Program-made: the position numbers and the translations under genes | The notes under the pieces: model-generated | Database searches by the model: none | Seen by the model: only the letters and a program-made list of their open reading frames with translations | What the model was told of the DNA's origin: nothing | Part shown: piece by piece, positions 1-64,000 of the stretch | Position numbering within the stretch: position 1 is the stretch's first letter | How the letters are laid out: each line of letters opens with the position of its first letter | Origin: Escherichia coli | GTDB lineage: Bacteria > Pseudomonadota > Gammaproteobacteria > Enterobacterales > Enterobacteriaceae | DNA length: 64,000 nucleotides | Strand: one strand, 5' to 3' | Assembly: GCF_041886205.1 (NCBI RefSeq) | Contig: NZ_CP169029.1

Positions 1-148
1 GATCGCGCCCATACAGCCACTCCAGCGCGTGGTCTATCTGCCGGGCGTTGTCATCCAGCCCACAAAGGGTCGTTTCTGCCGCTTCGCCAAGAATTAATCG
101 CCAGCGTTGTAGCTCACGGGTGGTCAGAAGATCGTTCAGTTCAGACAT
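1..148 (-). CDS. yehP: First 49 codons of a YehP-like protein, the expected vWA partner of the MoxR-type ATPase. The gene runs off the left edge.
   Basis: Too short for the ORF track. The reverse-strand ATG at 148-146 reads MSELNDLLTTRELQRWRLILGEAAETTLCGLDDNARQIDHALEWLYGRD... with no stop before position 1. The start overlaps the yehM stop by 8 nt. The name rests on recalled yehLMPQ synteny; the vWA motifs lie outside the window. Confidence 0.6.
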   Translation of the reverse strand, partial: MSELNDLLTTRELQRWRLILGEAAETTLCGLDDNARQIDHALEWLYGRD

Positions 149-2420
149 GGAAAACTCCCCAGTGTTGCAGCGATGCCAGTGCCTGCTGTTCGAGTTGTTG
201 ATGATGTGCAATGGCTTGCGGTGGACAATGCAACGGTATTTGCAGCGCCGAAACGGGAAGTTGCGCCAGTTGATAATGCTCAAGCACCTGATGCGCCAGC
301 GTCCCGCGTTCTCGTGGTGGTAGCCAGGCCATCGCCGCGCGTAAATCGGGCAGGGCATTGATAAAATCGGCATCACTCAGTTGATTTAAATGACTGCTGA
401 AACCGGCGATAAATGCCGGCTGACAAGCCAGTTGATGACGGGCTAATGCCAGCAAACCGTGCAGCGCCTCGCCGGATTGGGCCGGGGATAACTGCGTCAG
501 CATTGTCAGCGCCGCTTCGGCACTAGCGTTGGGATGTTCCAGACGCATCAGTGCGCCAAGAGTCGCGCCGCGATCCAGCGCCGGGGCATGAATCGCCTGA
601 CTGCGGCGCTCCAGTAAGGCTACCGCCGCAGAAAGCGAAACGCCGGATAAGTTAACGCCGCTATGTAGATCGCGCAGGATATGGCAAAGCGCTTGCCAGC
701 TATGCAGGTGAGCGTGAAACTCCTTTTCATCCGGTCTGCCGTTGGATTCACACAGCCACAGCGTGCGATCGATAGCCGCGCATAACGTCGTTTGTAATAT
801 CTGCGCGCCTTGCATACCGCTAATTTCATCCAGCCGCCATAAGGCATATAGCACTTCCAGCGCCTGGCCCATTTCGGCAAATTGATTTTCCTGGGCGATT
901 AATAATGTGAGTTGTTCCAGTAATTGCTCACTAAAGCTCGCCAGGCCCGCTAACGCCGCCTGGCTAAGACATGCGGTAATGCTGCCGATTCCACCCGCGT
1001 CCAGCATATCGGCTTCTAATTTATTGCGTGCGGCTTCCTGGAGTGTTGCACCAAAGCAGGCGGCCTCAATCAATGCCGCATGCTGGCTAAGCGGGCGGGT
1101 TAATTTCCAGCGTTCTTCACCGTTGCCTGCAAGTGTCAGTGTACTTCCCTGCTGGCGTAAAATCCCTGGGATCTCCAGTATTGCCAGCCGATGTAACACC
1201 TGACTTTGCGCTAGTCCATTGGGGTTAAAGCGATTTAAGGTAAGCTGCGCCGGAAGAGAGATTCCGGTACGTTCCAGTTCGCAGGTGACATCTTTTGGCA
1301 GAGGCGGTTGTGGCGTGGAGGGGGCAAGTTTACCGAATCCGTCACCCGCTAATGTGTCTATCAACGTTAGCAGAATCGGATCGGTATCGGGATGAATAAC
1401 TCCGCGATAGCTCCACGGCAACGGCGCGTTCAAGGCTTCTTTAATCAGCGAGCCTGCTATGGCATCCAGCCAGTCAGTGCGTAACGGTAGTGTATGACCG
1501 CGCAACTGTGCCAGTGCCATTGCATGCAGATGTGCGGCAGCCATATCAGCGGTAGAAGCGGGCAATTTGTGCTGGCGCAAACGGGTGAGAACCGTTTTTA
1601 GCAGTTGTTCTCCCGCCTGCTGTAAGCCCCACTGCCAGCACCAGTTTTGCCAGACCGGAGCAGGCATTCCGGAAAGGTATCCTGCCAGCACATCAAGGCG
1701 CTTTTCGCTGTATGGCGTGAGATAACAACCTGTAACGGCATCATCCTGTGAGGGCAATTCTGGCTTGTTAATTTCCTGCGGGCATTCGCGCCACATTTTT
1801 GCCAGTGCCGGAGCGTGCCAGCCACCGCAGACGACTAACACGTCGCCATTGTTTTGCAGCATCGCCCATCCAATCCAGCGGGCCATAAAGGCTTCGCGCT
1901 GACGATTGAGAGCATCTCCGGGGGAATCGCCCCGCAGTTGGGCAAAATAGTGCGCCAGCGCAGAGGGTAATGCAGTTTGCTGGCTTTCATCTTCGAATAA
2001 GTGATCCCACAGGGTGTCGCTGTTATCCATGCGGGTGGCACGCAGCAGCAAGGCCTGGCTTTCCTCTTGCGTATCAGGCGAATCGTCCTCTTCTTCACTC
2101 TGCGCCCAGCAAGGCAAATCGATGAAGTAAGTTTGTGCCTGAATACGACGTGCGGCTTGTAGCGCCTGCCACTCCGGCGAAAATTCAGCAAATGGCGTCC
2201 AGGCACCGCGCCCGGGGGCCGTACCGTCCTGATACTGGCAATAACTGTAAATAGCTACCGGAAGCTGGTGGGCTAAAAACAGTTCGTCTACCCGGTCATT
2301 AAAATCAGCCGGGCCTTCAATCAACACGTATCGTGGCCGCTGGCTTTCGATTAACGATTTCACCAGCCGGGCGCTGGCCGGGCTATGATGCCGGATGCCG
2401 ACAATTAACGGCTCGCTCAT
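141..2420 (-). CDS. yehM: YehM-like large protein of unknown function (759 aa)
   Basis: ORF 141..2588. I place the start at ATG 2420 (MSEPLIVGIRHHSPASARLV...), 10 nt after the yehL stop, because the longer in-frame extension overlaps yehL. No catalytic motif is recognisable by eye. It is tightly coupled to yehP. Confidence 0.85.
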   Translation of the reverse strand: MSEPLIVGIRHHSPASARLVKSLIESQRPRYVLIEGPADFNDRVDELFLAHQLPVAIYSYCQYQDGTAPGRGAWTPFAEFSPEWQALQAARRIQAQTYFIDLPCWAQSEEEDDSPDTQEESQALLLRATRMDNSDTLWDHLFEDESQQTALPSALAHYFAQLRGDSPGDALNRQREAFMARWIGWAMLQNNGDVLVVCGGWHAPALAKMWRECPQEINKPELPSQDDAVTGCYLTPYSEKRLDVLAGYLSGMPAPVWQNWCWQWGLQQAGEQLLKTVLTRLRQHKLPASTADMAAAHLHAMALAQLRGHTLPLRTDWLDAIAGSLIKEALNAPLPWSYRGVIHPDTDPILLTLIDTLAGDGFGKLAPSTPQPPLPKDVTCELERTGISLPAQLTLNRFNPNGLAQSQVLHRLAILEIPGILRQQGSTLTLAGNGEERWKLTRPLSQHAALIEAACFGATLQEAARNKLEADMLDAGGIGSITACLSQAALAGLASFSEQLLEQLTLLIAQENQFAEMGQALEVLYALWRLDEISGMQGAQILQTTLCAAIDRTLWLCESNGRPDEKEFHAHLHSWQALCHILRDLHSGVNLSGVSLSAAVALLERRSQAIHAPALDRGATLGALMRLEHPNASAEAALTMLTQLSPAQSGEALHGLLALARHQLACQPAFIAGFSSHLNQLSDADFINALPDLRAAMAWLPPRERGTLAHQVLEHYQLAQLPVSALQIPLHCPPQAIAHHQQLEQQALASLQHWGVFHV

Positions 2421-2430
2421 GCATCTTTCC

Positions 2431-3519
2431 TCACGGCAGGCGGTGGCGGGCTTGATAATAAGCCTGCCAGTGAGCTTCTTTATGTGTGGCGACTCGCTGT
2501 TCGAAGTAACGGCGCAGACGAGCGCGATCTTCTTCGTTATCTTTGACGATGGTTCCGGCAATACAGTCCACCAGATCGGCTGGCTCACCTGCGCGATTCG
2601 CTAAAAACCAGGCGCGGACGCCCACAGCGTGGGCCACGTTCACGGCTTCAGCGGTGGACATAATCGCTGTTAGTGTATCCATTGACGTTTTCTTTTCGCC
2701 GTTGGCACGCAGATCGCGGAAGGTGCGGACCAGTAACTCCAGTACCGCGTCAGGCACTTTATGCGGAATACCGCTATGGGCCAGCAAACGCGCCGAAGCA
2801 CTGGCGACCAGTTCCAGCTCCTGAGCGAAATCCATAATCGGAAAGACAGTTTCAAAATCGAAGCGACGCTTTAGCGCAGCACTCATCTCATTGACGCCGC
2901 GATCGCGCGTATTGGCAGTGGCAATAATATTAAAGCCTTCCCGCGCATAGAGTTGACTGGCTTCACCAGTGAGTTCCGGCACCGTCATCACCCTGTCAGA
3001 AAGCATACCTAACAGACAGTCTTGCACTTCCAGCGGTGTACGCGTTATCTCTTCAAAACGGACGATTTTGCCGTCGCGCATTCCCTGGTAAAGCGGGGCA
3101 GGGACCAGCGCTTCCGTTGATGGACCATGATTGATAAGCAGAGCGTAGTTCCAGCCGTACTTGATTTGATCTTCAGTGGTAAATGCGCCGCCCTGGATGG
3201 TTAACCCGGCATCGCCGCTAATAGCGGTTGCCAGTAATTCAGACAGGAGAGATTTTGCGGTGCCCGGTTCCCCCACCAACATCAAACCGCGCCCGGTGGC
3301 AAGAGTGACTAACATACGTTCGACAGCAGAGGGACTAATCACGACTTTACGGCTAATATTTTGCGCGCTATCGCCAAGGATAAAAGCACGTGCCGCAGGC
3401 AAACTTAACTGCCAACCGGGCGGGCAAGGTGCGTTATCATTTTGTTTTAATTTTGCCAGTTCATCGGCGTATAACACAGCGGCAGGCGGACGCTGCAGAT
3501 GATTATTCTGCGGTGACAT
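2431..3519 (-). CDS. yehL: MoxR / AAA_5-type AAA+ ATPase (362 aa)
   Basis: ORF 2431..3585. The start is taken at ATG 3519 (MSPQNNHLQRPPAAVLYADELAKL...). Walker A is LMLVGEPGTAKS, a Walker B-like segment is GKIVRFEEI, and IIATANTRDRG is typical of MoxR-class ATPases. Confidence 0.9.
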   Translation of the reverse strand: MSPQNNHLQRPPAAVLYADELAKLKQNDNAPCPPGWQLSLPAARAFILGDSAQNISRKVVISPSAVERMLVTLATGRGLMLVGEPGTAKSLLSELLATAISGDAGLTIQGGAFTTEDQIKYGWNYALLINHGPSTEALVPAPLYQGMRDGKIVRFEEITRTPLEVQDCLLGMLSDRVMTVPELTGEASQLYAREGFNIIATANTRDRGVNEMSAALKRRFDFETVFPIMDFAQELELVASASARLLAHSGIPHKVPDAVLELLVRTFRDLRANGEKKTSMDTLTAIMSTAEAVNVAHAVGVRAWFLANRAGEPADLVDCIAGTIVKDNEEDRARLRRYFEQRVATHKEAHWQAYYQARHRLP

Positions 3520-3625
3520 ATATTCATCCCTGAAATGTATTAATGAAATAAACGATATTTTACGCGCAATAAATGTTTGGCGCATTAGTTGTTTGAGCGA
3601 AAAATATCTGGAAAGCAGATCACAG

Positions 3626-3656
3626 TAAATAAAAAAACCTGCTGGTGAGGCAGGTT
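3626..3656 (-). terminator. Rho-independent terminator ending the molR-like/yehI/yehK transcript
   Basis: Stem AACCTGC (3636-3642) / GCAGGTT (3650-3656) with a 7-nt loop. On the minus strand it is followed by TTTTTTTATTT. It lies about 170 nt after the yehK stop and upstream of yehL. Confidence 0.8.
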
Positions 3657-3825
3657 CTTTTATTTACTATTTTCAGGCCTAACACCACAGCCTGTGCAAC
3701 ATCGTGTTCCAACGAACGAATTATAACCACGGCTGGACCCCGTTGCAATTAAGATAATGAGATTTATAATCCAGACCGTTGGGACGTTGCGCCGGATCGG
3801 ACCAATTTGAATTATTTAGAGTATA

Positions 3826-4143
3826 TTATTCTATTTCTTGGTTGAATATATTCTGTAGTTCACGATTAAAAATTGCTATTACAGTTTCAGGTGATTCACC
3901 TCGTAATTTCCGCTCATCAATACACTCATCTCTTATATAAATCAACGCATCATTTATTAGCGGGTCAGCATCTTCTCGATCACGTTGATGAAATGTTGGA
4001 TGTAGCCGGAATCGCTCCAGTCGATAGACGGAACCTGTAAATAATTCAGAGCATTTATGGATCTCAAGTCTGAAGGAAAACGGATCTTCAGGTACAGGGA
4101 CCTCATAATCGTAAATAGCAACCAGCTCTTTTTGCACGATCAT
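3826..4143 (-). CDS. yehK: Small acidic protein of unknown function (105 aa)
   Basis: ORF 3826..4143. Its position between yehI and yehL matches recalled K-12 yehK (105 aa). Coding sequence is AT-rich and shows no recognisable motif. Confidence 0.8.
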   Translation of the reverse strand: MIVQKELVAIYDYEVPVPEDPFSFRLEIHKCSELFTGSVYRLERFRLHPTFHQRDREDADPLINDALIYIRDECIDERKLRGESPETVIAIFNRELQNIFNQEIE

Positions 4144-4202
4144 CGCTTTCCCGTTGGTAAGTCGTGTTGAAAACGGGCAGTCGCATCACTGCCCGTTGTG
4201 TT

Positions 4203-7200
4203 TTAATGGAAAATGACGTCGGGTGCGCTTAACGCCTCACTCAAATCAAACACATCAAGTGCGGCAAAAGTGACGGATTTATTGTCACGGTACACCCGAA
4301 GAGAACGGAAGCTCATCAGCGCTTTGCTATCAGCACTGTAGTAGTTAAAACCGGGTGAAAACTTAAGGACCAGCCGGTACTCACCTAAGTCATAGACAAA
4401 TGCGTCCTCATAGCCTGACTCCCAGCCTTTGTATCGCATTCCCATAAGCTGCCCAACGGTAGCGGATTTACCTTCCCAGCGAGTCAGGCTGTTACTGGTT
4501 GACTCGTCAGGTGTGAGCAGCACCGTGCGGCGCGACAACTGGCGAAAAGGCGGCATAATTTCGTAATCGGCAAAAAGCTGTGCAAATTCACTGCGCATTT
4601 CTGCTGTCATTTCTAACGGGTGGGCAATGCCAATCAGAGCGTCCGCAGGCAGGTCAATGGGCTCATCTTGTGCATTGCAGAATTCCCCCTCTGCGGCCAC
4701 ACGAAAGGTGTTGAGTAAACGACGTGGTTCATTTGCCGGATAAACCCCCCATATTAATCGCTGGGTAACCAGGCGGGTAAAGGGATGATTAACAAAAAGA
4801 GAATGAAAATCTGCCAGCGACCAGCGTCGGGTGGTGCGTAGGGCAGTTTCAAGACGCGGGAGCAGGTTTTTGCTCACCTGAGTGGCATCTTTTTTTAGCC
4901 CTTTTAGTCGGGCCAGTGCCTCGGGCGCTTTCAGTTGATCGTCATCGGCGCGCAACCGGGGAACACTTTTCTGGCGAACGTTTTGTTGATCGTAGATAAC
5001 CGGGTTGAGGTTTTCATCGAAGCGAACGGTAAACTGCCGGGGACCAAAATCAAAAATCAACGCCTGCGGATCATCAAGACCCAGTGTTGGGACTAATCTG
5101 TCCGCTAACTCTTCCTGGCTTAGCCCGCGATTTTCTGCGACCACCTGAAGAAATTCCGCTGCGTTTTCACGTAATGAAGAGGATTTCGCCCGTTGTGATA
5201 CATGATGCAGCTGTATCAGCGCCATATCATTATTCATCAGGGTGAGTATATTCAGACCACTGACAGCACGGGCAGATTTGCCTTCTTGTGGCCAAGCGAG
5301 GATCTGTGTTGTTAGATCCCGTGCCGTGCTTTCGTCACCAAAGAGACTTAACGCCAGAAATGCCCAGTTGTCTTTTGCGGGGGCACCAGCTTGTTGCCAT
5401 GCGGTGAAGAGATCCCAGGCAAAAGCTGCCAGCGTTTGCGGCTGGCAGAACGTTTTCAGTTGTTCCAGCCCGCTATAAAAACGTCCCCCTTGGGTAAAGC
5501 GCAGCATTTCGCCAATAATTTCCAGAGCGTCATCGGTAACAGGTTGATTATTAGTGATAAGGCGCGGCCTGGACCACATTTGCGGATGCCAGAAATCAGG
5601 GGCTTTTGGAATGCGTGCCGGGTAAATCTCTATTGGACTCTGTTTAAGTAATTGTTCCAGGGCAGGCCATACATCAGCGCGATCCCAGCGGTTTGCCACG
5701 GTTTGTAGTAATACGCCATGTCCCTGTTCGTAAAGTAAACGCAGGGCAAGTAATGCAGCTTCGCTATTATCGCTGGATTTAGTGAAGACAAGAGGGATAA
5801 GTGCAGTAGCCGTATGTTCCGGCCATTGTAAAATCCACTGGCGAGCCAGATCACGCTGCGCCGCGAAACGTCGCCAGACGCGGGCAACAGGCAGCGCCAG
5901 TTCTGTTGCGCCGAAATGAATCAGCAGCGGAAATATCTCTTGTGGATGTCGGGCAAAGGCGGTGTTTAATCCAGGCAAAGCATCGGTAGCCAGCACACTT
6001 AACAGATATTCCACCCCAGTGTAATGAAAATCAGCATCGACAATTTGTTGCCAGCACGATACCGCCATTTCGCGCGGCATCTGCGCGATAAGGTACAGAT
6101 TCCAAATCCCCCAACGCTTTTCATTACCATAGTAAAATTCGTGCTGAAAAGTTCGCCACCCTTCCATCAACGCAATGCAATCTTGTGCCAGTAATGCTTT
6201 GGTGGCTTCTTCACGATACTGTTTAGATTTGGCCTGATGCGCGTGATAAGTACGCAATAGTCCTATTGATGTGTATTCTTGCAGTTGCTGAGCATCAAAG
6301 GCATCCAACTGTCCATTAAGAAGATGCTTATTAAATTCCAGGCTATGAACGTCAAAACCTAATTCCCGCAAGAAGGTATCCGCCCCTCTCTTAGCAATAC
6401 GTTCGTCAAAAGACATGGCGCTAAAATGGTCAATTGCAGTTTGCTGTTCCGGCGTCCAGTGTTTATTCGGCGACCTGTACGTTTGCGGTGCAAGCGTAAG
6501 ATCAGGCAGCGAAAAGTGAGGTATGGAAGTCTTTTTCTTCCTCCCACGCCATGGTGGTGAAACGAGGATTTCAGGCATTTGGCTGTTATCGGTACTATCA
6601 ATAACCGGTTTGGGCGGTGCCAATAAATAACTATTCAGTACTGCCCGGGCTTGAGTACTTAACCACTGCATCACCTCTTCTGCCAGTTGTGGCTGCGATG
6701 CCATCAGCGTTTGTAACAGCGTACGCCAGTATTCATCTCGAGCTTTTTGCTGGGCAGGCAGCTTTTTGTCTTCGATGATTGGATAACCAGGGCGGGCTGG
6801 TGGTTCTTTTAACGCCAACAGTTCTGCCAGTGCCGCGAGCGTCGCGTGGGGGAAGTTTTTACTGTATTTAGCCACACGTTGCAGGCTGGGTTTGTTTTTA
6901 TCAGCCACCAGTAGCAAGGTGCGGATGACCTGCGGATGGTTAATTTGTACCAACAGACTGCCGCAATCTTCTTTATGGGCATACATCGCGAGGCGCGGAA
7001 TGGCTGCCAGTCCTTGTTCGCGCAAAAGGGCGGCGCAGGCCGCGTAGCCGAAGTGGTTTTCATGCGACATGTAGCTGGCTTCGCGATCGCTAAATATATC
7101 CTGACTCCAGTAGTGATCGAGTTTCCTCACCGCTGTGGGGTCATTAGCAACAACTTTTAGCCACTCCTTAGAATGATAATGAGTCCGTGGGCATTCAAGG

Positions 7201-7850
7201 CCTATCAACTCATTGGCGATTTCTGGTTTTTCCGGGAGGATCAGCGCAATAAAAGGGCGGCGAACTTTGGTTATTCCTGGCAGTGCGGCAATGAGTTTGT
7301 CGGCGCAACGCTGCCAGCAGCTTTCCTCTGCCAGAGAGAGATGCTTACGCAGTCGGAGATCGAATTCGTTATAGGTTTCTGATCGATAACCATAGCCATA
7401 GTCCTCGTTCTGATACTGCAATGTCACTACCAGAGGATCACTCTCATAACACCGCGCAATAAACTGGCGTGCAATCACCACCTCAGTCGCATATTCCAGT
7501 CCCTCTTGTTGGACGATTTCGTCGAGCAACTGTTGGCTGTCATTTTGCGCGATACAGGCTAGTGCCGCCATTGTGCGGGCCGGGACTGAGGGTTTGTGTT
7601 CGCCGATCAAGTTGATGGCCTGCGTAATGGCGGACTGCCACTCCAGTGAAAAATTTTCATAACGCCAGACAATGTTTTTTTTCTTCTCAGCTTTTTGTAG
7701 CAATTCATCACCCAGTGTCTGAATGATGCTTTCAGTGATAACAGGCACCGGTTCGCCCGGCCATTTGCGATGACTGAGTGGTGTTTTGCCTTTTTTATAT
7801 TTCAGTTCCAGTTGGGCGTTATCCGCCAGCCACGGTAATTCCTTGTCCAT
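4203..7850 (-). CDS. yehI: DUF4132-family giant protein lacking a WGR domain (1215 aa)
   Basis: ORF 4203..7850. It is a paralogue of the two upstream genes along its whole length (for example LPWLADNAQ, HLSLAEESCWQRCADKLIAALP, LLPEKPEIA, FDFGPRQFTVRFDENL, FADYEIMPPFRQL). It begins directly at the segment that follows the WGR domain in its paralogues. A 9-nt spacer with AGGAAAG separates it from the upstream stop. Confidence 0.9.
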   Translation of the reverse strand: MDKELPWLADNAQLELKYKKGKTPLSHRKWPGEPVPVITESIIQTLGDELLQKAEKKKNIVWRYENFSLEWQSAITQAINLIGEHKPSVPARTMAALACIAQNDSQQLLDEIVQQEGLEYATEVVIARQFIARCYESDPLVVTLQYQNEDYGYGYRSETYNEFDLRLRKHLSLAEESCWQRCADKLIAALPGITKVRRPFIALILPEKPEIANELIGLECPRTHYHSKEWLKVVANDPTAVRKLDHYWSQDIFSDREASYMSHENHFGYAACAALLREQGLAAIPRLAMYAHKEDCGSLLVQINHPQVIRTLLLVADKNKPSLQRVAKYSKNFPHATLAALAELLALKEPPARPGYPIIEDKKLPAQQKARDEYWRTLLQTLMASQPQLAEEVMQWLSTQARAVLNSYLLAPPKPVIDSTDNSQMPEILVSPPWRGRKKKTSIPHFSLPDLTLAPQTYRSPNKHWTPEQQTAIDHFSAMSFDERIAKRGADTFLRELGFDVHSLEFNKHLLNGQLDAFDAQQLQEYTSIGLLRTYHAHQAKSKQYREEATKALLAQDCIALMEGWRTFQHEFYYGNEKRWGIWNLYLIAQMPREMAVSCWQQIVDADFHYTGVEYLLSVLATDALPGLNTAFARHPQEIFPLLIHFGATELALPVARVWRRFAAQRDLARQWILQWPEHTATALIPLVFTKSSDNSEAALLALRLLYEQGHGVLLQTVANRWDRADVWPALEQLLKQSPIEIYPARIPKAPDFWHPQMWSRPRLITNNQPVTDDALEIIGEMLRFTQGGRFYSGLEQLKTFCQPQTLAAFAWDLFTAWQQAGAPAKDNWAFLALSLFGDESTARDLTTQILAWPQEGKSARAVSGLNILTLMNNDMALIQLHHVSQRAKSSSLRENAAEFLQVVAENRGLSQEELADRLVPTLGLDDPQALIFDFGPRQFTVRFDENLNPVIYDQQNVRQKSVPRLRADDDQLKAPEALARLKGLKKDATQVSKNLLPRLETALRTTRRWSLADFHSLFVNHPFTRLVTQRLIWGVYPANEPRRLLNTFRVAAEGEFCNAQDEPIDLPADALIGIAHPLEMTAEMRSEFAQLFADYEIMPPFRQLSRRTVLLTPDESTSNSLTRWEGKSATVGQLMGMRYKGWESGYEDAFVYDLGEYRLVLKFSPGFNYYSADSKALMSFRSLRVYRDNKSVTFAALDVFDLSEALSAPDVIFH

Positions 7851-7859
7851 GCTCTTTCC

Positions 7860-10800
7860 TTATTCAAACAGGGCTTCAATATCGTTAATTAGCTCGCTGG
7901 CGGTGATGGCATCGAGTACGGAGAACTGCGCTTCCTGTGTTGAATTACTCCCCCAGCCATAGCTTTCCGCTTTGCCTTCCCATAACCACAGCTTGCTTAA
8001 GAGCTGCTCAGCGCTAAGTTCGGCTGGTGACATACCCACCGCAAAACCTTCGTCGATTTCCATGATTAACGACCAGCGACCCAAAGGTTTGATCATCCAT
8101 CCGATCCAGCCTCCATCCTGTGGTTCGCCCTTTATCCAGCCTTTATTCGCCAGCCCCATGACCCGACCACTCGGGCATTTTCTGCCTGCCCAGCGGGTCA
8201 GTTCACTGGCATTGCGCTCGGCTTCTGTCAGGGCGTAGCTGTTACGGTCGAGCTGGCGGAACGGTGGTAGCAGTTCGTAGTCGGCAAAAAGCTGACCAAA
8301 GGCGGCAGCATCCGTTGGTGATATTTCCAGAACGTGAGGAGTGCCGATAGAGATATCGCCTTCCGGCAGGGTGAAAAGATCATCGTCAGCGGTGCTGTAG
8401 CTGTTATCTTCTGCTACGCGAAAGCAAGCCAGTAGCTGGTTTTCGGCGCTATAAACGCCCCAAATCAGACGGCGGGTTAAGTGACGAACCAGCGGATGCT
8501 CAACCAGGAAGAGCTGGAAGTTTTCCAGCGACCAGCGGCGGCGCAGGCACATGGCGGATTCCAGCCTTGCTACCTGCTGGGCGGCGACGGTACGCGCATC
8601 TTTTTTCAGCAGTTTGTAGCGGTTAACAGCATCGTTCGCCTGTGATTCATCATCGCTTTTGTTTGGTTTGGGCAGGTCTTTCAGACGGCTGCCGGAAGCG
8701 TCACGCACAAACGGTTTTAAGGTTTCATCAAAGCTGACGGTGAACTGGCGTGGGCCGAAATCCAGCAGCAACGAACCGTTATCATCCAGACCGAGATCTG
8801 GTGCTAACCGATCTTCAAGCTCCGCCACCGTGAGTTCGCGGCTCTCGGCAATATCGGCAATTTTCTCTTTTGCCCGCTCCTGTAAAGCTTTGAATTTCAG
8901 TTTCTGAGCAATGCCGTTAAGCTGCATCAGAGCAATATCACTACCGATAGCGGCGAGGATATCAAGCCCGACGGTGGCGCGTTTATGCTGGGATTCGCCA
9001 GGCCAGGCGCGGATTAATGGCGTCAGTTTGCGGGCGGTGTCATCGTTACCGAGAACGCCTAACGCAGTGAACGCCCAACTCTCTTTCGACGGCGCGCCAG
9101 CGGTCTGCCAGGCGGTAAACAGATCCCAGGCAAATTCAGCCAGTGAGTCGGCGGTACAGGCGTCTTTCACCTGTAATATTCCCGGATACAGAACCTCTTC
9201 CTGAGGGAAGCGGAGCATTTCACCGAGGTGGAGGAGGGCTCTATCTGGCAGTGATTGGGCGTTTGCTTTTAATACCGGGCGCGTCCAGAGCGATGGTTGA
9301 TAAAAGGCCGGAAGAGTGGGGATTTTTGTCGGGTGATTATCTAAGGGATCGAGCGCAAGCAGAGCGTTCACCGCATCGGTTACTTCCGGCTGGTTATAAC
9401 GTCGGGCGATTTCTTGCAGTAATGGCTGATGACCGTTTTCGGTAAGCATACGCAAGGCAGCGCGGGCGTTATCCTGTGCTTCACCGGCTTTGCCGAGCGC
9501 CGCAGGCAGCAGGCCGGTAAGGGCATGTTCCGGGTATTTCAACAGCCAGCTACGGGCGTTTTCGCGTAGCGTTTTGAGTTTGTTGAAGGCACGGGCAATC
9601 AGTGGCGCTAATTCGATAGCCGCAAAATATTGTGCTACAGGCAGCGCTTCTTGCGGATAGCGAGATGCTGAGTGGATAAAACCTGTTAAACCAGCAAGTC
9701 GAAGATGCAACATTACTTGTGTTGCACCTGTATGTGGTTCTTTACTAAGGATGTTCCACATCTCGATAGCTTTATTAATGGGTAAAACATGGAGTGAAGA
9801 AAGATTCCATTCGCCCTGATAAGGGGAGTTATAGGACTTAAAAGCATCAATCAGCGCTGAATAATCTTCACGCTGCAAGGCATCCAGTGCTATTTCTGGA
9901 ACATCAATATAGCCTCTATGTTTGTTCCAATCCCAGCGGTTGAATCCCAGGGAGGTCAGAAAAGCTTTTTCTCCCTCAGCTTGCTGATGAGGTTGCCAGT
10001 TATGCTGCACTTGCAGTGTTTTGCTTTTTGTTTCATTTATTGTACAGAAGGATTCTAGGGATAATGGTGCTAAATCCAGCACCGAAATCGTCGATTTTTT
10101 CTTTTTAGCCAGCCAGGGCGGTGAGACTAATACGGCAGGCAGCATATCAGCGTTCGCATAAACTGAAGGTTGTGTCAGTTGTTGCTGGCATGACTTAAGA
10201 ACGGTAACTGCCGGGGCAGATAGCCAGGAGATTACCCGTTCTGCTAATGTTGGTTGTGAGATAAGCATTGTCATTAGCATCATGCGCCAGCGCTTTTCAT
10301 CTTTTTTTGCCAGAAGTTCTGCTAATGCCGCCAGCGCTGCATGTGGAAAGCGAACGAAAGCCTTTGTCATGCGATCGTGGCAACGCTTTCCCTGCTCGCT
10401 TGCATGGATAAGTAGTGTAAGTGCCTGCGGGTGGTTGATATGCATCAACACTTCACCACATGTGTCACCAGCAGCGTAAGGAGCAAAACGGGCCAGCGCA
10501 GCGACACCTTGCTCCTTGAGTATCGTTGCGCACCAGATTTTACCTCCGTAATAATCATCAAATACCTGCCCAGGCTGTCCTGGATAGTATTTTCCCAGTT
10601 CTGCCAATACCTGCTCGTCAGCGGCCGTCAGTTTTAGCCATTCCAGCGCATATAACCCTTTTTGTCCGCAAAGATGTCTGGCAATCTCATGAGCTATTTC
10701 TGGTTTTTCCGGCAACAATAGTGCAACCAGCGGCTGGTGCCAGGTGGGCATGTTTCCGAGAGCGGCAATCAGTTTGTCGGCGCAGCGCTGCCATACATCG

Positions 10801-11618
10801 TCATTTGCAAGTGAGAGATGCTTACGCAGGCGCATTTCAACCGAAGCGAAGCGTAACAGATAGCCAGGCTGCCTGTTATCCGGGGTAACCGTAATGAGAT
10901 GGGCATCATAATCCCAGTCGAAGCGGATGAATTGCAATGCAATGACAACCTCAGTGGCATATTCCAGACCACCTTCCTGGACAATTTGATCCATTAACTC
11001 TTCATGATCGTTACGATTGAAGCCTTGTTCCAGCGCAACCAGTACCGCCAGTACCATCGGAGGTAGCGTGGTGCTAATTGGCGAGTCGATAAGGCCTACT
11101 GCTTGTGTAATTGCCTGCTGCCAGTCGAGTGAACAGGTACTGTAATCGAAGGTGAGCACCTTTTTAAAACGCCGGTGAGTATTCGCGGCAACGGTGCGTA
11201 GCAGGGTTAATTCATCCTCCTGCTGCACCGGATCGCCAGGCCAGCGTCGATGACTGAGTGTGGTTGGCGCAATCTCTGTCGGTAACATGATTTGGGCACC
11301 GTCTGCCAGCCAGGGGAGGAGGTCACCAGCAAATGCTGGTTTGTCTTGTGGCAAAGGGGTAATTTCAGGGCATTCAATAACCTGGCCGGGTGCAAATGTC
11401 GCTGTCATCACGGATACTTCTTCTACGTAGCCCTTTTTTGTTTTCTCCGCAATCAGCTTCAGCTCCGCTTTTTCCGCCGCCGCAGCATCTGCAAAGCTTT
11501 TTACCTGACTTTGCCCGTTACTGCCGACTTTACCCCAGTTAATATGCAGCTCGTTTCCCTGCTGCTCCACCGCCCAGAATTTATGTGATTTTTCGTCCTG
11601 ATAAATATAGGTTTTCAT
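7860..11618 (-). CDS. Intact WGR-domain + DUF4132 giant protein (1252 aa), molR-like
   Basis: ORF 7860..11618. The N-terminus MKTYIYQDEKSHKFWAVEQQGNELHINWGKVGSNGQSQVKSF...KKGY is a WGR-type module with a WGK variant of the WGR motif. The remainder is collinear with yehI. A 12-nt spacer with AAGGA precedes the ATG. Confidence 0.9.
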   Translation of the reverse strand: MKTYIYQDEKSHKFWAVEQQGNELHINWGKVGSNGQSQVKSFADAAAAEKAELKLIAEKTKKGYVEEVSVMTATFAPGQVIECPEITPLPQDKPAFAGDLLPWLADGAQIMLPTEIAPTTLSHRRWPGDPVQQEDELTLLRTVAANTHRRFKKVLTFDYSTCSLDWQQAITQAVGLIDSPISTTLPPMVLAVLVALEQGFNRNDHEELMDQIVQEGGLEYATEVVIALQFIRFDWDYDAHLITVTPDNRQPGYLLRFASVEMRLRKHLSLANDDVWQRCADKLIAALGNMPTWHQPLVALLLPEKPEIAHEIARHLCGQKGLYALEWLKLTAADEQVLAELGKYYPGQPGQVFDDYYGGKIWCATILKEQGVAALARFAPYAAGDTCGEVLMHINHPQALTLLIHASEQGKRCHDRMTKAFVRFPHAALAALAELLAKKDEKRWRMMLMTMLISQPTLAERVISWLSAPAVTVLKSCQQQLTQPSVYANADMLPAVLVSPPWLAKKKKSTISVLDLAPLSLESFCTINETKSKTLQVQHNWQPHQQAEGEKAFLTSLGFNRWDWNKHRGYIDVPEIALDALQREDYSALIDAFKSYNSPYQGEWNLSSLHVLPINKAIEMWNILSKEPHTGATQVMLHLRLAGLTGFIHSASRYPQEALPVAQYFAAIELAPLIARAFNKLKTLRENARSWLLKYPEHALTGLLPAALGKAGEAQDNARAALRMLTENGHQPLLQEIARRYNQPEVTDAVNALLALDPLDNHPTKIPTLPAFYQPSLWTRPVLKANAQSLPDRALLHLGEMLRFPQEEVLYPGILQVKDACTADSLAEFAWDLFTAWQTAGAPSKESWAFTALGVLGNDDTARKLTPLIRAWPGESQHKRATVGLDILAAIGSDIALMQLNGIAQKLKFKALQERAKEKIADIAESRELTVAELEDRLAPDLGLDDNGSLLLDFGPRQFTVSFDETLKPFVRDASGSRLKDLPKPNKSDDESQANDAVNRYKLLKKDARTVAAQQVARLESAMCLRRRWSLENFQLFLVEHPLVRHLTRRLIWGVYSAENQLLACFRVAEDNSYSTADDDLFTLPEGDISIGTPHVLEISPTDAAAFGQLFADYELLPPFRQLDRNSYALTEAERNASELTRWAGRKCPSGRVMGLANKGWIKGEPQDGGWIGWMIKPLGRWSLIMEIDEGFAVGMSPAELSAEQLLSKLWLWEGKAESYGWGSNSTQEAQFSVLDAITASELINDIEALFE

Positions 11619-11630
11619 TGCTAAATCCTT

Positions 11631-14600
11631 TTAATCAAACAGTGATTCAATATCGTTAATCAGCTCGCTGGCGGTGATGTCGTCGAGCACGGAGAAGGGA
11701 TAAACCGATTTGCGCGGCGTCAGTTTGCACAACTGAATGTGCTCAATTTTTTGGCTATCGCTGATTTCGGTGACGGGCAATCCAACGCAGAAGCCTGGTG
11801 TCACACTCAGTTCGACGTAGCCATCATCCACAGATTTATAAAATGAGTAATAGCCGCCACCATCCAGCACATCGCCCCGTTGCCAGCCTTTATTCATCAG
11901 CCCGGCGACGCGCCCACTCGCTGCCTGGCGACCAGCCCAGCGCTGCAAATCGCTGCTGCTTTTTTCTGTCTCAGAGAGCTGAGACCAGGGGCGATCAAGT
12001 TGACTGAATGGTGGCAATAGTTCGTAGTCAGAGAACAGTTGTGCAAATTCAGCAGCCTGCGGGGCCGGGATTTCCAGTACATGCGGGATACCGATACTGC
12101 CCTGCGCAAGGGTTAACGGGTTATCCTGACCGTCGCTAAAACTGCCATCCTCCGCCACGCGGAAACAGGAAATAAGCTGATTATCAGCGTCATAAATGCC
12201 CCACATCAGACGTTGGGTGATATGACGAACCAGGGGATGCTCAACCAGAAACAGGCGGAACTGTTCTGCAGTCCAGCGGCGACGCTGACACATGGCGGCT
12301 TCCAGACGCGAAATCTGTTGTGCAGCTACCGTGCGGACATCTTTTTTCAACAACTTGTAGCGATTTACCGCTTCCTCAGCCAGCGTTTCATCATCGCTTT
12401 TGTTCGGTTTGGGCAGATCTTTCAGACGGTTGCCGGAAGCTTCGCGCACAAACGGTTTTAAGGATTCATCAAAGCTGACGGTGAACAGGCGTGGGCCGAA
12501 ATCCAGCAGTAGTGAGCCGTTATCATCCAGACCGAGATCGGGGGCTAACCGGTCTTCCATCTCTGCGACGGTGAGCTGGCGGCTTTCGGCAATCTGGGCG
12601 ATTTTAGTTCTAGCCTGATCCTGCAAGGCTTTAAATTTTAGCTTTTGCGCAATACCGTTAAGTTGCATCAGGGCGATATCGCTGCCGATAGCAGCAAGAA
12701 TATCCAGCCCGACAGTGGCGCGTTTATGCTGAGATTCCCCCGGCCATGCGCGGATGAGCGGGGTGAGTTTGCGGGCGGTGTCATCGTTACCCAGAATCCC
12801 CAGTGCGGTAAATGCCCAGTTATCTTTGGCTGACCCGCTTGCAATCTCCCAGCTCAAGAAGAGATCCCAGGCGAAATCGGCAAGAGACTGCGGGGTACAG
12901 GCCTCGATTACCTGTGTTATCCCCGGGTAAAGGGTGGCTTCGCGGGGAAAAGAGAGCATGGTGCACAGTTGCAGGATAGCTGAATCCGGAAGTGCCTTGC
13001 CGTTACTGCGCAGAAGCGGGCGGTGCCATACTTCAGGGGTACACCAGGCGGGGAGTTTAGCGATTTTCTGCGGAAAATTATCGAGGGGGTCGCTGTTAAG
13101 AACATCTAACAAACCCGTAAGCACTTCTGCCTGATTATAGCGGTGGGCAATTTCTTCCATTAACGGCTGATGCCCATGATGAGCCAGATAGCGAATTGCC
13201 GTAGCGGCGTCTTCACGCTCACTACCTGCTTTTCCCAGCACGGAAGGCAGCAGGCCCGTAATGGCATGTTCCGGATAGGTTAACAACCAACGTTCAGCAA
13301 CATCACGTACAGATTTAAGCTGACGAAAGGCGCGAGCCATTAAGGGGGCTACTTCGGTTGCGCCAAAACGTGCCGCTAAAGGAATGGCTTCCTGAGGTAC
13401 GACTAAGGCGCGACGCAGCAAGCCGGGCAATGTCGGAAGACCGTAATATTCCACTACTTCACATGCGTTAATCAGATGTAGGTGAGTCAGTGCGTTCCAT
13501 ATTTTCAGTGCTTTATTTTCTGATAACTGAAGCAATACCGACACATTGACAAGGATATGACTTGCCCACCGAGGTTTATCCCAGATCTTTAATAAAGCTT
13601 CGTAATTGTCCTGCTCGAAAAAATCAATGGCAGCCTGAGGTATACCCCAACCAAGCTCTTCGCAATGGAAGTTCAACAAATCCAGGATATCTTTCGCTGA
13701 TGGGGATGGCGCAGATGGCTCAGTCAGATTTTTTGTTGCGGGGATAGATTCAGGGGGGGAAGAGGTAATACCCGGAGAGTGAGGTTGATACCAGCAATCT
13801 TTTTCTTTTTTTCCAACCATGAAGGGGCGATCAATATACTGGGTAATTCATTCTTATGAGCAATTTTTTCGATGGACATAAGCTGAGGAAAATAACTAAA
13901 TAAAATTTGTTGCTGTTTTTCGTCAAGCCAGGGAAGCGTTTTATGTAAGGCTTGCGCATTACCCAAGATGATGCGCTGCAGTAAACGATAATAGTGAGAG
14001 TTATTTGTGTAATTTAAGGCTTTTGTTAATGCATAAAGTGCAGCTTCAGGATGTAAATTTGTTGCGTGTTCCACTTCACTGATACATTCTTCTTTTATTA
14101 ATATATTAATGGCGTCAGGATGATTAACTTGTGTAATTAGATTTTTAACTGAATAACTATCCTTTATCCATGGCTGAAGAAGTGGAAGAGCTTTTACCCC
14201 TCGTTCACGCAGTAATGTCGCAGTGCATTTTTCCGCCGTCTGCCAGTCGTTATAGCGCTTAAGTTGGTTAAGATTCATCAATTCATTGAGTGCCTGCGGA
14301 TCTGTGGCAACGATATCCAACCATTCCATTTCTGGGTAATTAGCACATTGCACTAAGTCAAAGACAATTTGATTAGCAATTTCAGGTTGTTCAGGCAAAA
14401 GAAAACCTATTAAAGGGCGTTTACGTGGAGACAGGGAAGGCAACGCTTGAGTAAGCTTTTTCATGCACCGTTGCCATGTTTTTTCATCAATACGCGAGAG
14501 ATGATTTCGCAAGTGAAAATCTACAGTGCTGAAGCCGAATTCAAAACGTTGTTCTGATATTGTGTTACTTAGAATAAGCGTTGGTACGCAATTTTTTGTA

Positions 14601-15370
14601 AAAAAATTGTATCCCATGCGAACATACAAAAGGCATTTATCTAAAGCTTCACAATTTCCCGGATCTTGATTTTGATCATCTGATATCTGAATTTGCTGTA
14701 ATAGCAAGACTAATTCGGTCGCGTATTCTACCCCATGCTGTTGCGCCAGATAATCAAAAAGATCATTAGCGCTATCGCTATCTTGCATAAGAAACTTGAC
14801 CAGCAAAAAGAATGCATTGGAGAAAATCGAACCGTCTATATTTTTCTGCTGAACGCGCATGATTGCTTCATCCCGGCCTCGTTGCCATTCCGGGCGGCAG
14901 TCACTCACATCAAAATGCTGTAATTGTGCAAGAAAATAGTATTCCTCATATTTGTTTTCCCATAAGAGTGACCATAACGAGATATCTTTAGCAAACGTCC
15001 TGACACTGTCGGCTGGGAATTTCCTACTGCTAAATACTCTCTTTGTTTCGAGAATGATTGGTTCAAGGTCCGCAATCCACGGTGGTGTGTCGACATCAGT
15101 AATAATTGGATGTTGTTCGCTATCATCAGCTGTGGTGGGAACAGTTATCAGCATGTTTATATCGTCAGTCGATTTTACATACCCCTTCTTCACCTTCTCC
15201 GCAATCAACTTCAGCTCCGCTTTTTCCGCCGTTGCAGCATCCGCAAAACTTTTTACCTGGCTTTGCCCTTGGGTGCCAACTTTTCCCCAACTGATATGCA
15301 ACTCGTTTCCCTGTTGCTCCACCGCCCAGAATTTATGTGATTTTTCGTCCTGATAGATAAAGCGTCTCAT
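11631..15370 (-). pseudogene. molR: WGR + DUF4132 paralogue with a broken reading frame (molR/yehH-like)
   Basis: Two ORFs, 15370->13724 (548 codons, WGR N-terminus MRRFIYQDEKSHKFWAVEQQGNELHISWGKVG...) and 13820->11631 (729 codons), overlap by 97 nt in different frames. Joined, they are collinear with the 1252-aa neighbour. The downstream frame is -1 relative to the upstream frame. The gene symbol is tentative. Confidence 0.75.
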
Positions 15371-15468
15371 TCTGCATCCCTGTAATTTTATCCAGTTGAA
15401 TGCAGATGCTACCAGTATTTATGCGGGTTAGAGAGAGACAAAATCGCAAGAAAACAACTTTAGGAATT

Positions 15469-15501
15469 TATAAAGAAAAGGCGCTGTCGATGCAGCGCCT
15501 T
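15469..15501 (-). terminator. Rho-independent terminator of metG
   Basis: Stem AAGGCGCTG (15478-15486) / CAGCGCCTT (15493-15501). On the minus strand it is followed by TTCTTTAT. It lies 10 nt after the metG stop. Confidence 0.75.
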
Positions 15502-15510
15502 GAAGGGGGA

Positions 15511-17544
15511 TTATTTCACCTGATGACCCGGTTTAGCACCGGCATCCGGGCTTAGCAGGAAGATATCTTTCCCGCCAGGACCAGCAGCCATTACCATGCC
15601 TTCGGAGATACCAAAGCGCATTTTACGCGGCGCCAGGTTAGCCACCATAATGGTGTGACGACCAATCAGAGCCTGCGGATCCGGGTAAGCAGAACGAATG
15701 CCGGAGAAAACATTACGTTTTTCACCGCCGAGATCCAGTGTCAGTCGCAGCAGTTTGTCAGAACCTTCAACAAACTCTGCATTTTCAATCAGCGCCACGC
15801 GCAGGTCAACTTTAGCGAAGTCGTCAAAGGTGATGGTTTCCTGAATCGGATCGTCTGCCAGCGGGCCAGTAACTGTCGCGGCAGCTGCTTTCACTTCTTC
15901 TTTAGAGGCTTCCACCAGTGCTTCAACCTGCTTCATATCGATGCGGTTATACAGCGCCTTGAACGGATTCACTTTGTGGCCCAGCAGCGGTTGCTGGATA
16001 CCATCCCAGGTCAGTTCCGTATTGAGGAATGCTTCTGCACGCTCGGTCAGTTTCGGCAGTACCGGCTTCAGGTAAGTCATCAGCACGCGGAACAGGTTTA
16101 TGCCCATTGAGCAAATTGCCTGCAGGTCGGCATCGCGGCCTTCCTGTTTCGCCACAACCCACGGAGCCTGTTCATCGACATAGCGGTTAGCCAGATCAGC
16201 CAGCGCCATGATTTCGCGCACGGCTTTACCAAATTCGCGGCTTTCCCACGCTTCACCAATCACTTCAGCGGCATCAGTGAAGGTTTTGTACAACTGCGGG
16301 TCAGCCAGTTCGCTTGCCAGCACACCGTCAAAACGCTTGTTGATAAAGCCCGCATTACGAGAGGCCAGGTTAACCACTTTGTTAACGATATCGGCATTCA
16401 CGCGCTGAACGAAATCTTCCAGGTTGAGATCGATATCATCAATGCGCGAAGAGAGTTTCGCAGTGTAGTAGTAACGCAGGCTGTCAGCGTCAAAATGATT
16501 CAGCCAGGTGCTGGCTTTAATAAAGGTACCGCGAGACTTAGACATCTTCGCGCCGTTCACCGTCACATAGCCATGAACAAACAGGTTGGTCGGCTTGCGG
16601 AAGTTGCTGCCTTCCAGCATTGCTGGCCAGAACAGACTGTGGAAGTAAACAATATCTTTACCGATGAAGTGGTACAGCTCGGCGGTGGAGTCTTTCTTCC
16701 AGTATTCATCGAAGCTTACGCTGTCGCCGCGCTTGTCGCACAGATTCTTGAAAGAACCCATATAGCCAATCGGCGCATCTAGCCAGACGTAGAAATATTT
16801 ACCCGGCGCGTTCGGAATTTCAAAACCGAAGTACGGCGCGTCGCGGGAGATATCCCACTGTTGCAGGCCGGATTCAAACCACTCCTGCATTTTATTTGCC
16901 ACCTGCTCCTGCAACGCACCGCTGCGGGTCCATGCCTGCAACATTTCGCTGAAAGAGGGCAGATCAAAGAAGAAGTGTTCAGAATCACGCATTACCGGCG
17001 TAGCGCCAGAAACCACCGATTTCGGCTCGATCAATTCAGTCGGGCTGTAGGTCGCGCCGCAAACTTCGCAGTTATCGCCGTATTGATCCGGGGATTTACA
17101 TTTCGGGCAGGTGCCTTTCACAAAACGGTCCGGCAGGAACATGCCTTTTTCCGGATCGTACAGCTGAGAGATGGTGCGGTTTTTAATAAAACCGTTTTCT
17201 TTCAAGCGAGTATAGATAAGCTCAGACAACTGGCGGTTCTCTTCGCTGTGCGTCGAGTGATAGTTGTCATAGCTGATGTTAAAGCCTGCGAAATCAGTCT
17301 GATGCTCCTGACTCATTTCGCCAATCATCTGCTCCGGGGTGATACCAAGCTGCTGAGCTTTCAGCATGATTGGCGTACCGTGGGCATCGTCGGCGCAGAT
17401 GAAGTTGACCTCGTGGCCGCGCATTCGCTGGTAACGGACCCAGACATCAGCCTGGATGTGCTCCAGCATATGGCCGAGGTGGATTGAGCCGTTAGCGTAC
17501 GGCAGTGCGCACGTCACCAGAATTTTCTTCGCGACTTGAGTCAT
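15511..17544 (-). CDS. metG: Methionyl-tRNA synthetase (677 aa)
   Basis: ORF 15511..17553. The start is taken at [25 protein letters not shown] (HIGH-type motif). The KMSKS motif is present (GAKMSKSRG), as are the zinc knuckles CPKC...CEVC. Confidence 0.97.
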
Positions 17545-17675
17545 AGTAGGCATTACTTCTTAATAGTGAAAAGGGGTTAGATAGTACCAAATGGGAAAAT
17601 GTTAAGTAAGTACTTCTCTATATTCTTCAGGTAAACTATCAGCTGATGGTTTATCTATACAAAAAAGGAGTCGGG

Positions 17676-18785
17676 ATGAACGAACAATCCCAGGCCAAAT
17701 CACCAGAAGCCTTGCGCGCAATGGTCGCCGGGACACTGGCCAATTTTCAGCACCCAACCCTGAAGCATAACCTCACCACGCTGAAAGCGTTGCACCATGT
17801 CGCCTGGATGGACGACACGTTGCATGTGGAACTGGTTATGCCATTCGTCTGGCATAGCGCGTTTGAAGAGTTAAAAGAGCAATGTAGCGCCGAACTGCTG
17901 CGTATCACCGGGGCGAAAGCTATCGACTGGAAACTGTCGCACAATATCGCCACCTTAAAACGCGTGAAGAATCAGCCGGGTATTAATGGCGTGAAGAACA
18001 TCATTGCGGTCAGTTCCGGTAAAGGCGGCGTGGGTAAATCCTCCACGGCGGTAAACCTGGCGCTGGCACTGGCGGCGGAAGGGGCGAAAGTCGGCATTCT
18101 GGACGCCGATATCTACGGCCCATCAATTCCCACCATGCTGGGCGCAGAAAATCAGCGTCCAACTTCGCCGGACGGTACCCATATGGCACCGATTATGTCT
18201 CATGGCCTGGCAACCAATTCAATTGGTTATCTGGTCACTGACGACAATGCGATGGTGTGGCGTGGACCGATGGCGAGCAAGGCGTTAATGCAGATGTTGC
18301 AGGAAACCTTGTGGCCGGATCTGGACTATCTGGTACTCGACATGCCGCCAGGAACCGGTGACATTCAGCTGACGCTGGCGCAGAACATTCCGGTGACTGG
18401 TGCGGTAGTGGTCACCACCCCGCAGGACATCGCGCTGATCGATGCGAAAAAAGGCATTGTGATGTTCGAGAAAGTCGAAGTTCCGGTGCTCGGTATTGTC
18501 GAGAACATGAGTGTGCATATTTGCAGTAACTGTGGTCACCATGAACCGATTTTCGGTACCGGTGGTGCAGAGAAACTGGCTGAAAAATACCACACACAGC
18601 TGCTGGGGCAGATGCCGTTACACATCTCCTTACGTGAGGATCTCGATAAAGGCACGCCAACGGTTATCAGCCGTCCGGAGAGCGAATTTACCGCTATCTA
18701 TCGCCAGCTGGCTGACCGCGTTGCAGCTCAGCTCTACTGGCAGGGTGAAGTCATTCCCGGCGAGATTTCCTTCCGCGCGGTCTAA
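17676..18785 (+). CDS. apbC: Fe-S cluster carrier ATPase ApbC/Mrp (369 aa)
   Basis: ORF 17646..18785. The start is taken at MNEQSQAKSPEAL. It has the deviant Walker A SGKGGVGKS and the CSNCGH cluster-binding motif. It is divergent from metG. Confidence 0.95.
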   Translation: MNEQSQAKSPEALRAMVAGTLANFQHPTLKHNLTTLKALHHVAWMDDTLHVELVMPFVWHSAFEELKEQCSAELLRITGAKAIDWKLSHNIATLKRVKNQPGINGVKNIIAVSSGKGGVGKSSTAVNLALALAAEGAKVGILDADIYGPSIPTMLGAENQRPTSPDGTHMAPIMSHGLATNSIGYLVTDDNAMVWRGPMASKALMQMLQETLWPDLDYLVLDMPPGTGDIQLTLAQNIPVTGAVVVTTPQDIALIDAKKGIVMFEKVEVPVLGIVENMSVHICSNCGHHEPIFGTGGAEKLAEKYHTQLLGQMPLHISLREDLDKGTPTVISRPESEFTAIYRQLADRVAAQLYWQGEVIPGEISFRAV

Positions 18786-18813
18786 CGCCTATTAACCATT
18801 CTGGTTATTTTTC

Positions 18814-18856
18814 ATACACCGCAGAGATGTTACATTGATGCGGTGTATTTGTTTTT
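18814..18856 (+). terminator. Probable apbC terminator
   Basis: Stem ATACACCGCA (18814-18823) / TGCGGTGTAT (18839-18848), followed by TTGTTTTT. Confidence 0.65.
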
Positions 18857-19047
18857 GCCGCATTAATGAACACTTATTTAATACTGCGAATATTCTGCGG
18901 ACCTTCGTCCGAAACTCTACAAAGTCGATTGATCGTACAGGCAATGCTTCATTATCATCCTTCGTGGCTGTGTAGTGGATGTACAGCTATAGTTTGTTAT
19001 GCACTCATTCTATCCAGGCATAACCTTTACTACAGGGATAACGTTCA

Positions 19048-19329
19048 ATGAATAAGTATTGGCTGTCAGGAATTATTTTTCTTGCCTATGGATTGGCTTC
19101 TCCCGCATTCTCTTCACAGACTGCCACATTATCGATTAATGGCAGGATCAGTCCCCTAACATGCAGTATGACTATGGTTAATAGTCAACCTCAACAGCAT
19201 TGTGGTCAGTTAACGTATAATGTCGATACCCGTCATCAGGTTTCTTCGCCCGTCAAAGGTGTAAAGACAGAAGTGGTTGTTGCAGGTAGTGATAGCAAAC
19301 GTCGAATCGTGTTAAATCGATACGATTAA
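19048..19329 (+). CDS. yehE: Small secreted protein YehE (93 aa)
   Basis: ORF 19048..19329. It has an N-terminal signal peptide (MNKYWLSGIIFLAYGLASPAFS) and sits upstream of yehD as in the recalled K-12 order. Confidence 0.8.
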   Translation: MNKYWLSGIIFLAYGLASPAFSSQTATLSINGRISPLTCSMTMVNSQPQQHCGQLTYNVDTRHQVSSPVKGVKTEVVVAGSDSKRRIVLNRYD

Positions 19330-19360
19330 TTTGGCAACCTGATTTTAATTGCATTTAGAA

Positions 19361-19399
19361 AGCCGAAATCATTTATATAAATGATTTCGGCTTTTTTTA
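19361..19399 (+). terminator. Rho-independent terminator after yehE
   Basis: Perfect 14-bp stem AGCCGAAATCATTT / AAATGATTTCGGCT with an ATAT loop, followed by TTTTTTT. Confidence 0.85.
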
Positions 19400-19622
19400 T
19401 TGATATCAATAATACCATTTACATAAATCTACATTAATTAATAGATGCGATAAATATTTAATACTCTTAAGTATTTGTTGTATTTATATTGCATTGGTTA
19501 ATTTGTTTTAAATCAATAAAACAATATGTTTACATTGCGGCAACTTTTTTGATGTGAGAAATTTGTTTCCAAGAGATACAGACTCTTAACAACCAAAAAT
19601 AAATTTTATTAAGGAACATATT

Positions 19623-20165
19623 ATGAAACGTTCAATTATTGCTGCCGCTGTCTTTTCTTCTTTTTTTATGAGCGCTGGAGTATTTGCTGCAGACGTTGAT
19701 ACCGGAACATTAACCATTAAAGGAAATATTGCAGAATCTCCGTGTAAATTCGAAGCGGGTGGTGATTCAGTAAGTATTAATATGCCGACTGTACCAACCA
19801 CTGTCTTTGAAGGTAAAGCTAAATATTCTACCTATGATGATGCAGTCGGTGTAACCAGCAGCATGTTAAAAATTAGCTGCCCGAAAGAAGTTGCTGGTGT
19901 AAAACTCTCGTTGATTACCAACGATAAAATAACTGGTAACGATAAGGCGATAGCCAGTAGCAACGATACCGTGGGGTACTATCTCTATTTAGGTGATAAC
20001 AGCGATATCCTGGATATTTCTGCACCTTTTAACATTGAGAGTTATAAAACAGCGGAAGGTCAATATGCTATTCCGTTTAAAGCAAAATACCTGAAACTGA
20101 CAGATAACTCAGTGCAATCAGGTGATGTGTTATCTTCTCTGGTTATGCGTGTGGCGCAGGATTAA
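19623..20165 (+). CDS. yehD: Fimbrial major-subunit-like protein (180 aa)
   Basis: It has a signal peptide (MKRSIIAAAVFSSFFMSAGVFA), the pilin Cys pair (ESPCKF...ISCPKE) and a C-terminal beta-strand motif. It is the first gene of the chaperone-usher cluster. Confidence 0.9.
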   Translation: MKRSIIAAAVFSSFFMSAGVFAADVDTGTLTIKGNIAESPCKFEAGGDSVSINMPTVPTTVFEGKAKYSTYDDAVGVTSSMLKISCPKEVAGVKLSLITNDKITGNDKAIASSNDTVGYYLYLGDNSDILDISAPFNIESYKTAEGQYAIPFKAKYLKLTDNSVQSGDVLSSLVMRVAQD

Positions 20166-20246
20166 TAAATAAAAATTGCAAGTTTCTCCAGGTAATAAAC
20201 ATGGCCGCTATCCCCATGGCGGCTTTTTAATTTAAGAGGCATTAAG

Positions 20247-20921
20247 ATGAAAGGATTATTATCTTTACTCATTTTTTCTATGGTCCTTCCTGCGCATGCC
20301 GGAATTGTTATCTACGGGACGCGCATTATTTACCCGGCAGAAAATAAAGAAGTGATGGTGCAGTTGATGAACCAGGGAAACCGTTCTTCGCTGCTGCAGG
20401 CGTGGATTGATGATGGCGATACGTCGTTACCACCAGAAAAAATTCAGGTTCCTTTCATGTTAACGCCACCAGTGGCAAAAATAGGGGCAAATTCCGGGCA
20501 GCAAGTAAAAATCAAAATTATGCCGAATAAACTGCCCACTAATAAAGAAAGCATTTTTTATCTGAATGTTCTGGATATTCCACCAAATAGTCCAGAACAA
20601 GAAGGTAAGAATGCACTGAAGTTTGCGATGCAAAACAAAATCAAATTGTTTTACCGGCCGGCGGGTATTGCTCCGGTAAATAAAGCGACCTTTAAAAAGT
20701 TACTGGTAAATCGCAGTGGCAATGGATTGGTGATAAAAAATGACTCAGCTAATTGGGTGACGATTTCGGATGTCAAAGCTAATAATGTCAAAGTCAATTA
20801 TGAAACTATTATGATTGCCCCCTTAGAAAGTCAGAGTGTTAATGTCAGAAGTAATAATGCAAATAACTGGTATCTGACCATTATCGATGACCACGGTAAC
20901 TATATTAGTGACAAAATTTAA
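20247..20921 (+). CDS. yehC: Periplasmic fimbrial chaperone (PapD-like)
   Basis: It has a signal peptide MKGLLSLLIFSMVLPAHA followed by GIVIYGTRIIYP, NxG..SLLQAWID and KLFYRPAG, the typical chaperone signatures. Confidence 0.9.
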   Translation: MKGLLSLLIFSMVLPAHAGIVIYGTRIIYPAENKEVMVQLMNQGNRSSLLQAWIDDGDTSLPPEKIQVPFMLTPPVAKIGANSGQQVKIKIMPNKLPTNKESIFYLNVLDIPPNSPEQEGKNALKFAMQNKIKLFYRPAGIAPVNKATFKKLLVNRSGNGLVIKNDSANWVTISDVKANNVKVNYETIMIAPLESQSVNVRSNNANNWYLTIIDDHGNYISDKI

Positions 20922-22932
20922 TTGCAGGAGCTGCCTATGTTGAGAATGACCCCACTTGCATCAGCAATCGTAGCGTTATTGCTCGGCATTGAAGCTTATG
21001 CAGCTGAAGAAACCTTTGATACCCATTTTATGATAGGTGGAATGAAAGACCAGCAGGTTGCAAATATTCGTCTTGATGATAATCAACCCTTACCTGGGCA
21101 GTATGACATCGATATTTATGTCAATAAGCAATGGCGCGGGAAATATGAGATTATTGTTAAAGACAACCCGCAAGAAACATGTTTATCAAGAGAGGTTATC
21201 AAGCGGTTAGGCATTAATAGCGATAACTTCGCCAGCGGTAAGCAATGTTTAACATTTGAGCAACTTGTTCAGGGTGGGAGCTATACCTGGGATATCGGGG
21301 TTTTTCGTCTCGATTTCAGTGTCCCGCAGGCCTGGGTGGAAGAACTGGAAAGTGGCTATGTTCCACCGGAAAACTGGGAGCGGGGTATTAATGCGTTTTA
21401 TACCTCTTATTATCTGAGTCAGTATTACAGTGACTATAAAGCGTCGGGTAATAGTAAGAGTACATATGTACGTTTTAACAGCGGGTTAAATTTACTGGGG
21501 TGGCAACTGCATTCTGATGCCAGTTTCAGTAAAACAAATAACAATCCAGGGGTGTGGAAAAGTAATACCCTGTATCTGGAACGTGGATTTGCCCAACTTC
21601 TCGGCACGCTTCGCGTGGGTGATATGTACACATCAAGCGATATTTTTGATTCTGTTCGCTTCAGCGGTGTGCGGTTGTTTCGTGATATGCAGATGTTGCC
21701 TAACTCGAAACAAAATTTTACGCCACGGGTGCAGGGGATTGCTCAGAGTAACGCGCTGGTAACTATTGAACAGAACGGTTTTGTCGTTTATCAGAAAGAG
21801 GTTCCTCCTGGCCCGTTCGCGATTACAGATTTGCAGTTGGCCGGTGGTGGAGCAGATCTTGATGTCAGCGTGAAAGAGGCGGACGGCTCGGTAACCACCT
21901 ATCTGGTGCCTTATGCAGCGGTGCCAAATATGCTGCAACCCGGCGTGTCGAAATATGATTTTGCGGCGGGTCGTAGCCATATTGAAGGGGCGAGCAAACA
22001 AAGTGATTTTGTCCAGGCGGGTTATCAGTATGGTTTTAATAATTTATTGACGCTGTATGGTGGCTCGATGGTCGCGAATAATTATTACGCGTTTACTTTG
22101 GGGACTGGCTGGAATACACGCATTGGTGCCATTTCCGTCGATGCCACGAAGTCGCATAGTAAACAAGACAACGACGATGTGTTTGACGGGCAAAGTTATC
22201 AAATTGCCTACAACAAATTTGTGAGCCAAACGTCGACGCGTTTTGGTCTGGCGGCCTGGCGTTATTCATCGCGTGATTACCGGACATTTAATGATCACGT
22301 TTGGGCAAACAATAAAGATAATTATCGCCGTGATGAAAACGATGTCTATGACATTGCCGATTATTACCAGAACGATTTTGGCCGTAAAAATAGCTTCTCT
22401 GCCAATATGAGCCAGTCATTGCCAGAAGGCTGGGGGTCTGTGTCCTTAAGTACGTTATGGCGAGATTACTGGGGGCGTAGCGGCAGCAGTAAGGATTATC
22501 AGTTGAGTTATTCCAATAACTGGCGGCGGATAAGCTATATCCTCGCGGCAAGCCAGGCGTATGACGAGAATCATCATGAAGAGAAACGTTTTAATATTTT
22601 TATATCGATTCCCTTTGATTGGGGTGATGACGTTACGACGCCTCGTCGGCAAATATATATGTCTAACTCAACGACGTTTGATGATCAGGGGTTTGCCTCA
22701 AATAATACGGGATTATCAGGAACCGTTGGAAGCCGGGATCAGTTTAACTATGGGGTCAACCTGAGTTATCAGAATCAGGGAAATGAAACGACAGCTGGGG
22801 CGAATTTGACCTGGAACGCGCCGGTTGCGACAGTGAATGGCAGTTATAGTCAGTCGAGTACTTATCGACAGGCTGGAGCCAGTGTTTCAGGGGGCATTGT
22901 CGCCTGGTCGGGGGGCGTTAATCTGGCGAACC

Positions 22933-22941
22933 GTCTTTCCG
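22933..22941. repeat. IS1 target-site duplication, left copy (GTCTTTCCG)
   Basis: The identical 9-mer recurs at 23710..23718, immediately flanking the IS1 ends. Confidence 0.95.
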
Positions 22942-22956
22942 GGTAATGACTCCAAC

Positions 22957-23460
22957 TTATTGATAGTGTTTTATGTTCAGATAATGCCCGATAACTTTGT
23001 CATGCAGCTCCACCGATTTTGAGAACGACAGTGACTTCCTGCCCAGCCTTGCCAGATGCTGCCTCAGATTCAGGTTATGCCGCTCAATGCGCTGCGTATA
23101 TCGCTTGCTGATAACGTGCAGTTCTCCCTTCAGGCGTGATTCATAAAGCGGCCAGCCATCCGTCATCCATACCACGACCTCAAAGGCCGACAGCAGGCCC
23201 AGAAGACGCTCCAGCGTCGCCATAGTGCGTTCACCGAATACGTGCGCAACAACCGTCTTCCGGAGCCTGTCATACGCGTAAAACAGCCAGCGCTGGCGCG
23301 ATTTAGCCCCGACATAGCCCCACTGTTCGTCCATTTCCGCGCAGACGATGACGTCACTGCCCGGCTGTATGCGCGAGGTTACCGACTGCGGCCTGAGTTT
23401 TTTAAGTGACGTAAAATCGTGTTGAGGCCAACGCCCATAATGCGGGCAGTTGCCCGGCAT
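22957..23460 (-). CDS. insB: IS1 InsB' frame, expressed as the InsAB' transposase by -1 frameshifting
   Basis: ORF 22957..23460 overlaps the insA 3' end. The slippery A6C lies in the overlap. Confidence 0.9.
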
Positions 23461-23654
23461 CCAACGCCATTCATGGCCATATCAATGATTTTCTGGTGCG
23501 TACCGGGTTGAGAAGCGGTGTAAGTGAACTGCAGTTGCCATGTTTTACGGCAGTGAGAGCAGAGATAGCGCTGATGTCCGGCGGTGCTTTTGCCGTTACG
23601 TACCACCCCGTCAGTAGCTGAACAGGAGGGACAGCTGATAGAAACAGAAGCCAC
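23379..23654 (-). CDS. insA: IS1 InsA (91 aa)
   Basis: [46 protein letters not shown]..., the canonical IS1 InsA zinc-finger/HTH protein. Confidence 0.95.
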
Positions 23655-23709
23655 TGGAGCACCTCAAAAACACCATCATACACTAAATCAGTAAGTTGGC
23701 AGCATCACC

Positions 23710-23718
23710 GTCTTTCCG
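23710..23718. repeat. IS1 target-site duplication, right copy (GTCTTTCCG)
   Basis: See the left copy at 22933..22941. Confidence 0.95.
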
Positions 23719-24204
23719 AAACGTTTGCTGTGATGAATGCGCCAGGAATTAAAGATGCTTATGTCAATGGGCAAAAATATCGCACAACAAACCTTAATGG
23801 AGTGGTGGTATACGACGGAATGACACCTTATCGGGAAAATCACCTGATGCTGGATGTGTCGCAAAGCGATAGCGAAGCAGAATTACGTGGCAACCGGAAA
23901 ATTGCCGCCCCTTATCGCGGCGCGGTTGTACTGGTTAATTTTGATACCGATCAGCGCAAGCCATGGTTTATAAAAGCGTTAAGAGCAGATGGGCAACCAT
24001 TAACGTTTGGTTATGAAGTCAATGATATCCATGGTCATAATATTGGCGTTGTCGGCCAGGGAAGTCAGTTATTTATTCGCACCAATGAAGTACCGCCAGC
24101 GGTTAATGTAGCAATTGATAAGCAACAAGGACTTTCATGCACAATCACCTTCGGTAATGAGATTGATGAAAGTAGAAATTATATCTGTCGGTGAGAGGTG
24201 GAAT

Positions 24205-25239
24205 ATGATGTTCAGAAATGGAATGTTACTAATATTTATTTTATGGGCTAATTTTACCTGGGCTGGATGTCGTACCACTGCATCATTAAATATTACAGAT
24301 AGTATTAATGTGGGGGAGATTTTAGCGAATGAGGTTTCCTTTAGTAAAAATGTCGTGTTTACTGGGATATCTTGTGATACGAGCACGGATAAAATAGTTT
24401 ATAAAAATATCCAAAGTGATTGGGTTGAAGTTGGGCCTTTTGGTAATGGTGAAAAGTTAAAGGTTAAAATAGAGTCTTTAGGTAAAACCAGTGAGACGAT
24501 TGGGAAATCCAGCAATGCGCAGGCAGAATTACCCTATGTGGTTAAAATTGCCAGAGGTACACTTGATTTTACTGGAGAAAGAAAACCAACCTGGTTTCTT
24601 TCAGATACTGTGATTGCAAATATTGGCGGTGAGTCATCTACATCCATCGACTTTTGGTTGGGAATTTGTAAGACATTGAAGATTAACTGGTGTGTAAGTT
24701 ATCTCACCAGTAAACTGGCGGGGGATACATTTACGCTTGGGTTAAGCATTTCCTATTATCCTAAAAATACGACCTGTAAGCCTGAAAACATAATAATAAA
24801 AGTAGATGATATTGCCTTGTCCCAGCTCAGAAGTCAGGGAAAGATTACGGCGAACAGTAAGGAAGGAGTAATTACGTTGAAATGTGATAATCTTTTCGGC
24901 GACAAAAACCAAGCATCGCGGAATATGGTCGTATATCTTTCCAGCAGTGACTTAGTTACAGGAAGCAATACAATTTTGCGTGGAAATATAGATAATGGTG
25001 TAGGATTTGTGTTGGATCTAAAAGAACCACCAAAAGGGACTGAAGCTGCCATCAAAATTTCTGCTAGCGGCAATCAGGGCGCGGCGACATCATTATGGAA
25101 AACAGATAAACCTGGGACTTCTTTAAATAGCAATATTATTAATATACCAATCATGGCCAGTTACTACGTCTACGATACAAACAAAGTTAAATCTGGCGCA
25201 CTGGAGGCAACCGCATTAATCAACGTGAAATACGACTAA
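24205..25239 (+). CDS. yehA: Fimbrial tip-adhesin-like protein (344 aa)
   Basis: ORF 24115..25239. The start is taken at ATG 24205 (MMFRNGMLLIFILWANFTWAG signal peptide), preceded by GAGAGG. The longer extension overlaps the yehB 3' end. Confidence 0.85.
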   Translation: MMFRNGMLLIFILWANFTWAGCRTTASLNITDSINVGEILANEVSFSKNVVFTGISCDTSTDKIVYKNIQSDWVEVGPFGNGEKLKVKIESLGKTSETIGKSSNAQAELPYVVKIARGTLDFTGERKPTWFLSDTVIANIGGESSTSIDFWLGICKTLKINWCVSYLTSKLAGDTFTLGLSISYYPKNTTCKPENIIIKVDDIALSQLRSQGKITANSKEGVITLKCDNLFGDKNQASRNMVVYLSSSDLVTGSNTILRGNIDNGVGFVLDLKEPPKGTEAAIKISASGNQGAATSLWKTDKPGTSLNSNIINIPIMASYYVYDTNKVKSGALEATALINVKYD

Positions 25240-25295
25240 TAACAAGCAAGACGAGCAAGTGGCTAATAATAAAAAATAACAAGGTGTCTGCATTT

Positions 25296-25322
25296 CCCCC
25301 TCATGATGAGGGGGCTTTTTTT
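25296..25322 (+). terminator. Rho-independent terminator of the yeh fimbrial operon
   Basis: Stem CCCCCTCAT / ATGAGGGGG followed by CTTTTTTT. It abuts the rcnB stop on the opposite strand. Confidence 0.85.
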
Positions 25323-25659
25323 AGCGATGATAAAAAATCTCACCGTCGTAGGCTTTAATGATTTTACCGTCGGTGTCGCTGATCAACACGTACGCGCCAC
25401 CCATATAGGTCCAGTGCGTCCCGGCATCAGGCGCGGGCAGGTTACGTAACTGCCACTGCTTAATGTTGTACTCATCGGTGCGGTACATCTCTGGGACGGT
25501 ATCGCCTGGTTTGAAATGCTTAAAGTCAGCAATGAAACTGCTTAACTCATACTTAGAAATTCCCGAGGTATTGGTCGAACCCGCGGTGGCTGGTGCGGCC
25601 CAGGCGGCACTGGTAACCAGCAAAAGCGCACCCAGTGACATCTTATTTTTAATGGTCAT
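25321..25659 (-). CDS. rcnB: Periplasmic Ni/Co homeostasis protein RcnB (112 aa)
   Basis: ORF 25321..25884. The start is taken at MTIKNKMSLGALLLVTSAAWA (signal peptide), which gives the recalled 112-aa RcnB/YohN. Confidence 0.88.
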   Translation of the reverse strand: MTIKNKMSLGALLLVTSAAWAAPATAGSTNTSGISKYELSSFIADFKHFKPGDTVPEMYRTDEYNIKQWQLRNLPAPDAGTHWTYMGGAYVLISDTDGKIIKAYDGEIFYHR

Positions 25660-25880
25660 AAACTCTCCACTTTGGGGATCTGTAATATCAGTCGCATATC
25701 TTTCCTGCCATACAATATAACTGACAAGCGATATTTTGTTAGTGATCCCATGATTTCGTAAAAAGTGTAAATGAAAGGATGCCCTAAAAGCATCCTTAGC
25801 GAGCAGAGAGTCAGCGGAAATAGCTGATTTAAGAATCATCCTGGGCTGAAGATAACATGCAAGCCTAAAGGATTGAGTTA

Positions 25881-26727
25881 TCACATTATGCCCATGAAGC
25901 CATGTACGCCCATATACACACCGACTAAGCCAATCAACAGACTGGAAAAATAGGGGGCGCGTTTAGCGAGAGTGTTAAATCCGCTCCAGCGTTTTGCGAC
26001 CTGCTGAACGCTGATTGCTGCGCCAACGCCTACGGTGACAAGCGTTAACGCCAGGCCAATGCTGAAACTGACGACCAGTGTTGCGCCCAGTGTCAGGGCT
26101 TTCAACTGAATGCATATCAACAGCACGGTAATTGCTGCCGGGCAGGGGATAAGGCCACCGGTTAAGCCAAATAACAAAATTTGCCAGTTGGTGACCTCTC
26201 TACCATCAAAGCGTCGTTTAATGTCATTGGCATGGGCTCGTGCATGGGCATCCTGATACTCGCCATGTTCGTGATGGTGATGATGTCCATGGTCGAGGTG
26301 ATGTTCGTGGTCTTGATGATGTTCGTGATCGTGATGATGGTGATGATGCTCATAATCATGCCCGTGCATATTCTCCAGCCAGTTGCGTTCGCCGCGCCAG
26401 GTACGCCAGAACATCCAGAACGCGGTGCCAATAATGATCACTGCGGAAATCAGCTGGAGCCACGGTTCTGCTGATTGAGCAGTAAAGCGCTTACTGATCA
26501 CCATCCCGCCAAAGGCAATCAACCAGACCACCGCGGTATGCGAAATGGTTGCTGCCAGTCCGAGCATCACCGCCTGTTTAATGGTGCCTTTGGATGGCGA
26601 TGATAAACGCCGCCATCATCGTTTTTGAGTGCCCTGGTTCCAGGCCATGAAGCGCACCAAGTAAGATGGCGCTGGGGATGAAGAACCAGGCGTTTCCTTG
26701 CTGAAGAAGAGTTGTAAATTCGGTCAT
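25881..26727 (-). pseudogene. rcnA: Ni/Co efflux protein RcnA with a frameshift after codon ~45
   Basis: ATG 26727 reads MTEFTTLLQQGNAWFFIPSAILLGALHGLEPGHSKTMMAAFIIAI, then QRHH-stop at 26578-26580. The rest of the protein (…KGTIKQAVMLGLAATISHTAVVW…, the His-rich loop, …GFMGIM) continues in another frame to 25881. The junction is at CCATCCAAAGG (about 26592). Confidence 0.8.
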
Positions 26728-26764
26728 GATAATAATTCTTAGTATTAATTCGGCAATCTGATTC

Positions 26765-26799
26765 TACTCCCCCCCAGTACCTGATACTCCCCCCCAGTA
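26765..26799. promoter_or_regulatory. Two tandem RcnR operator sites (TACT-C7-AGTA) in the rcnA-rcnR divergent promoter
   Basis: TACTCCCCCCCAGTA occurs at 26765..26779 and again at 26785..26799. This matches the G/C-tract inverted repeat described for RcnR binding (recalled). Confidence 0.8.
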
Positions 26800-26847
26800 G
26801 ATTAATAGTGCTATGATTTTTCATATTCTTGTTAACCAGGTGTTGCC

Positions 26848-27120
26848 ATGTCTCATACAATCCGTGATAAACAGAAACTGAAAGCGCGTGCCAGTAAGAT
26901 TCAGGGCCAGGTCGTGGCGCTCAAGAAAATGCTCGACGAACCGCACGAATGCGCTGCAGTTTTACAACAGATTGCTGCTATCCGTGGAGCGGTAAACGGT
27001 CTGATGCGGGAAGTGATTAAAGGTCATCTGACGGAACACATCGTTCACCAGGGGGATGAGCTAAAACGTGAAGAAGATCTGGATGTCGTTCTGAAGGTGC
27101 TGGATTCATATATCAAATAA
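26848..27120 (+). CDS. rcnR: Ni/Co-responsive repressor RcnR (CsoR/RcnR family, 90 aa)
   Basis: [44 protein letters not shown]..., including the His3/Cys35/His60/His64-type ligand pattern. Confidence 0.95.
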
Positions 27121-27217
27121 TTTATTAACGCGATTGTAAAACTGCCGTTTTTCCTCGTTTACAACGGGTGCGCTGGACATTACCATCCTCCTCTGCGATT
27201 TATCATCGCAACCAAAC

Positions 27218-27342
27218 GACTCGGGGTGCCCTTCTGCGTGAAGGCTGAGAAATACCCGTATCACCTGATCTGGATAATGCCAGCGTAGGGAAGTCACGGA
27301 CCACCAGGTCATTGCTTCTTCACGTTATGGCAGGAGCAAACT
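27218..27342 (+). promoter_or_regulatory. TPP (thi-box) riboswitch controlling thiM translation
   Basis: ACTCGGGGTGCCCTTCTGCGTGAAGGCTGAGAAATACCCGTATCACCTGATCTGGATAATGCCAGCGTAGGGAAGTC is the classic thiM aptamer (CUGAGA and ACCUGAUCUGGAUAAUGCCAGCG elements). The expression platform masks the GGAG upstream of ATG 27343. Confidence 0.95.
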
Positions 27343-28131
27343 ATGCAAGTCGACCTGCTGAGTTCAGCGCAATCTGCGCACGCGTTACACCTTTTTCACC
27401 AACATTCCCCTCTTGTGCACTGCATGACCAACGATGTGGTGCAAACCTTTACTGCCAATACCTTGCTGGCGCTCGGTGCATCGCCAGCGATGGTTATCGA
27501 AACCGAAGAGGCCAGTCAGTTTGCGGCTATTGCTAGTGCGTTGCTGATTAACGTTGGCACGCTGACGCAGCCACGCGCACAGGCGATGCGTGCCGCCGTT
27601 GAGCAAGCAAAAAGCTCTCAAACCCCCTGGACGCTTGATCCAGTAGCGGTTGGTGCGCTCGATTATCGCCGCCATTTTTGTCATGAACTTTTATCTTTTA
27701 AACCGGCAGCGATACGTAGTAATGCTTCGGAAATCATGGCATTAGCTGGCGTTGCTAATGGCGGACGGGGAGTGGAAACCACTGACGCCGCAGCTAACGC
27801 GATACCCGCTGCACAAACACTGGCACGGGAAACTGGCGCAATCGTCGTGGTCACAGGCGAGGTGGATTATGTTACCGATGGGCATCGTATCGTTGGCATT
27901 CACGGTGGCGATCCGCTAATGACCAAAGTGGTAGGAACTGGCTGTGCATTATCGGCGGTTGTTGCTGCCTGTTGTGCGTTACCAGGCGATACGCTGGAAA
28001 ATGTCGCATCTGCCTGTCACTGGATGAAACAAGCCGGAGAACGCGCAGTCGCCAGAAGCGAGGGACCAGGCAGTTTTGTTCCACATTTCCTTGATGCGCT
28101 CTGGCAATTGACGCAGGAGGTGCAGGCATGA
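27343..28131 (+). CDS. thiM: Hydroxyethylthiazole kinase
   Basis: 262-aa ORF immediately after the TPP riboswitch. It overlaps thiD by ATGA. Confidence 0.95.
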
Positions 28132-28928
28132 CACGAATTAACGCTCTGACGATTGCCGGTACTGATCCGAGTGGTGGTGCGGGGATTCAGGCCGATCTTA
28201 AAACCTTCTCGGCACTTGGCGCTTATGGTTGCTCAGTTATTACTGCACTGGTGGCGCAAAATACCCGTGGCGTACAGTCGGTGTATCGCATTGAGCCTGA
28301 TTTTGTTGCCGCCCAGCTCGATTCGGTGTTCAGCGATGTGCGAATCGACACCACTAAAATCGGTATGTTGGCGGAAACCGATATTGTTGAAGCGGTGGCA
28401 GAACGGTTGCAACGTTATCAGATCCAAAACGTGGTACTCGACACCGTTATGCTGGCAAAAAGCGGCGATCCGCTGCTTTCACCTTCGGCGGTTGCCACGC
28501 TACGCAGTCGATTATTGCCACAGGTTTCATTAATAACGCCAAACTTGCCCGAAGCTGCCGCCTTGCTCGACGCGCCACACGCGCGCAACGAACAGGAAAT
28601 GCTGGAACAAGGGCGATCGCTGTTGGCGATGGGCTGTGGCGCAGTGCTAATGAAAGGTGGTCATCTGGATGATGAGCAAAGCCCGGACTGGCTGTTTACT
28701 CGCGAGGGTGAACAACGGTTTACCGCACCGCGCATTATGACCAAAAACACCCACGGCACTGGTTGTACGCTCTCTGCGGCGTTGGCTGCACTACGCCCGC
28801 GCCATACAAACTGGGCTGACACCGTACAGGAGGCAAAAAGCTGGCTTTCATCGGCGTTAGCCCAGGCCGACACGCTGGAAGTTGGTCACGGTATTGGTCC
28901 GGTTCACCACTTCCACGCCTGGTGGTGA
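28128..28928 (+). CDS. thiD: Hydroxymethylpyrimidine / phosphomethylpyrimidine kinase
   Basis: 266-aa ORF with PfkB-like motifs ([27 protein letters not shown]). Confidence 0.95.
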
Positions 28929-28992
28929 GCACCGTACTATAGCTGCTTTGGTTATTGTCAGCCTTTGGCACTGACATTCAGGGATGAAACCA

Positions 28993-29811
28993 ATGCAGCT
29001 AAGAATCACCAGTCGAAAAAAACTCACCGCTTTATTATGCGCTCTTGGGCTAATTTCCATCGTTGCGATTCATCCGCGTCAGACGGTGAATTTTTTCTAT
29101 TCGACAGCAATTCAGATTAAAGACTACATCCACTTCTACGGTTATCGCCCGGTTAAATCTTTCGCTATTCGCATTCCTGCCAGTTACACCATTCACGGAA
29201 TAGATGTTTCGCGCTGGCAGGAACGGATCGACTGGCAGCGGGTGGCAAAAATGCGCGATAACGGTATTCGCTTACAATTTGCCTTTCTTAAGGCGACGGA
29301 AGGCGAAAAGCTGGTGGACCCCTATTTTTCGCGTAACTGGCAACTAAGCCGCGAAAATGGCCTGCTGCGCGGGGCGTATCATTATTTTTCCCCGTCGGTA
29401 TCCGCTTCAGTTCAGGCGAGATTATTTCTGCAAACGGTGGATTTCTCACAAGGCGATTTCCCTGCCGTACTGGACGTAGAAGAACGGGGAAAATTATCGG
29501 CAAAAGAATTACGCAAGCGGGTAAGTCAGTGGCTAAAAATGGTAGAAAAACGCACGGGAAAAAAGCCGATTATTTACTCAGGAGCCGTTTTTTATCACAC
29601 GAATCTGGCGGGCTATTTTAATGAATATCCGTGGTGGGTGGCTCACTATTATCAACGTCGTCCGGACAATGACGGAATGGCCTGGCGCTTCTGGCAGCAT
29701 TCCGACCGTGGACAGGTAGATGGCATCAATGGTCCGGTGGATTTTAATGTGTTTAATGGCACGGTGGAGGAGTTGCAGACATTCGTTGATGGGATTAAAG
29801 AAACGCCTTAA
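28993..29811 (+). CDS. yegX: GH25-family muramidase-like protein with an N-terminal membrane anchor
   Basis: ORF 28984..29811 (alternative ATG at 28984). A hydrophobic N-terminus (LTALLCALGLISIVAI) is followed by GIDVSRWQERIDW and AVLDVEE, which resemble GH25 lysozyme catalytic motifs. Confidence 0.85.
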   Translation: MQLRITSRKKLTALLCALGLISIVAIHPRQTVNFFYSTAIQIKDYIHFYGYRPVKSFAIRIPASYTIHGIDVSRWQERIDWQRVAKMRDNGIRLQFAFLKATEGEKLVDPYFSRNWQLSRENGLLRGAYHYFSPSVSASVQARLFLQTVDFSQGDFPAVLDVEERGKLSAKELRKRVSQWLKMVEKRTGKKPIIYSGAVFYHTNLAGYFNEYPWWVAHYYQRRPDNDGMAWRFWQHSDRGQVDGINGPVDFNVFNGTVEELQTFVDGIKETP

Positions 29812-29862
29812 ATAAGAAGCAGTGATATACTCCCACCAGACTCCCCGGCAGGAAAAAGACAA

Positions 29863-30609
29863 ATGGAACAAGCGCATACCCAGCTGATTGCCCAACTGAA
29901 CGAGCGTATTTTAGCGGCGGATAACACGCCGCTTTATATTAAGTTTGCCGAAACGGTAAAAAATGCCGTGCGCAGCGGGGTGCTGGAGCATGGCAATATT
30001 TTGCCCGGTGAGCGTGATTTAAGTCAGTTAACCGGCGTTTCGCGCATTACGGTGCGCAAGGCGATGCAGGCGCTGGAAGAAGAGGGTGTGGTGACGCGTT
30101 CGCGCGGTTACGGCACGCAGATCAACAACATCTTCGAATACTCGTTGAAAGAAGCGCGAGGTTTTTCTCAGCAGGTGGTATTGCGCGGGAAAAAGCCCGA
30201 TACGCTATGGGTTAACAAGCGTGTCGTGAAATGTCCCGAAGAAGTCGCGCAGCAGCTGGCGGTCGAAGCAGGAAGTGATGTCTTTTTGCTTAAGCGTATT
30301 CGCTATGTCGATGAAGAAGCGGTATCGATTGAGGAATCGTGGGTTCCGGCGCATTTAATTCATGATGTTGATGCCATCGGGATTTCACTTTATGACTATT
30401 TCCGCAGCCAGCACATTTACCCACAACGTACGCGTTCCCGCGTTAGCGCCCGGATGCCGGATGCCGAGTTTCAGTCACATATTCAGTTAGATAGCAAAAT
30501 ACCGGTGCTGGTGATCAAGCAAGTGGCGCTTGACCAACAGCAACGGCCTATTGAGTACAGCATTAGCCACTGTCGCAGCGATCTATACGTTTTTGTGTGC
30601 GAGGAGTAG
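29863..30609 (+). CDS. yegW: GntR/HutC-family transcriptional regulator
   Basis: 248 aa. It has an N-terminal winged HTH (LPGERDLSQLTGVSRITVRKAMQALEEEGVV) and a UTRA-like C-terminal half. Confidence 0.9.
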   Translation: MEQAHTQLIAQLNERILAADNTPLYIKFAETVKNAVRSGVLEHGNILPGERDLSQLTGVSRITVRKAMQALEEEGVVTRSRGYGTQINNIFEYSLKEARGFSQQVVLRGKKPDTLWVNKRVVKCPEEVAQQLAVEAGSDVFLLKRIRYVDEEAVSIEESWVPAHLIHDVDAIGISLYDYFRSQHIYPQRTRSRVSARMPDAEFQSHIQLDSKIPVLVIKQVALDQQQRPIEYSISHCRSDLYVFVCEE

Positions 30610-31548
30610 TTCCTCGCGCGTTGGCGCACAATCACCGCCCCGATGCCCGACAACCCACGACGCCACTGCATTGCCCAGTAATACGGCATCCGCCAGTGGC
30701 AGACCAGAGGCCAGCCCGGCAAGTACGCCACCGGCATGACTGTCGCCCGCCCCAATGGTGTCGACAACTTGCGTTGGAAATGCCGGAATGCAGCCAGAAG
30801 CGTCGTTGCTGAAATACCATGCGCCTTCTTTATCGAGACGAACGATCAACGGCGCGGCAAATTTCTCCTGCCATTGCTTGCCAAGTGTTGTTATCTCTGC
30901 GGATAAAGCAAAACGTTCGGCGGCAATCTCAGCCTCTTGACGATTGAGCGACACTAAAGGTCGACAGGCCATGATCCGCGCCAGTAATGCATCCGGGATA
31001 TCGCCAATACGTGGGCCAAAATCGATAAACGGCGTCACGTCTTGCAGCTCTTCCAGCCACTCCACTAACAATTCGCCGCAGGGCGAGGCCAGTTGATAAC
31101 CGGAAAAATAGAGCAGGCTGCCAGGCGCAACGGTTAATCGCGCCAGCCACTGGCGATTCCACTGATTTTCAACACCGCTGAATGACATAAAAGTGCGTTC
31201 GCCATCCGGCTCAACCAGCGCCAGACACCAGCCGTTATCACCTTCGGCGTTATCGATCAGGCTGATTAAGCCCTCTTTTGCCATCCGGTTGCGAATAATC
31301 TCCGCCCACACGCCCTGACCGAGCGGCAAGGCATTACCCGCTTCGATGCCGAGGCGCTTTAACGCCACGGCAATATTCAGTGCGCAGCCGCCAACGTTAA
31401 CGCTCTGCTGTTTCAGTTCGATATCGCACCCACGCCAGGGGAGGGCATAAGCGTCGGCGATCACATCAATGACCGCCGCGCCGACGACCATCACCGGCTG
31501 ACGCGAGGTTAATTCAGGCAGCAGCGTGTGTAATCGAGCGCCGCTCAT
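30583..31548 (-). CDS. yegV: PfkB-family carbohydrate/nucleoside kinase
   Basis: 321 aa. It has an N-terminal GG motif (VNVGGCALN) and a C-terminal DTIGAGDSHAGG motif. The start overlaps the yegU stop (ATGA). Confidence 0.9.
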   Translation of the reverse strand: MSGARLHTLLPELTSRQPVMVVGAAVIDVIADAYALPWRGCDIELKQQSVNVGGCALNIAVALKRLGIEAGNALPLGQGVWAEIIRNRMAKEGLISLIDNAEGDNGWCLALVEPDGERTFMSFSGVENQWNRQWLARLTVAPGSLLYFSGYQLASPCGELLVEWLEELQDVTPFIDFGPRIGDIPDALLARIMACRPLVSLNRQEAEIAAERFALSAEITTLGKQWQEKFAAPLIVRLDKEGAWYFSNDASGCIPAFPTQVVDTIGAGDSHAGGVLAGLASGLPLADAVLLGNAVASWVVGHRGGDCAPTREELLLAHKNV

Positions 31549-32549
31549 ACCGCCTCCCGTTGTTGACGATATTTCGCCAGCGCTGTGGCATAGCGGTTGA
31601 AATCAAGCTGATTTACCGCATCCAGTTCCGCCTTTAACGCAGGATCGATAGCGTTAACGCCATGCAACGCGCCGCAAATCGCCGTCGCCATAGCGCCGAT
31701 GGTGTCTGTGTCGCCGCCAAGGTTAGCGCACAGGACGGCGCAGCGATTCGGGTCGGTTTGTGCCAGTTCAACCAGCGCAATGGCGCACGGAACGGACTCA
31801 ATAGTGCTGGTACCTGCGCCAACGACCTGGTAAAGCTGTTCGCTGGCGGATTCGGTGCCGTCGGCATTGCGCACAATTTTCAGCGCAATCTCCAGACGTG
31901 CTGCCAGTGAGGCGCTGAAGGTAGTGATGCGTTTTTGCTGTGCATGTCGCGCAATTGAAGGCAGGGAATCAACAATCGCTGACCAGCTTTCTCCGTCAAT
32001 GGCACGAGAAATCGCCCATGCGATGACTACCGCACCTGCAACTGCCAGATCGGATTTATGGGTCGGGCTCGACGCCAGCGCCACATCATCAATAAAGGAA
32101 TCAACATCACGCGCCGGAAGCAAACAACCTAATGGCGAGACGCGCATCGCTGCGCCGTTGGTCACGCCGTTGTTTTCCAGTTCAGCAACGGGTTTACCGT
32201 CGCGAATGGCGTTAAGCGCAATCTTCGAGGTCGGACCTAGTACGTTTTTGTTAAAGGCGTCGAAACGCAGCGCCCAGTCGAGAATATTACGCCCAATCAG
32301 ATCCGGATCGATCTTGCCTTCACGTTCCAGTAACGCATCCGCCAGACACAGCGCCATCGAGGTATCGTCGGTGAATTCGGCGCGGTTAAAATAACAGGCC
32401 GCGTTATTCTCCTTTGGTCCAGGAAGAAAACGGTCAATCCAGCCAAAGTGTGCTTTAACGCGGCTGCGTGGCCAAAGCTCGGAGGGCATCCCCATCGCAT
32501 CCCCTAACGCCTGCCCATAAAGAGCACCGAGAATACGTTCTGTTTTCAT
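31545..32549 (-). CDS. yegU: ADP-ribosylglycohydrolase-family protein
   Basis: 334 aa. GALYGQALGDAMGMPSE, FTDDTSMAL and GGDTDTIGAM match the ARH/DraG metal-binding signatures. The start overlaps the yegT stop. Confidence 0.9.
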   Translation of the reverse strand: MKTERILGALYGQALGDAMGMPSELWPRSRVKAHFGWIDRFLPGPKENNAACYFNRAEFTDDTSMALCLADALLEREGKIDPDLIGRNILDWALRFDAFNKNVLGPTSKIALNAIRDGKPVAELENNGVTNGAAMRVSPLGCLLPARDVDSFIDDVALASSPTHKSDLAVAGAVVIAWAISRAIDGESWSAIVDSLPSIARHAQQKRITTFSASLAARLEIALKIVRNADGTESASEQLYQVVGAGTSTIESVPCAIALVELAQTDPNRCAVLCANLGGDTDTIGAMATAICGALHGVNAIDPALKAELDAVNQLDFNRYATALAKYRQQREAV

Positions 32550-33823
32550 TTAACTTCCCCTTGTGTCAACGCAATATCGCGATCATCGACCTTGATAGCC
32601 GTAATTTCGTTGTCGGATTCGCGGAAAAAAATCATGAACAGCACGGCGATAATGGCAATCATCACCGCGCCGAAAGTCCACATCCCGGACCAGTTGAAAG
32701 TCAGCCCGTTTACCGGTTCCGGATAAGCGAACATCTTTTCCATCATCACACCGCCAAGACGATAGCCGAGCAAACTGCCGAAGCCCTGGCAGCAGAGCGT
32801 GATCAGCCCCTGCGCGGCGGTACGCATATGCACGGGGGCTTTTTTATCGACATAGATGTAAGCGGTAACGTAGTAAAAATCGTAACTTACGCCGTGAAGC
32901 AAAATACCGAGGAACAGTAACGCGTAAGTGAAATATTCATCCGCACTACCGTAAATAAAGAAGCCATAGCGGATCGCAGCGGTGACCAGACCAAGCAATA
33001 ATACCTTTTTGATACCAAAGCGTTTAGTGAAAAACGGCAATGCCAGCATAAAGAAGATTTCAGAGAACTGGCCGAGCGTCATCCAGCCGGTGGCGTTTTT
33101 CATGCCAACTTCGGTCAGATAACCGTTGGCAAAGATGTAATAGAACGCCAGTGGCATCGCAAACAGGAATGAACAGAAGAAAAAGACGAGGAAGTTTTTA
33201 TCGCGCAGCAGGATCAGCGCATCCAGGCCGAGCATGACTTTAATGTCCATTTTGCCGGTGCTTTTTGGCGGCGTGTCGGGCAGGAAAAACGCAAACACAC
33301 CGAGCAGAGCAGAACTTCCGGCGGTAATCAGCAGCGGGATGTTAGTCGGTGAGATATCGGCATACCCCAGCATTTGCGGCAAGAAACCACATGCCAGACC
33401 AGAGGCAATCCAGCCGATAGTGCCCATCACACGAATGCGCGGGAAATCACGCTCCACATCCGGCACGTTGGCAAAAGCGATACTGTTAGTCAGCGCAATG
33501 GTCGGCATATAGGTTAGCGAGTAGGCCAGCAGTAACGGGAAGAACCCGGCAAAAGTGGTCTGTTGCGCAGCGAAATACATCAGCAGCGCGCCTGCGAACA
33601 TCAATACCGCCAGCACTTTTTGCGCCGAGAAAAAGCGGTCAGTGATGGAGCCAACCAGAATTGGCGACAGGATCGCCGCAATGGCTGTGCAGGCATACGA
33701 CCAGCCAATTTCTCCGGCACTAAAACCGCTTTTACTTAACCACAACCACAATGGCACAAACCACGCGCCCCAGATAAACCATTCAACAAACATCATGAAC
33801 GACAGCTTTGCTGTTGTTTTCAT
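32546..33823 (-). CDS. yegT: MFS nucleoside:H+ symporter-family transporter
   Basis: 425 aa, polytopic, resembling NupG/XapB. It is the first gene of the yegTUV unit. Confidence 0.9.
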   Translation of the reverse strand: MKTTAKLSFMMFVEWFIWGAWFVPLWLWLSKSGFSAGEIGWSYACTAIAAILSPILVGSITDRFFSAQKVLAVLMFAGALLMYFAAQQTTFAGFFPLLLAYSLTYMPTIALTNSIAFANVPDVERDFPRIRVMGTIGWIASGLACGFLPQMLGYADISPTNIPLLITAGSSALLGVFAFFLPDTPPKSTGKMDIKVMLGLDALILLRDKNFLVFFFCSFLFAMPLAFYYIFANGYLTEVGMKNATGWMTLGQFSEIFFMLALPFFTKRFGIKKVLLLGLVTAAIRYGFFIYGSADEYFTYALLFLGILLHGVSYDFYYVTAYIYVDKKAPVHMRTAAQGLITLCCQGFGSLLGYRLGGVMMEKMFAYPEPVNGLTFNWSGMWTFGAVMIAIIAVLFMIFFRESDNEITAIKVDDRDIALTQGEVK

Positions 33824-34079
33824 CTTTTAATTCCTTCATGACAGGTAATGTAAGGTACGCGATGACAATACCACTTAATAATACCTTTTAAATACCTTTG
33901 CGGTGAAAACTTGACCGCGCTAACATTTTTTCTGATGAATCGAGCCAACAGAAAACGCTGAAAAAACATCCAAAAGATGGAAAAACTCGCCCGTAACGAC
34001 CAGGATTATGATTGCCCGCAAAAGGCGGGCCAGGAAAATCCATAGCCGATATCCAATCGGAATTTACGGGAGCATAGTA

Positions 34080-35132
34080 ATGACAGATATTGCGCAGTTG
34101 CTTGGCAAAGACGCCGACAACCTTTTACAGCACCGTTGTATGACTATTCCTTCTGACCAGCTTTATCTCCCCGGACATGACTACGTAGACCGCGTGATGA
34201 TTGACAATAATCGCCCGCCTGCGGTGTTACGTAATATGCAGACGTTGTACAACACCGGGCGTCTGGCTGGCACAGGATATCTTTCTATTCTGCCGGTTGA
34301 CCAGGGCGTTGAGCACTCTGCCGGAGCTTCATTTGCCGCTAACCCGCTCTATTTTGACCCGAAAAACATTGTTGAACTGGCGATCGAAGCGGGCTGTAAC
34401 TGTGTGGCGTCAACTTACGGCGTGCTGGCGTCGGTATCGCGGCGTTATGCGCATCGCATTCCATTCCTCGTCAAACTTAATCACAACGAGACGCTAAGTT
34501 ACCCGAATACCTACGATCAAACGCTGTATGCCAGCGTGGAGCAGGCGTTCAACATGGGCGCGGTTGCGGTTGGTGCGACTATCTATTTTGGCTCGGAAGA
34601 GTCACGTCGCCAGATTGAAGAAATTTCTGCGGCTTTTGAACGTGCGCACGAGCTGGGTATGGTGACAGTGCTGTGGGCCTATTTGCGTAACTCCGCCTTT
34701 AAGAAAGATGGCGTTGATTACCATGTTTCCGCCGACCTGACCGGTCAGGCAAACCATCTGGCGGCAACCATCGGTGCAGATATCGTCAAACAAAAAATGG
34801 CGGAAAATAACGGCGGCTATAAAGCAATTAATTACGGTTACACCGACGATCGTGTTTACAGCAAATTGACCAGCGAAAACCCGATTGATCTGGTGCGTTA
34901 TCAGTTAGCTAACTGCTATATGGGTCGGGCTGGGTTGATAAACTCCGGCGGTGCTGCGGGCGGTGAAACTGACCTCAGCGATGCAGTGCGTACTGCGGTT
35001 ATCAACAAACGCGCTGGCGGAATGGGGCTGATTCTTGGACGTAAGGCGTTCAAGAAATCGATGGCTGACGGCGTGAAACTGATTAATGCCGTGCAGGACG
35101 TTTATCTCGATAGCAAAATTACTATTGCCTGA
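34080..35132 (+). CDS. fbaB: Class I fructose-bisphosphate aldolase (350 aa)
   Basis: ORF 34008..35132. The start is taken at [20 protein letters not shown], the recalled FbaB N-terminus. Confidence 0.93.
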
Positions 35133-35154
35133 TACGCCTCATACGAACAGCACC

Positions 35155-35275
35155 ACCCCGTAGGACGGATAAGGCGTTTACACTGCATCCGGCAACCTAT
35201 GCCTGATGCGACGCGGAAGCGTCTTATCATGCCTACATAGCACTGCCACGTATGTTTACACCGCATCCGGCATAA
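35155..35275. repeat. REP/BIME cluster
   Basis: GGATAAGGCGTTTACACTGCATCCGGCA, GCCTGATGCGACGC...GCGTCTTATCATGCCTAC and GTTTACACCGCATCCGGCA are typical E. coli REP units. Confidence 0.85.
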
Positions 35276-35294
35276 AAACACGCGCACTTTGCTA

Positions 35295-35324
35295 CGGCTT
35301 CCCTATCGGGAGGCCGTTTTTTTT
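35295..35324 (+). terminator. Rho-independent terminator after fbaB
   Basis: Stem CGGCTTCCC / GGGAGGCCG with loop TATC, followed by TTTTTTTT. Confidence 0.8.
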
Positions 35325-35386
35325 GCCTTTTACTCCTCGAACAATTTTCACATTGTCGTTTTTGTGATCGTTATCTCGACATTTAA

Positions 35387-36311
<925 letters not shown>

Positions 36312-36312
36312 T

Positions 36313-37586
<1,274 letters not shown>

Positions 37587-37595
37587 GGACGGTAT

Positions 37596-38048
37596 ATGAC
37601 TAACCTGTTTGTTCGTAGCGGAATTTCTTTTGTCGATCGTAGCGAAGTTTTAACCCATATCGGTAATGAGATGCTCGCGAAAGGTGTGGTTTATGATACC
37701 TGGCCACAGGCATTAATTGCCAGAGAAGCAGAATTCCCTACCGGGATAATGCTTGAGCAGCACGCCATTGCTATACCGCATTGTGAGGCGATTCATGCTA
37801 AGTCGTCAGCCATTTATCTGTTAAGGCCAACAAATAAAGTTCATTTTCAGCAAGCGGATGATGATAACGACGTGGAGGTGTCGTTGGTTATTGCGTTGAT
37901 TGTGGAAAATCCGCAGCAGCAATTGAAACTTTTACGCTGTTTATTTGGCAAGTTACAACAGCCCGATATCGTCGAGACACTAATCACTCTTCCTGAAACC
38001 CAGTTAAAGGAATACTTCACAAAGTATGTTTTAGATTCAGACGAATAA
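37596..38048 (+). CDS. gatA: Galactitol PTS EIIA
   Basis: 150 aa with the phosphorylatable His context AIAIPHCEA. Confidence 0.93.
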   Translation: MTNLFVRSGISFVDRSEVLTHIGNEMLAKGVVYDTWPQALIAREAEFPTGIMLEQHAIAIPHCEAIHAKSSAIYLLRPTNKVHFQQADDDNDVEVSLVIALIVENPQQQLKLLRCLFGKLQQPDIVETLITLPETQLKEYFTKYVLDSDE

Positions 38049-38078
38049 ATCCCTCTGTAACAATAAAAAGGACTATTT

Positions 38079-38363
38079 ATGAAACGCAAGATTATTGTCG
38101 CTTGCGGAGGCGCGGTTGCGACCTCTACGATGGCGGCGGAAGAAATTAAAGAGTTGTGTCAGAATCATAATATTCCTGTTGAATTAATCCAGTGTCGGGT
38201 TAATGAAATAGAAACCTATATGGATGGTGTGCATTTGATATGCACCACTGCCAAAGTGGATCGTAGTTTTGGCGATATTCCGTTAGTTCACGGCATGCCT
38301 TTTATTTCTGGTATCGGTATCGAAGCATTACAAAATAAAATTCTGACTATCTTACAGGGGTGA
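38079..38363 (+). CDS. gatB: Galactitol PTS EIIB
   Basis: 94 aa with an N-terminal active-site Cys ([13 protein letters not shown]). Confidence 0.93.
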
Positions 38364-38366
38364 CCT

Positions 38367-39722
38367 ATGTTTTCAGAAGTCATGCGTTATATTCTCGACC
38401 TCGGCCCTACGGTGATGCTGCCGATTGTCATCATTATTTTTTCTAAAATATTAGGCATGAAGGCAGGCGATTGCTTTAAAGCGGGTCTGCATATCGGGAT
38501 TGGCTTTGTTGGCATTGGCCTTGTGATTGGCTTAATGCTGGATTCCATTGGCCCGGCGGCGAAAGCGATGGCGGAAAATTTCGACCTGAATCTGCATGTG
38601 GTCGATGTTGGCTGGCCGGGCTCTTCACCAATGACCTGGGCGTCGCAAATTGCGCTGGTGGCGATTCCGATTGCGATTCTGGTTAACGTGGCGATGTTAC
38701 TGACCCGTATGACGCGGGTGGTAAATGTTGATATCTGGAATATCTGGCATATGACCTTCACCGGCGCGTTGCTGCATCTGGCAACTGGTTCATGGATGAT
38801 AGGGATGGCAGGTGTGGTAATTCACGCGGCGTTTGTTTATAAGCTCGGCGACTGGTTTGCCCGCGATACCCGAAATTTCTTTGAGCTGGAAGGTATTGCT
38901 ATTCCGCACGGTACGTCGGCGTATATGGGGCCGATTGCGGTGCTGGTCGATGCTATCATCGAGAAAATCCCAGGCGTTAACCGAATTAAATTTAGCGCCG
39001 ACGATATTCAGCGCAAATTTGGTCCATTTGGCGAGCCTGTCACCGTGGGTTTTGTGATGGGGCTGATTATCGGCATCCTCGCGGGTTACGATGTCAAAGG
39101 TGTATTGCAGCTGGCGGTAAAAACGGCGGCAGTGATGCTGCTAATGCCACGGGTGATTAAACCCATCATGGATGGTTTAACGCCCATCGCTAAGCAGGCT
39201 CGTAGTCGTTTACAGGCGAAGTTCGGCGGTCAGGAGTTCCTGATTGGCCTTGATCCGGCGTTGCTGCTGGGACATACGGCGGTGGTATCGGCAAGCCTGA
39301 TTTTTATCCCACTCACCATTTTAATTGCTGTTTGTGTGCCGGGTAATCAGGTGCTGCCGTTTGGCGATCTTGCCACCATCGGCTTCTTCGTGGCGATGGC
39401 GGTCGCCGTGCATCGTGGAAATCTGTTCCGCACCTTAATCTCGGGTGTCATCATTATGAGCATCACCCTGTGGATCGCGACGCAAACTATTGGTTTGCAC
39501 ACCCAACTGGCGGCTAATGCTGGGGCGTTAAAAGCCGGGGGTATGGTGGCTTCAATGGATCAGGGCGGTTCTCCCATTACCTGGTTACTGATTCAGGTTT
39601 TCTCCCCGCAAAATATTCCCGGTTTCATTATTATCGGTGCAATTTATCTGACCGGTATTTTCATGACCTGGCGTAGAGCGCGTGGCTTTATTAAACAAGA
39701 GAAAGTCGTTCTCGCAGAATAA
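38367..39722 (+). CDS. gatC: Galactitol PTS EIIC
   Basis: 451-aa polytopic membrane protein. Confidence 0.95.
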   Translation: MFSEVMRYILDLGPTVMLPIVIIIFSKILGMKAGDCFKAGLHIGIGFVGIGLVIGLMLDSIGPAAKAMAENFDLNLHVVDVGWPGSSPMTWASQIALVAIPIAILVNVAMLLTRMTRVVNVDIWNIWHMTFTGALLHLATGSWMIGMAGVVIHAAFVYKLGDWFARDTRNFFELEGIAIPHGTSAYMGPIAVLVDAIIEKIPGVNRIKFSADDIQRKFGPFGEPVTVGFVMGLIIGILAGYDVKGVLQLAVKTAAVMLLMPRVIKPIMDGLTPIAKQARSRLQAKFGGQEFLIGLDPALLLGHTAVVSASLIFIPLTILIAVCVPGNQVLPFGDLATIGFFVAMAVAVHRGNLFRTLISGVIIMSITLWIATQTIGLHTQLAANAGALKAGGMVASMDQGGSPITWLLIQVFSPQNIPGFIIIGAIYLTGIFMTWRRARGFIKQEKVVLAE

Positions 39723-39769
39723 TTTTTACCTGAGGGGGAGGTTATCCCCCTTAACAATCAGGAGTTTTT

Positions 39770-40810
39770 ATGAAATCAGTGGTGAATGATACTGATGGTA
39801 TCGTGCGTGTTGCAGAAAGCGTCATTCCTGAAATTAAACATCAGGATGAGGTGCGGGTAAAAATTGCCAGCTCGGGCTTATGTGGTTCCGATTTACCCAG
39901 GATATTTAAAAATGGTGCACATTATTATCCAATAACGTTAGGCCATGAATTTAGCGGCTATATTGATGCGGTGGGATCCGGTGTTGATGATTTACACCCT
40001 GGCGATGCGGTTGCCTGTGTGCCGTTATTACCCTGTTTTACTTGTCCAGAGTGTCTGAAAGGGTTTTATTCCCAGTGCGCAAAATATGATTTTATTGGCT
40101 CGCGGCGTGATGGTGGATTTGCTGAATATATTGTCGTTAAGCGAAAAAATGTCTTTGCTCTACCCACGGATATGCCTATTGAGGATGGGGCTTTTATTGA
40201 GCCGATTACCGTTGGTCTGCATGCTTTTCATTTAGCGCAAGGTTGTGAGAATAAAAACGTTATTATTATTGGTGCCGGAACCATTGGCCTGCTGGCCATT
40301 CAGTGCGCTGTCGCGCTGGGAGCAAAGAGTGTGACGGCGATCGACATTAGTTCAGAAAAACTGGCACTGGCAAAATCTTTCGGTGCGATGCAAACATTTA
40401 ACAGTAGCGAAATGAGCGCGCCGCAAATGCAGAGCGTTTTACGCGAACTGCGCTTTAATCAGCTTATCCTCGAGACGGCTGGCGTACCGCAAACTGTCGA
40501 ACTGGCGGTAGAGATTGCCGGTCCTCATGCCCAACTGGCGCTGGTGGGCACGTTGCATCAGGATCTGCATTTAACATCGGCAACGTTTGGCAAAATATTG
40601 CGTAAAGAGCTGACGGTTATCGGCAGTTGGATGAACTACTCCAGCCCTTGGCCGGGGCAGGAGTGGGAAACGGCGAGCCGGTTGCTGACAGAACGTAAGT
40701 TAAGCCTGGAGCCATTAATCGCTCACCGTGGAAGCTTTGAAAGCTTCGCCCAGGCGGTGCGTGACATCGCTCGTAATGCTATGCCGGGCAAAGTGTTGCT
40801 CATTCCCTGA
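39770..40810 (+). CDS. gatD: Galactitol-1-phosphate 5-dehydrogenase (Zn-dependent MDR family)
   Basis: 346 aa with GLCGSDL, GHEFSG and GAGTIGLL motifs. Confidence 0.95.
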   Translation: MKSVVNDTDGIVRVAESVIPEIKHQDEVRVKIASSGLCGSDLPRIFKNGAHYYPITLGHEFSGYIDAVGSGVDDLHPGDAVACVPLLPCFTCPECLKGFYSQCAKYDFIGSRRDGGFAEYIVVKRKNVFALPTDMPIEDGAFIEPITVGLHAFHLAQGCENKNVIIIGAGTIGLLAIQCAVALGAKSVTAIDISSEKLALAKSFGAMQTFNSSEMSAPQMQSVLRELRFNQLILETAGVPQTVELAVEIAGPHAQLALVGTLHQDLHLTSATFGKILRKELTVIGSWMNYSSPWPGQEWETASRLLTERKLSLEPLIAHRGSFESFAQAVRDIARNAMPGKVLLIP

Positions 40811-40909
40811 AACCGCGGGCCAGCGTGATGCTGGCCCGGTATTGTGCAAAACAGATCATTCACCAATGGTCCCCCTTCGTTTACACTAGCCACAATTGAA
40901 TATGGGTAA

Positions 40910-41689
40910 ATGACGATGAATTCATTCGAGCGAAGGAATAAGATCATCCAATTAGTGAATGAACAGGGAACCGTGCTTGTTCAGGATCTGGCGGGAGTAT
41001 TTGCTGCCTCGGAAGCGACAATCCGTGCCGATTTGCGCTTTCTCGAACAAAAAGGCGTGGTTACGCGCTTTCATGGCGGTGCGGCGAAAATAATGTCTGG
41101 TAATAGTGAAACCGAGACCCAGGAAGTCGGGTTTAAAGAGCGATTTCAGCTCGCCAGCGCGCCAAAAAACAGAATAGCGCAGGCGGCAGTCAAAATGATC
41201 CACGAAGGGATGACCGTTATTCTCGACAGCGGAAGTACGACAATGCTTATCGCCGAAGGATTAATGACCGCCAAAAATATCACGGTGATTACCAACAGTC
41301 TCCCGGCAGCGTTTGCCCTTTCCGAAAATAAAGACATTACTCTGGTCGTCTGTGGTGGCACGGTCCGCCATAAAACGCGCTCGATGCATGGTTCCATTGC
41401 CGAGCGTTCATTACAGGATATTAATGCCGATTTAATGTTTGTCGGTGCTGATGGTATTGATGCGGTTAATGGTATTACGACCTTTAATGAAGGTTATTCT
41501 ATTAGCGGTGCGATGGTCACAGCCGCTAATAAAGTGATTGCCGTTCTCGATTCATCGAAATTTAACCGTCGCGGTTTTAATCAGGTACTACCAATCGAAA
41601 AAATTGACATTATTATTACCGATGATGCTGTGTCAGAGGTGGATAAACTGGCATTGCAGAAGACGCGGGTAAAATTAATTACGGTGTAG
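40910..41689 (+). CDS. gatR: DeoR-family repressor of the gat operon, apparently intact
   Basis: A single uninterrupted 259-aa ORF with an N-terminal HTH (RRNKIIQLVNEQGTVLVQDLAGVFAASEATIRADLRFLE). Confidence 0.9.
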   Translation: MTMNSFERRNKIIQLVNEQGTVLVQDLAGVFAASEATIRADLRFLEQKGVVTRFHGGAAKIMSGNSETETQEVGFKERFQLASAPKNRIAQAAVKMIHEGMTVILDSGSTTMLIAEGLMTAKNITVITNSLPAAFALSENKDITLVVCGGTVRHKTRSMHGSIAERSLQDINADLMFVGADGIDAVNGITTFNEGYSISGAMVTAANKVIAVLDSSKFNRRGFNQVLPIEKIDIIITDDAVSEVDKLALQKTRVKLITV

Positions 41690-41702
41690 TATTGTTCTGT
41701 AT

Positions 41703-41732
41703 GCCGGATAAGGTGTTTACACCGCATCCGGC
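41703..41732. repeat. REP element
   Basis: GCCGGATAAGGTGTTTACACCGCATCCGGC, between the convergent gatR and yegS. Confidence 0.8.
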
Positions 41733-41770
41733 ATTACGGATTCTCCCTGGTTCAAGAGAGAATAGTTTGA

Positions 41771-42670
41771 TTAACGCAACAGTGGACAATCTGGTGGTAA
41801 TCGACAACGCAACGCTGCCGGAAGTATTTCAATATGAAAATTTTGCCCACTCAACGGTTCGCCATCAAGATTAAAGGTGATGTCGTGTGGTGCCTGAATA
41901 TCAAACCACGACGAAGCGCCTTCGATAATATTCGGGTTATCTTCGTCAGATTTTAAGGTTGATACGAGAGCCGGAAGTATTTCATCGCCGGTAAAAATGC
42001 GCAGTTGCAGCAAGCCATCGTTAATTAACGCGTTCGGACACAATTGCTGACCGCCACCGGCCTGACGCCCGTTACCAATACCAATGACCAGGGCGTCACC
42101 TTGCCAGTGAAAGTTTTCACCGCGGATTTCACAACGGTCCGGTTGCAGAGTATCCATACGCATTAAGCCATGAATGATGTAAGAGACGCTACCCAGCGCG
42201 GCTTTTAATTTTTCCGGCGTTTCTGTGGTAATACGCGTCCCAAATCCGCCTGTCGCCATATTAATAAAACAGGTTTGTTTGTTGACCTGCGCCATATCTA
42301 TCGCAATGGCGTCACCGGCAATTGCCAGTTTCAGCGCCTTATCCAGTGCCTCAGGAATCCCTACACTGGTGGCAAAATCATTGGCGGTTCCTAATGGCAA
42401 AATTCCCAGCGCGGGTATGTCATCCCCCTCACACTGAATCAACGCCGTAGAAACTTCATTAATGGTGCCATCGCCACCACCGGCAATCACCGTTGCGACG
42501 CCCAACTTCCGGGCCTCCTCTACATATCGTGCGGCATCGCCTTTCTCCCAGGTGACCCGCACATGGATCGTCATTCCTTCCTCACGCAACAGCATAATTG
42601 CTTCGCGCAAGGGTAGATTGTCAGTACTTTTGCCATTAAGAATCAGTAAGCTGGCGGGAAATTCTGCCAT
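41771..42670 (-). CDS. yegS: Lipid kinase YegS (DAGK-catalytic-domain family)
   Basis: 299 aa with the GGDGT motif ([12 protein letters not shown]). Confidence 0.93.
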
Positions 42671-43075
42671 GATCGTATGTGCCTTTATGATTGGTCTGTA
42701 GATAGTGTAGAGCAGAAAACAAAAGGTGGAGTCAGAACAGGATGAAAGTCGGAGGATAAAAAGTCAGTTCAAGTATGGAGGATTCAGTGGTTACCACCAG
42801 GAGCTTGCAATGGGGACAGCGAATACTAACGGCTGCCACCGATAAATTTCAAAAAAGAGCATATACCTAATATTCAACTAAACAGTGGCATCTTCAATAT
42901 AATATATTAAAGCCCCCATGGAGTTACCCTGAAGGGCCTCAATGTCCGTAATTCCTACTTATGTAGGAAATGTTGTACAGAACATTTATTATAATCCTAT
43001 TCAATTATAATAATCATGCCATTATTATATTTAAACACTAGAGAGTGTCGTTGGTATTTAATGGGGGAAGGTGAG

Positions 43076-43393
43076 ATGAAAAAGATAGCTGCTATATCAT
43101 TAATTAGTATTTTTATTATGTCTGGTTGTGCTGTGCATAATGATGAGACAAGTATCGGTAAATTTGGTCTTGCATATAAAAGTAATATTCAGCGTAAACT
43201 CGATAACCAATACTACACCGAAGCCGAAGCTTCTTTAGCCAGGGGTAGAATATCTGGTGCAGAAAATATAGTAAAAAATGATGCAACTCATTTCTGTGTT
43301 ACTCAGGGCAAAAAAATGCAAATAGTTGAGCTGAAGACAGAAGGTGTAGGATTACATGGTGTCGCTCGTCTGACATTCAAATGTGGAGAGTGA
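43076..43393 (+). CDS. yegR: Small lipoprotein YegR (105 aa)
   Basis: ORF 43016..43393. The start is taken at MKKIAAISLISIFIMSGC (lipobox), preceded by GAAGGTGAG. Confidence 0.8.
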   Translation: MKKIAAISLISIFIMSGCAVHNDETSIGKFGLAYKSNIQRKLDNQYYTEAEASLARGRISGAENIVKNDATHFCVTQGKKMQIVELKTEGVGLHGVARLTFKCGE

Positions 43394-43552
43394 GAATATT
43401 TTTTGGTAAGCGTCAAATATGCGCGTTCTGGCTGTGCGTAGCCGGAACCTGTGGGAGCACGATGCCGATAAGTGAAAGGCATCGTGCTATGAAGGAGGAT
43501 TCTATCGATGTGGTCAATGGAAGACGGTTACCAGAGATAGGGCTTATGCATA

Positions 43553-43639
43553 AAAAAATAAGCCCGTGTAAGGGAGATTACACAGGCTAAGGAGGTGGTT
43601 CCTGGTACAGCTAGCATTTTATGGGTTATGTTTTTCAGC
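43553..43639 (-). ncRNA. cyaR: CyaR (RyeE) Hfq-dependent sRNA
   Basis: The reverse complement reads GCTGAAAAACATAACCCATAAAATGCTAGCTGTACCAGGAACCACCTCCTTAGCCTGTGTAATCTCCCTTACACGGGCTTATTTTTT. This matches the recalled CyaR sequence, including its terminator hairpin and U-tail. Confidence 0.9.
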
Positions 43640-43674
43640 GAAACGGATGATAACCTTAATAAATGCAGCTGTAT

Positions 43675-43690
43675 GTGATCGGTTTCTAAG
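43675..43690. promoter_or_regulatory. Probable CRP site of the cyaR promoter
   Basis: TGTGATCGGTTTCTAA has one perfect TGTGA half-site, 6-nt spacing and a degenerate second half. It is centred about 40 nt upstream of the CyaR 5' end. A TATCAT -10 lies about 7 nt upstream of +1. Confidence 0.5.
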
Positions 43691-43723
43691 AATTTTCCAT
43701 CCGGGAAAAATAATCGAAATTAA

Positions 43724-45085
43724 TCACTTACCGTGTGGGTTACGCGTGGTTTCCCCGGAGAAATTACGCATCAGCAGAGCGTAATTGAGCTCAAGATCCT
43801 GCGGGACCGGGAGCCACACAGTATAACCATCGCCTGGTGCGACCGGCATCGCTTCACCTTTGGCGTTTTCCATGTGCTCAAGGGTAAAGTTAATGTTGCC
43901 TTGCGGCGTCATCAGCTCAAGGCTGTCGCCAACGGAGAATTTATTTTTCACCGCTACCGCCGCGAGGTCCCCCTTGCGCTCACCGGTAAACTCACCAACA
44001 AACTGCTGGCGGTCAGAAACTGAATAACCGTATTCGTAGTTCTGATAATCGTCGTGAGTATGACGACGCAGGAAACCTTCGGTATAGCCACGATGCGCCA
44101 GACCTTCCAGAGTTTCCAGCAGGCTGGTATCGAACGGTTTGCCCGCAGCGGCGTCATCGATAGCTTTACGGTAAACCTGTGCGGTGCGTGCGCAATAGTA
44201 GAAAGATTTAGTACGGCCTTCGATTTTCAGCGAATGCACGCCCATTTTGGTCAGGCGTTCTACATGGGCGATGGCGCGCAGATCTTTCGAGTTCATGATG
44301 TAAGTGCCGTGCTCATCTTCAAACGCGGTCATATACTCGCCCGGACGCTGGGCTTCTTCGATCATAAACACTTTGTCGGTTGGCGCGCCGATACCCAGCG
44401 TCGGCTCAACATTTTGCACCGGAATCGGCTCGTACTTGTGTACGATGTTGCCAACGTCATCTTCTTTCCCTTCCTGGACGTTGTACTCCCAGCGGCAGGC
44501 GTTGGTGCAGGTACCCTGGTTCGGATCGCGCTTGTTGATATAGCCAGAGAGCAGGCAGCGACCGGAGTAGGCCATGCACAGTGCGCCGTGAACGAAGATC
44601 TCGATCTCCATATCCGGCACCTGATTGCGGATCTCTTCAATCTCTTCCAGCGACAGCTCGCGAGAGAGGATCACGCGGGTCAGGCCCATTTGCTGCCAGA
44701 ATTTCACCGTCGCCCAGTTTACGGCGTTAGCCTGCACCGAGAGGTGGATCGGCATTTCAGGGAAGTGCTCACGCACCAGCATAATCAGCCCTGGATCGGA
44801 CATAATCAGCGCATCCGGCCCCATTTCCACCACCGGTTTCAGGTCACGGATAAAGGTTTTCAGCTTGGCGTTGTGCGGTGCAATGTTGACCACGACATAA
44901 AACTTTTTCCCCAGCGCGTGGGCTTCATTGATGCCGAGCTGAAGATTTTCGTGGTTGAATTCGTTGTTGCGCACACGCAGGGAGTAACGCGGCTGGCCCG
45001 CATAAACAGCATCTGCGCCATAAGCGAAAGCGTAACGCATATTTTTCAGCGTTCCCGCCGGGGAAAGGAGTTCCGGTTTAAACAT
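43724..45085 (-). CDS. yegQ: Peptidase-U32-family protein (tRNA ho5U hydroxylation factor TrhP/YegQ)
   Basis: 453-aa ORF, U32-type. The functional name is recalled from the literature. Confidence 0.9.
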   Translation of the reverse strand: MFKPELLSPAGTLKNMRYAFAYGADAVYAGQPRYSLRVRNNEFNHENLQLGINEAHALGKKFYVVVNIAPHNAKLKTFIRDLKPVVEMGPDALIMSDPGLIMLVREHFPEMPIHLSVQANAVNWATVKFWQQMGLTRVILSRELSLEEIEEIRNQVPDMEIEIFVHGALCMAYSGRCLLSGYINKRDPNQGTCTNACRWEYNVQEGKEDDVGNIVHKYEPIPVQNVEPTLGIGAPTDKVFMIEEAQRPGEYMTAFEDEHGTYIMNSKDLRAIAHVERLTKMGVHSLKIEGRTKSFYYCARTAQVYRKAIDDAAAGKPFDTSLLETLEGLAHRGYTEGFLRRHTHDDYQNYEYGYSVSDRQQFVGEFTGERKGDLAAVAVKNKFSVGDSLELMTPQGNINFTLEHMENAKGEAMPVAPGDGYTVWLPVPQDLELNYALLMRNFSGETTRNPHGK

Positions 45086-45231
45086 AATTCTCTCGTTCTG
45101 ATGACAGGTCAGATCCGCTTCACCTGATGAAGCGGTTAGGGGAGTGCCCCCACTTTAAGGGCGGGCATTGTAGCGCTGTGGGGGGATCTGGTAAAGCGCC
45201 GGACGCCAACAACCCACGCCCGGCATCGTAA

Positions 45232-45564
45232 TTACGTATTGTCTTTCACCGTCTGGCTTGTGCCATTGGCTTTAACGGAGGCAATTCCGGTTTCACGAGA
45301 TTGCGCGGTGGCGTACATCTGGCTGGAGCCGATAATTTGATGATTAGCGGCTTTCAGATTGAAATAGAATTTGCCGTTACTTGCCGTTTTTTTCTCATAG
45401 CGTTCTTCTTGCGGGCTGTTGCTACGCACCGACGCGATGCCCTTTTCCGCAGAGGCTTTTGAGGTATAAAGCTCGCTGGTGAGGATAGTCTCACCATTGC
45501 CCGCTTTTAGCACAAACCGGAACTGATTATCACTGCTCTTACTGAGTTCAAACCAACCAGCCAT
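45232..45564 (-). CDS. yegP: YegP, tandem DUF1508 protein (110 aa)
   Basis: ORF 45232..45603. The start is taken at MAGWFELSKSSDNQFRFVLKAGNGE. An internal duplication is visible (FRFVLKAGNGETILTSELYTSKASAEKGIASV / FYFNLKAANHQIIGSSQMYATAQSRETGIASV). Confidence 0.88.
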   Translation of the reverse strand: MAGWFELSKSSDNQFRFVLKAGNGETILTSELYTSKASAEKGIASVRSNSPQEERYEKKTASNGKFYFNLKAANHQIIGSSQMYATAQSRETGIASVKANGTSQTVKDNT

Positions 45565-45754
45565 AATGACTCCTTGATTGAAATTGTGTATCGAAAACAG
45601 CATCTAAAGGTGCTGTTTACCGATTAAAGTATGAGCGATTTTCTGATGCCTGCCAGGGCGGAGAGATAATGTCAGTTTGCTGACCATGCGTGGGATAATG
45701 TTGCCGGATCTGGTCTGAACGCCATCTCCGGCTAACAAAATAATGTCGCTAAAA

Positions 45755-46477
45755 CTAAACGATGCGGCAGGCGTCGGCTTCCCAGCGGTAACCGACGCCA
45801 TAAACGGCGCGGATAAATGACTGTTCGGCGTCGAGAGATTCCAGCTTGCGGCGCAGGTTTTTAATGTGGCTGTCGATGGTGCGGTCGGTTACTACGCGGT
45901 AGTCGTCATAAAGATGATTGAGCAATTGCTCGCGGGAGAACACTTTTCCTGGTTCGTGAGAGAGCGTTTTCAGCAGACGAAATTCCGCAGGCGTCAGGTC
46001 AAGCATTTTACCGCGCCATGAAGCCTGAAAACGACCTTCGTCGATAATCAACGGGCTTTCAGCATCCTGTTGCTGCAACTCGCGCTGCGGTTTGCAACGG
46101 CGCAAAATGGTTTTGACGCGCGCTACCACTTCCCGTGGGCTGTACGGCTTACAGATATAATCATCTGCGCCAATCTCCAGCCCCAGCAGGCGATCGATCT
46201 CTTCGATTTTTGCCGTCACCATCACGATCGGAATGTCAGAAAAACGACGAATTTCCCGGCACAGCGTCAGGCCATCGGTGCCAGGGAGCATCAGATCTAA
46301 CAGGATCAGATCCGGTGGTGTCTGGCGCACATACGGCAGTACCTGATCGCCGTGGCTGATAAGCGTCGGCGCATAGCTCGCAGCACGCAGATAATCAATG
46401 AGCAACTGCCCCAGCTTCGGTTCATCTTCCACGATCAAAATACGCGGTGTGTTTTCGTCGATTGGTAACTCGGTCAT
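45755..46477 (-). CDS. baeR: OmpR-family response regulator BaeR
   Basis: 240 aa with a receiver domain (ILIVEDE...[11 protein letters not shown]) and a winged-helix output domain. Confidence 0.95.
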
Positions 46478-47877
46478 ACTTCTCTCTGTAAATCCCGTTC
46501 CAGCGGTAACTCTACTGTAATGCTTACCCCGCCAAAAGGCGAATGGGCAGCAATAATGCGACCATTATGTGCTTCAACAATGTTCAGGCAAATCGCCAGC
46601 CCCAGCCCGGAACCGCCGCTGGCACGGTTGCGGGAACCTTCGGTGCGATAAAAACGTTCAAACAATTTTTGTAGCTGATCGTCACTGACACCTGGCGCAC
46701 TGTCGGCAAAGGTCAGGCGCACCGTTTTGTCGCGCTGCCCGGCAGAGATTTGCAGGCTGCCGCCGCTGTCAGTGTAGCGCAGGCTGTTTTCCAGTAAGTT
46801 ATTGAATAACTGCATTAAACGGTCGCGATCGCCAAATACGGTAATACTGTCTGGCAGGGAAAATTGCAGTTTCAGGCCACGACTGGCGAATCGTTCGCGA
46901 AATGCGCCGCCCGCCACTTCCAGCAGTGGGATCAAATCTACCGGTGCTTTTTGATAGGCGAGAGCGCCTTCATCAGACATCGACAACTGATGGAGATCGT
47001 CAACCAGTTTGGTCAGTGTACCGACCTCCGCCTGTAAAGACGCCACCGTCTCCGGCGTGAATTTACGCACGCCATCCTGAATGGCTTCCAGTTCACCGCG
47101 CAGCACCGCTAATGGCGTACGCAGTTCGTGAGAAATATCGGCCATAAAATCGCGCCGCATTTGCTGGTTTTTCTCCAGTGTGCTGGCAAGCTGGTTGAAG
47201 TCTTGCGCCAGTTTGCCCAGTTCATCTTCACTGGTGGGCGTTACGCGGGTAGTGAAATCGCCCGCCGCCAGTTTGTGCGTGCCATCGACAAGTCGTTTTA
47301 CCGGTGCCAGTAAACCGCGCGCCAGCAGAAAAGTGGCAAGTGCCGCGAGTAACGTTGCCAGGGCGACAATCAACCAGCTGGTTTGCCGCTGTTGTTTATC
47401 GAAATTGATATCAGTATTGCGCGTTAACCGCTCAACGGGGGAGGCGATCACCGCGCCAACTTCCGCACCGTTGACCAGAATGGGTCGCCGTGTACCGTCA
47501 GGTGGAATCGGCGCTCGCGGACCAACCAGCACTTTGTTGTTTTGATCAACCACCCAGAACTGGGTACGCCAGCCGTGCGGTGGCATACCCGGGCCGGGTT
47601 TATCTTCCGAATTATCGTGTTCAAATGAACGCAGGATCTGAAAGACAAAGCGATCATTGTTGCGCAGGAAGCGCCAGTTGCCATGCTGCGCATACTGCTC
47701 GCCAAGCGCATCACTTAACAGTTGTAATCGCTGTTCATTACCATGCTTGATGTAATCAATAAAGCCACGCTCAAAACTGATACGCACCGCCCAGTGCATA
47801 CTGATCAGCAAGACAATGCAGGTGGCGAAAATCGCCAGAAACAGTTTGCCGGTAATACCGGGTCGCCAGAACTTCAT
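46474..47877 (-). CDS. baeS: Sensor histidine kinase BaeS
   Basis: 467 aa with an H-box [13 protein letters not shown] and N and G boxes. It overlaps both neighbours by 4 nt. Confidence 0.95.
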
Positions 47878-49289
47878 TGCGCGCTCCTTTTTCGCCGCGA
47901 AATAGCTACATTTTGATGCGTATCGTTCGGCACTCTGGCAAAGATGAACGCCGGAAGGGCGATGATCAACGCCATGCTAAGCCAGGTGTACATAAAGACG
48001 GTTTGTGTGGTGCCGCTGTCGACGCTGACATGCTGTGAACCAAAAAGTCCCAGCAACAGCCCGGCGATAGTGACGCCGATACTCATCGACAATTGCATAA
48101 TCATCGACAGCAGGCTGTTGCCGCTGCTCGCCAGATTGTCCGGGAGATCTTTCAGCGTCAGGGTGTTCATGGAGGAGAAACGCGTCGAGTTGACCATCCC
48201 TTGTAAAAACAGGACGAACGGCAAAACGTAGTACCAGCCCAGCAGGGCGGTAGTCATAAACAACAGGGTGACCAGCGACAGACCCAGCGTGGTCGCTACC
48301 AGTACCCGACGATAACCAAAGCGATTCACCACCTGTACCACAATTCGCTTCATTCCCATGCTGCCAAGCACCATCGGGATCATCATCAGTCCGGCATGAA
48401 ACGGCGAGAAACCGAGGCCAATTTGCAGGAAAACCGGTGTCATAAAGGGCAACATGCCACTGCCAATACGTCCGGCAAAGCTCCCCGCCAGGCCCAGCGA
48501 AAAGGTACGAGTACGGAACAGTTTCAGACTGAACAGGGCACGGTTGTTATTTCTGGCGTGCAGCAGATAAAGCACCAGTGCCACCACGCCAACTGCGACC
48601 AGGCCTGCAATCGTCAGCGGCGATAAACCTGTACCTTTACTGCCGTCCAGCGCCAGGGTTAATACCGCCATGCCAACCGCCAGCAATAAAAATCCGGAGA
48701 GATCAAAGCGCCGCGTCTGCATGGTGTAGTTTGGCATTAACAGCAATGTGGCGATCGCACCGATAATCCCCACCGGAATGTTGATCAAAAAGATCCAGTG
48801 CCACGATGCGTACTCCACCAGCAGACCGCCGAGCGCCGGACCGAGCAGCGGACCGACCTGACCGGGTAACGTGACAAAGGTCATCGCCGCCATATATTGC
48901 TCGCGCGGTACGATTTTCATCACCGTCAATCTGCCGACCGGCACCATCATCGCGCCGCCAACGCCCTGTAACGCGCGTGCCAGCAACAGTTCGTTCAGCG
49001 TGCCGGAAAGCGCGCAAAACAGTGAACCGAGAGTAAACAGCACGATGGCGGTAAAGAAAATATTGCGCACGCCGACTTTGTCCGCCAGCCAGCCGCTGGC
49101 GGGCAGCATCACCGCCACGGTCAGCACATAAGAGACAATGACCATGTGCATATGCAACGGACTTTCCCCGAGGCTTTGCGCCATTGAGGGAAGGGCGGTG
49201 TTTACGATGGTGGTGTCCAGCGACTGCATAAAGAAGCCGAAAGCCACAATCCACAATTGCCAACGGGTGCTGTCGGGAAGATCTGTCAT
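47874..49289 (-). CDS. mdtD: MFS transporter MdtD
   Basis: 471 aa, 14-TMS-type MFS. Confidence 0.93.
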
Positions 49290-52200
49290 TTACTCGGTTA
49301 CCGTTTGTTTAGGTTTACGCGAAAAACGCAGCCGCAGACGGTCGAAAAAGAGATACACCACCGGCGTGGTATACAGCGTAAGGAGCTGGCTCATTACCAG
49401 TCCGCCGACAATGGTGATCCCCAGGGGTTGCCGCAGCTCCGAGCCGTCGCCGCCCGACAATACCAGCGGCAGCGCACCAAACAGCGCCGCCAGGGTAGTC
49501 ATCATAATCGGGCGAAAACGCAGCAGACAGGCCTGGAAAATAGCTTCCTGCGGCGTCAGGTTACCGTGCCGTTGGGCTTCAAGCGCAAAATCGACCATCA
49601 TAATGGCGTTTTTCTTCACGATGCCGATTAATAGCATGATCCCTATCAGGGCGATTAGGCTGAACGGGGCATTGAACAGCTCCAGCGCCAACAGCGCTCC
49701 AACGCCCGCCGAGGGCAGGGTGGAGAGAATCGTCAGCGGATGTACGTAACTCTCGTAAAGGATACCCAGCACGATATACACCGTGGCGATGGCGGCGATA
49801 ATCAGGATCACCTGCGAGTTCATCGTCTCCTGGAACACCTGCGCCGTGCCGGCAAAACTGCCGCGCACCGTCGAAGGCACACCAAGCTGGGTCATTGCGC
49901 GATCGATCGCCGCACTGGCGTCCGAGAGCGATTTTCCGGTCGGCAGGTTAAACGAAATGGTCGAGGCCGCCGATAATCCCTGATGATTCACCGATAGTGG
50001 GGCATTCGCCGGTTGCCATTTAGCGAAATACGACAGCGGGATCGCTTTGCCTTCGTTATTGATAACGAACATTTTTTCCAGCGCACTGATGTCCTGGGTA
50101 TAGCGCGGATCCACTTCCATCACCACTTTATACTGGTTCATCGGCTGGTAAATGGTCGAGATTTGCCGCTGACCGAAGGCGTTATTTAACAGACTGTTGG
50201 CGGCTTGTACGTCGATTCCCAGCCGTGCCATGGTGTCGCGGTCGTAAACCAGATTCATCTCCGCGCCGTTATCCTGCTGATCGGAGTTCACGTCCGCCAG
50301 TTCCGGCAACGTCGCCAGTTTTTTGCGGATTTTCGGCTCCCATTCTCGCAGTGCCGCCAGGTCGTCGGATAACAACGTGTACTGGTAGCTGGCGTTCGAC
50401 TGACGCCCACCAACGCGAATATCCTGTACCGCCATCAGGAACAGATTCGCCCCCGGTTCTTTCGCCAGTTTTACGCGCAGACGGTCGATAATTTGCTGCG
50501 CCGTTTCGCTGCGTTCGTCGCGTGGCTTGAGGGTGATAAACATCATCCCGCTGTTCACTCGCGAACCGCCTGTAAAGCCGGTGACATTATCCACTGCCGG
50601 ATCGTCACGGATAATTTTCATGAAATCCTGCAACTTACCGCGCATCGCCTGAAACGAAATACTCTGATCCGCCTGAATCCCGCCCATCAACACGCCAGTG
50701 TCCTGCTCCGGGAAGAAGGTTTTCGGGATCGAGATATACAGCCAGATATTCAGCGCAATGGTGCCAAGCAGCACCACGCCCACCAGATGGGTATGATTGA
50801 GCACCCATTTCAGTGACTTGCCGTAGCCTTGTTGCAGGGCTACCAACATGCGACCAAAACCACGCAGTCGCTTTTGCTCGCGCGGCTTGCTGGCTTTCAG
50901 CATCCAGCCACACATCATTGGCGTTAATGTCAGAGAAACCAGCAACGATATACCAATGGCGACAGAAAGCGTCACGGCAAATTCGCGTAACAGTCGGCCC
51001 GGCAATCCGCCCATCAACAGCAGCGGCAGGAACACCGCCACCAGTGACAGACTCATCGACAGCACCGTAAAACCGACTTCGCGAGTACCTTGCAGTGCGG
51101 CTTGCAACGGTTTCATTCCCGCTTCCAGATGACGTGCAATGTTTTCCAGCACCACGATGGCGTCATCCACCACGAAACCAGTAGCGATGGTGAGCGCCAT
51201 TAACGAAAGGTTATTGAGACTGAATCCGCACAGGTACATCGCCGCAAACGTACCAATCAGCGAAACCGGCACCGAAACGGCGGGAATAATAGTGGCGCGA
51301 CCCGAGCGCAGGAATAAAAACACCACCAGAATCACCAGCGCCACCGAGATAATCAGCGTTTGCTCGACTTCTTCCAGCGAGGCGCGAATGGTGGGGGAGC
51401 GATCCTGGGCAATTTGCAGATCAATCGCCGCCGGAATGGTTTCCTGCAACTCCGGTAATTTTGCCCGGATGCTGTCAACCGTCTGGATAATATTGGCTTC
51501 CGGCAGTTTGCGGATCATCAGTAAAATAGCCGGTTTGGCGTTGGTCATCCCGGCGTTGCGCACATCCTGCACTGAGTCGGTCACCGTCGCCACATCGCCC
51601 AGACGAACCGCGCCGCCGTTGTTGTAGTGAATAATCAACGGCTGATATTCAGCGGCGGTTTTTAGCTCATCATTGGTCTGGATCTGCCAGCGGTGAGTGC
51701 CATCTTCCAGCGCGCCCTGCGGTTTACGCACGTTGGCATTGCTGACGGCGGTGCGTACGTCGTCCAGCGACACGCCCTGATTAAACAGCGCCTGCGGATT
51801 CAGCCCGACGCGTACGGCGGGCAGTGAGCTGCCTCCGACATCGACATCACCAACACCGTCGATTTGCGAAATTGTCGGAGCCAGCTGCGTCGAGGCGAAA
51901 TCGTACAGTTCACCCTGCGAATAAGTATCGGACGTCAGCGTGAGGATCATAATTGGCGCATCCGACGGGTTCGCTTTGCGATAGGTCGGGCGGCTGGGCA
52001 TCCCACTGGGCAGCAAACTTTGTGCAGCGTTGATCGCCGCCTGCACATCACGCGCTGCGCCGTTGATATCCCGGTCAAAATCAAACTGCAAAATAATACG
52101 CGTGCTGCCGAGCGAACTGCTGGAGGTCATTTCACTGACTCCGGCAATGCGCCCAAGTGAGCGCTCCAGCGGCGTGGCAACGGAAGACGCCATTGTTTCT

Positions 52201-52367
52201 GGTGACGCACCGGGCAGCGAGGCGCTGACCATAATCACCGGAAAATCGACCTGCGGCAGCGGGGCGACCGGCAGCATACGGAAGCCCAGTATGCCGCACA
52301 GGGTAATGGCAACCGACAGTAAAATCGTCGCCACCGGACGGTAAATGAAGAGGGCAAAAAACTTCAC
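49290..52367 (-). CDS. mdtC: RND efflux pump subunit MdtC
   Basis: 1025-aa RND permease. Confidence 0.95.
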
Positions 52368-55300
52368 TTACGCCTCCTCTTCATGACGGGCAAAGCGGCT
52401 TTTGGTCCACAATGCCAGGCGGTCGAACAGCAGATAAATCACCGGCGTGGTGAACAGCGTCAGCACCTGGCTGACAATCAGGCCGCCGACCATGCCGATA
52501 CCTAACGGACGACGCAGTTCCGCGCCGACCCCGGTACTCAACATCAGCGGCAGCGCGCCAAGCAGAGCCGCCAGGGTGGTCATCAGGATCGGACGAAAAC
52601 GCAACAGACAAGCCTGGTAGATTGCCTCGCGCGGCGACATGCCTTGCTCGCGCTCGGCAGCCAGCGCGAAGTCGATCATCATGATGGCGTTCTTCTTCAC
52701 GATACCGATCAGCAAAATAATGCCGATAATCGCAATCACATCCAGTTCGCTACCAGCAATCAGCAACGCCAGCAGTGCGCCAACCCCTGCGGTGGGTAGC
52801 GTCGAGAGAATGGTGATCGGGTGAATAAAGCTCTCGTACAGAATGCCGAGCACGATATACATCGCCACCACCGCCGCGACAATCAGCCAGACAGTGCTGC
52901 CCAGCGCCGACTGGAAGGCGAGGGTGCTGCCCTGGAACTGCGTGGTGATATCCACCGGCAGATTCAGCGTCTTTTCGGTGTCCATAATCGCCTGCACCGC
53001 ATCGCCCAGCGAATAGTTATCCGGCACGTTAAAGGAGATGGTCGTTACCGGGAACTGATCCAGATGGTTGATGGAGAGCGGCGCAAAACGCTGCTCAATT
53101 TTGGCAATTGAGCTTAGCGGCACCACGCCGCCGTCGCTGCTGGTCAGGCGAATGGTATCCAGCGCCGCGAGGCCTGGGGTATTTTCGGTGTTGTGCTCCA
53201 GCACCACGCGATACTGGTTGGCCTGAGTATAAATAGTGGAAATCAGCCGCTGACCAAACGCGTTGTACAGGGCGTTATCGACATCCGCCATGCTGATCCC
53301 CAGACGGCTGGCGCTGTCGCGATCAACATTGACATACGCCACCAGCCCTTTGTCCTGCCAGTCGCTGGAGACATCAGAAAGCTGTGGCAGTTGCTGGAGT
53401 TTTTCCATCAACTGTGGCACCCAGGTACTGAGCGCATCCAGTGACGTGGCCTGCAAGGTAAACTGGTACTGGGTGCGGCTGACCTGAGTATCAATAGTCA
53501 GATCCTGCGTTGGTTGCAGGAAGAGATCGACGCCCGGCACTTTATCTACCGCCGTTTGCAGACGGGCGATGACTTTTTGCACCCGATCATCACGTTCATC
53601 CAACGGTTTGAGGTTGATTTGTAAACGTGCACTGTTCAGCGACGGGTTAGTGCCATCAACGCCAACAAATGAGGTCAGGCTTTGCACTGCCGGATCCTGC
53701 AAAATCACGTCCGCGACCTGGCGTTGTCGCTGGGCCATATTGGCAAAGGAGCTGGATTGCGGTGCCTGCAAAGTGCCCTGAATAATGCCATTGTCCTGTA
53801 CCGGGAAGAAACCTTTCGGAATGAACACCCACAGCAGCACGCTAAGCAGCAGCGTGCTGAGTGCCACGCTTAAGGTCAGCCACGGATGATTCAGCACTTT
53901 CGCCAGTCCACGACCATAGGCGGCGATTATCCTGTCGAACATTTTTTCCGAGGCACGGGAGAAGCGGTTCTGTTTACGCAACGACTCCTGGCTGAGCATC
54001 CGCGCGCACATCATCGGTGTCAGGGTCAGCGACACCACCGCTGAGATCAAAATCGCTACCGCCAGGGTAATAGCAAATTCGCGGAACAGTCGCCCGACGA
54101 TATCGCCCATAAACAGCAGTGGGATCAACACCGCAATCAGTGAGAAGGTCAGCGAGATAATGGTAAAGCCGATTTCACCTGCGCCCTTGAGCGCCGCCGC
54201 CAACGGTTTTTCGCCTTTTTCGATATAGCGGGAAATGTTTTCGATCACCACGATGGCGTCATCGACCACGAATCCGGTGGCGATAGTTAACGCCATCAGT
54301 GTCAGGTTATTGATTGAAAAATCGAGAAACACCATAACCGCGAAAGTGCCGATTAACGACAGCGGTACAGCAACACCGGGAATGATGGTCGCCGGAATAT
54401 TGCGCAAAAACAGGTAGATAATCATGACTACCAGCGCGATAGCCATCATCAATTCAAACTGAGTATCATCGACGGATGCGCGGATATTGGTGGTGCGATC
54501 GGAAAGCACTGTCACCTTCACCGATTTCGGCAGACTCTCAGTGAGCTGTGGCAGCATCTGCCGAATGCTGTCGGCGGTGGAGATAATGTTAGCACCGGGC
54601 TGGCGCTGAACATTCATCACAATGGCCTGTTCTTTGTTCGCCCACGCGCCGAGCCAGCTGTTTTCTGCACCTTGCTCTACAGTTGCGACATCGCCCAGAC
54701 GAATTGGCGCGCCGTTCTGGTAGGCGATGATTAGCTGGCGATACTCTTCGGCGGATTGCATCTGGTCGTTCGCGGAAAGCGTGACCGCACGGGAAGGGCC
54801 GTCGAGGCTACCTTTTGCCGAGTTAACGTTAGCGCCGGTAATGGCGGTGCGCACGGTTTCGCTGGTCAGGCCGAGGGCGGCAATCGCCTGAGCGTTAAGT
54901 TTGACGCGAACAGCCGGACGCTGACCGCCGGAAAGCGTCACCAGGCCGACGCCGGAAATCTGCGAGATTTTCTGCGCGACGCGGGTTTCCACCATATCTT
55001 CCACTTGCGTCATCGGCATGGCGGTTGAGGTGACGGCGAGCGTCATGATCGGCGGATCTGCCGGGTTCACTTTGCTGTAAACCGGCGGGTTAGGCAGATC
55101 GCTCGGCAACAAGTTGGTCGCAGCGTTAATCGCGGCCTGCACTTCCTGCTCGGCGACATCGAGCGGTAATGTTAGCTGGAACTGCAAAGTGATAACTGAC
55201 GCACCGCCGGAACTTTGCGACGACATCTGTTTCAGGCCAGACATCTGCCCGAACTGGCGTTCTAGCGGCGCGGTAACGGCAGAGGTCATGACATCCGGGC

Positions 55301-55490
55301 TGGCACCTGGGTAGAGCGTGACCACCTGAATGGTCGGATAGTCCACTTCCGGCAGCGCCGAAACGGGCAGGGCGCGATAACCGATAATCCCGGCGAGTAA
55401 GATCGCCACCATCAGCAGCGTGGTGGCCACAGGACGCATAATAAACAGGCGCGACGGGCCGCCTGTGCTGCTCGGGGGTAACACCTGCAT
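52368..55490 (-). CDS. mdtB: RND efflux pump subunit MdtB
   Basis: 1040-aa RND permease. Its start shares 1 nt with the mdtA stop (TGATG). Confidence 0.95.
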
Positions 55491-56737
55491 CAGGAGCGTG
55501 CTCCTTTTTTCGCGTATTCGCGGCTGGTGGCTTTCTCTTCCGGAGTAGTGGCGCTCTGGGCTTCCACCACTTCCACTTTCGCCCCTTCGGTCAGGCGATC
55601 AATGCCGTCTGTCACCACGCGATCGCCCGCAGAAATACCTGCACGGATCACCACTTTCTGACTGTCCTGAATGCCCGGCGTCACCAGATGTTTGCTGACC
55701 TTGTTTTCGCTATTCAGCACCCAGACAAAATGGCCTTCATTGCCCATTTGCAGGGCGGCTGTTGGGATCACTACGGCGTTTTGTTCGGTGTCGACTAACA
55801 TGCGCGCGTTAACAAACTGATTGGGAAACAGCGCATCATCCTGATTATTAAAGCGTGCTTTCACTTTAATCGTACCGGTAGTGGCATCGATTTGGTTATC
55901 TAGACTTAACAGCGTGCCTTCACTTAATTTCTTCGAGTTGGTGCGATCCCAGGCTTCTACCACCAGCGGTTTTCCGGCTTTCTGCGCCTGCACTACGGTA
56001 GCGATATCGCTTTCCGGCAGGGTAAAGACTAAATCGATAGGATGCGTCTGGGTGATCACCACGATCCCGGTGGTATCACCACTGGAGATTTGGTTACCAA
56101 CATCAACCTGCTTGAGACCAACGCGACCATCGACTGGTGCGGTAATCCGGCTCCAGTCGAGTTGCAGCTGCGCGCTGGCAACGCTTGCTTCATCAGCCTT
56201 AATGGTGCCTTCGGTTTCACTGACCAGCGCCTGTTGGGCATCCAGCTCCTGGCGGGAAACGAGATTGGTTTTTGCCAGTTGTTGATAACGCGCCAGGTCA
56301 CGGCGGGCGTTGGCAAGCGTGGCTTTATCTTTTGCCAGTTGGCCCTGGGCTTGTGCTAATGCAACTTTGAACTGGCTGGGGTCAATTTCTGCCAGTAAAT
56401 CGCCTGCTTTGACCTGCTGGCCTTCCTGGAAATGTAACGCTATCAGTTGGCCGTCCACGCGGCTGCGCACCGTAACGGTATTAGCGGCGGTAATGGTGCC
56501 AAGCCCGGTGAGGTAACGCGGAACTGCCTGTTCTACGGCGGTCGCCGCCTGAACCGGGGCTAATGGGCCGGAACGCATACCACGTCGACCACCCGCTGGC
56601 GATTGCTGCGCTTGTTTCGTCGCCCCTGGGGCTGCACTCCGGGAGTCATTGCGGCCTTGCCAGAACCAGAATGCGGCGATGGCGGCGATAACCACCACGA
56701 TTACGATTACCCAACGGGATTTATAACTACCTTTCAT
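55490..56737 (-). CDS. mdtA: RND membrane-fusion protein MdtA (415 aa)
   Basis: ORF 55490..56884. The start is taken at [23 protein letters not shown]. Confidence 0.93.
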
Positions 56738-56790
56738 CGTTAAGAGTTTCTCTTCCTGAAACGTTTCGCGGAATGATACTAGTGTAGCCA

Positions 56791-56808
56791 GCCAATAAGG
56801 GAGAAAAA
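56791..56808 (-). promoter_or_regulatory. BaeR-box-like sequence upstream of mdtA
   Basis: The minus strand reads TTTTTCTCCCTTATTGGC. This is close to the BaeR consensus TTTTTCTCCATDATTGGC as I recall it. It lies about 55-70 nt upstream of the mdtA ATG. Confidence 0.6.
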
Positions 56809-56971
56809 TGGAGGAATTATGAAACACTGTCTGGAATCGTCTGAATGACGGGCACATTTGCGAGCACGCATCCAGTAATAACACAGGAAACTATTTTATC
56901 TACGCGTTAGCGATAGACTGCTTGCATGGCGAAAGGAGGTAAGCCGACGATTTCAGCGGGACGCTGAAACG

Positions 56972-57108
56972 GGAAAGCCCCTCCCGAGGAAGGGGCCATA
57001 AATAAGGAAAGGGTCATGATGAAGCTACTCATCATCGTGGTGCTCTTAGTCATAAGCTTCCCCGCTTACTAAGACTACCAGGGCGGGGGAAACCCCGCTC
57101 TACCCTCA
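56972..57108 (-). ncRNA. Sib antisense antitoxin sRNA, copy 1 (ends approximate, +/-10 nt)
   Basis: Minus-strand promoter: TTGACA (57143-57138), a 17-nt spacer, TACTTT (57120-57115). The terminator hairpin GCCCCTTCC/GGGAGGGGC (56977-56996) is followed by TTTCCC. It is fully antisense to the ibs ORF. Confidence 0.7.
57016..57072 (+). CDS. ibsB: Ibs-family hydrophobic toxin peptide, MMKLLIIVVLLVISFPAY (18 aa)
   Basis: A short ORF with AAGG upstream. Its sequence equals the recalled IbsB-type peptide. Assigning A/B symbols within a 4-copy array is arbitrary. Confidence 0.8.
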   Translation: MMKLLIIVVLLVISFPAY

Positions 57109-57299
57109 CTCCTGAAAGTATGCCTTCACGATAAGATTGTCAATCCGCAGGCTTTGTAGTCTGCGATCCTGCCAGCAAATATTCTTTGCGAGTCGTTACG
57201 CAATAATCACAGAGGAAACTATTTTATTCACGCGTTAGCGATAGACTGCATTCAGGGCGAAAGGAGGTAAGCCGATGATTTCAGCGGGACGCTGAAACG

Positions 57300-57437
57300 G
57301 GAAAGCCTCTCCCGGAGAAGAGGGCTTTTAATAAGGAAAGGGTTATGATGAAGCTACTCATCATCGTGGTGCTCTTAGTGATTAGCTACCCAGCATACTA
57401 AGACTACCAGGGCGGGGGAAACCCCGCTCTACCCTCA
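57300..57437 (-). ncRNA. Sib antisense sRNA, copy 2 (ends approximate)
   Basis: TTGACA (57472-57467), 17 nt, TACTTT (57449-57444). The terminator hairpin is a variant with a bulge (AGCCTCTCCCGGAGAAGAGGGCT). Confidence 0.65.
57345..57401 (+). CDS. Ibs-family toxin peptide, MMKLLIIVVLLVISYPAY
   Basis: The equivalent ORF in repeat unit 2. Confidence 0.75.
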   Translation: MMKLLIIVVLLVISYPAY

Positions 57438-57628
57438 TTCCTGAAAGTATGCCTTCACGGTCAGATTGTCAATCTGCAGGCTTTGCAGTCTGCGATCCTG
57501 CCAGCAAATATTCTTTGCGAGACGTTACGCAATAATCACACTGGAAACTATTTTATCCGCAAGTCAGCGATAGACTGCATACAGGGCGAAAGGAGGTAAG
57601 CCGACGATTTCAGCGGGACGCTGAAACG

Positions 57629-57765
57629 GGAAAGCCCCTCCCGAGGAAGGGGCCATAAATAAGGAATGGGTCATGATGAAGTGGATCATCATCGTGGTGC
57701 TCTTAGTCATAAGCTTCCCGGCTTACTAAGACTACCAGGGCGGGGGAAACCCCGCTCTACCCTCA
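57629..57765 (-). ncRNA. Sib antisense sRNA, copy 3 (ends approximate)
   Basis: Same promoter and terminator architecture as copy 1 (-10 at 57772-57777 on the plus-strand coordinate). Confidence 0.65.
57673..57729 (+). CDS. Ibs-family toxin peptide, MMKWIIIVVLLVISFPAY
   Basis: The equivalent ORF in repeat unit 3. Confidence 0.75.
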   Translation: MMKWIIIVVLLVISFPAY

Positions 57766-57956
57766 CTCCTGAAAGTATGCCTTCACGGTCAGATTGTCAA
57801 TCCGCAGGCTTTGTAGTCTGCGATCCTGCCAGCAAATATTCTTTGCGAGTCGTTACGCAATAATCACACTTGAAACTATTTTATCCGCAAGTCAACGATA
57901 GACTGCATACAGGGCGAAAGGAGGTAAGCCGACGATTTCAGCGGGACGCTGAAACG

Positions 57957-58093
57957 GGAAAGCCCCTCCCGAAGAAGGGGCATTAAATAAGGAAAGGGTC
58001 ATGATGAAGATACTCATCATCGTGGTGCTCTTAGTGATTAGCTACCCAGCATACTAAGACTACCAGGGCGGGGGAAACCCCGCTCTACCCTCA
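57957..58093 (-). ncRNA. Sib antisense sRNA, copy 4 (ends approximate)
   Basis: TTGACA, a 17-nt spacer and TACTTT are retained even though the flanking repeat sequence diverges here. Confidence 0.65.
58001..58057 (+). CDS. Ibs-family toxin peptide, MMKILIIVVLLVISYPAY
   Basis: The equivalent ORF in repeat unit 4. Confidence 0.75.
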   Translation: MMKILIIVVLLVISYPAY

Positions 58094-58274
58094 CTCCTGA
58101 AAGTATGTCACTCAACCCTTGTTGTCAATCTGTAAGCCCACGTTCTTGCGAGGCGAATAGCAAAATTATCTACGCCGCCGGGCCTAATTCTGAAAGTTTC
58201 TTCGTTTGCTCTTATTTCATTATTGCAGTCGGTATGATACCGGACCTCAATAATTCTCTAAGAAAGGATTTCTT

Positions 58275-58934
58275 ATGAGCGAACAAATCACGTTTGCCAC
58301 CAGCGATTTTGCCAGTAACCCGGAACCACGTTGCCCCTGCATTCTGCTGCTGGATGTTTCTGGCTCGATGAGCGGCAGACCTATTAATGAACTTAACGCC
58401 GGATTGGTTACCTTTCGCGATGAGCTGCTTGCCGATCCGCTGGCCTTAAAAAGAGTGGAACTCGGTATTGTGACGTTCGGCCCGGTGCATGTGGAACAAC
58501 CCTTTACCAGCGCCGCTAATTTTTTCCCGCCCATCCTGTTTGCCCAGGGCGATACACCAATGGGGGCCGCCATTACCAAAGCCCTGGATATGGTTGAAGA
58601 GCGGAAACGTGAGTATCGTGCAAATGGTATTTCGTATTATCGCCCGTGGATTTTCCTGATCACCGATGGTGCACCAACCGATGAGTGGCAGGCTGCCGCC
58701 AACAAAGTGTTTCAGGGGGAAGAAGATAAGAAGTTTGCTTTCTTTTCCATTGGTGTTCAGGGGGCGGATATGAAGACGCTGGCACAAATCAGCGTTCGTC
58801 AGCCTTTGCCTCTGCAAGGATTACAATTCCGTGAACTGTTTAGCTGGTTATCCAGTTCGCTGCGTTCGGTTTCCCGCTCCACGCCGGGAACGGAAGTTGT
58901 GCTGGAAGCGCCAAAAGGCTGGACGTCAGTGTGA
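58275..58934 (+). CDS. yegL: TerY-like von Willebrand factor A (vWA) domain protein
   Basis: 219 aa with MIDAS residues [11 protein letters not shown] ... GDTPMG ... [10 protein letters not shown]. Its stop overlaps the yegK start (GTGA at 58931). Confidence 0.92.
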
Positions 58935-59692
58935 GCTGGCGTCTGGTTTATGCATCCGTTGTTGGAACGTCGCACATTAGCGCTGATTTACCTTGTCAGG
59001 ATGCCTGCCAGATGCAGGTTGCCTGGCTAAATGACCAGCAGCCATTATTGTCGGTATTTGTCGCTGATGGCGCAGGCAGTGTCTCGCAGGGTGGCGAAGG
59101 CGCGATGCTCGCCGTCAATGAAGCGATGGCTTATATGTCGCAAAAAGTGCAGGGTGGGGAATTGGGGCTTAATGATGTCCTCGCCACGGATATTGTACTG
59201 ACTATTCGTCAGCGACTTTTTGCCGAGGCGGAAGCCAAAGAATTAGCGGTTCGCGATTTTGCCTGCACATTTCTGGGACTGATTTCATCGCCTGACGGCA
59301 CCTTGATTATGCAGATTGGCGATGGCGGCGTGGTGGTGGATTTTGGTCACGGTCTGCAATTGCCGCTTACGCCGATGGTGGGTGAATATGCCAATATGAC
59401 GCATTTCATTAGCGATGAAGATGCTGTTTCCAGACTGGAAACTTTCACCAGCAATGAGCGTGCGCATAAAGTTGCAGCATTTACGGATGGTATTCAGCGA
59501 CTGGCGTTAAATATGCTGGATAATTCTCCGCATGTGCCTTTCTTTACCCCGTTTTTCAATGGACTGGCGGCAGCAACGCAGGAACAACTCGATTTATTAC
59601 CTGAATTGTTAAAGCAGTTTTTGTCCAGCCCGGCGGTAAACGAGCGTACCGATGATGATAAAACGTTGGCACTGGCGCTGTGGTTACCATGA
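58931..59692 (+). CDS. yegK: PP2C-like Ser/Thr protein phosphatase
   Basis: 253 aa with [17 protein letters not shown] and FTDG acidic/metal-binding motifs of the PP2C_2 type. It is recalled as PphC. Confidence 0.9.
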
Positions 59693-61629
59693 AACCCACT
59701 TTATATACTGCTACTGGTGAGTGCGTTACGCCAGGCCGTGAACTGGGCAAAGGTGGTGAAGGCGCGGTTTATGATATCGAGGAGTTTGTCGATAGCGTCG
59801 CCAAGATTTATCACACGCCGCCACCCGCCTTAAAACAGGACAAACTTGCCTTTATGGCTGCGACAGCTGACGCGCAGTTGTTGAATTATGTCGCCTGGCC
59901 GCAGGCAACGCTTCACGGTGGACGAGGCGGAAAAGTTATCGGTTTTATGATGCCAAAAGTTTCTGGTAAAGAACCGATTCATATGATCTATAGCCCGGCA
60001 CATCGTCGCCAGAGTTACCCTCATTGTGCGTGGGATTTTCTACTCTATGTTGCGCGCAATATTGCTTCATCTTTTGCTACGGTTCACGAGCACGGGCACG
60101 TCGTGGGTGACGTAAACCAGAACAGTTTTATGGTAGGTCGCGACAGCAAAGTGGTACTGATTGATAGCGACTCCTTTCAGATTAACGCCAATGGCACACT
60201 GCATTTATGCGAAGTCGGCGTGTCGCATTTTACGCCGCCAGAGCTACAAACCTTGTCGTCATTTGTCGGCTTTGAACGCACAGAAAATCACGATAATTTT
60301 GGCCTTGCGTTGCTGATTTTTCACGTCTTGTTTGGTGGCCGGCATCCTTATTCTGGTGTGCCGCTTATCTCTGATGCGGGTAATGCGCTGGAGACGGATA
60401 TTACCCATTTCCGTTATGCCTACGCGTCAGATAATCAGCGACGTGGTTTAAAACCGCCGCCACGATCGATTCCGCTATCGATGTTACCGAGTGATGTTGA
60501 AGCCATGTTTCAGCAGGCATTCACGGAAAGTGGCGTGGCAACCGGGCGTCCGACGGCTAAAGCGTGGGTAGCGGCACTTGATTCTCTGCGCCAACAGTTA
60601 AAGAAATGTCCCGTTTCGGCAATGCATGTTTATCCCGCTCATTTGACCGACTGCCCGTGGTGTGCGCTGGATAATCAAGGCGTTATCTATTTTATTGATC
60701 TCGGCGAAGAGGTCATTACCACCAGCGGTGATTTTGTGCTGGCGAAAGTCTGGGCGATGGTGATGGCGTCAGTAGCACCGCCAGCATTGCAATTGCCATT
60801 ACCCGATCATTTCCAACCGACTGGCAGGCCGCTTCCTTTAGGCCTGTTACGGCGCGAATACATCATTCTGATTGAGATCGCACTGTCAGCGTTATCGCTG
60901 TTGCTTTGCGGCCTTCAGGCAGAACCGCGTTATATTATTTTGGTTCCTGTGCTGTCGGCTATCTGGATTATTGGCAGTCTGACAAGCAAAGCGTACAAAG
61001 CAGAAGTTCAGCAACGCCGTGAGGCATTTAATCGCGCGAAAATGGACTATGACCATTTATTCAGCCAGATCCAACAGTTGGGCGGGCTGGAAGGTTTTAT
61101 CGCCAAACGGACGATGCTCGAAAAAATGAAGGACGAAATGCTCGGGTTACCGGAAGAAGAAAAACGTGCTCTGGCAGCACTTCACGACACCGCAAGGAAA
61201 CGGCAGAAGCAGAAGTTTCTGGAGGGATTTTTTATTGATGTTGCCTCTATTCCCGGCGTTGGCCCTGCGCGTAAAGCGGCGTTACGGTCCTTTGGTATTG
61301 AAACAGCAGCGGATGTTACCCGTCGTGGGGTTAAGCAAGTGAAAGGGTTTGGTGATCATCTGACCCAGGCAGTTATCGACTGGAAAGCAAGTTGCGAACG
61401 CCGTTTTGTGTTCAGGCCGAATGAAGCGGTAACGCCAGCAGACAGACAAGCGGTAATGGCGAAAATGACCGCCAAACGACATCGGCTGGAATCGACGTTG
61501 ACTGTCGACGCGACAGAGTTGCAGCGATTCCGCCTTCATGCTCCAGCACGGACCATGCCGTTGATGGAACCGTTACGTCAGGCGGCAGAAAAACTGGCTC
61601 AGGCGCAGGCTGATTTAAGCCGCTGCTGA
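59689..61629 (+). CDS. yegI: Ser/Thr protein kinase with transmembrane and C-terminal helix-hairpin-helix modules
   Basis: ORF 59680..61629 (GTG). I prefer ATG 59689, which overlaps the yegK stop as ATGA. Motifs are the Gly loop GKGGEGAVY, Lys VAKIY, catalytic loop GDVNQNS, DSD (DFG-like) and TPPE (APE-like). Two hydrophobic helices span residues ~393-436. HhH repeats are IPGVGPARKAALRSFGI and VKGFGDHLTQAVIDW. Confidence 0.9.
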   Translation: MKPTLYTATGECVTPGRELGKGGEGAVYDIEEFVDSVAKIYHTPPPALKQDKLAFMAATADAQLLNYVAWPQATLHGGRGGKVIGFMMPKVSGKEPIHMIYSPAHRRQSYPHCAWDFLLYVARNIASSFATVHEHGHVVGDVNQNSFMVGRDSKVVLIDSDSFQINANGTLHLCEVGVSHFTPPELQTLSSFVGFERTENHDNFGLALLIFHVLFGGRHPYSGVPLISDAGNALETDITHFRYAYASDNQRRGLKPPPRSIPLSMLPSDVEAMFQQAFTESGVATGRPTAKAWVAALDSLRQQLKKCPVSAMHVYPAHLTDCPWCALDNQGVIYFIDLGEEVITTSGDFVLAKVWAMVMASVAPPALQLPLPDHFQPTGRPLPLGLLRREYIILIEIALSALSLLLCGLQAEPRYIILVPVLSAIWIIGSLTSKAYKAEVQQRREAFNRAKMDYDHLFSQIQQLGGLEGFIAKRTMLEKMKDEMLGLPEEEKRALAALHDTARKRQKQKFLEGFFIDVASIPGVGPARKAALRSFGIETAADVTRRGVKQVKGFGDHLTQAVIDWKASCERRFVFRPNEAVTPADRQAVMAKMTAKRHRLESTLTVDATELQRFRLHAPARTMPLMEPLRQAAEKLAQAQADLSRC

Positions 61630-61640
61630 GCCATTTTCTT

Positions 61641-62993
61641 TTAACGAAACACCACTTCCGCCCAGCGTGCCAGCCCGGCGGTGACGGAGCCAAAGTCATC
61701 GCCGCCTGCAATCGGAATTCCCGGCAACTGTTCTGCCAGCGCTTTTTTAATCAGCGGCGAACGGGCGCTACCGCCGGTCAGGTAGATAACGTCCGGTTTT
61801 TCCTGGGCGTTATCCAGGGCCAGTTGCACCTGTTCCAGAATCCGCGCCAGTGGCTGGCTGAGGGCGCTTTCCAGCCCTTGCTGGCTAATCAGCGTAGCCA
61901 GTTCATCGCTGATAAACGGCAGTGAGGCGCGGGTTTCCGCTACGCTTGAAAGAGCAATTTTGCACTCTTCTGCGCTACGCACCAGGCGATAGCTTAAACG
62001 CTGACGCCAGACTTTCTGTAGCAGGGCCACTTTTTCCGGTTCGCGGGCATCGCGTACCAGATCGTTAAGCAGACGACCGTTGGCACTACTGTAGAAATCA
62101 CTCTGCGCAGGTACGTCGTTGATGGCAACCGCATTCCACCACGGCAGAATCGGCAGGGCGATGCCTTTTTCGGTTTCGCCACCCATGCCCAGTAACGGCA
62201 TCAGGTTTTTAAACGCCAGTGCGATGTCCAGATCGTTACCGCCAATACGGCAACCACTGTGACCCAGCAGGCTGGCTTCACGATCGAGACGCGAACGCCA
62301 CTGCGGCCCCATCAGCAGCAATGAACAGTCAGTCGTACCACCGCCGATATCCACCACCAGCACCCGTTTTTCTTCCTGCAAGGTGGCTTCGTAATCCAGC
62401 CCAGCCGCGACCGGCTCGTACTGGAATACCACGTCCCTGAATCCGGCACGCTTCGCCGCGCGTTCCAGAATCCCTTGCGCCTGGGCGTTTGCTTCATCGC
62501 CGCCCAGCCCCTGGAAGTTGATCGGGCGACCAATCACCGCCTGAGTAATCGCTTCTGGCAGCTGCGCCTGCGCCTGCTGGCGAATGTGCAACATCATTGC
62601 GCAGACCAGATCCTCAAACAGCGCTACCTGCTGCGGTTTTAAGCCGCTGGCACCGAGGAACGATTTTGGTGATTTCACAAACCACACTTCTTCTGGATCA
62701 TCAATGTACTGTGCCAGTGAGGAAAGACCGAACTGCACGCTTTTCGCCGTAACATCGATATCTTCTTCGCGGTTATAACGAATCGCCCGACGTAACAGCG
62801 CCTGCGTTTCATCGTCGTCTGCCGGAACATCATGATGGCGGTACAGCCATTCACTTACTGCTTCACGCGTTGGCGCGCAAAGCATTGAAGGCAGCAGCGT
62901 GCTGTCGTTTTCCATTTTCAGTAATTGCGGTTTACCGTCACGCATGACCGCCACTGAACAGTTTGCTGTACCGTAATCAAAACCAATAAACAC
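61641..62993 (-). CDS. yegD: Hsp70/actin-fold ATPase YegD (nucleotide-binding domain only)
   Basis: 450 aa with FIGFDYGTANCSVA, VVDIGGGTTDCSL and IYLTGGSARSPLI, the Hsp70 phosphate-1, phosphate-2 and adenosine motifs. Confidence 0.93.
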   Translation of the reverse strand: MFIGFDYGTANCSVAVMRDGKPQLLKMENDSTLLPSMLCAPTREAVSEWLYRHHDVPADDDETQALLRRAIRYNREEDIDVTAKSVQFGLSSLAQYIDDPEEVWFVKSPKSFLGASGLKPQQVALFEDLVCAMMLHIRQQAQAQLPEAITQAVIGRPINFQGLGGDEANAQAQGILERAAKRAGFRDVVFQYEPVAAGLDYEATLQEEKRVLVVDIGGGTTDCSLLLMGPQWRSRLDREASLLGHSGCRIGGNDLDIALAFKNLMPLLGMGGETEKGIALPILPWWNAVAINDVPAQSDFYSSANGRLLNDLVRDAREPEKVALLQKVWRQRLSYRLVRSAEECKIALSSVAETRASLPFISDELATLISQQGLESALSQPLARILEQVQLALDNAQEKPDVIYLTGGSARSPLIKKALAEQLPGIPIAGGDDFGSVTAGLARWAEVVFR

Positions 62994-63066
62994 GAATTAA
63001 TCCCCATGCCGGTGAAGAAGGGGCGTGACTTTAGCGAAATGTTGCCGTCGCGACAACCGGAATATG

Positions 63067-63079
63067 AAAGCAAAGCGTA
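63067..63079 (+). promoter_or_regulatory. Ada-box-like element in the alkA promoter
   Basis: AAAGCAAAGCGTA compared with the recalled Ada consensus AAANNAAAGCGCA (one mismatch). It lies about 50 nt upstream of the alkA ATG. Confidence 0.45.
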
Positions 63080-63126
63080 GCGTCTGAATAACGTTTATGC
63101 TGAAAGCGGATGAATAAGGAGATGCG

Positions 63127-63984
63127 ATGTATACCCTGAACTGGCAGCCGCCGTATGACTGGTCGTGGATGTTGGGATTTCTCGCCGCCCGTGCGGTGAG
63201 TGGTGTGGAAACGGTCGCTGAGGATTATTATGCCCGTAGTCTGGCGGTGGGCGAATATCGCGGCGTGGTGACTGCTATTCCGGATATAGCCCGCCATACT
63301 CTGCACATAAATTTAAGTGCAGGTTTAGAACCCGTTGCCGCTGAGTGTCTGGCGAAAATGAGCCGCCTGTTTGATCTGCAATGTAACCCGCAGATTGTTA
63401 ACGGTGCGTTGGGCAAGTTAGGCGCGGCGCGGCCCGGATTGCGTTTACCCGGCTGTATTGATGCTTTTGAGCAGGGTGTGCGGGCGATTTTAGGCCAACT
63501 GGTGAGCGTGGCGATGGCGGCAAAATTGACTGCCAAAGTTGTACAGCTTTATGGCGAACGGCTGGATGATTTTCCGGAGTATATCTGCTTCCCCACGCCT
63601 CAGCGGCTGGCAGCAGCCGACCCGCAGGCATTAAAAGCGTTAGGCATGCCGTTGAAACGGGCAGAGGCACTGATTCATCTGGCAAATGCGGCGCTGGAGG
63701 GCAGCTTACCAATGACAATTCCGGGCGATGTGGAGCAGGCGATGAAAACGCTGCAAACTTTTCCGGGTATCGGGCGCTGGACGGCGAATTATTTCGCTTT
63801 GCGTGGCTGGCAGGCGAAAGATGTTTTTCTGCCGGATGATTATCTGATTAAACAGCGATTTCCGGGGATGACACCGGCACAAATCCGCCGTTATGCCGAG
63901 CGCTGGAAGCCCTGGCGTTCTTATGCGCTGTTGCATATCTGGTATACGGAAGGCTGGCAACCAGACGGAACGGACGAATTGTAG
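63127..63984 (+). CDS. alkA: 3-methyladenine DNA glycosylase II
   Basis: 285 aa, MYTLNWQPPYDWSWMLGFLAARAV..., with the HhH-GPD motif (FPGIGRWTANYFALRG ... D). The C-terminus (…GWQPDGTDEL) differs slightly from what I recall for K-12. Confidence 0.93.
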   Translation: MYTLNWQPPYDWSWMLGFLAARAVSGVETVAEDYYARSLAVGEYRGVVTAIPDIARHTLHINLSAGLEPVAAECLAKMSRLFDLQCNPQIVNGALGKLGAARPGLRLPGCIDAFEQGVRAILGQLVSVAMAAKLTAKVVQLYGERLDDFPEYICFPTPQRLAAADPQALKALGMPLKRAEALIHLANAALEGSLPMTIPGDVEQAMKTLQTFPGIGRWTANYFALRGWQAKDVFLPDDYLIKQRFPGMTPAQIRRYAERWKPWRSYALLHIWYTEGWQPDGTDEL

Positions 63985-64000
63985 GCCTGATACGTCGCAT

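What the first reader, a model, noticed from the sequence alone, without database searches (positions are those of the whole stretch)
4203..15370. Three tandem DUF4132 paralogues with different domain architectures, one more than I recall for K-12
Three collinear genes of about 3.7 kb are separated by only 12 nt and 9 nt, each spacer carrying a Shine-Dalgarno sequence. Copy 1 (15370..11631) is WGR+DUF4132 but frameshifted. Copy 2 (11618..7860) is WGR+DUF4132 and intact. Copy 3 (yehI) starts exactly where the WGR module ends in the others. My recollection of K-12 is only two units between metG and yehK (the molR pseudogene plus yehI). If so, copy number is polymorphic, presumably through unequal recombination between paralogues. 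Tandem expansion, contraction and partial decay are unusual for housekeeping genes.
Basis: partly seen in the sequence, partly recalled or inferred. Interest (0 to 1): 0.65.

Follow-up and report, generated by a model that had tools for sequence, protein, structure and literature searches.

The report
Shrunken tandem array of WGR-DUF4132 genes
Between metG and the yehLMPQ operon, E. coli strains carry two to five tandem copies of a 1,250-residue protein gene of unknown function, and this window holds a rare three-copy version that arose from a larger array by two precise unequal crossovers.

Summary
Three collinear genes lie on the minus strand: 11631-15370, 7860-11618 and 4203-7850. The spacers are 12 and 9 nt and each carries a Shine-Dalgarno sequence. 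Copy 1 is WGR+DUF4132 with a 1-bp frameshift, copy 2 is intact, and copy 3 (yehI type) lacks WGR. K-12 has two units.

Copy number is polymorphic. About 69% of 5,426 complete E. coli genomes have two units and about 30% have three. About ten have four or five; GF4-3 has five, in the order D-A-C-B-Y.

The units are old paralogues of about 50% nucleotide identity, not recent duplicates. Each clade has a Klebsiella counterpart.

The window's array is a contraction. Copy 1 is a chimera: nt 1-137 match unit D of strain 6EVA exactly, the rest matches its unit A, and the last ~200 nt match unit C. 6EVA (D-A-B-Y) is the four-unit intermediate. In 19 WGR units read, the first unit always carries a D-type 5' end, so K-12 molR is probably a similar chimera.

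The frameshift is private to this sequence.

Function is unknown. The proteins are alpha-solenoids, and the array always sits beside a conserved MoxR/DUF5682/vWA/SWIM operon. Tandem arrays occur in several other genera. A role as a variable adaptor is inference.

The parts
15478..15501 (-). Terminator-like hairpin after metG. It marks the upstream edge of the array's own transcription unit.
   Evidence: 9-bp stem with 6 GC pairs and a T-rich tail. Sequence shown.
11631..15370 (-). Unit 1 (copy 1): a chimeric D/A/C WGR+DUF4132 gene of 3740 nt, frameshifted.
15234..15370 (-). 5' segment of unit 1 (gene nt 1-137), derived from a D-type first unit. The D x A crossover lies in gene nt 130-137 (window 15234-15241).
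   Evidence: 0 differences from 6EVA unit D up to nt 137. All 16 differences from 6EVA unit A fall in nt 5-129. One search shows the same against GF4-3 and PT62.
15167..15352 (-). WGR domain coding region of unit 1.
   Evidence: PF05406, aa 7-68, E=3e-18.
13748..13752 (-). Site of the 1-bp deletion (TGG to TG after a C7 run) that splits unit 1 into ORFs 13724-15370 and 11631-13820.
   Evidence: The gene is intact in 2017.06.05CC, wlxctx60, 6EVA and PT62.
11834..12611 (-). Interval (gene nt 2760-3537) that contains the A x C crossover. Downstream of it, unit 1 matches MB53 unit C rather than unit A.
   Evidence: 0 mismatches to MB53 C from nt ~2760 to the end, and 4 diagnostic sites against PT62/MB53 A in nt 3537-3698; the MB53 C|B junction is 100% identical to window 11319-11930.
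11619..11630 (-). 12-nt spacer AAGGATTTAGCA with a Shine-Dalgarno sequence.
7860..11618 (-). Unit 2 (copy 2): intact B-type WGR+DUF4132 gene, 1252 aa.
   Evidence: AF2 model of aa 95-1252 has pLDDT 85.7.
7851..7859 (-). 9-nt spacer GGAAAGAGC with a Shine-Dalgarno sequence.
4203..7850 (-). Unit 3 (copy 3): intact Y-type (yehI) gene, 1215 aa, with no WGR.
5751..6651 (-). Allelic cassette inside unit 3 (codons ~400-700). It is 45-73% nt identical to K-12 yehI, whereas the rest of the gene is 92-100% identical.
   Evidence: dN 0.44-0.82 with dS saturated.
4172..4197 (.). 10-bp hairpin between the unit 3 stop and the yehK start.
3826..4143 (-). yehK, 105 aa, found only in Escherichia.
3720..3748 (-). 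Promoter-like site (10 of 12 consensus matches) upstream of yehL.
   Evidence: H-NS binds this intergenic region in K-12 (PMC3686432).
2431..3519 (-). yehL, a MoxR-type AAA+ ATPase and the first gene of the conserved core.
   Evidence: AAA_5, E=1.6e-34.
141..2420 (-). yehM (DUF5682). yehP (vWA) and yehQ (SWIM) follow beyond the window edge.

Best explanation
What it is (shown). The interval is one allele of a polymorphic tandem array of old paralogous genes. Each gene encodes WGR, an alpha-solenoid and DUF4132. The array lies between metG and yehK-yehLMPQ in essentially all E. coli. The fullest form seen is five units in the order D-A-C-B-Y (strain GF4-3).

How the window's form arose (shown). 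The window's three units are (D/A/C chimera)-B-Y. They derive from such an array by two unequal homologous crossovers, each of which removed exactly one repeat period.
- One crossover joined the near-identical 3' ~780 nt of A and C. It removed C and gave the four-unit form still present in strains 6EVA and USMARC-49610.
- The other joined the WGR-coding 5' ends of D and A at gene nt 130-137. It removed 3,819 bp.
A 1-bp deletion later broke the chimeric gene in this sequence only, or it is a sequencing error.

A recurrent process (shown for 19 units). In every WGR unit start read, the unit next to metG carries the D-type start MR[RH]F, and every internal unit starts MKTY. The same kind of WGR crossover therefore probably produced the K-12 two-unit array; molR would be a D-5'/M chimera.

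What the genes do (inferred). The paralogues are non-enzymatic scaffold proteins. The conserved C-terminal ~600 residues would dock to the conserved YehL (MoxR ATPase) / YehM / YehP (vWA) / YehQ (SWIM) machine. The WGR domain and the hypervariable N-terminal half would give each paralogue a different target, possibly a nucleic acid or a nucleic-acid-bound partner. The array would then be a set of interchangeable specificity subunits for one core machine, gained, lost and shuffled by recombination.
For: Array structure:
- Architectures of 14 arrays.
- Painting against the five GF4-3 units.

Crossover evidence:
- Copy 1 is identical to 6EVA D for nt 1-137. It differs from 6EVA A at 16 sites, all in nt 5-129, and then at only 3 sites in the remaining 3,600 nt.
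- The 3' end of copy 1 is identical to MB53 unit C.
- The position rule for the start of the first unit holds in all 19 units read.
- Segment clusters are incongruent.

Census of 5,426 complete genomes:
- A WGR probe gives 7,074 places in 5,419 genomes; in an evenly spaced sample, 19 of 60 genomes have two places.
- The D cassette is in 1,623-1,644 genomes and the M cassette in 3,991.
- The B form of the window is complete in 22 genomes, with about 740 more covering 79% of the probe at 90-95% identity.
- The C cassette is in 5 genomes and the A cassette in 8.

Age of the paralogues:
- Units are 42-57% nt identical to one another, except A/C at 74%.
- In NJ trees, the D, A/C, B/M and Y clades each contain Klebsiella and Escherichia members.
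- Allele pairs have dN/dS of 0.12-0.22, so the units are or recently were under purifying selection.

Functional inference:
- The cluster [DUF4132]n-YehL-YehM-YehP-YehQ is conserved in gamma- and beta-proteobacteria, Mycobacterium, Propionibacteriaceae and Trichlorobacter.
- Tandem arrays also occur in Klebsiella (3 to at least 5), Massilia (6-8), Duganella (3), Pseudoduganella, Deefgea and others.
- The AF2 model shows an alpha-solenoid plus a C-terminal alpha/beta domain with no enzyme-like match.
- Family-wide conservation is confined to the C-terminal half.
Against: - The A x C crossover rests on only 4 diagnostic sites plus the junction identity with MB53. Gene conversion of the 3' end would look the same.
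- The order of the two events is inferred from the existence of 6EVA-type arrays, not dated.
- Units A and C are so rare in E. coli (about 0.15%) that the whole large array could have been introgressed from another Escherichia lineage rather than inherited.
- The functional part has no experimental support. No interaction data exist, there are no PADLOC hits, and no informative structural homologue was found.
- 18 of the 45 units read, and some core genes (yehM in O157, yehL in 6EVA, yehQ in RM14723), are disrupted. The system is therefore dispensable in many lineages.
- The census uses probe counts and a sample of 60 rows, not a per-genome parse.
Confidence: 0.8

Rival explanations
1. Recent tandem duplication. 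The three-unit array arose from a K-12-like two-unit array by duplication of the WGR unit, as the first reader's word 'expansion' suggests.
For: Copy 1 and copy 2 share domain architecture and an 84%-identical WGR segment. Unequal crossing-over can in principle add units.
Against: - Copies 1 and 2 are only 60% nt identical overall and 45-55% in the middle.
- Each belongs to a clade with its own Klebsiella orthologue.
- Copy 1 is a chimera of units that exist separately in 6EVA, PT62 and GF4-3.
- The K-12 unit is a different allele, M, with a middle segment 62% identical to copy 2.
- Among the 13 internal WGR unit starts read, none has a D-type body with an internal-type start, the form a reciprocal duplication would leave.
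Confidence: 0.03
2. Introgression. The A-containing array, and the five-unit arrays, entered E. coli by homologous recombination with DNA from another Escherichia lineage, anchored in metG and the WGR segment. On this view the 'crossover' at nt 130-137 is the end of an imported tract rather than an intrachromosomal deletion.
For: - The A and C cassettes occur in only 8 and 5 of 5,426 genomes.
- An A-type unit (79% aa identity) exists in Escherichia sp. MOD1-EC7003.
- dS is patchy along every unit, which indicates frequent allelic recombination.
- E. whittamii unit 2 is close to the E. coli M allele.
Against: - Both parental sequences occur side by side in one E. coli genome, 6EVA. Its A-B-Y part is 99.8% identical to the window, and its metG spacer is identical. 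An internal deletion needs one event and no donor.
- Introgression would explain where the large array came from. It would not explain the junction itself.
Confidence: 0.12
3. Artefact. The third unit or the frameshift results from assembly or sequencing error.
For: The frameshift is a single-base deletion next to a C7 homopolymer, a typical long-read error context. It is absent from the two otherwise almost identical arrays.
Against: - The units are too divergent (about 50-60%) to be mis-joined.
- The same A-B-Y array is present in two independent complete assemblies and the A-B-Y part in a third.
- The artefact reading can therefore apply only to the frameshift, not to the array.
Confidence: 0.35
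4. Phase-variable contingency locus. Units are switched on and off by slippage in homopolymer tracts.
For: Many units in different strains are frameshifted. The copy 1 lesion lies beside a C7 run.
Against: - The C run is 7 in both the broken and the intact alleles; the change is GG to G.
- The units contain few long runs, at most A8.
- Other disruptions are internal deletions, stop codons and IS or transposon insertions.
Confidence: 0.05

Closest known systems
E. coli K-12 molR pseudogene plus yehI (the same locus)
   Same: Same chromosomal site and the same gene family. Copy 3 is the yehI orthologue at 88% nt identity. The 3' 1,700 nt of molR are 93-99% identical to copy 2.
   Different: K-12 has two units. 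Its WGR unit is the M allele, whose middle segment is about 62% identical to copy 2. K-12 lacks any A-type unit. K-12 yehI carries the alternative middle cassette.
YehL subfamily of MoxR AAA+ ATPases with an adjacent vWA protein (classification cited in PMC3893208), and MoxR-vWA chaperone pairs such as RavA-ViaA, CbbQ-CbbO and NorQ-NorD (the last two from my own knowledge)
   Same: YehL is an AAA_5 MoxR-type ATPase and YehP is a VWA_CoxE protein in the same operon. In the studied pairs, the vWA protein links the ATPase to a client protein that is remodelled.
   Different: No client enzyme is known here. The cluster has three further conserved partners (DUF5682, SWIM, WGR-DUF4132), and one of them is present as a variable multi-copy array.
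MoxR-vWA-centred ternary conflict systems (Pfam bpMoxR family description)
   Same: A MoxR ATPase, a vWA protein and a variable third component. The cluster is patchily distributed across phyla while YehL stays 71-76% identical.
   Different: YehL matches bpMoxR only at 18.6 bits against a cut-off of 27. The third component is a HEAT-like solenoid, not a beta-propeller. No effector domain was recognised and PADLOC gave no hit.
Tandem paralogue clusters shaped by unequal crossing-over, for example plant NLR clusters or bacterial rhs/orphan-module arrays (from my own knowledge)
   Same: Variable copy number, chimeric members with breakpoints in conserved segments, hypervariable recognition-type regions next to conserved regions, and frequent pseudogenes.
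   Different: Here the units are complete cytoplasmic genes with their own Shine-Dalgarno sequences. The array sits at a fixed core-genome site, its paralogues predate the genus, and it is attached to a single conserved operon.

Membership tests
Pfam WGR (PF05406) + DUF4132 (PF13569) proteins ('MolR family') | N-terminal WGR domain above the gathering score. | tested here: met
   copy 1 scores 66.1 bits and copy 2 scores 64.4 bits (cut-off 22). Copy 3 has no WGR.
Pfam WGR (PF05406) + DUF4132 (PF13569) proteins ('MolR family') | C-terminal DUF4132 domain above the gathering score. | tested here: met
   161-175 bits for all three units (cut-off 27).
YehL-type MoxR-vWA gene cluster | An AAA_5 MoxR ATPase gene with a VWA_CoxE gene in the same operon, next to the DUF4132 gene(s). 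| tested here: met
   (AAA_5 E=1.6e-34; VWA_CoxE E=4e-72); the same five-gene set is seen in most of the 72 loci from other genera.
YehL-type MoxR-vWA gene cluster | Physical or functional interaction of DUF4132 proteins with YehL or YehP. | not testable with these tools
   Only conserved gene neighbourhood is available.
Array generated by unequal homologous recombination | A chimeric unit whose two parts match two different parental units, with the switch inside a shared homologous segment. | tested here: met
   the switch falls within gene nt 130-137. Searches agree.
Array generated by unequal homologous recombination | The length change equals an integer number of repeat periods, and the parental arrangement still exists. 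| tested here: met
   6EVA is D-A-B-Y and the window is (D/A)-B-Y. The missing piece is 3807+12 = 3819 bp.
Known anti-phage defence systems (PADLOC-DB 2.0) | Any component matches a defence-system model. | tested here: not met
   no hits for the three units, YehK, YehL or YehM. YehP and YehQ were not scanned.
MoxR-vWA-beta-propeller ternary systems (bpMoxR) | The MoxR component reaches the bpMoxR gathering score. | tested here: not met
   18.6 bits against a cut-off of 27.
Phase-variable contingency genes | On/off switching by length change of a simple repeat inside the gene. | tested here: not met
   the C7 run is unchanged and the lesion is GG to G beside it. Reversibility is not testable here.
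HEAT/ARM-type alpha-solenoid proteins | A long array of antiparallel helix pairs forming a solenoid. | tested here: inconclusive
   The AF2 model is helical over aa ~160-850 of the fragment. Foldseek returns CAND1, karyopherins and PP2A-A, but with TM of about 0.13 and best E=1.2e-4. This is fold class only, with no homology shown.

The most novel reading that the evidence does not exclude
The yeh locus would be an undescribed kind of conflict or surveillance system. A single conserved MoxR-ATPase/vWA/SWIM/DUF5682 machine would be served by a tandem array of interchangeable solenoid 'sensor' paralogues carrying a WGR nucleic-acid-binding head. The hypervariable halves of the paralogues would recognise different invaders or damaged nucleic-acid states. 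Recombination in the conserved WGR and C-terminal segments would continually reshuffle, delete and exchange these specificities. This would resemble NLR gene clusters, but inside a bacterial core genome.
Probability: 0.15. Interest if true: 0.85.

Novelty: new member of a known kind. Interest (0 to 1): 0.5.

Why it matters
The genes are annotated in every E. coli genome, yet I found no paper describing the array. The nearest is an ST131 study that calls it the 'metG/DUF4132/yeh region' and uses it only as a transposon insertion site (PMC9334617).

The locus combines four properties:
- 2 to 5 units in one species;
- allelic divergence down to 77% protein identity within that species;
- paralogue clades shared with Klebsiella;
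- tandem arrays in unrelated genera, always next to the same four-gene MoxR/vWA core.

This marks the DUF4132 component as the variable, probably specificity-giving part of a widespread system of unknown function; the family has about 6,000 clusters at 50% identity. That gives a concrete handle for experiments on the last uncharacterised MoxR system of E. coli.

On a practical level, K-12 is a reduced and partly decayed representative, so work on K-12 alone would miss most of the locus.

Tried and rejected
- **Homopolymer slippage as the cause of the frameshift.** I first read it as C7 against C8. Direct comparison showed the C run unchanged and a G lost beside it.
- **A count of three-unit genomes from coverage of the whole 11.2-kb query.** This gave 6 of 5,426 and was misleading. 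Other three-unit arrays carry a D-type first unit that megablast does not align. A WGR probe and cassette probes replaced it.
- **Defence-system assignment.** PADLOC gave no hits.
- **Sequence search of PDB.** Only the WGR domain matched (2ra8).
- **Foldseek of the 1,158-residue model.** It returned only generic HEAT proteins.
- **Mobile-element origin.** There was no phage match and only a few megaplasmid matches.
- **Positive selection.** Allele pairs give dN/dS of 0.12-0.22, so there is no overall signal. The divergent cassettes are saturated at synonymous sites.
- **Literature searches** on DUF4132, yehI/molR, yehLMPQ and YehL/MoxR found no functional study.
- **Inferring the origin of K-12 molR from its first 130 nt alone** was ambiguous. 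The position rule for unit starts resolved it.

Full report
**1. The observation.** The window is E. coli chromosome. On the minus strand it runs metG (15511-17553), three long genes, yehK (3826-4143), yehL and yehM.

The three genes are 11631-15370 (3,740 nt, split into two ORFs), 7860-11618 (1,252 aa) and 4203-7850 (1,215 aa). The spacers are AAGGATTTAGCA and GGAAAGAGC.

Pfam finds WGR plus DUF4132 in copies 1 and 2, and DUF4132 alone in copy 3. Copy 3 begins at the conserved LPWLAD motif. That is after the WGR domain and a variable linker, not immediately at the WGR end.

The interval differs from strain 2017.06.05CC (NZ_AP027790.1) by three substitutions and one missing base. The missing base is a G of 'TGG' directly after a C7 run. 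The run itself is unchanged. The gene is intact in 2017.06.05CC, wlxctx60, 6EVA and PT62. The frameshift is therefore private to this sequence and could be a sequencing error.

**2. Copy number in E. coli.** K-12 (JM83) has two units, the molR pseudogene and yehI.

Coverage of the whole 11.2-kb query suggested that three units are very rare, at 6 of 5,426 genomes. That count was misleading. Reading individual loci showed other architectures:

| Strain | Array | Units |
|---|---|---|
| XH990 | D-B-Y | 3 |
| GF4-3 | D-A-C-B-Y | 5 |
| MB53 | A (cut by IS1)-C-B-Y | 4 |
| RM14723 | D first, Y last, two mixed middle units | 4 |
| 6EVA | D-A-B-Y | 4 |
| USMARC-49610 | D-A-B-Y | 4 |
| O157:H7 TX 265-1 | D first, Y last | 3 |
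| 06-00048 | C-type first unit, Y last | 3 |
| ST131 strain 4433 | D plus a B unit cut by an IS26 transposon | - |

The ST131 case matches PMC9334617.

A 200-nt WGR probe gives 7,074 places in 5,419 genomes. In an evenly spaced sample, 19 of 60 genomes have two places and 41 have one. About 69% of genomes therefore have two units and about 30% have three. The remainder, about ten genomes, have four or five; the maximum is four WGR units plus Y.

Cassette probes (nt 300-1900 of each type) agree with this:
- D: 1,623-1,644 genomes.
- M, the K-12 type: 3,991 genomes.
- The window's B form: complete in 22 genomes, with about 740 more covering 79% of the probe at 90-95% identity.
- C: 5 genomes.
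- A: 8 genomes.

The window's composition, A-B-Y with no D, is shared by only two complete genomes: 2017.06.05CC and wlxctx60.

**3. The units are old paralogues.** The five GF4-3 units are 42-57% identical in nucleotides. The exception is A/C at 74%, because their last ~1,400 nt are 91-100% identical. The WGR 5' 200 nt are 81-96% identical among D, A, C and B.

Neighbour-joining trees of the proteins show four clades: D, A/C, B/M and Y. Each contains both Klebsiella (oxytoca group) and Escherichia members. The Klebsiella arrays keep the order D, B, Y. The array therefore predates the two genera or moved between them as a block. It is not a recent duplication.

Within E. coli the B/M clade spans 100% down to 77% protein identity. 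E. whittamii unit 2 is close to the E. coli M allele.

Allele pairs have dN/dS of 0.12-0.22, compared with metG 0.02, yehL 0.04 and yehM 0.13. dS jumps between 0 and 0.56 in neighbouring 100-codon blocks, the signature of allelic recombination.

yehI has two allelic forms that differ in a cassette at codons ~400-700. There dN is 0.44-0.82 and dS is saturated. The window carries the rarer-looking 3,648-nt form, as does GF4-3.

**4. How the window's array arose.** Copy 1 is a chimera.
- Against 6EVA unit D it has no difference up to nt 137 and 78 differences in nt 138-300.
- Against 6EVA unit A all 16 differences in the first 300 nt lie in nt 5-129. After that only three differences remain in 3,600 nt, one of them the frameshift.

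A single D x A crossover in gene nt 130-137 (window 15234-15241) therefore explains it, with loss of 3,807+12 = 3,819 bp. The metG spacer is identical in both strains.

At the other end, copy 1 is identical to PT62 and MB53 unit A from nt ~1900 to ~3500. Its last ~200 nt carry four sites that match MB53 unit C instead. The 612-nt junction of copy 1 with copy 2 is 100% identical to the MB53 C|B junction. An A x C crossover within nt 2760-3537 therefore removed unit C. Strains 6EVA and USMARC-49610 show that state with D still present.

A general rule emerged from the 19 WGR unit starts I read.
- The unit next to metG always starts ATGAGAC(G/A)CTTTATC (MR[RH]F), whether its body is D, M (K-12), C (06-00048) or A (window).
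- Every internal WGR unit starts ATGAAAACCTATAT (MKTY). This includes M-like internal units (RM14723 unit 2, E. whittamii unit 2).

K-12 molR is thus itself probably a D-5'/M chimera. The conserved WGR-coding segment appears to be the recurrent crossover site for contraction. I saw no product of the reciprocal expansion.

**5. Decay.** In the 14 arrays read, 18 of 45 units are disrupted by frameshifts, stop codons, internal deletions, IS1, or IS26 transposons. Some core genes are disrupted too: yehM in O157, yehL in 6EVA and yehQ in RM14723. Some of these may be assembly errors. The sample is not random.

**6. What the genes may do.** No experimental function exists. YehL is the type member of one of seven MoxR subfamilies and is uncharacterised (PMC3893208). 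In K-12, H-NS binds upstream of yehL, and yehL/yehM rise in an hns/stpA mutant (PMC3686432).

Gene neighbourhood is the strongest evidence. In 72 loci from species-representative genomes, the set [DUF4132]n-YehL (AAA_5)-YehM (DUF5682)-YehP (VWA_CoxE)-YehQ (SWIM) recurs. It is found in gamma- and beta-proteobacteria, Mycobacterium, Propionibacteriaceae and Trichlorobacter, usually with n=1. In Burkholderia the DUF4132 gene sits after yehQ. YehL is 71-76% identical between E. coli and those distant taxa.

Tandem arrays occur in Klebsiella (3 to at least 5), Massilia (6-8), Duganella (3), Pseudoduganella, Deefgea, Chitinibacter, Variovorax and Acidovorax. The family has 6,003 clusters at 50% identity with E up to 1e-3. 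Most align only to the C-terminal ~600 residues of copy 2.

Structure prediction:
- An AF2 model of copy 2 residues 95-1252 (pLDDT 85.7) is an alpha-solenoid followed by an alpha/beta domain.
- Foldseek finds only generic HEAT proteins at TM ~0.13.
- The C-terminal 314 residues model at pLDDT 92.

No catalytic fold, PADLOC hit or phage copy was found, and only a few megaplasmid copies exist.

My reading, which is inference, is that the conserved C-terminal half docks to the YehLMPQ machine. The WGR head and the variable N-terminal half would set the target, so that an array is a set of alternative adaptor or specificity subunits. A conflict-system role is possible but untested.

**7. Verdict.** Three corrections apply: three units is common, the window's form is a contraction rather than an expansion, and the genes are not housekeeping genes. 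The phenomenon, unequal crossing-over in a tandem paralogue family, is of a known kind. This particular array and its population structure appear undescribed. The attached system is a good candidate for functional study.

Noticed in passing
window 3631-3706 (- strand), in the yehK-yehL spacer 3586-3825: A full-length Rfam match to the OrzO-P antitoxin sRNA family (99.9 bits, gathering score 60). No zor-like small hydrophobic toxin ORF is present in the 240-nt spacer. In O157:H7 this spacer is 1.2 kb and holds the zorO/zorP-orz type I toxin-antitoxin pairs (PMC2887945). Here the sRNA gene looks orphaned.
   Followed up: partly
window 56876-58128: Four tandem SIB RNA (ibs/sib type I toxin-antitoxin) copies with a 328-bp period. 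The closest complete genome has three annotated Ibs toxins at this site. This is a second copy-number-variable tandem array in the same window.
   Followed up: partly
window ~22907-24257 and ~45176-45198: Outside the yeh array the window is not the same strain as its best match, 2017.06.05CC. It has about 1.35 kb in the yehB/yehA fimbrial region that the record lacks. It lacks the ~780-bp ParD/ParE toxin-antitoxin insertion between yegQ and yegP. Identity elsewhere drops to 97.8-99.5%.
   Followed up: no
L048, L071, L074 (Massilia); L010 (Klebsiella sp. MISC125); L052 (Deefgea): Tandem arrays of 5 to 8 DUF4132 genes in front of a single yehL-yehM-yehP-yehQ set. They are larger than anything seen in E. 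coli.
   Followed up: partly
L081 576-2855 (O157:H7 yehM); L086 1-817 (6EVA yehL); L084 10-2009 (RM14723 yehQ): Core genes of the yehLMPQ operon are annotated as pseudogenes in several strains whose arrays are also decayed. This suggests that the whole system is lost together in some lineages.
   Followed up: no
L082 1-11105 (ST131 strain 4433): A multi-resistance transposon with IS26 copies (blaCTX-M-15, blaOXA-1, aac(6')-Ib-cr, aac(3)-IIe) has replaced everything downstream of the first 199 nt of unit 2. This is the TnMB1860 insertion described for ST131 sublineage L1a (PMC9334617).
   Followed up: partly
window 4172-4197: A perfect 10-bp GC-rich hairpin lies between the yehI-type stop codon and yehK. 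It has a short T run on both strands. Its role (attenuator, mRNA end or bidirectional terminator) is unknown.
   Followed up: no

Follow-up and report, generated by a model that had tools for sequence, protein, structure and literature searches.

Escherichia coli K-12 has yehF and the yehH (molR) pseudogene, followed by yehI, at the same position as the gene described here, and molR/yehH is listed as "disrupted in K12" (PMC3950696). In that strain the disruption is fixed and well documented, with yehF ending at 274 aa and a frame change near residue 948. The window, by which we mean the whole 64,000-nt stretch of DNA analyzed, comes from an E. coli chromosome and contains a broken gene at the same locus, directly downstream of metG and upstream of yehI-yehK-yehLMPQ. 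As in K-12, this gene belongs to the WGR + DUF4132 family and is divided between an N-terminal ORF that has the WGR domain and a remainder that is dead. In comparison with K-12, the window has a different allele (the common 1262-aa group has ~47% protein identity to the window allele), its lesion lies elsewhere, and its break is a singleton of one base in a 1246-aa allele that is intact in all other respects. The finding is an ordinary one, the K-12 counterpart (yehF/yehH, molR) being an established pseudogene.

Known sources of error and of frame correction also bear on such a break. In nanopore consensus sequences, Dcm motifs and, next, homopolymers were the main classes of error (PMC6591954). 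Lysine-codon slippery sites in E. coli can translationally correct nearby single-nucleotide deletions, with correction rates of 25 to 60% reported for an overexpression vector (PMC1851650). The literature on DUF4132 and WGR function yielded nothing useful for mechanism. We conclude that the break in the window is either an artefact of assembly or a null mutation of very recent origin and that phase variation and programmed recoding are unsupported. Neither cause makes the break a regulated or heritable switch.

Gene order in the window is yehQ/P/M/L/K, three tandem WGR-DUF4132 genes, metG, apbC, yehE-A, rcnBA/R, thiMD, the gat operon, baeSR, mdtABCD, yegI, and alkA (Table 1). The split gene, copy 1, is the member adjoining metG in the yehF/yehH (molR)-yehI array, whose copy number varies among the strains examined. 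Copy 2 carries both WGR and DUF4132 (Pfam), and its exact protein is present on 21 other contigs; copies 1 and 2 are alike only at their ends (~86% identity over ~190 nt). Copy 1 consists of two minus-strand ORFs (15370..13724 and 13820..11631) that overlap by 97 nt, and both are collinear with one intact homologue, a 3741-nt gene in NZ_AP045833.1. The upstream ORF has the WGR domain at residues 7 to 68, while the 729-aa downstream ORF has DUF4132 at residues 463 to 646 (both Pfam). At its C-terminal end, the upstream ORF reads ...KKKKIAGINLTLRVLPLPPLNLSPQQKI-TGA, with the stop codon at 13726-13724, and its 548-aa product terminates in ...LPLPPLNLSPQQKI. Since (13820-13726) mod 3 = 1, the codon phase of the downstream ORF is shifted 1 nt 5' relative to that of the upstream ORF, which places it in the -1 frame, the outcome that losing one nucleotide should give. 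The ORF coordinates, the 97-nt overlap, and the run positions given in the sequence-only reading all check out, and its frame arithmetic (a downstream frame of -1, from a one-nucleotide loss) was correct, as exactly one G is missing. The ATG at 13820 is not a real start codon. Inspection found no Shine-Dalgarno-like sequence just upstream of it, where the bases are CGCCCCTTC. The overlap itself is made up of the 8-codon tail of the old frame plus 23 codons over which the new frame is open by chance 5' of the lesion.

Table 1. Coordinates in the window of the array members, the lesion, and the sequence features around it
Feature	Coordinates	Strand	Description
Copy 3, YehI-type	4203..7850	-	Intact, 1215 aa; DUF4132 only (Pfam, L004 annotation); starts 9 nt past the end of copy 2
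Copy 2, WGR-DUF4132	7860..11618	-	Intact, 1252 aa; starts 12 nt past the end of copy 1
Copy 1, upstream ORF	13724..15370	-	548 aa; native residues 1-540, then 8 out-of-frame residues (NLSPQQKI)
Copy 1, rest of gene	11631..13750	-	Native residues 541-1246, with DUF4132; in the -1 frame with respect to the upstream ORF
Lesion	13751..13751	-	Single G where every intact allele has GG
A6 run (mRNA)	13729..13734	-	Length unchanged; A6 in all nine compared sequences
C7 run (G7 on + strand)	13753..13759	-	Encodes Pro538-Pro539; length unchanged
A7-G-A5-G	13799..13812	-	Encodes E520-K521-K522-K523-K524, the family KKKK motif
A_AAA_AAG heptamer	13805..13811	-	In the upstream frame, inside the overlap; codons 521-522
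ATG opening the downstream ORF	13818..13820	-	From the mechanical ORF list; out-of-frame triplet within native ...TCA TGG TTG...

The frame break results from one missing G in the TGG just 3' of C7 (codons 540/541 of the 1246-aa gene). In mRNA sense, the sequence is CCCCCCCTGGAATC in intact alleles and CCCCCCCTGAATC in the window. The lost base is one of the pair of Gs where the L540 (CTG) and E541 (GAA) codons meet; it lies directly 3' of the C7 run and inside no run. The closest complete genome, NZ_AP045833.1, has one intact gene encoding the 1246-aa protein WP_001252237.1, to which the window is identical over 1650 nt on the upstream side of the missing G and 2152 nt on its downstream side, so that exactly one nucleotide is the whole difference between the window gene and this allele. 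In the alignments with L001 (the NZ_AP045833.1 locus), L004, L005, and L014-L017, the missing G was the sole gap, with no compensating indel. On the + strand, the intact sequence reads ...TTCCAGGGGGGG..., and the C that was lost is part of a CCAGG Dcm site, which the change from CCAGG to CAGG destroys. The methylated base of a Dcm site is the inner C.

The deletion was found only in this assembly; every other examined assembly of the haplotype has the G. A total of 5,426 complete E. coli genomes were surveyed, of which nine contain the 301-nt segment around the lesion, eight with full coverage. In all eight the segment is 302 nt rather than the 301 nt of the window, and the sequences confirm TGG. 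A scan for a TG-or-TGG pattern returned no matches in GTDB species representatives and one metagenome match, which is TGG; the metagenome contig carries C7-TGG. The exact 548-aa and 729-aa products were absent from ~15 billion proteins. Clone-mates of the window were located via YegI, the copy-2 protein, and the truncated YehB. MdtB and GatZ were too widespread for this purpose, and the loci they returned were 97.7 to 99.8% identical. Three drafts—GCA_012373595.2, GCA_011032045.1, and GCA_036252715.1—had no mismatches to the window over 13.6 to 15.8 kb, and the only gap was the missing G. The gene upstream of the exact copy-2 protein was an intact 1246-aa gene in the three loci retrieved (of 21 contigs). 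GCA_000303635.2 shares the IS1 junction of the window in yehB and matches over 12,077 nt, and it still has TGG; the truncated YehB resulting from this IS1 insertion also occurs in short-read (Logan) contigs. At the other end of the window, positions 49689-64000 were 100% identical to contigs from two of these drafts and one Logan read-set assembly (L036-L038). Over ~35 kb, therefore, the missing G is the single difference from the clone-mates. The 301-nt segment occurs once per genome, so repeat collapse cannot explain the change, and mis-assembly between paralogues is ruled out in the same way, with one site per genome and only the ends shared between copies 1 and 2. The fragmented orthologue annotated in USMARC-49610 reflects an annotation inconsistency rather than decay, as its sequence is identical to the intact gene of Z142-6.

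Homopolymer runs lie close to the break, and the sequence-only reading had regarded them as likely slippage sites. This was not borne out. The lesion is a G beside the C7 run, and base-by-base comparison rules out homopolymer slippage as the cause, since C7, A6, and A7 are all unchanged. Comparison of tract lengths across strains, which that reading had proposed as a check, gave the same C7 and A6 in intact orthologues as in the window. In seven intact alleles, A7, A5, C7, and A6 have the lengths seen in the window (L009 and L010 are identical here). GF4-3 has TC6 and A8 by substitution and is still in frame, with the same overall length of the C-run segment. MB53 alone has C6, a different 1-nt loss a few bases from the lesion, in a 5'-truncated remnant that was cut by an IS1-associated deletion. 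Two runs of at least 7 nt fall within the 97-nt overlap, compared with 18 in the whole 64 kb; this local density is due to the coding sequence, the A runs being the KKKK motif and C7 being Pro-Pro. W518, K521, and K522 are invariant in a nine-sequence family alignment (35 to 77% identity). The homopolymers near this frame break are thus by-products of Lys and Pro codons, and their presence is no evidence of slippage.

A phase-variable switch, in which slipped-strand mispairing in C7, A6, or A7 would toggle the gene on and off, is extremely improbable. The window is like contingency loci in having short homopolymers (three within 97 nt) in a gene family that is variable and tandemly duplicated, with copy numbers that change from one examined strain to another, and MB53 has C6 in place of C7. 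It is unlike them in that the indel lies outside the tracts, tract length is constant among intact alleles, and no tract exceeds 7 nt. The presumed off state would have arisen without any change in tract length, since the lost G is outside the tracts while C7 and A6 are as in intact alleles. Every examined intact allele with an uninterrupted C run has C7 (the TC6 segment of GF4-3 being of the same length), and the sole C6 case is in a copy already disrupted in MB53. In addition, for slippage to be efficient in mismatch-repair-proficient E. coli, a 7-nt tract is short. Programmed recoding, by which a -1 slip at A_AAA_AAG or transcriptional slippage on A7 or C7 would normally make the full-length protein, is also very improbable, if slightly less so. 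As in dnaX-type -1 frameshifting, the same heptamer stands in the correct frame, within the overlap and upstream of a -1 ORF that is open from 13820, and the translational correction described above for lysine slippery sites makes such a slip conceivable. Unlike dnaX, however, the window has neither an upstream Shine-Dalgarno-like stimulator (none was seen by inspection 10 to 14 nt upstream of the heptamer) nor a downstream hairpin: the 90 nt downstream had a minimum free energy of -8.3 kcal/mol (z = +0.85), and 157 of 200 shuffles folded at least as well. By inspection, a GGTTGG adjoining the heptamer is not at stimulatory spacing. Only this allele group has the heptamer in frame, and the paralogues do not conserve it: copy 2 and K-12 yehI lack it, and the heptamer scan reported nothing for copy 3. 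The two-frame layout occurs in no relative, as the orthologues are single ORFs of 1246 aa, and orthologues and paralogues together are all single ORFs of 1215 to 1278 aa. A slip at the heptamer would also replace residues 523-540, including the invariant L532, L535, and L537. For transcriptional slippage, A7 and C7 are the longest runs and fall short of the ~9 nt at which RNA polymerase slippage is known to become efficient. The heptamer is therefore incidental rather than a programmed signal, with at most incidental leakiness. The only difference between the window and intact orthologues is a G that lies outside the tracts, and by the refuting condition that the sequence-only reading itself set, phase variation and recoding are both rejected for this break; even taken together, the two have at most a very small probability. 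Among the four options listed in the sequence-only reading, a pseudogenising mutation and a sequencing or assembly error survive, while the phase switch and transcriptional or translational slippage fail.

A base-calling or assembly consensus error is the single most likely cause of the break, with a probability that we put at about even. Close behind it in our weighting, at somewhat under an even chance, is a real and very recent loss-of-function frameshift, private to the isolate, by which copy 1 became a pseudogene. The error reading is favored because the lost base lies in a Dcm CCWGG site overlapping a G7/C7 run, the only G/C run of at least 7 nt in the left 23 kb, and because it is the sole difference from independent assemblies of the same clone. 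In this respect the window matches the known nanopore errors, its missing base falling in CCAGG/CCTGG overlapping a 7-nt G/C run; it departs from them in that no other such error was detected in the window and the homopolymer length is correct. The window crosses a complete 768-bp IS1 without Ns, while two short-read contigs (L017 and L018) end in or at IS1, which suggests a long-read assembly. One indel with no SNPs in ~35 kb would suit a technical error better than natural divergence, and a real mutation would have to be a singleton, accompanied by no SNP over that distance and missing from all the examined assemblies of the identical haplotype. Natural 1-nt deletions favor long runs, so that C7, and not the adjacent GG doublet, would be the expected target of a spontaneous deletion; the base affected is instead in a classic sequencing-error context. 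Against an error, the remainder of the assembly looks clean. Over the left 22.9 kb, a close relative agrees at 72 of 73 Dcm sites and at every one of the 30 homopolymers of at least 6 nt, and 6 of the 459 differences from a 98.8%-identical genome fall at Dcm sites (1.3%, versus 1.27% expected). With no enrichment of differences at Dcm sites, a systematic Dcm-associated error across the assembly finds no support, and the argument for error comes down to the lesion site itself. No other coding-region indel was found in 27 to 64 kb, where all indels are intergenic. A real mutation would also fit a lineage with genuine gene losses nearby, as within 13 kb IS1 has inserted in yehB, duplicating a 9-bp target, and rcnA has a frameshift that is shared with strain wlxctx60 and occurs in 208 blocks of the collection index. 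The gene family decays readily, as the yehF/yehH pseudogene of K-12 illustrates; there the metG-proximal copy was broken independently and at other positions (PMC3950696). The separate C7-to-C6 loss in the truncated remnant of MB53 points in the same direction, and the lesion site is unique in the genome, which leaves repeat collapse as no explanation. If the mutation is real, it is private to this assembly; the suggestion of a pseudogenising mutation thus stands, while the description of it as fixed in the lineage does not.

The biological weight of the break is very small, as at most one isolate has lost one of three paralogues. A real deletion would leave the cell with a 548-aa fragment carrying only WGR, and the DUF4132 part would go untranslated, as a literal reading of the sequence predicts. 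It is possible that this long untranslated stretch would also lower the expression of copies 2 and 3 by polarity, since both are probably cotranscribed from the BglJ-RcsB-activated molR promoter (PMC3950696). Copies 2 and 3 are both intact, so redundancy would be likely. For annotation, the value of the comparison is that the gene is best marked as "frameshifted, possibly a sequencing error" and treated neither as two genes nor as a candidate for recoding or phase variation.

Should the deletion be real, the heptamer 54 nt upstream of it could allow a few percent of ribosomes to slip into the -1 frame and make some 1246-aa protein, a reading that we consider unlikely. Because lysine slippery sites can correct 1-nt deletions (PMC1851650), a low-level, incidental full-length product would be possible; such a leak would amount to an adventitious translational correction of a frameshift mutation. 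In the predicted slip product, residues 523-540 (KKIAGINLTLRVLPLPPL) are replaced by EKDCWYQPHSPGITSSPP, giving the junction ...WLEKK-EKDCWYQPHSPGITSSPP-ESIPATK... and the junction peptide EKDCWYQPHSPGITSSPPESIPATK. The full-length protein derived from such a slip would probably be defective. A further step, going beyond this already unlikely leak, would be to regard the C7-TGG segment as a local indel hotspot in a fast-evolving array, with two independent 1-nt losses, one in the window and one in MB53.

Copy number in the WGR-DUF4132 array beside yehK-yehLMPQ varied among the strains examined (window 4203-15370 and the 11 compared loci, L001-L011), and copies annotated as frameshifted or partial were frequent in these arrays. 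The copy-1 orthologue is identical in L009 (NZ_CP104123.1) and L010 (NZ_CP159689.1), the sole difference between the two loci being one base in the next downstream array copy; yet the orthologue is annotated as an intact 1,246-aa CDS in one record and as three "incomplete" pseudogene fragments in the other. This discrepancy is inconsistent annotation, not sequence decay. Across WGR-DUF4132 paralogue groups that are divergent elsewhere, the C-terminal roughly 400 residues are near-identical, which suggests gene conversion among the groups.

A second, independent 1-nt loss lies within 10 nt of the site of the window's copy-1 deletion. In strain MB53 (L012; NZ_CP073939.1, locus about 2500-2730), the copy-1 counterpart is truncated at its 5' end, adjoins IS1 and ISVsa5 elements, and carries C6 in place of the C7 run. 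With this loss in MB53, the segment could be a hotspot, either for local indels or for sequencing errors.

The nickel/cobalt efflux gene rcnA, frameshifted near codon 46 in the window, presents a different case. The rcnA sequence of strain wlxctx60 is identical to that of the window and is annotated as "frameshifted." Since the larger rcnA fragment was found in 208 blocks of the protein collection's index, rcnA is a genuine pseudogene across the lineage, unlike the copy-1 deletion, which was found in the window only. The two C7 runs between rcnR and rcnA may resemble G/C-tract RcnR operator sites (see the table).

Relative to the complete-genome set, the genome of the window is a mosaic. Positions 1-23000 share about 99.97% identity with two complete genomes, while for the right 25 kb (39000-64000) the best identity to any complete genome was only 98.9%. 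Exact matches to both segments were present in the draft assemblies GCA_011032045.1 and GCA_012373595.2. No IS1 occupied the yehB site in close complete genomes. The insertion is a clone marker, because the same yehB-IS1 junction is common to the window, draft assembly GCA_000303635.2, and short-read (Logan) contigs. The number of Ibs repeat units was also strain variable, with two to four Ibs genes per locus compared.

Coordinates of additional features in the window
Feature	Position	Description
IS1	22942-23709	Complete, 768 bp, InsA and InsB ORFs; within usher gene yehB
Target duplication	22933-22941 and 23710-23718	GTCTTTCCG, flanking yehB IS1
rcnA	about 26578-26727 and 25881-26567	49-aa and 228-aa ORFs, minus strand
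C7 runs	26769-26775 and 26789-26795	rcnR-rcnA intergenic region
Ibs repeats	about 56850-58150	Four tandem units, about 330 bp each, with Ibs-family type I toxin genes

Follow-up and report, generated by a model that had tools for sequence, protein, structure and literature searches.

Related ribose-releasing systems and the yeg locus

The pseudouridine pathway of E. coli, psuT-psuK-psuG (yeiM/yeiC/yeiN), combines a dedicated nucleoside transporter with a PfkB kinase and a glycosidase, as is proposed here for yegTUV. PsuG cleaves a 5′-phosphorylated nucleoside into ribose-5-phosphate and base, and kinase-glycosidase fusions occur in other organisms. The two glycosidase folds are unrelated, with PsuG being IndA-like and YegU having an ARH fold with two metal sites, and the transporters also belong to different families (CNT in the psu pathway, NHS for YegT). 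Membership of the yeg locus in a psuK/psuG-type pathway was ruled out, as Pfam finds no PsuG-type domain in the locus and YegV scores 19 bits against the pseudouridine kinase model, where the cut-off is 540. By analogy, yegTUV may work like the pseudouridine pathway without being a member of it. The proposed net reaction, ribotide to ribose-5-phosphate plus base, would also be held in common with Amn (AMP nucleosidase), PpnN, LOG, and DNPH1, all of which have folds unrelated to that of YegU. A further described system, the rus locus of Bacteroides, contains ribokinases and a transporter along with a varying set of enzymes that release ribose, ADP-ribosylglycohydrolases among them (Glowacki et al., bioRxiv 574913). 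While rus has a PUL architecture with SusC/D, a different regulator, and induction by ribose, yegTUV is a minimal four-gene cassette, and YegV, unlike the rus ribokinases, is without the ribokinase Lys and Asn.

We examined this cassette in a 64,000-nucleotide stretch of Escherichia coli DNA (the window; contig NZ_CP169029.1), where all four open reading frames have the coordinates given in a first-pass annotation made from the sequence. yegW (ggaR; 29863..30609, plus strand, 248 aa) encodes a GntR/HutC-type repressor with a UTRA effector domain, as assigned from the ORF, Pfam, and the literature. On the minus strand lie yegT (32546..33823, 425 aa; Pfam and NCBIfam), encoding an NHS-family (NupG-like) MFS proton symporter; yegU (31545..32549, 334 aa), encoding a cytoplasmic ARH/DraG-fold enzyme with two metal sites, predicted to be a ribosyl glycohydrolase; and yegV (30583..31548, 321 aa; ORF and Pfam), encoding a PfkB-family kinase, predicted to be a riboside or ribose 5-kinase. 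The ATGA start/stop overlaps that had been described are real, at 32546-32549 (yegT/yegU) and 31545-31548 (yegU/yegV), and the coupled starts are preceded by Shine-Dalgarno sequences, GGGGAA for yegU and GGGAGG for yegV. yegW indeed converges on yegT-yegU-yegV, and the ORF coordinates and sequence place the 3′ coding ends of yegV and yegW in a 27-bp overlap (30583..30609), a pair that RNA-seq has defined as an excludon (PMC12288877). The yegTUV transcript has been shown experimentally to be a single 3.3-kb RNA. Compared with E. coli, the 3.96-kb stretch is 95-99.8% identical to sequences annotated as yegT/yegU/yegV/yegW and is full-length in 5416 of 5426 complete genomes. Together, yegTUV and yegW are a widely conserved transporter/ARH-fold enzyme/sugar kinase module; the locus itself is already known, and it is the proposed biochemistry that would be a new form of nucleoside catabolism.

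Conserved partners of ARH genes

An analysis of conserved neighbourhoods had been suggested as a check on the salvage interpretation, and its outcome supports that logic. Of 30 ARH loci made non-redundant by grouping at 80% identity, each with 2.5 kb or more of flanking sequence, 25 have a PfkB gene at most three genes away from the ARH gene, with all clustered PfkB ORFs on the same strand, and an AIRS-type ATP enzyme replaces PfkB in three more. A transporter is present in 24 of the 30 loci, and a GntR/UTRA gene adjoins the ARH gene in 16. Fusions of ARH and PfkB into a single polypeptide also exist, some with ARH first and some with PfkB first. Transporters of the NHS (NupG-like), NCS1 (PF02133), PnuC (PF04973), and ECF types replace one another, with ARH, PfkB, and GntR staying in place, and a PnuC neighbour of the ARH module scores above the NCBIfam PnuC cut-off. 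In Pectobacterium, the four yeg genes remain together with different flanking genes. This comparison of loci shows a functional link between the predicted hydrolase, the kinase, the regulator, and a nucleoside/vitamin-type transporter.

The neighbours also bear on the nature of the substrate. The coding sequence of one PfkB-ARH fusion extends over the start of an IU_nuc_hydro gene, which couples it translationally to a classical nucleoside hydrolase, and a purine-type phosphoribosyltransferase adjoins the ARH module in three loci. No aglycone-specific enzyme recurs in the ARH neighbourhoods, which suggests an ordinary aglycone, and a search for a riboswitch or other independent substrate pointer found none. 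The first-pass interpretation of the locus as a salvage route is therefore upheld in its core, with transporter/glycosidase-like/kinase logic acting on a nucleoside-like riboside strongly supported by the adjacency in 25 of the 30 loci, the fusions in both orders, the transporter swaps, and the ribose ligands of YegT. That no substrate is known, as the same annotation stated, still holds for YegT, YegU, and YegV. It does not hold for YegW, which was characterised in 2024 with an in vitro effector (PMC10819704), so that the regulator is no longer uncharacterised; in this respect the annotation was behind the literature, where both the YegW regulon and effector (PMC10819704) and the YegT structure (PMC11979927) had already been published.

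Predicted riboside uptake, phosphorylation, and cleavage

YegT is assigned to the nucleoside:H+ symporters by Pfam (Nuc_H_symport PF03825, E 3e-183) and by the NCBIfam nucleoside-permease model TIGR00889 (652.6 bits; cut-off 446.1). It shares its fold, the GxxxD protonation motif of TM10 (G311xxxD315), and the ribose ligands with the NHS members NupG and XapB, with R131, T135, and E255 of YegT corresponding to R136, T140, and E264 of NupG. The crystal structure of YegT, published in 2025, has an RMSD of 1.57 Å to NupG (PMC11979927). The base-pocket residues, in contrast, differ from those of NupG and XapB, and published work with uridine, cytidine, adenosine, guanosine, xanthosine, and gemcitabine detected neither binding nor transport by YegT: U, A, C, and G were silent in ITC, and assays of uridine, cytidine, xanthosine, and gemcitabine showed no uptake.

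We propose that yegTUV and yegW form a substrate-inducible route by which a non-canonical riboside is imported and broken down, with 5-phosphorylation first and cleavage second, a tentative scheme to which, taken as a whole, we give slightly less than an even chance. The substrate would be a nucleoside-like compound with a ribosyl bond that resists ordinary nucleoside hydrolases and phosphorylases; that it is a riboside of some kind seems quite likely. YegT, with its ribose-binding residues kept and its base pocket altered, would bring the compound in, YegV would add a phosphate to the 5-hydroxyl of its ribose, and YegU would then cut the bond at ribose C1 to yield ribose-5-phosphate and an ordinary aglycone. 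YegW, bound to GGTAT-type repeats over the promoter, would repress the operon until freed by a phosphorylated ligand that contains adenine or a sugar, probably a pathway intermediate, for which ADP-glucose would be an in vitro mimic.

YegV is a PfkB-family protein (Pfam PF00294, E 2.5e-56, 191.7 bits). The GAGD motif noted earlier was located at residues 266-269 (anion hole, catalytic Asp D269), and the N-terminal G53-G54 is also present. Against the NCBIfam equivalogs YegV falls beneath every cut-off, including that for the ribokinase RbsK (82 bits; cut-off 299.65). The RbsK ribose ligands D16, N46, and D255 are retained, while N14, K43, and E143 are replaced by V26, C55, and A154. Across 70 ARH-linked homologues, D28, G53-G54, and N58 never vary and the catalytic D269 hardly does; the position of N14 is hydrophobic throughout, and that of K43 is never Lys (Cys in 55, Ser in 6, and a gap in 10 of 71). 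With the K43 and N14 equivalents missing and D28, GG, and N58 invariant, YegV is predicted to act on a substituted ribose. From these residue patterns and the analogy with PsuK/PsuG, we give a narrow preference, provided that the substrate is a riboside, to an order in which the YegV kinase precedes the YegU hydrolase.

The same module could run in the reverse order, with YegU freeing ribose and an aglycone and YegV being a divergent ribokinase, in a form of ribose scavenging like that of Bacteroides rus or of rihABC with rbsK. This arrangement, which we consider doubtful although a serious contender, is consistent with the nearest solved and curated relatives of YegV, which are ribokinases, and fusion of the genes is silent on the order of the steps. 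Two further observations run counter to a kinase-first order: the RbsK E143 position is variable, with Glu in 12 of 42 homologues (from loci with an ARH less than 60% identical to YegU), and the Bacteroidetes ribose-utilisation (rus) loci, which respond to ribose, pair ARH genes with ribokinases for free ribose. Hydrolysis first is harder to reconcile with the loss of the K43 and N14 equivalents in all 70 ARH-linked kinases, as K54 of human ribokinase, the equivalent of K43, is listed as essential (PMC12621476). RbsK is, moreover, already present in E. coli. Also against hydrolysis first, the characterised ARH members (ARH1, ARH3, DraG) to our knowledge all act on 5-phosphorylated ribose, and UTRA regulators typically respond to phosphorylated intermediates (NagR, TreR, FrlR).

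For YegU, the Pfam model ADP_ribosyl_GH (PF03747) is matched at profile positions 1-285 of 287 (E 2e-66; 224.9 bits, cut-off 26.2). The AF2 model is an all-helical ARH fold (pLDDT 97.5, pTM 0.96), for which Foldseek gives MJ1187 as the best match (TM 0.81/0.90), followed by ARH3 and DraG (TM 0.73-0.86), with probability 1.00. The metal-binding motifs are intact, as had been claimed (E24, T60-D61-D62-T63, and D280-T281-D282-T283), with E24, T60-D61-D62, and D280-D282-T283 aligning with E41, T76-D77-D78, and D314-D316-T317 of ARH3, and these positions (catalytic Glu, metal ligands) are conserved at 85-100% in 34 family members. With the fold, the catalytic Glu, and the Asp/Thr metal ligands in common with ARH3/DraG/ARH1 and MJ1187 (PDB 1t5j), YegU probably also has the chemistry of ARH3/DraG/ARH1, hydrolysis at C1 of a ribose gripped through its 2,3-diol. 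It differs from them in forming a separate clade nearest the orphan MJ1187. At the positions of F143 and Y149, which we take to be the adenine-stacking aromatics of ARH3, YegU has N and V by alignment, a difference that speaks against a role of ADP-ribose as its substrate.

A role for YegU in the removal of ADP-ribose from proteins, as a DraG-, Tri1-, or ARH1-like regulatory switch or toxin immunity factor among unrelated neighbours, would fit its Pfam family, its intact active site, and weak NCBIfam matches to DraG and Tri1. These matches, however, fall far under the equivalog cut-offs (79.5 bits against 337 for the DraG model TIGR02662, 69 against 490 for the Tri1 model NF041672), and the loss of the stacking aromatics speaks against such a role as well. 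The context of ARH3/DraG/ARH1 is a partner transferase or target protein, while that of YegU is metabolic, with a transporter, a kinase, and a UTRA repressor; an ADP-ribosyltransferase partner is absent, YegU is translationally coupled to the transporter and kinase and elsewhere fused to PfkB, and none of the four proteins matches a PADLOC defence model. We regard this role as highly improbable.

YegW, ADP-glucose, and candidate operator sites

The assignment of YegW to the HutC subfamily was confirmed by an N-terminal GntR winged helix (PF00392, residues 29-87, 3e-16) and a C-terminal UTRA domain (PF07702, residues 108-242, 2e-36), the architecture of NagR/DasR, TreR, FrlR, and PhnF. Like these repressors, YegW acts locally on an adjoining catabolic operon, and its candidate operator is of the same GGT/ACC-type repeat class. 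It differs from them in that ADP-glucose is the sole working ligand among those tried and in scoring under the cut-off of every NCBIfam equivalog. Published in 2024 as GgaR, YegW is a single-target repressor of yegTUV that is freed from the yegT promoter in vitro by 10-100 µM ADP-glucose, and not by ADP or glucose (PMC10819704). The effector screen suggested in the first-pass annotation is thereby covered in part, with three compounds (PMC10819704).

In the published reading, yegTUV belongs to ADP-glucose/glycogen metabolism, with YegW sensing ADP-glucose and YegTUV importing, making, or sparing it to raise glycogen. Besides the release of YegW, this accounts for the phenotype of a yegW deletion, in which yegTUV is derepressed about 30-fold and glycogen is roughly doubled at 6 h (PMC10819704), and for the glycogen deficiency of a yegV deletion on ADP-glucose medium in a published screen of the Keio collection. 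These are the only phenotypes, and the riboside model explains them only indirectly. However, only three compounds were tried as effectors, no published experiment shows the glycogen effect to depend on yegTUV or any Yeg protein to act on ADP-glucose, and published work assigns ADP-glucose uptake to NupC and NupG, not YegT. In the neighbourhood survey, glg genes were never found beside ARH modules, which recur with PnuC, NCS1, and ECF transporters and beside genes for a nucleoside hydrolase or a purine phosphoribosyltransferase. The ARH metal site, in addition, holds the cis-2,3-diol of a ribofuranose, not a glucopyranose. An ADP-glucose/glycogen role for yegTUV accordingly appears improbable, if clearly less so than protein de-ADP-ribosylation. 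Under the preferred riboside model, the effector of YegW is probably a pathway intermediate mimicked by ADP-glucose, and a substrate that is ADP-ribosylated, as the first-pass annotation suggested, or derived from ADP-ribose would be compatible with the release of YegW by this ligand.

In vitro, GgaR binds a 190-bp fragment (PMC10819704). Within this fragment falls a candidate sigma-70 promoter for yegTUV (33878..33907, minus strand; -35 TTCACC, -10 TATTAT), identified by consensus scan only. A phylogenetic footprint of 23 sequences from Enterobacteriaceae and Pectobacterium places a candidate YegW operator at 33844..33899 (minus strand), inside the published GgaR probe-2, where it overlaps the -10 element and extends toward the yegT start. 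It consists of three GGTATT copies in direct orientation and, after these, GGTAC/GGTAAT half-sites in inverted orientation, with AAAGGTATTTAAAAGGTATTA almost invariant and then TGGTA-N11-GTACC; its 21-mer occurs once in the window, against 0.01 chance matches expected. A candidate weaker second site is an internal AAGGTATT half-site in yegT (33000..33007, minus strand), although the motif is short and its statistics are weak, with 5 occurrences in the window and 1.7 expected. This half-site, at nt 817-824 of the yegT ORF, lies inside probe-5, the yegT 571-869 fragment that GgaR also binds at higher concentration (PMC10819704).

Organization and conservation of the yegTUV/yegW locus

ORF calling places yegW at window positions 29863-30609 on the plus strand and yegV (30583-31548), yegU (31545-32549) and yegT (32546-33823) on the minus strand, exactly where the first-pass annotation had put them. 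The two ATGA overlaps that it described are borne out, each with a good ribosome-binding site ahead (GGGGAA for yegU and GGGAGG for yegV), and its four domain assignments are upheld by both Pfam and NCBIfam, with YegT an NHS permease, YegU an ADP_ribosyl_GH protein of the ADP-ribosylhydrolase (ARH) fold, YegV a PfkB kinase, and YegW a GntR regulator with a UTRA domain. YegU, YegV, and YegW each fall under every curated NCBIfam equivalog cut-off, and thus no specific function can be transferred to them by homology. The stretch is 95-99.8% identical to E. coli sequence carrying the yegT/U/V/W annotation and is found in its entirety in 5416 of the 5426 complete genomes (~99.8%); yegTUV is a conserved E. 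coli operon still without an assigned function. The same annotation had regarded the whole locus as uncharacterised, which does not hold for YegW, whose regulon has been published (PMC10819704), or for the structure of YegT (PMC11979927); neither the locus nor its regulator nor the transporter structure is new.

The coding 3′ ends of yegV and yegW overlap tail to tail by 27 bp (window 30583-30609), and an RNA-seq survey (PMC12288877) includes the two genes among its excludons. When strongly derepressed, yegTUV could therefore disturb expression of its own repressor.

Among 80 species-level genomes from Enterobacteriaceae and Pectobacterium, the four genes always occur together. In Enterobacteriaceae the cassette lies between fbaB and thiDM, while Pectobacterium retains only the four genes, without these flanks, which singles them out as the functional unit. 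An apparent loss of yegT in a Shigella flexneri comparison locus (L066, SFBU0723) was rejected: this locus is collinear with the window at 96.6% identity but carries 87 gaps per 10 kb and has most of its genes frameshifted, and is an indel-rich assembly artefact rather than a case of pseudogenisation.

Two features at the borders of the cassette were also observed. A GH25 muramidase-like gene, yegX (window 28984-29811; Pfam 2.7e-54), sits between thiD and yegW in Escherichia only; it looks like a lineage-specific insertion, since thiD directly abuts yegW in Citrobacter, Klebsiella, Enterobacter, and other genera. On the other side, the mechanical fbaB ORF starts with an ATG at window 34008 (374 aa), and an imperfect 17-nt inverted repeat (window 34003-34041) runs into the first 24 codons of this ORF. 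A second in-frame ATG at ~34080, which we take to be the annotated FbaB start, is probably the true one, giving a yegT-fbaB spacer of ~256 bp.

Gene neighbourhoods of ARH-PfkB pairs

A single-protein contig scan returned only relatives of at least 81% identity; distant gene contexts were gathered by a profile search, exact-protein look-ups, and a metagenome scan, followed by clustering of neighbouring ORFs. ARH relatives in the full HMMER scan number 6972 cluster representatives at E ≤1e-3 and 1730 at E <1e-10, and the ARH-PfkB pairing is widespread, with many fusion proteins, among gut, soil, and marine bacteria. Neighbours were counted in 30 non-redundant loci whose flanks were long enough. 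A PfkB kinase lies within three genes of the ARH gene in 25 of these, with every PfkB ORF from the clustering co-directional with it, and a GntR/UTRA regulator is nearby in 16. A transporter of any of three families accompanies the ARH gene in 24 of the 30 loci (NCS1 in 15, PnuC-type in six, and NHS in three), and ECF transporters appear in additional ARH loci. Nucleosides, nucleobases, and vitamin ribosides are the recognized substrates of the transporter families that replace one another here. The two domains are also fused in single polypeptides in both orders, as ~640-aa PfkB-ARH proteins in Oscillospiraceae, ~700-aa ARH-PfkB proteins in Actinomycetaceae, and ~1000-aa ARH-PfkB-ARH proteins; examples are found in the comparison loci L170 (6001-9030, protein P0450), L169 (6001-8115, P0474), and L168 (6001-7923, P0391). 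Because the transporter is replaced while hydrolase and kinase fuse in either order, the gene contexts give strong evidence that the two enzymes work on one imported riboside-like compound. A literature search found no published work on the ARH-PfkB-nucleoside or ARH-PnuC pairings. The salvage operon for a modified nucleoside that had been suggested from the sequence was a sensible hypothesis, and these comparative data much improve its backing.

Several neighbourhoods bear on the nature of the substrate. In L171, a PfkB-ARH fusion gene (6001-8777) shares 4 nt with the start of an inosine-uridine nucleoside hydrolase gene (IU_nuc_hydro, PF01156), a context that may reflect a substrate carrying two glycosidic bonds or a stepwise breakdown of nucleosides. 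A purine-type phosphoribosyltransferase occurs in three ARH loci. When a further recurring enzyme was sought by ORF clustering, none emerged beyond groups of two or three loci, suggesting that the aglycone set free is an ordinary metabolite; the PTS, TrmK, PfkA-like, and YjeF-like genes, found in two or three loci each, were considered as pointers to the aglycone and judged to be incidental neighbours.

A thiamine link was raised by the adjacency of thiMD to the enteric operon, by TenA near the Lentilactobacillus locus (L081), and by NCS1/CytX-like transporters. It was rejected, as the Pectobacterium cassette lacks thiMD and the TPP riboswitch of L081 stands directly before TenA, past the end of the ARH operon. 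No riboswitch was found upstream of the ARH operon in any of 24 loci (0/24); with the TPP element belonging to TenA, this leaves both thiamine and cobalamin links unsupported, and control by cobamide/B12 was likewise rejected. UTRA-type substrate induction also favours catabolism over vitamin homeostasis.

Other variants of the module were noted. The fusion in L171 adjoins a divergent ABC sugar transporter, a second PfkB gene, and a SIS gene. On Actinomycetaceae-like contigs, a ~1009-aa ARH-(degenerate PfkB)-ARH protein precedes an intact stand-alone PfkB and a Sugar_tr MFS gene; the degeneracy of its middle kinase domain suggests that this domain has turned into a scaffold. In three of the 30 loci (L085, 3551-4339; L156; L159), a protein of 262-291 aa takes the place of PfkB; it has a weak N-terminal AIRS (PurM/ThiL-like) domain of an ATP enzyme and no NCBIfam match. 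This protein, which adjoins an ECF transporter in L085, may be a non-homologous kinase replacement. In Morganella morganii (L082, 1899-6771), a GntR-ARH-NCS1-PfkB cassette directly adjoins an apparent histidine decarboxylase cluster comprising, by Pfam family only, an amino-acid permease, a pyridoxal-dependent decarboxylase, a second permease, and a HisRS-like gene. The adjacency is probably a coincidence, but a substrate from among ribosylated imidazole compounds is conceivable.

Residue patterns in YegT, YegV, and YegU

The crystal structure of YegT (3.1 Å) shows that the uridine-contacting residues of NupG are unconserved, and isothermal titration calorimetry with uridine, adenosine, cytidine, and guanosine detected no binding (PMC11979927); uridine, cytidine, xanthosine, and gemcitabine were not taken up in transport assays (PMC11241209). 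The residues with which NupG holds ribose, R136, T140, and E264, are nonetheless identical in YegT (PMC8042404), corresponding to R131, T135, and E255 in the window protein. With the ribose residues kept and canonical nucleosides neither bound nor taken up, YegT looks like a riboside carrier whose aglycone pocket is unlike that of NupG.

YegV is a divergent PfkB kinase when compared with E. coli ribokinase. Residues common to ribokinases and nucleoside kinases (ribokinase D16, G41-G42, N46, and D255) are kept as D28, G53-G54, N58, and D269, whereas N14, K43, and E143, which line the ribose site of ribokinase, are replaced by V26, C55, and A154. This pattern extends across 70 ARH-linked kinases, none of which has Lys at the Lys43 position and all of which are hydrophobic at the Asn14 position, with the Glu143 position variable. 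We take the three lost residues to lie near ribose O1, and the pattern is as would be expected for a ribose with a substituted C1.

The predicted structure of YegU is of very high confidence (pLDDT 97.5), with the orphan archaeal protein MJ1187 as its closest fold (TM 0.81/0.90), followed by a Thermus ARH-related protein, ARH3, and DraG; a sequence search ranks the relatives in the same order. Its metal-binding motifs are intact, as had been proposed, with the catalytic E24, T60-D61-D62, and D280, D282, and T283 all conserved. K109 and R218, conserved within the YegU clade, are candidate phosphate-binding residues. The positions aligned to two aromatics of ARH3, which presumably stack on adenine, are Asn and Val, which speaks against ADP-ribose itself being the YegU substrate. 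No signal peptide was found in the YegU sequence, and hence the enzyme must act on an imported compound. De-ADP-ribosylation of proteins or a role in defence is highly improbable for YegU: the former is opposed by its place below every equivalog cut-off, while toxin immunity was rejected for want of a PADLOC match and a transferase partner.

A candidate riboside pathway and its control by GgaR

Riboside catabolism is the likely general function of yegTUV. In the proposed mechanism, YegT would import a non-canonical riboside inducibly, YegV would phosphorylate it at the 5-position, and YegU would hydrolyse it at C1 to give ribose-5-phosphate and the aglycone; the phosphorylated intermediate would release YegW, with ADP-glucose as its mimic. 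This full order of events is put forward tentatively, at slightly less than an even chance. Its main rival, the opposite sequence, in which the hydrolase acts first and a ribokinase-like step follows, seems rather unlikely, although the Bacteroides rus systems, which have such an ordering, also contain ARH genes.

A more specific, and quite unlikely, version of riboside catabolism has YegU-type enzymes as putative small-molecule ARHs, and yegTUV and its relatives as a widespread salvage route for ADP-ribosylation debris or alpha-ribosides. Their targets would be ribose-C1 linkages beyond the ordinary nucleoside enzymes. One candidate is the alpha(1''-2') bond that joins ribose to ribose in ribosyl-adenosine and phosphoribosyl-AMP, remnants of (poly)ADP-ribose breakdown; others are further alpha-ribosides, for example ribosyl-arginine or cobamide-derived ones. 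This version would fit the ARH3-like chemistry, the lack of genes specific to an aglycone, the nucleoside hydrolase in the L171 operon, the purine phosphoribosyltransferase neighbours, and the response of YegW to an ADP-sugar rather than to ADP or sugar alone.

YegW was renamed GgaR in a study using ChIP-chip, EMSA, and Northern blots, in which its binding sites were confined to yegT, both upstream of and inside the gene (Saito et al., 2024; PMC10819704). There, yegTUV was found to be a single 3.3-kb transcript repressed ~30-fold by GgaR, which is freed in vitro by 10-100 µM ADP-glucose but not by ADP or glucose, and the yegW mutant accumulated more glycogen (PMC10819704). The only earlier link to ADP-glucose is a Keio collection screen, in which the yegV deletion was glycogen-deficient on ADP-glucose medium. 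That ADP-glucose and glycogen metabolism is the direct function of the operon, as published, is very unlikely. This reading draws on indirect phenotypes and on assays of three compounds, and it leaves the PnuC, NCS1, and ECF contexts and the nucleoside hydrolase neighbours unexplained. One speculation is that the glycogen effect is secondary, for example via adenine nucleotide pools that control GlgC.

If riboside catabolism in the proposed order holds, it would provide the first metabolic, small-molecule catabolic role for the ARH fold, define a new nucleoside-type salvage route, identify the real GgaR ligand, and make it clearer why derepression of yegTUV shifts glycogen levels. If confirmed, it would extend nucleoside catabolism by a new variant and not amount to a new type of system. 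The comparative data narrow the problem to a short list of directly testable enzyme activities.

Phylogenetic footprinting upstream of yegT (window ~33844-33899) revealed a nearly invariant AAAGGTATTTAAAAGGTATTA followed by TGGTA-N11-GTACC, kept even in Pectobacterium, whose remaining spacer differs. The operator-candidate 21-mer occurs once in the whole window, where it overlaps the best -10 candidate of yegTUV and sits within the published GgaR-bound fragment; a lone AAGGTATT within yegT (33000-33007) falls inside the second, weaker bound fragment. This layout of the putative operator fits repression via promoter occlusion. In Escherichia, the alignment additionally shows a 4-nt insertion (an extra TTAC), reading GTACCTTACATTACC (window 33845-33860) versus GTACCTTACC in other genera. 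The insertion lies between the inverted half-sites of the putative operator and the yegT ribosome-binding site, and it alters the half-site spacing of Escherichia relative to all other genera.

Follow-up and report, generated by a model that had tools for sequence, protein, structure and literature searches.

The closest described systems are the ibs/sib modules of Escherichia coli K-12, each of which pairs a plus-strand gene for Ibs, a hydrophobic membrane peptide of 18 residues, with a minus-strand gene for Sib, a constitutive RNA of ~136 nt that overlaps the whole ORF and its ribosome-binding site (PMC2943612, PMC4147584). Sib pairing begins at two recognition regions, one (TRD1) within the 3′ half of the ORF and the other (TRD2) at the start of translation (Han et al., 2010, PMC2943612), and leads to a translation block and RNase III decay (PMC2943612, PMC4147584). 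Either region alone suffices for repression, TRD2 function requires the stem P1, and the K-12 copies do not cross-react, with the exception of ibsA (Han et al., 2010, PMC2943612). Toxicity of Ibs upon overproduction, seen as membrane depolarization and stasis, has been shown for IbsC, IbsA, and IbsE (literature and annotation), and a His residue is required for the activity of Salmonella IbsA. Shigella boydii has seven Ibs genes, and the ldr/rdl and zorO-orzO/zorP-orzP systems also combine hydrophobic toxins and antisense RNAs in one intergenic region at strain-variable copy number (Fozo et al., 2010, PMC2887945). These are other families, however: their antitoxins overlap the 5′ UTR or diverge, whereas Sib covers the entire ORF.

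Between mdtA and yegL, K-12 carries two modules (QUAD1 repeats), ibsB/sibB followed by ibsA/sibA, as stated in the original prediction and as comparison with MG1655 confirms. We analyzed the same locus in a 64-kb stretch of E. coli DNA, here called the window. Its array matches that of K-12 in locus and orientation, in the Sib promoter and fold, and in having each ORF fully covered by Sib, but has four units rather than two, and lacks the ibsA-type ORF (19 residues, with a His) of K-12; its terminal unit is instead an IbsB-like module with a peptide of type IL-Y. The K-12 modules SibC/ibsC and SibD/ibsD share the architecture (P1, P2, P5 loop with TRD1, P6, J1/7 with TRD2, and terminator), and in them, as in the window, the copies differ from one another mainly in TRD1 and TRD2. 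The array is a new allele of the known E. coli Ibs/Sib toxin/antisense-RNA system. From its sequence, we consider it very probable that these modules of a known family form an inter-lineage recombinant array, with cross-repression predicted between its members.

A four-unit ibs/sib array between mdtA and yegL

The four Ibs/Sib modules predicted for this interval were recovered by repeat searches, Rfam, Pfam, and a promoter motif alike. They lie in four tandem units of 328/329 bp: Tandem Repeats Finder reported a single array at 56876-58107 (period 328, 3.8 copies, 91% matches), a repeat search gave four copies at spacings of 329/328/328, and alignment of the units gave a mean column identity of 92%. 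The span first proposed, 56881-58145, captured the array itself, and its extent is corrected to ~56876-58128. The exact MdtA and YegL proteins are common to tens of thousands of assemblies. The features of the locus are:

55490-56737 (−), mdtA, left flank of the array
56876..58188, four-unit array (Tandem Repeats Finder, repeat spacing, and alignment)
56876-57204, unit 1
57016-57072 (+), ibs1 ORF, MMKLLIIVVLLVISFPAY, peptide identical to K-12 IbsB
56972..57107 (−), Sib1, 136 nt, Rfam 142 bits, fold z = -4.38
57115..57143 (−), Sib1 promoter, TTGACA-N17-TACTTT
57205-57532, unit 2
57345-57401 (+), ibs2 ORF, MMKLLIIVVLLVISYPAY
57299..57436 (−), Sib2, 138 nt, chimeric, Rfam 136.7 bits, fold z = -3.83
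57444-57472 (−), Sib2 promoter, same TTGACA-N17-TACTTT motif
57533-57860, unit 3
57673-57729 (+), ibs3 ORF, MMKWIIIVVLLVISFPAY
57629..57764 (−), Sib3, 136 nt, Rfam 131.7 bits
57772-57800 (−), Sib3 promoter, same motif
57861-58188, unit 4, the last ~80 nt being unique right-flank sequence
58001-58057 (+), ibs4 ORF, MMKILIIVVLLVISYPAY, in the terminal position, where K-12 has ibsA
57957..58092 (−), Sib4, 136 nt, Rfam 141.1 bits
58100-58128 (−), Sib4 promoter, same motif
58275-58934 (+), yegL, right flank of the array

Every unit contains an intact ibs ORF of 18 codons plus stop, with an intact Shine-Dalgarno sequence, that lies wholly inside the coordinates of its antisense Sib. All four peptides, queried as doubled sequences, matched the Pfam family PF13956 (Ibs_toxin), and at a locus identical to that of the window (L031) the single peptides match it as well. 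From unit 1 to unit 4 the peptide types are LL-F, LL-Y, WI-F, and IL-Y. The unit 3 ORF had no exact match in species-representative genomes (one genome per species).

The Rfam model RF00113 (SIB_RNA) matched the minus strand at 57001-57143, 57330-57472, 57658-57800, and 57986-58128, each time over its full length (1-147/147) and with scores of 131.7-142 bits (gathering score 56), with no further matches in the 64-kb window. We placed the ends of the RNAs by sequence register with the MG1655 sibB/sibA annotation; the antisense RNA of each module thus stands as predicted, with lengths of 136-138 nt in place of ~137 nt. The four predicted folds are alike (z -3.8 to -4.4), all with a terminator hairpin followed by CUUUCC. 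The sigma-70 promoter motif TTGACA-N17-TACTTTCAGGA has exactly four matches, all on the minus strand and one per unit, where ~0.01 would be expected by chance. A generic promoter and terminator scan missed the Sib signals and flagged just weak sites, because the −10 element matches at only 3/6 positions and the U-tract is short; promoters and terminators were instead judged by explicit motif search and folds. The claims of an 18-codon plus-strand ORF and of an intact minus-strand promoter with a terminator hairpin therefore hold in four of four modules.

Given their identity or similarity to K-12 sequences, these modules would act by the same Ibs/Sib mechanism, and complementarity between each Sib and its cognate ibs is perfect by construction, the pair being cis-encoded. 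Expression of the toxins is less clear-cut. A candidate ibs start site, CAGCGGGACGCTG, lies ~63 nt 5′ of the ATG, placed through homology with the mapped starts of ibsC/ibsD, and is accompanied by a weak candidate −10 element (GACGAT/GATGAT); a good −35-like element is present only in unit 1 (TTGCAT), those of units 2-4 being weak, variable, and poor. Calling ibs promoters from hexamers alone was abandoned, and only the homology-based start and weak −10 could be proposed. The His essential to Salmonella IbsA is missing from all four peptides, and their nearest relative, K-12 IbsB, is annotated only as a “putative toxic peptide.” With putative ibs promoters and a putatively toxic relative, the suggestion that all four toxins look functional holds for ORFs and Shine-Dalgarno sequences, but not beyond them.

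Copy number and probable recombinant origin of the array

In a systematic sample of complete E. coli genomes (98 of 5,428 matching records), arrays had two units in ~41%, three in ~43%, four in ~10%, five in 1%, and one in 4% (n = 98); the single-unit arrays abut IS150 or IS66. A similarity class at “84% coverage,” considered as a different right flank, was rejected as such: it consists of three-unit plus-strand arrays with the flank piece unjoined (L025 checked). Copy-number polymorphism, as originally proposed, is real but ordinary, and four units are not unusual. Nor are four copies notable as such, with these frequencies and with the extra toxins already annotated by the RefSeq/NCBI pipeline (“Ibs family toxin” four times), as in strain 2017.01.04CC (NZ_AP021891.1), whose four-unit array resembles that of the window in lacking ibsA and in its order of peptide types (LL-F, LL-Y, WI-F, IL-Y).

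Short-read assemblies often break here, and two contigs (L032 and L033) end in or beside the array, which might suggest that the extra units are a repeat mis-expanded during assembly. This is extremely improbable: all four units are distinct, four- and five-unit arrays occur in many complete genomes, and a 50.9-kb contig of an independent NCBI draft, GCA_011032045.1, runs across the whole array and agrees with the window at 100% identity over 55189-64000 (8,812 nt).

The relationships of the units change inside unit 2. Unit 1 matches the ibsB/sibB unit of K-12 at every position (328/328), as Sib1 does K-12 SibB (136/136). In unit 2, the 5′ half, comprising the ibs 5′ UTR, TRD2, and the Sib terminator, is that of the K-12 ibsA/sibA unit, while the 3′ part is that of unit 2 of 2017.01.04CC; correspondingly, the 5′ 82 nt of Sib2, TRD1 included, equal Sib4, and its 3′ 56 nt, with TRD2 and terminator, equal K-12 SibA. 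A search of 5,426 complete E. coli genomes did not recover this chimera; its best match there is 96.4%. Mismatch maps against the two relatives give the following boundaries:

52657..57354, zero-mismatch tract with K-12 MG1655, 4,698 nt: part of mdtB, mdtA, unit 1, and the 5′ part of unit 2
57345..60107, zero-mismatch tract with 2017.01.04CC, 2,763 nt: the 3′ part of unit 2, units 3-4, yegL, pphC, and the start of yegI
57345..57354, crossover interval, ATGATGAAGC, at the ibs2 start (mismatch maps and unit alignment)

The last site that differs from 2017.01.04CC is 57344, and the first that differs from K-12, where divergence from that strain starts, is 57355. To the left of the crossover the window diverges from 2017.01.04CC by ~2% up to 57344, with 31 mismatches in 56585-57344, a stretch over which the window has the K-12 alleles in unit 1 and in the 5′ part of unit 2; each parent is at least ~2% divergent on the other side. 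The nearest relative thus switches abruptly inside a unit, between flanks identical to different lineages. On a larger scale, the left 24.3 kb match phylogroup-A-like genomes at 99.9%, and the right 6.6 kb match at 99.0% at best among complete RefSeq E. coli genomes. Because sequence beyond 60108 is a close match to neither K-12 nor 2017.01.04CC, the recombination history comprises more than one event.

The chimera sits exactly at the tract boundary, which points to inter-lineage recombination. K-12 has no units of the types found in units 3 and 4. We suggest that the array arose by homologous recombination between different lineages, and not by recent local duplication: one crossover within it joined a left part of K-12 type (mdtA, unit 1, and the 5′ half of ibsA/sibA) to the right part of a 2017.01.04CC-like four-unit array. 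A junction in the 10 nt at the start of ibs2 would have produced a chimeric Sib2 whose TRD2 and terminator are of SibA type and whose TRD1 is of Sib4 type. No such crossover abolishes the self-complementarity of a cis-antisense pair, and the chimera is therefore still a matched pair.

The original prediction had the array expand and contract by unequal crossing-over, by which four units would have arisen locally from a K-12-like two-unit array. The range of one to five units at the locus is compatible with such a process, and elsewhere adjacent units are near-identical, as recent exchange predicts: units 1 and 2 (98.1%) and units 3 and 4 (97.3%) of one locus (L022), and units 2 and 3 (95.8%) of another (L021). 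In the window, however, no neighbors are near-identical as if copied from a parental array; core identities are 90.4, 88.9, and 90.8% for adjacent units and 88-93% overall (7-12% difference), with a maximum for any pair of 93.1%. Duplication in a K-12-type array would moreover yield copies of ibsB or ibsA type, not WI-F and IL-Y, and the window has no ibsA; units 3 and 4, the 3′ half of unit 2, and 2 kb of right flank are instead those of another lineage's array, in a clean two-parent mismatch map. Unequal crossing-over is thus plausible at loci such as L022, but, given the distinct units and the chimera, we judge it a very unlikely origin for the array of the window.

Recognition regions and predicted cross-repression

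With TRD positions mapped through alignment to SibC, the four Sibs vary at 26 columns, every one of which (26/26) belongs to TRD1, TRD2, the P6 loop, or the terminator; of the five changes in TRD1, four are synonymous in the ibs ORF. From +1 to +82, Sib2 and Sib4 have the same sequence, with no TRD1 mismatches. Between Sib1 and Sib3, TRD1 and TRD2 each contain one nucleotide difference and the P6 loop four. In the predicted fold of Sib3, stem P1 is shortened by a single base change.

Such a change raises the alternative that some modules are decaying relics with a silent toxin or antitoxin, and the array a neutral repeat. The requirement of P1 for TRD2 function and the poor −35-like elements of ibs in units 2-4 would fit this, and decay is seen elsewhere, in an ibsA shortened to 16 codons (locus L003) and in the single-unit arrays next to insertion sequences. 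Against it, no unit has lost its ORF, Shine-Dalgarno sequence, Sib promoter, or terminator (4/4 intact), K-12-type copies score no higher in Rfam than these (132-142 bits), units 3 and 4 are conserved base for base in another lineage, and the limitation of variation to recognition regions, mostly synonymous in the ORF, suggests selection over decay. We therefore regard relic modules as unlikely.

Non-cognate Sib pairs in K-12 differ by at least four mismatches in TRD1 and at least three in TRD2. The copies in the window, in contrast to those insulated K-12 copies, are not set apart by variable TRD1 and TRD2: TRD1 is identical between Sib2 and Sib4 and 1 nt apart between Sib1 and Sib3. Insulation by these regions is a property of the K-12 set, not a strict family-defining feature. 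Extrapolating the rules established for SibC/SibD to these SibB-like RNAs, we predict that the four modules are not mutually insulated: cross-repression is predicted within the Sib2/Sib4 pair because they share an exact TRD1, and expected within the Sib1/Sib3 pair because they are one base apart in each region.

About two dozen TRD1 × TRD2 combinations occur among ~30 arrays, and a recognition region is often common to several modules of one genome. We tentatively raise the possibility, which we hold to be somewhat doubtful, that the mdtA-yegL array is a recombination-driven combinatorial set, in which crossovers in the invariant core reassort TRD1, TRD2, and the P6 loop between units and lineages. 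The SibA-TRD2/Sib4-TRD1 chimera of the window looks like a caught example of TRD reassortment.

The two modules of K-12 are not the species norm at mdtA-yegL, where three are at least as common, and type I toxin-antitoxin counts taken from K-12 therefore understate variation. The chimera would represent a cis-antisense toxin-antitoxin pair that recombined without losing self-complementarity while its recognition regions were reshuffled, and the Sib2/Sib4 pair offers a concrete and cheap test case for TRD1/TRD2 specificity rules. If the combinatorial interpretation were true, the IbsB-like modules would not be independent, insulated pairs of the K-12 kind but would make up a cross-repressing antitoxin network, and extra copies would add antitoxin redundancy.

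The four-unit Ibs/Sib array

The mdtA-yegL interval is occupied by one tandem array at 56876-58107 (Tandem Repeats Finder: period 328, 3.8 copies, 91% matches), and a repeat search spaced its four units at 329, 328 and 328 nt, with a mean column identity of 92% when aligned. Each unit gave one minus-strand match to Rfam RF00113 (SIB_RNA), covering the whole model at 131.7-142 bits (gathering score 56); the Rfam scan returned no Sib match in the rest of the 64-kb window.

Array features and flanking genes (Sib positions in register with curated MG1655 sibB and sibA)
55490-56737, minus: mdtA, left flank of the array
56972-57107, minus: Sib1 RNA
57016-57072, plus: ibs1, 18 codons, peptide MMKLLIIVVLLVISFPAY
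57299-57436, minus: Sib2 RNA
57345-57401, plus: ibs2, 18 codons, peptide MMKLLIIVVLLVISYPAY
57629-57764, minus: Sib3 RNA
57673-57729, plus: ibs3, 18 codons, peptide MMKWIIIVVLLVISFPAY
57957-58092, minus: Sib4 RNA
58001-58057, plus: ibs4, 18 codons, peptide MMKILIIVVLLVISYPAY
58275-58934, plus: yegL, right flank of the array

All four peptides match Pfam Ibs_toxin and are IbsB-like, IbsB being annotated in MG1655 merely as a putative toxic peptide; an ibsA-type gene is absent from the four-unit array. The minus strand carries four copies of the promoter motif TTGACA-N17-TACTTT and no more, against ~0.01 expected by chance. The Sib RNAs, with ends set by that register, are 136-138 nt long and share a predicted fold (closing stem, the P2 hairpin, P5 and P6, then a terminator hairpin and CUUUCC; z-scores -3.8 to -4.4). 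The repeats, Rfam matches, ORFs and promoters thus bear out the original prediction of four tandem modules, each with its own minus-strand promoter and terminator hairpin, and on sequence the array has all the features that define the family.

By homology to the mapped ibsC and ibsD 5' ends (defining primer sequences), we propose a candidate ibs start at CAGCGGGACGCTG, ~63 nt upstream of the ATG, preceded by a weak putative -10 (GACGAT or GATGAT); a -35-like TTGCAT is found in unit 1 only. A generic scan marked a terminator-like hairpin in the ibs2 5' UTR (57306-57324, plus strand; CCTCT...AGAGG then GCTTTTAATA), which is the complement of a SibA-type Sib terminator.

Elsewhere in the window, a full-length Rfam RF02083 match (OrzO-P antitoxin RNA, 3631-3706, minus strand, 99.9 bits) marks a zor-orz type I toxin-antitoxin locus, reported absent from MG1655 (Fozo et al., 2010; PMC2887945). 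This locus is probably single-copy, as the match is the only one in the window; the ORF list for 3300-4200 holds no 29-codon ZorO ORF. Rfam also matched the CyaR sRNA (43556-43641, minus strand, 100.7 bits) and a TPP riboswitch (27212-27308, plus strand, 71.2 bits), both ordinary for this chromosomal region.

Copy number among strains and loci

K-12 has two units at this locus, as the original prediction had it, with ibsB/sibB adjoining mdtA and ibsA/sibA adjoining yegL. Two systematic spread samples of 5,428 matching records (5,426 complete RefSeq E. coli genomes) gave 98 distinct rows; unit number was read from match span and annotated toxins, and representatives were checked by fetching sequence. 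Three units (42/98) and two units (40/98) were followed by four (10/98), one (4/98), five (strain ARS-C301, 1/98) and none (1/98). A class of "84% coverage" matches was rejected as a separate type; these are three-unit plus-strand arrays with a flank piece unjoined. Module number is thus polymorphic, as the original prediction supposed, but not newly so: differences between strains in ibs gene number, and lineage-specific duplications, are described, with seven ibs genes in O157:H7 Sakai, seven in Shigella boydii CDC 3083-94 and five in K-12 (Fozo et al., 2010; PMC2887945). The extra toxins are already in RefSeq as "type I toxin-antitoxin system Ibs family toxin".

The largest array seen, in ARS-C301 (NZ_CP132983.1, 1917-3291), carries peptide types IL-F, IL-F, LL-Y, LL-F and IbsA; its units 1 and 2 share 98.1% identity and look recently duplicated. 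In the two single-unit arrays fetched (NZ_CP072204.1 and NZ_CP167126.1), IS150 or IS66 directly abuts the unit and replaces the remaining array and yegL, and IS3 interrupts one two-unit array (NZ_CP028752.1), so contraction can be IS-mediated as well as recombinational. In one three-unit array (GCA_012438825.1, 2721-2771) a premature stop cuts the ibsA ORF to 16 codons, possibly a decayed toxin.

Among species-representative genomes, Sib cores were found in Escherichia, Shigella, Citrobacter, Kluyvera, Pseudocitrobacter, Phytobacter and Salmonella, with arrays of one to three units in Escherichia and Shigella. Shigella flexneri SFBU1023 (CP182556.1, 5715-6614) has three tandem Sib matches, two of them lower-scoring (~100 and ~130 bits), at a 375-nt spacing that fits the sibD/sibE locus, which has two units in K-12; assigned in this way, copy number at sibD/sibE would seem to vary as well.

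Recombinant origin of the array

Comparison of the 328-nt units over ~30 arrays showed unit 1 to be identical to the K-12 ibsB/sibB unit, and units 3 and 4 to match exactly the third and fourth units of 2017.01.04CC (NZ_AP021891.1), a four-unit strain. Unit 2 is chimeric: its 5' part (ibs upstream region, Sib terminator, TRD2) matches the K-12 ibsA/sibA unit at every base, and its 3' part (ORF codon 4 through TRD1, Sib 5' end, Sib promoter) likewise matches unit 2 of 2017.01.04CC. Mismatch maps agree. Against MG1655 there are 10 mismatches in 49600-57354, none of them in 52657-57354, and divergence from 57355; against 2017.01.04CC there is ~2% divergence up to 57344, none over 57345-60107 (2,763 nt), and ~2% again from 60108, inside yegI, which on this map is a second recombination boundary. 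The crossover is thereby placed within the 10 nt 57345-57354, ATGATGAAGC, a stretch at the ibs2 start codon common to all unit types. Just right of the array lies a second structural difference from K-12, where yegJ and a spacer (~785 nt) separate pphC and yegI; in the window pphC (58931-59692) directly adjoins yegI (59689-61629), as in 2017.01.04CC.

The chimeric unit occurs in none of the 5,426 complete E. coli genomes searched (best match 96.4%). The wider flanks agree with the maps: some complete genomes match the left 24.3 kb at 99.9%, whereas for the right 6.6 kb no complete genome goes beyond 99.0%. An assembly artefact is ruled out by an independent NCBI draft, GCA_011032045.1, which is 100% identical over 55189-64000.

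The original prediction took the array to expand and contract by unequal crossing-over. Core identity among the window units is only 88-93%, with no near-identical neighbours, so recent local unequal exchange does not account for this array. Inter-lineage homologous recombination with a single breakpoint inside it does. Unequal exchange is the likely source of arrays with adjacent near-identical units, such as ARS-C301 units 1 and 2 (98.1%), and presumably the ultimate origin of multi-unit arrays.

Predicted cross-talk between modules

The Sib RNA overlaps the whole ibs ORF and its ribosome-binding site, and pairing starts at two target-recognition regions: TRD1 (SibC +46 to +68), with its target inside the ORF, and TRD2 (SibC +99 to +115), with its target at the translation start, stem P1 being required and the P6 loop helping. 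One TRD alone is enough for repression, and the duplex is then degraded by RNase III (PMC2943612; PMC4147584). IbsC depolarises the membrane (PMC8309996), and according to a 2025 preprint Salmonella IbsA acts through a His residue to inhibit the Fo part of ATP synthase. Carrying this family mechanism over, each window Sib would pair with its ibs through TRD1 and TRD2 and block the toxin.

With TRDs placed by alignment, the 26 variable columns among Sib1-4 fall in TRD1 (5), the P6 loop (4), TRD2 (5) and the terminator (12), and the remaining ~60 nt have none. Of the five TRD1 differences, four leave the encoded Ibs residue unchanged, which fits selection on the Sib RNA rather than the Ibs peptide. 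Non-cognate pairs of the K-12 set differ at at least 4 positions in TRD1 and at least 3 in TRD2, whereas the window modules are less distinct: Sib2 and Sib4 share every base from +1 to +82, a stretch that takes in the whole of TRD1, and a single base per TRD separates Sib1 from Sib3. From these shared or near-shared TRDs we predict that modules 2 and 4 cross-repress; modules 1 and 3 probably do so as well.

The Ibs/Sib system, its locus, tandem nature and variable copy number are all known already, and three of the four window units are identical to annotated ones; the one novelty is an allele, chimeric unit 2 with its hybrid antitoxin of SibA/Sib4 type. The four-unit finding is correct but ordinary. 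Of modest interest, as a side result, are a cis-antisense module split by a recombination breakpoint, and the predicted cross-talk.

Follow-up and report, generated by a model that had tools for sequence, protein, structure and literature searches.

The protein sequences and gene order of the E. coli operon yegL-pphC-yegI place it among the three-gene phosphorylation modules of the TerY-P class, in which it is a compact and divergent case. As a new observation, we found that the same three-gene cassette forms a large and mobile family whose neighbours include restriction and abortive-infection genes. We suggest, with a probability of roughly 0.45, that the operon encodes a TerY-P-class module that would work as a phosphorylation switch, anchored in the membrane, that acts on foreign or damaged DNA, with an output most likely directed against phage development or incoming DNA. 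The argument for a role in phage defence rests on the genomic surroundings of the relatives and not on similarity to tested systems. E. coli has very few kinase/phosphatase pairs of the eukaryote-like kind, and YegI/PphC is one of them.

The analysis was based on 64,000 nucleotides of E. coli DNA (NZ_CP169029.1; here referred to as the window), in which the three genes lie co-directionally on the + strand at 58275-61629; all coordinates below are on this strand unless stated otherwise. yegL (58275..58934; 219 aa) codes for a TerY-like, cytoplasmic vWA protein without the TerY_C domain. pphC (also yegK; 58931..59692; 253 aa) begins with a GTG that overlaps the yegL stop codon and codes for a minimal PP2C-type Ser/Thr phosphatase, while yegI (59689..61629) comprises 646 aa counted from its ATG. 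The overlaps described in the first-pass annotation, GTGA at 58931-58934 between yegL and yegK and ATGA at 59689-59692 between yegK and yegI, are present as claimed, its gene names were borne out by a search of complete E. coli genomes, and the three genes are translationally coupled. We also considered an in-frame GTG at 59680 as the start of yegI and found no support for it in the N termini of homologues. As annotated, the triad adjoins a Sib array of four Sib RNAs upstream (57001-58128) and is convergent with an Hsp70-like gene, yegD (61641..62993), located 11 nt from the yegI stop codon. The last Sib RNA is separated from yegL by a spacer (58129..58274) that presumably contains the operon promoter and has a Shine-Dalgarno sequence, AAGGA, 7 nt upstream of the yegL start codon. 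No sigma-70 consensus site was found upstream of yegL on the + strand, in agreement with the published failure to detect expression.

YegL matches Pfam VWA (E = 6e-10) and contains the complete MIDAS that had been noted earlier, with DVSGS at aa 27-31, GDTPMG at aa 92-97, and TDG at aa 130-132. The residues of the DxSxS element (D27, S29, and S31; 58353..58367) and the further MIDAS residues T94 (58554-58556) and D131 (58665-58667) were invariant in an alignment of eight homologues from three proteobacterial classes. With 74-85% identity to its beta-proteobacterial homologues, YegL is the best conserved of the three proteins. A Ser/Thr-rich C-terminal segment (aa 192-207; 58848..58895), in which S193, S195, S198, S200, S202, T203, and T206 are all invariant among the aligned homologues, aligns partially with the ter-operon TerY and is a candidate phospho-acceptor. 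A search with the YegL protein had only E. coli variants among its matches.

YegK matches Pfam PP2C_2 (E = 8e-52), and the alignment revealed the invariant acidic residues D24, D46, D131, D186, and D241-243. The protein has been reported to dephosphorylate YegI in vitro. The earlier statement that the literature on the E. coli triad consists of kinase and phosphatase biochemistry only was confirmed, and we found no phage, stress, or substrate phenotype of yegL-pphC-yegI in the searchable literature.

From the N to the C terminus, YegI reads as a kinase domain, a Cys/His knuckle, a membrane hairpin, a coiled-coil stalk, and a helix-hairpin-helix (HhH) tip. The kinase domain (aa 1-300; 59689..60588) is of an atypical Hanks type without the usual HRD and DFG motifs; it has a catalytic loop of the form VGDxxQxS, DSD at the DFG position, and the catalytic K39 and D141; K39, D141, S153, and D159-S162 were invariant in the family alignment. 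E. coli YegI itself had no match to Pkinase (PF00069) even at an E value of 10; its relatives scored 33-42 bits, above the gathering score of 31.7, and the YegI model matched kinase folds including PknB (Foldseek E value about 5e-5). Kinase activity has been published and requires K39 and D141 (bioRxiv 10.1101/819920), and YegI has been described as a Mn-preferring, autophosphorylating inner-membrane kinase with known autophosphorylation sites. The knuckle (C307, H313, C322, and C325; 60607..60663) is predicted to form a zinc-ribbon-like module following the kinase. Its four residues were invariant in 39 sequences, the motif was present in 141/150 YegI family representatives, and CP[WY]C aligned with CPYC of the ter-operon kinase.

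The highest hydropathy windows of YegI mark a transmembrane hairpin (aa 391-409 and 415-431, joined by the loop QAEPR; 60859..60981), of which the hydrophobicity and not the sequence is kept across the family; published PhoA-LacZ fusions support two passes with both termini in the cytoplasm. The hairpin is followed by an antiparallel coiled-coil stalk, of which the outgoing helices span aa 434-512 (60988..61224), then by a tip (aa 515-571; 61231..61401) and by the return helix of the stalk (aa 583-645; 61435..61629 including the stop codon), which ends convergently with yegD. The tip is probably a tandem (HhH)2 DNA-binding module with the putative hairpins IPGVGPARKAAL and VKGFGDHLTQAV. Pfam HHH_5 matched 11/18 family members but did not reach its gathering score (E values of 2e-4 to 9e-4), NCBIfam matched the tip to the HhH region of DNA polymerase IV (0.0019), and relatives carry the source name "helix-hairpin-helix domain-containing". 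The C-terminal model was confident, and its fold searches gave coiled-coil matches only. Profile searches detected no OB family in YegI. A profile match of the C terminus to clostridial toxin repeats among PDB sequences was discarded as an artefact of summed sub-threshold repeats.

To place the operon, we compared it with the ter-operon triad of the IncHI2 plasmid pEC22-CTX-M-15 (L027), which encodes the same three kinds of protein in matching order. BLASTP gave E values of 1e-21 for YegL, 4e-6 for YegK, and 3e-5 for YegI, the latter including the knuckle, and 3e-18 for YegL against the second vWA gene of the ter operon; using tblastn, YegL-like ter-operon TerY genes were identified on 2294 plasmids. 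Both triads have a vWA protein with a MIDAS and, following the kinase, a Cys knuckle. However, YegL lacks the TerY_C domain (219 aa versus 346 aa in the ter-operon TerY), PphC lacks an N-terminal extension of roughly 280 residues (253 aa versus 545 aa), and YegI adds the membrane hairpin, coiled-coil stalk, and HhH tip (646 aa versus 499 aa in the ter kinase). According to the summaries in PMC11090510 and PMC4978471, Anantharaman et al. 2012 define TerY-P by a TerY-like vWA protein, a PP2C phosphatase, and a kinase with a C-terminal zinc ribbon, and the triad has all of these features, i.e., a MIDAS vWA protein, an adjacent PP2C, a kinase with a predicted zinc ribbon, and co-directional order. 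Of the TerY-P architecture that the first-pass annotation had claimed, homology to and shared order with the ter-operon triad stood, whereas defence-system profiles did not assign the proteins to it.

Those profiles derive from a different branch. The TerY-P type of Gao et al. 2020 is reported to protect against T7-like phages without killing most cells, and the first-pass annotation had mentioned phage protection by a TerY-P system of another bacterium. The PADLOC v2 models for TerY-P defence (TerY, PP2C, and STK_OB) detected no system in the window; YegL matched TerY with an E value of 0.013 (13 bits), and YegK and YegI had no match to the PP2C and STK_OB models at E values up to 10. Since the TerY proteins of ter operons likewise escape PADLOC, this result said little by itself; it became meaningful once a positive control was found in a second metagenome scan, i.e., a metagenome locus (L035) in which PADLOC identified TerY (1.7e-159), PP2C (2.1e-87), and STK_OB (7.4e-230). 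L035, which carries a primer used to sequence the P. aeruginosa system that Costa et al. 2024 cloned, is of the PADLOC type and not of the YegLKI type, and a link between this "TerY-P variant" and the YegI family, which we had considered, was rejected. The primers had no match in IMG/VR or a first metagenome scan, the primer peptides had none in 498 YegI-family proteins, and a Pseudomonas-seeded search identified no P. aeruginosa member of the family. BLASTP against L035 gave 3e-4 for YegL, 0.75 for YegK, and 0.03 for YegI. The failure of the defence profiles on YegLKI supports that phage-protective TerY-P is a distant branch, and because the relationship is remote, the phage phenotype cannot simply be borrowed by homology.

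The two branches share the order vWA, PP2C, and kinase as well as a MIDAS, and in both the kinase combines a putative nucleic-acid-binding module with a membrane anchor. They differ in the vWA protein (277 aa in the Gao type and 219 aa in YegL) and in how the kinase is built; the PADLOC type has an OB fold, as indicated by the model name STK_OB, and the C-terminal hydrophobic anchor IPWWVWIVGLWVLIAIF, whereas YegI has the knuckle, an internal hairpin, the stalk, and HhH. The TerY-P related to CoCoNuT, compared here by description, comprises a TerY-like vWA protein, a PP2C, and a zinc-ribbon-fused kinase at restriction-type defence loci; the C-terminal extension of YegI is absent from that description, and CnuB, CnuC, CnuH, and CnuE were not found beside the triad in the window or related loci. 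PD-T4-6, Stk2, PknB-PstP, and PrkC-PrpC have a Hanks-type fold and activation-loop autophosphorylation that is reversed by a cognate PP2C, as in YegI/PphC, and the weak PADLOC matches of YegI were to PD-T4-6 kinases, but none of these systems has a vWA partner. Relative to the classical eSTKs, YegI has non-canonical catalytic and DFG motifs and, instead of an extracytoplasmic sensor, the cytoplasmic stalk with HhH.

The YegI family comprises 4286 clusters at E ≤ 1e-30, and among the best 150 of these, 108 are 630-670 aa in length. The three genes have equal sizes and order in Klebsiella, Piscinibacter, Chromobacterium, and Pseudomonas megaplasmids, and the order vWA, PP2C, and kinase was observed in loci L012, L014-L016, L018-L021, L027, L028, L030, L031, and L033. 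Outside Escherichia, the cassette was identified on 54 plasmids, and copies lie on megaplasmids and beside transposition genes; it was not found in phage collections. In 7/12 annotated non-Escherichia loci, defence-type genes adjoin the cassette, namely GmrSD, type I restriction-modification, BrnA, and SymE (L012); BrxR, JetB, McrA-like, and SLFN-helicase genes (L014); AbiH and a KAP NTPase (L015); HsdRSM and Mrr (L019); BrxR with DUF499, DUF1156, and SNF2 genes (L028); GmrSD and PIN-TPR-GreABC (L030); and E2/ThiF/JAB with a dCTP deaminase (L031). Flanking proteins were confirmed by PADLOC. The remaining 5/12 contexts contained no recognisable defence genes. The association with yegD did not extend beyond Escherichia, since yegD is unlinked to the triad in the related loci examined, and we discarded it as a fourth component.

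Within E. coli, the neighbourhood turned out not to be accessory, as had been supposed; the triad is present in 5416/5426 complete genomes (99.8%), single copy, chromosomal, and flanked by core genes, and its near-universal syntenic presence extends to other Escherichia species. A genome scan with a single protein had matches in Escherichia and Shigella only. Apparent second copies with 46-47% identity in two E. coli genomes were dismissed, as one (L008) consists of fragmented ORFs and the other (L010) was assumed to be alike. Among six diverse genomes, dN/dS was 0.06 for yegL, 0.11 for pphC, and 0.17 for yegI, dS was similar to that of the flanking genes, and all three ORFs were intact and full length in 6/6. 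These data support purifying selection on yegL-pphC-yegI. Escherichia fixed the triad long ago; elsewhere it is a self-contained travelling cassette. The uninterrupted operon, as in the window, is the majority form (about 65% of complete genomes), whereas yegJ interrupts it in 1888-1933 of the 5426 genomes, including K-12, the usual test strain. E. coli B REL606 has the intact operon (bioRxiv 10.1101/819920).

Based on the anatomy of YegI, the proposed switch would work as follows. The hairpin would hold YegI at the inner membrane, with the stalk projecting some 80 residues into the cytoplasm and ending in the HhH tip. DNA at the membrane face, such as abnormal DNA or the genome of a phage or plasmid on its way into the cell, would bind the tip and alter the geometry of the stalk or dimer, and this change would lead to trans-autophosphorylation of YegI on S153, S160, and S162. 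Active YegI would then phosphorylate YegL in its Ser/Thr-rich tail and may have further protein substrates, and YegL would capture or release a partner via its MIDAS metal site. PphC would hold the switch off and reset it. The output would most likely be interference with invading DNA or phage development, from an operon that is normally silent in E. coli. Parts that lend themselves to concrete tests are the MIDAS site and Ser/Thr tail of YegL and the Cys knuckle, coiled-coil stalk, and HhH tip of YegI. We note that a defence system is generally found in some strains of a species and missing from others, and that the triad is in 99.8% of complete E. coli genomes. E. coli B is the classical host of T1-T7, and, with its operon intact, the module is no barrier to T1-T7 at native expression. 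We regard as doubtful the broader proposal that YegLKI-type cassettes are an unrecognised, widespread immune or DNA-surveillance system in which the kinase would be a direct, membrane-anchored DNA sensor, its HhH tip on the stalk detecting a genome that crosses the inner membrane, and phosphorylation of the MIDAS-containing vWA protein the output, with a silent core copy in E. coli that yegJ splits in K-12 and about a third of strains. If the defence reading is true, current defence-finding tools overlook a system that nearly every E. coli carries and that thousands of protein clusters represent.

The near-universal, single-copy, and syntenic presence in Escherichia, purifying selection with dS like that of flanking genes, and a G+C of 0.50-0.53, near the genome average, would be expected of a domesticated housekeeping or stress module that tunes host physiology (DNA damage, envelope, or stationary phase), with YegL as substrate or adaptor, and that is no longer, or never was, immune. 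Weak expression in stationary phase in REL606, recurrent yegI mutations in long-term evolution, and induction of the neighbouring yegD by yegJ overexpression, all published, point the same way. So does the report that overproduced YegL and overproduced YegI each raise endogenous DNA damage, which also gives the proposed switch a link to DNA, but overproduction of the neighbours MdtA and MdtB shares this phenotype, which may therefore be a membrane-stress artefact. Neither a host substrate nor a growth phenotype was found, yegD is unlinked outside Escherichia, and the cassette there is mobile, on megaplasmids and next to transposition genes, and enriched beside restriction and abortive-infection genes; we consider a module serving host physiology rather unlikely. 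It is improbable that the triad is a transcriptionally silenced relic drifting to loss without present function in E. coli. Published transcription was undetectable under the conditions tried, the yegI-yegJ spacer of K-12 has an H-NS site, yegJ splits the operon in many genomes, and the region upstream of yegL has no consensus promoter; nevertheless, dN/dS is 0.06-0.17 with full-length ORFs, at least 80% of the region is kept in 5402/5426 genomes, the catalytic, MIDAS, and knuckle residues are intact, and the purified proteins are active.

A sensor of metal or tellurite-type chemical stress, as first proposed for ter-linked TerY-P, in which the YegL MIDAS would report metal status to the kinase and phosphatase, appears highly improbable. 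Among relatives with a name, the TerY, PP2C, and kinase genes of tellurite-resistance operons are the closest, and Mn dependence has been published for both YegI and PphC. However, YegL lacks the TerY_C metal-binding domain, and neither TerD, TerZ, TerC, TerW, nor biosynthetic ter genes were found beside the triad in the window and 12 related loci. The sole ter-neighbourhood family seen near related loci was a DUF4236 gene in L020.

The three ORFs of the triad lie on the plus strand precisely where the first-pass annotation had placed them: yegL, encoding the vWA protein, at 58275..58934; pphC (yegK), encoding the PP2C phosphatase from a GTG start, at 58931..59692; and yegI, encoding the kinase, at 59689..61629. 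The overlaps are also as described (GTGA at 58931-58934 for yegL/pphC and ATGA at 59689-59692 for pphC/yegI). The MIDAS motif reported for YegL is complete (D27, S29, S31, T94, and D131), and in an alignment these residues are invariant across gamma- and beta-proteobacterial homologues and a Pseudomonas megaplasmid copy. Pfam supports the vWA and PP2C assignments (VWA on YegL at 6e-10; PP2C_2 on YegK at 8e-52). E. coli YegI matches no Pfam kinase model, even at an E value of 10, but these models do match its relatives, and the assignment as a kinase holds based on an AlphaFold2 model that resembles kinase folds, including PknB, in a fold search, on invariance of the catalytic K39 and D141 and of the DSD(S) segment in the YegI alignment, and on published activity. 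The expected neighbors were recovered as well, i.e., four Sib RNAs upstream of the triad and, as the convergent Hsp70-like gene, yegD. Thus, the first-pass observation is confirmed, and its interpretation is supported in part.

Neither the locus nor its enzymes are new. PphC has Mn-dependent PP2C activity and removes phosphate from YegI, which autophosphorylates at S153, S160, and S162, prefers Mn, requires the unusual DSD motif, and spans the inner membrane in two passes with both ends in the cytoplasm. Published work on the triad consists of these activities and this topology, with no inducing condition, substrate, or phenotype given in the literature, in line with the earlier statement that only YegI/PphC biochemistry had been reported; a literature search for a connection between yegI and phage found no paper. 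When each was overproduced, YegL and YegI scored as strong "DNA damage-up" proteins. An H-NS site has been described in the yegI-yegJ spacer of K-12.

In YegI, the kinase domain (aa 1-300) is followed by an invariant Cys/His knuckle (C307/H313/C322/C325) and by a hydrophobic hairpin (aa 391-409 and 415-431) in which hydrophobicity, not sequence, is conserved and which is consistent with the published two-pass topology. In the model of the last 216 residues (pLDDT 92), an antiparallel coiled coil forms a stalk that ends in a small globule. This globule has two G-h-G hairpin motifs and, in 11 of 18 members, sub-threshold matches to Pfam HHH_5 (2e-4 to 9e-4); annotation sources name YegI-type proteins "helix-hairpin-helix domain-containing." Fold searches with the C-terminal model returned stalk-and-tip analogues only, such as SMC hinges, which we take as similarity of topology, not homology. 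Apparent cell-wall-binding CROP repeats of clostridial toxins in aa 431-646 (window 60979-61626) were rejected as a repeat artefact in which sub-threshold matches were summed via W..s..rf.FNp..A.

According to later summaries (PMC11090510 and PMC4978471) of the description by Anantharaman et al. (2012), the TerY-P triad of a TerY-like vWA protein, a PP2C phosphatase, and a zinc-ribbon kinase was first recognized around tellurite-resistance operons. We therefore compared the window proteins directly by BLASTP with those of the ter operon of an IncHI2 plasmid, pEC22-CTX-M-15 (L027). YegL matched the TerY protein with a TerY_C domain at an E value of 1e-21 over aa 19-202 and the shorter TerY at 3e-18, YegK matched the PP2C at 4e-6, and YegI matched the kinase at 3e-5, the aligned region comprising the C-lobe and the Cys knuckle. 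Gene order is common to the two triads, whereas YegL lacks TerY_C and PphC lacks the N-terminal extension of the ter phosphatase. Judged by sequence, the window triad has every feature that defines TerY-P in the comparative-genomics sense, in stripped-down form. The proposed TerY-P assignment thus stands in terms of homology and gene order relative to the ter-operon triad but not in terms of the PADLOC v2 models TerY, PP2C, and STK_OB, which represent the phage-tested system of Gao et al. (2020) and matched none of YegL, YegK, and YegI.

This negative result was ambiguous at first because the ter-operon proteins were missed as well: PADLOC v2 did not recognize the classical TerY, PP2C, and kinase of L027 (6969-13197) as TerY-P, the kinase giving weak generic kinase matches only, from which we conclude that the PADLOC v2 definition covers only the Gao-type branch. 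As a positive control, we used a metagenome contig (L035) found by searching with a sequencing primer of the Pseudomonas aeruginosa TerY-P (Costa et al.). It matches one published primer exactly and another with 3 mismatches, and at 566-3798 it carries a complete PADLOC-type system of a 277-aa vWA protein (TerY, 1.7e-159), a 240-aa PP2C (2.1e-87), and a 556-aa kinase (STK_OB, 7.4e-230). Against these proteins, YegL, YegK, and YegI scored only 3e-4, 0.75, and 0.03, respectively, by BLASTP. The systems reported to protect against T7-like phages are therefore a distant branch, and their phage phenotype, which the first-pass annotation had brought to bear on this locus, is not transferable to yegL-pphC-yegI by homology. 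The PADLOC-type kinase combines its kinase domain with an OB fold of the nucleic-acid type and a C-terminal hydrophobic membrane anchor (IPWWVWIVGLWVLIAIF in L035), parts unrelated to those of YegI; two branches thus share the combination of a kinase with a putative nucleic-acid-binding module and a membrane tether. What is new here is that yegL-pphC-yegI is set apart as a distinct compact TerY-P variant with a membrane hairpin, a stalk, and a candidate HhH tip, separate from the phage-tested type and overlooked by PADLOC.

The neighborhood had been described as accessory-looking. However, megablast detected the 3355-bp triad region, annotated yegL/pphC/yegI, in 5416 of 5426 complete E. coli genomes, as a single chromosomal copy, and in all genomes inspected it lies between mdtABC with the ibs/sib array and yegD-alkA. 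Based on this presence and constant position, the triad is core, not accessory. With a G+C content of 0.50-0.53, it differs little from E. coli genomes on average (~0.51). Among six genomes, all three ORF lengths are kept, dN/dS is low (yegL, 0.064; pphC, 0.108; yegI, 0.174), and dS is similar to that of the flanking genes; hence, the triad genes are maintained by selection. Their dN nonetheless exceeds that of mdtB roughly tenfold.

The window carries the majority, uninterrupted operon form. In 1888-1933 of the 5426 complete genomes, about a third, the divergently oriented yegJ separates pphC from yegI, which is the K-12 arrangement (7483-7944 in the split locus L026; absent from the window at 59689-59692), and the insertion is not restricted to K strains, contrary to the literature. 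The window is a recombinational mosaic (52368-63984): its triad matches NZ_AP027829 (strain 2017.17.03CC; yegL and pphC, 100%; yegI, 98.8%), and its flanks match the yegJ-bearing strain GZM7 (mdtB, 99.7%; yegD and alkA, 100%). Only 13 genomes have at least 99% identity over the triad, compared with 1655 for the neighboring mdtB segment.

At E<=0.001, a YegI profile matched 11131 cluster representatives, of which 4286 remained at E<=1e-30; among the top 150, 108 have 630-670 aa, and 141 have a C..H..CP[WYF]C knuckle. Klebsiella, Piscinibacter, Chromobacterium, and many metagenomes have full-length relatives with 57-62% identity, and relatives with 30-50% identity occur on 54 non-Escherichia plasmids or megaplasmids; searches of GenBank phages and IMG/VR found none. 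All loci read have, ahead of the kinase gene, genes for a vWA protein of ~219 aa and a PP2C of ~253 aa (some PP2C gene calls being shorter, 212-248 aa). Of the partners, YegL is conserved best, its identity to the beta-proteobacterial copies being 74-85%. In these loci, yegD was never seen beside the triad outside Escherichia. A defence-island context across the family is also new: recognised defence genes lie within 8 kb in 7 of 12 annotated non-Escherichia contexts, a raw count in which we see enrichment by judgement rather than by statistics. These contexts contain GmrSD, type I restriction-modification, BrnA, and SymE (L012); BrxR, JetB, McrA-like, and SLFN-helicase genes (L014); AbiH and a KAP NTPase adjoining Tn7-like genes (L015); HsdRSM and Mrr (L019); BrxR and DUF499/DUF1156/SNF2 genes (L028); GmrSD and PIN-TPR-GreABC (L030); and E2/ThiF/JAB and a dCTP deaminase (L031). 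PADLOC gave strong matches among 49 flanking proteins, e.g., GmrSD-like at 2e-213 and type I specificity subunits up to 1e-228.

In beta-proteobacterial-type cassettes, a conserved basic protein of 69-70 aa (MKFGMRKPS...GWGWLTNPKRAAYNRVYSRTTFS...), which matches no Pfam family, is encoded upstream of the vWA gene in eight loci, representing seven distinct contexts since L033 and L034 share one cassette. It lies at L017 7208-7414, L019 6075-6284, L033 5777-5986, and L034 843-1052 and, together with an SNase-family nuclease gene that sits between it and the vWA gene, at L014 5719-6474, L020 5700-6501, L028 5685-6467, and L030 5691-6473. Neither gene is found in E. coli; the two may be additional components, the fourth and the fifth, or a module that travels with the cassette.

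The enzymes are active, the kinase is membrane-bound, its autophosphorylation is reversed by PphC, and the genes are coupled and conserved. Our joint reading, to which we assign a probability of roughly 0.45, is a DNA-triggered YegI-to-YegL switch that interferes with invading DNA. DNA at the membrane face would bind the candidate HhH tip, binding would cause trans-autophosphorylation of YegI, active YegI would phosphorylate the invariant Ser/Thr-rich YegL tail (aa 192-207), YegL would act on a partner through its MIDAS site, and PphC would reset the switch. This defence reading is weakened because hardly any strain lacks the triad, an atypical distribution for defence genes, because the locus is silent and the literature gives it no phenotype of any kind, because the HhH call is sub-threshold, and because the operon is intact in E. 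coli B, classically the host for T phages.

A domesticated role in stress or DNA-damage signalling, which we regard as possible if rather unlikely, agrees with the core status of the triad and with the overproduction phenotype of YegL and YegI. That the locus is a silent relic is improbable given the purifying selection on its genes, and a tellurite or metal role, with no ter genes nearby and TerY_C missing, is more improbable still. The old question of the triad's role becomes directly testable; its function itself we infer.

We note several minor features. The Sib RNA/ibs toxin-antitoxin units form a tandem array of four at 57001-58128 with a spacing of ~328 bp; the number of units here ranges from two to four in the other E. 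coli genomes inspected, in one of which IS421 has inserted into the array. Between the stop codons of yegI and yegD lie 11 nt (61627-61643), in which no terminator-like hairpin was found. The convergent transcripts would overlap. A 2026 paper reports induction of yegD by yegJ overexpression. A DUF4236 gene lies in the ter cluster of L027, and another lies near the triad in L020. Finally, alkA occurs in two length forms, 858 nt in the window (63127-63984) and 849 nt in three other compared genomes.
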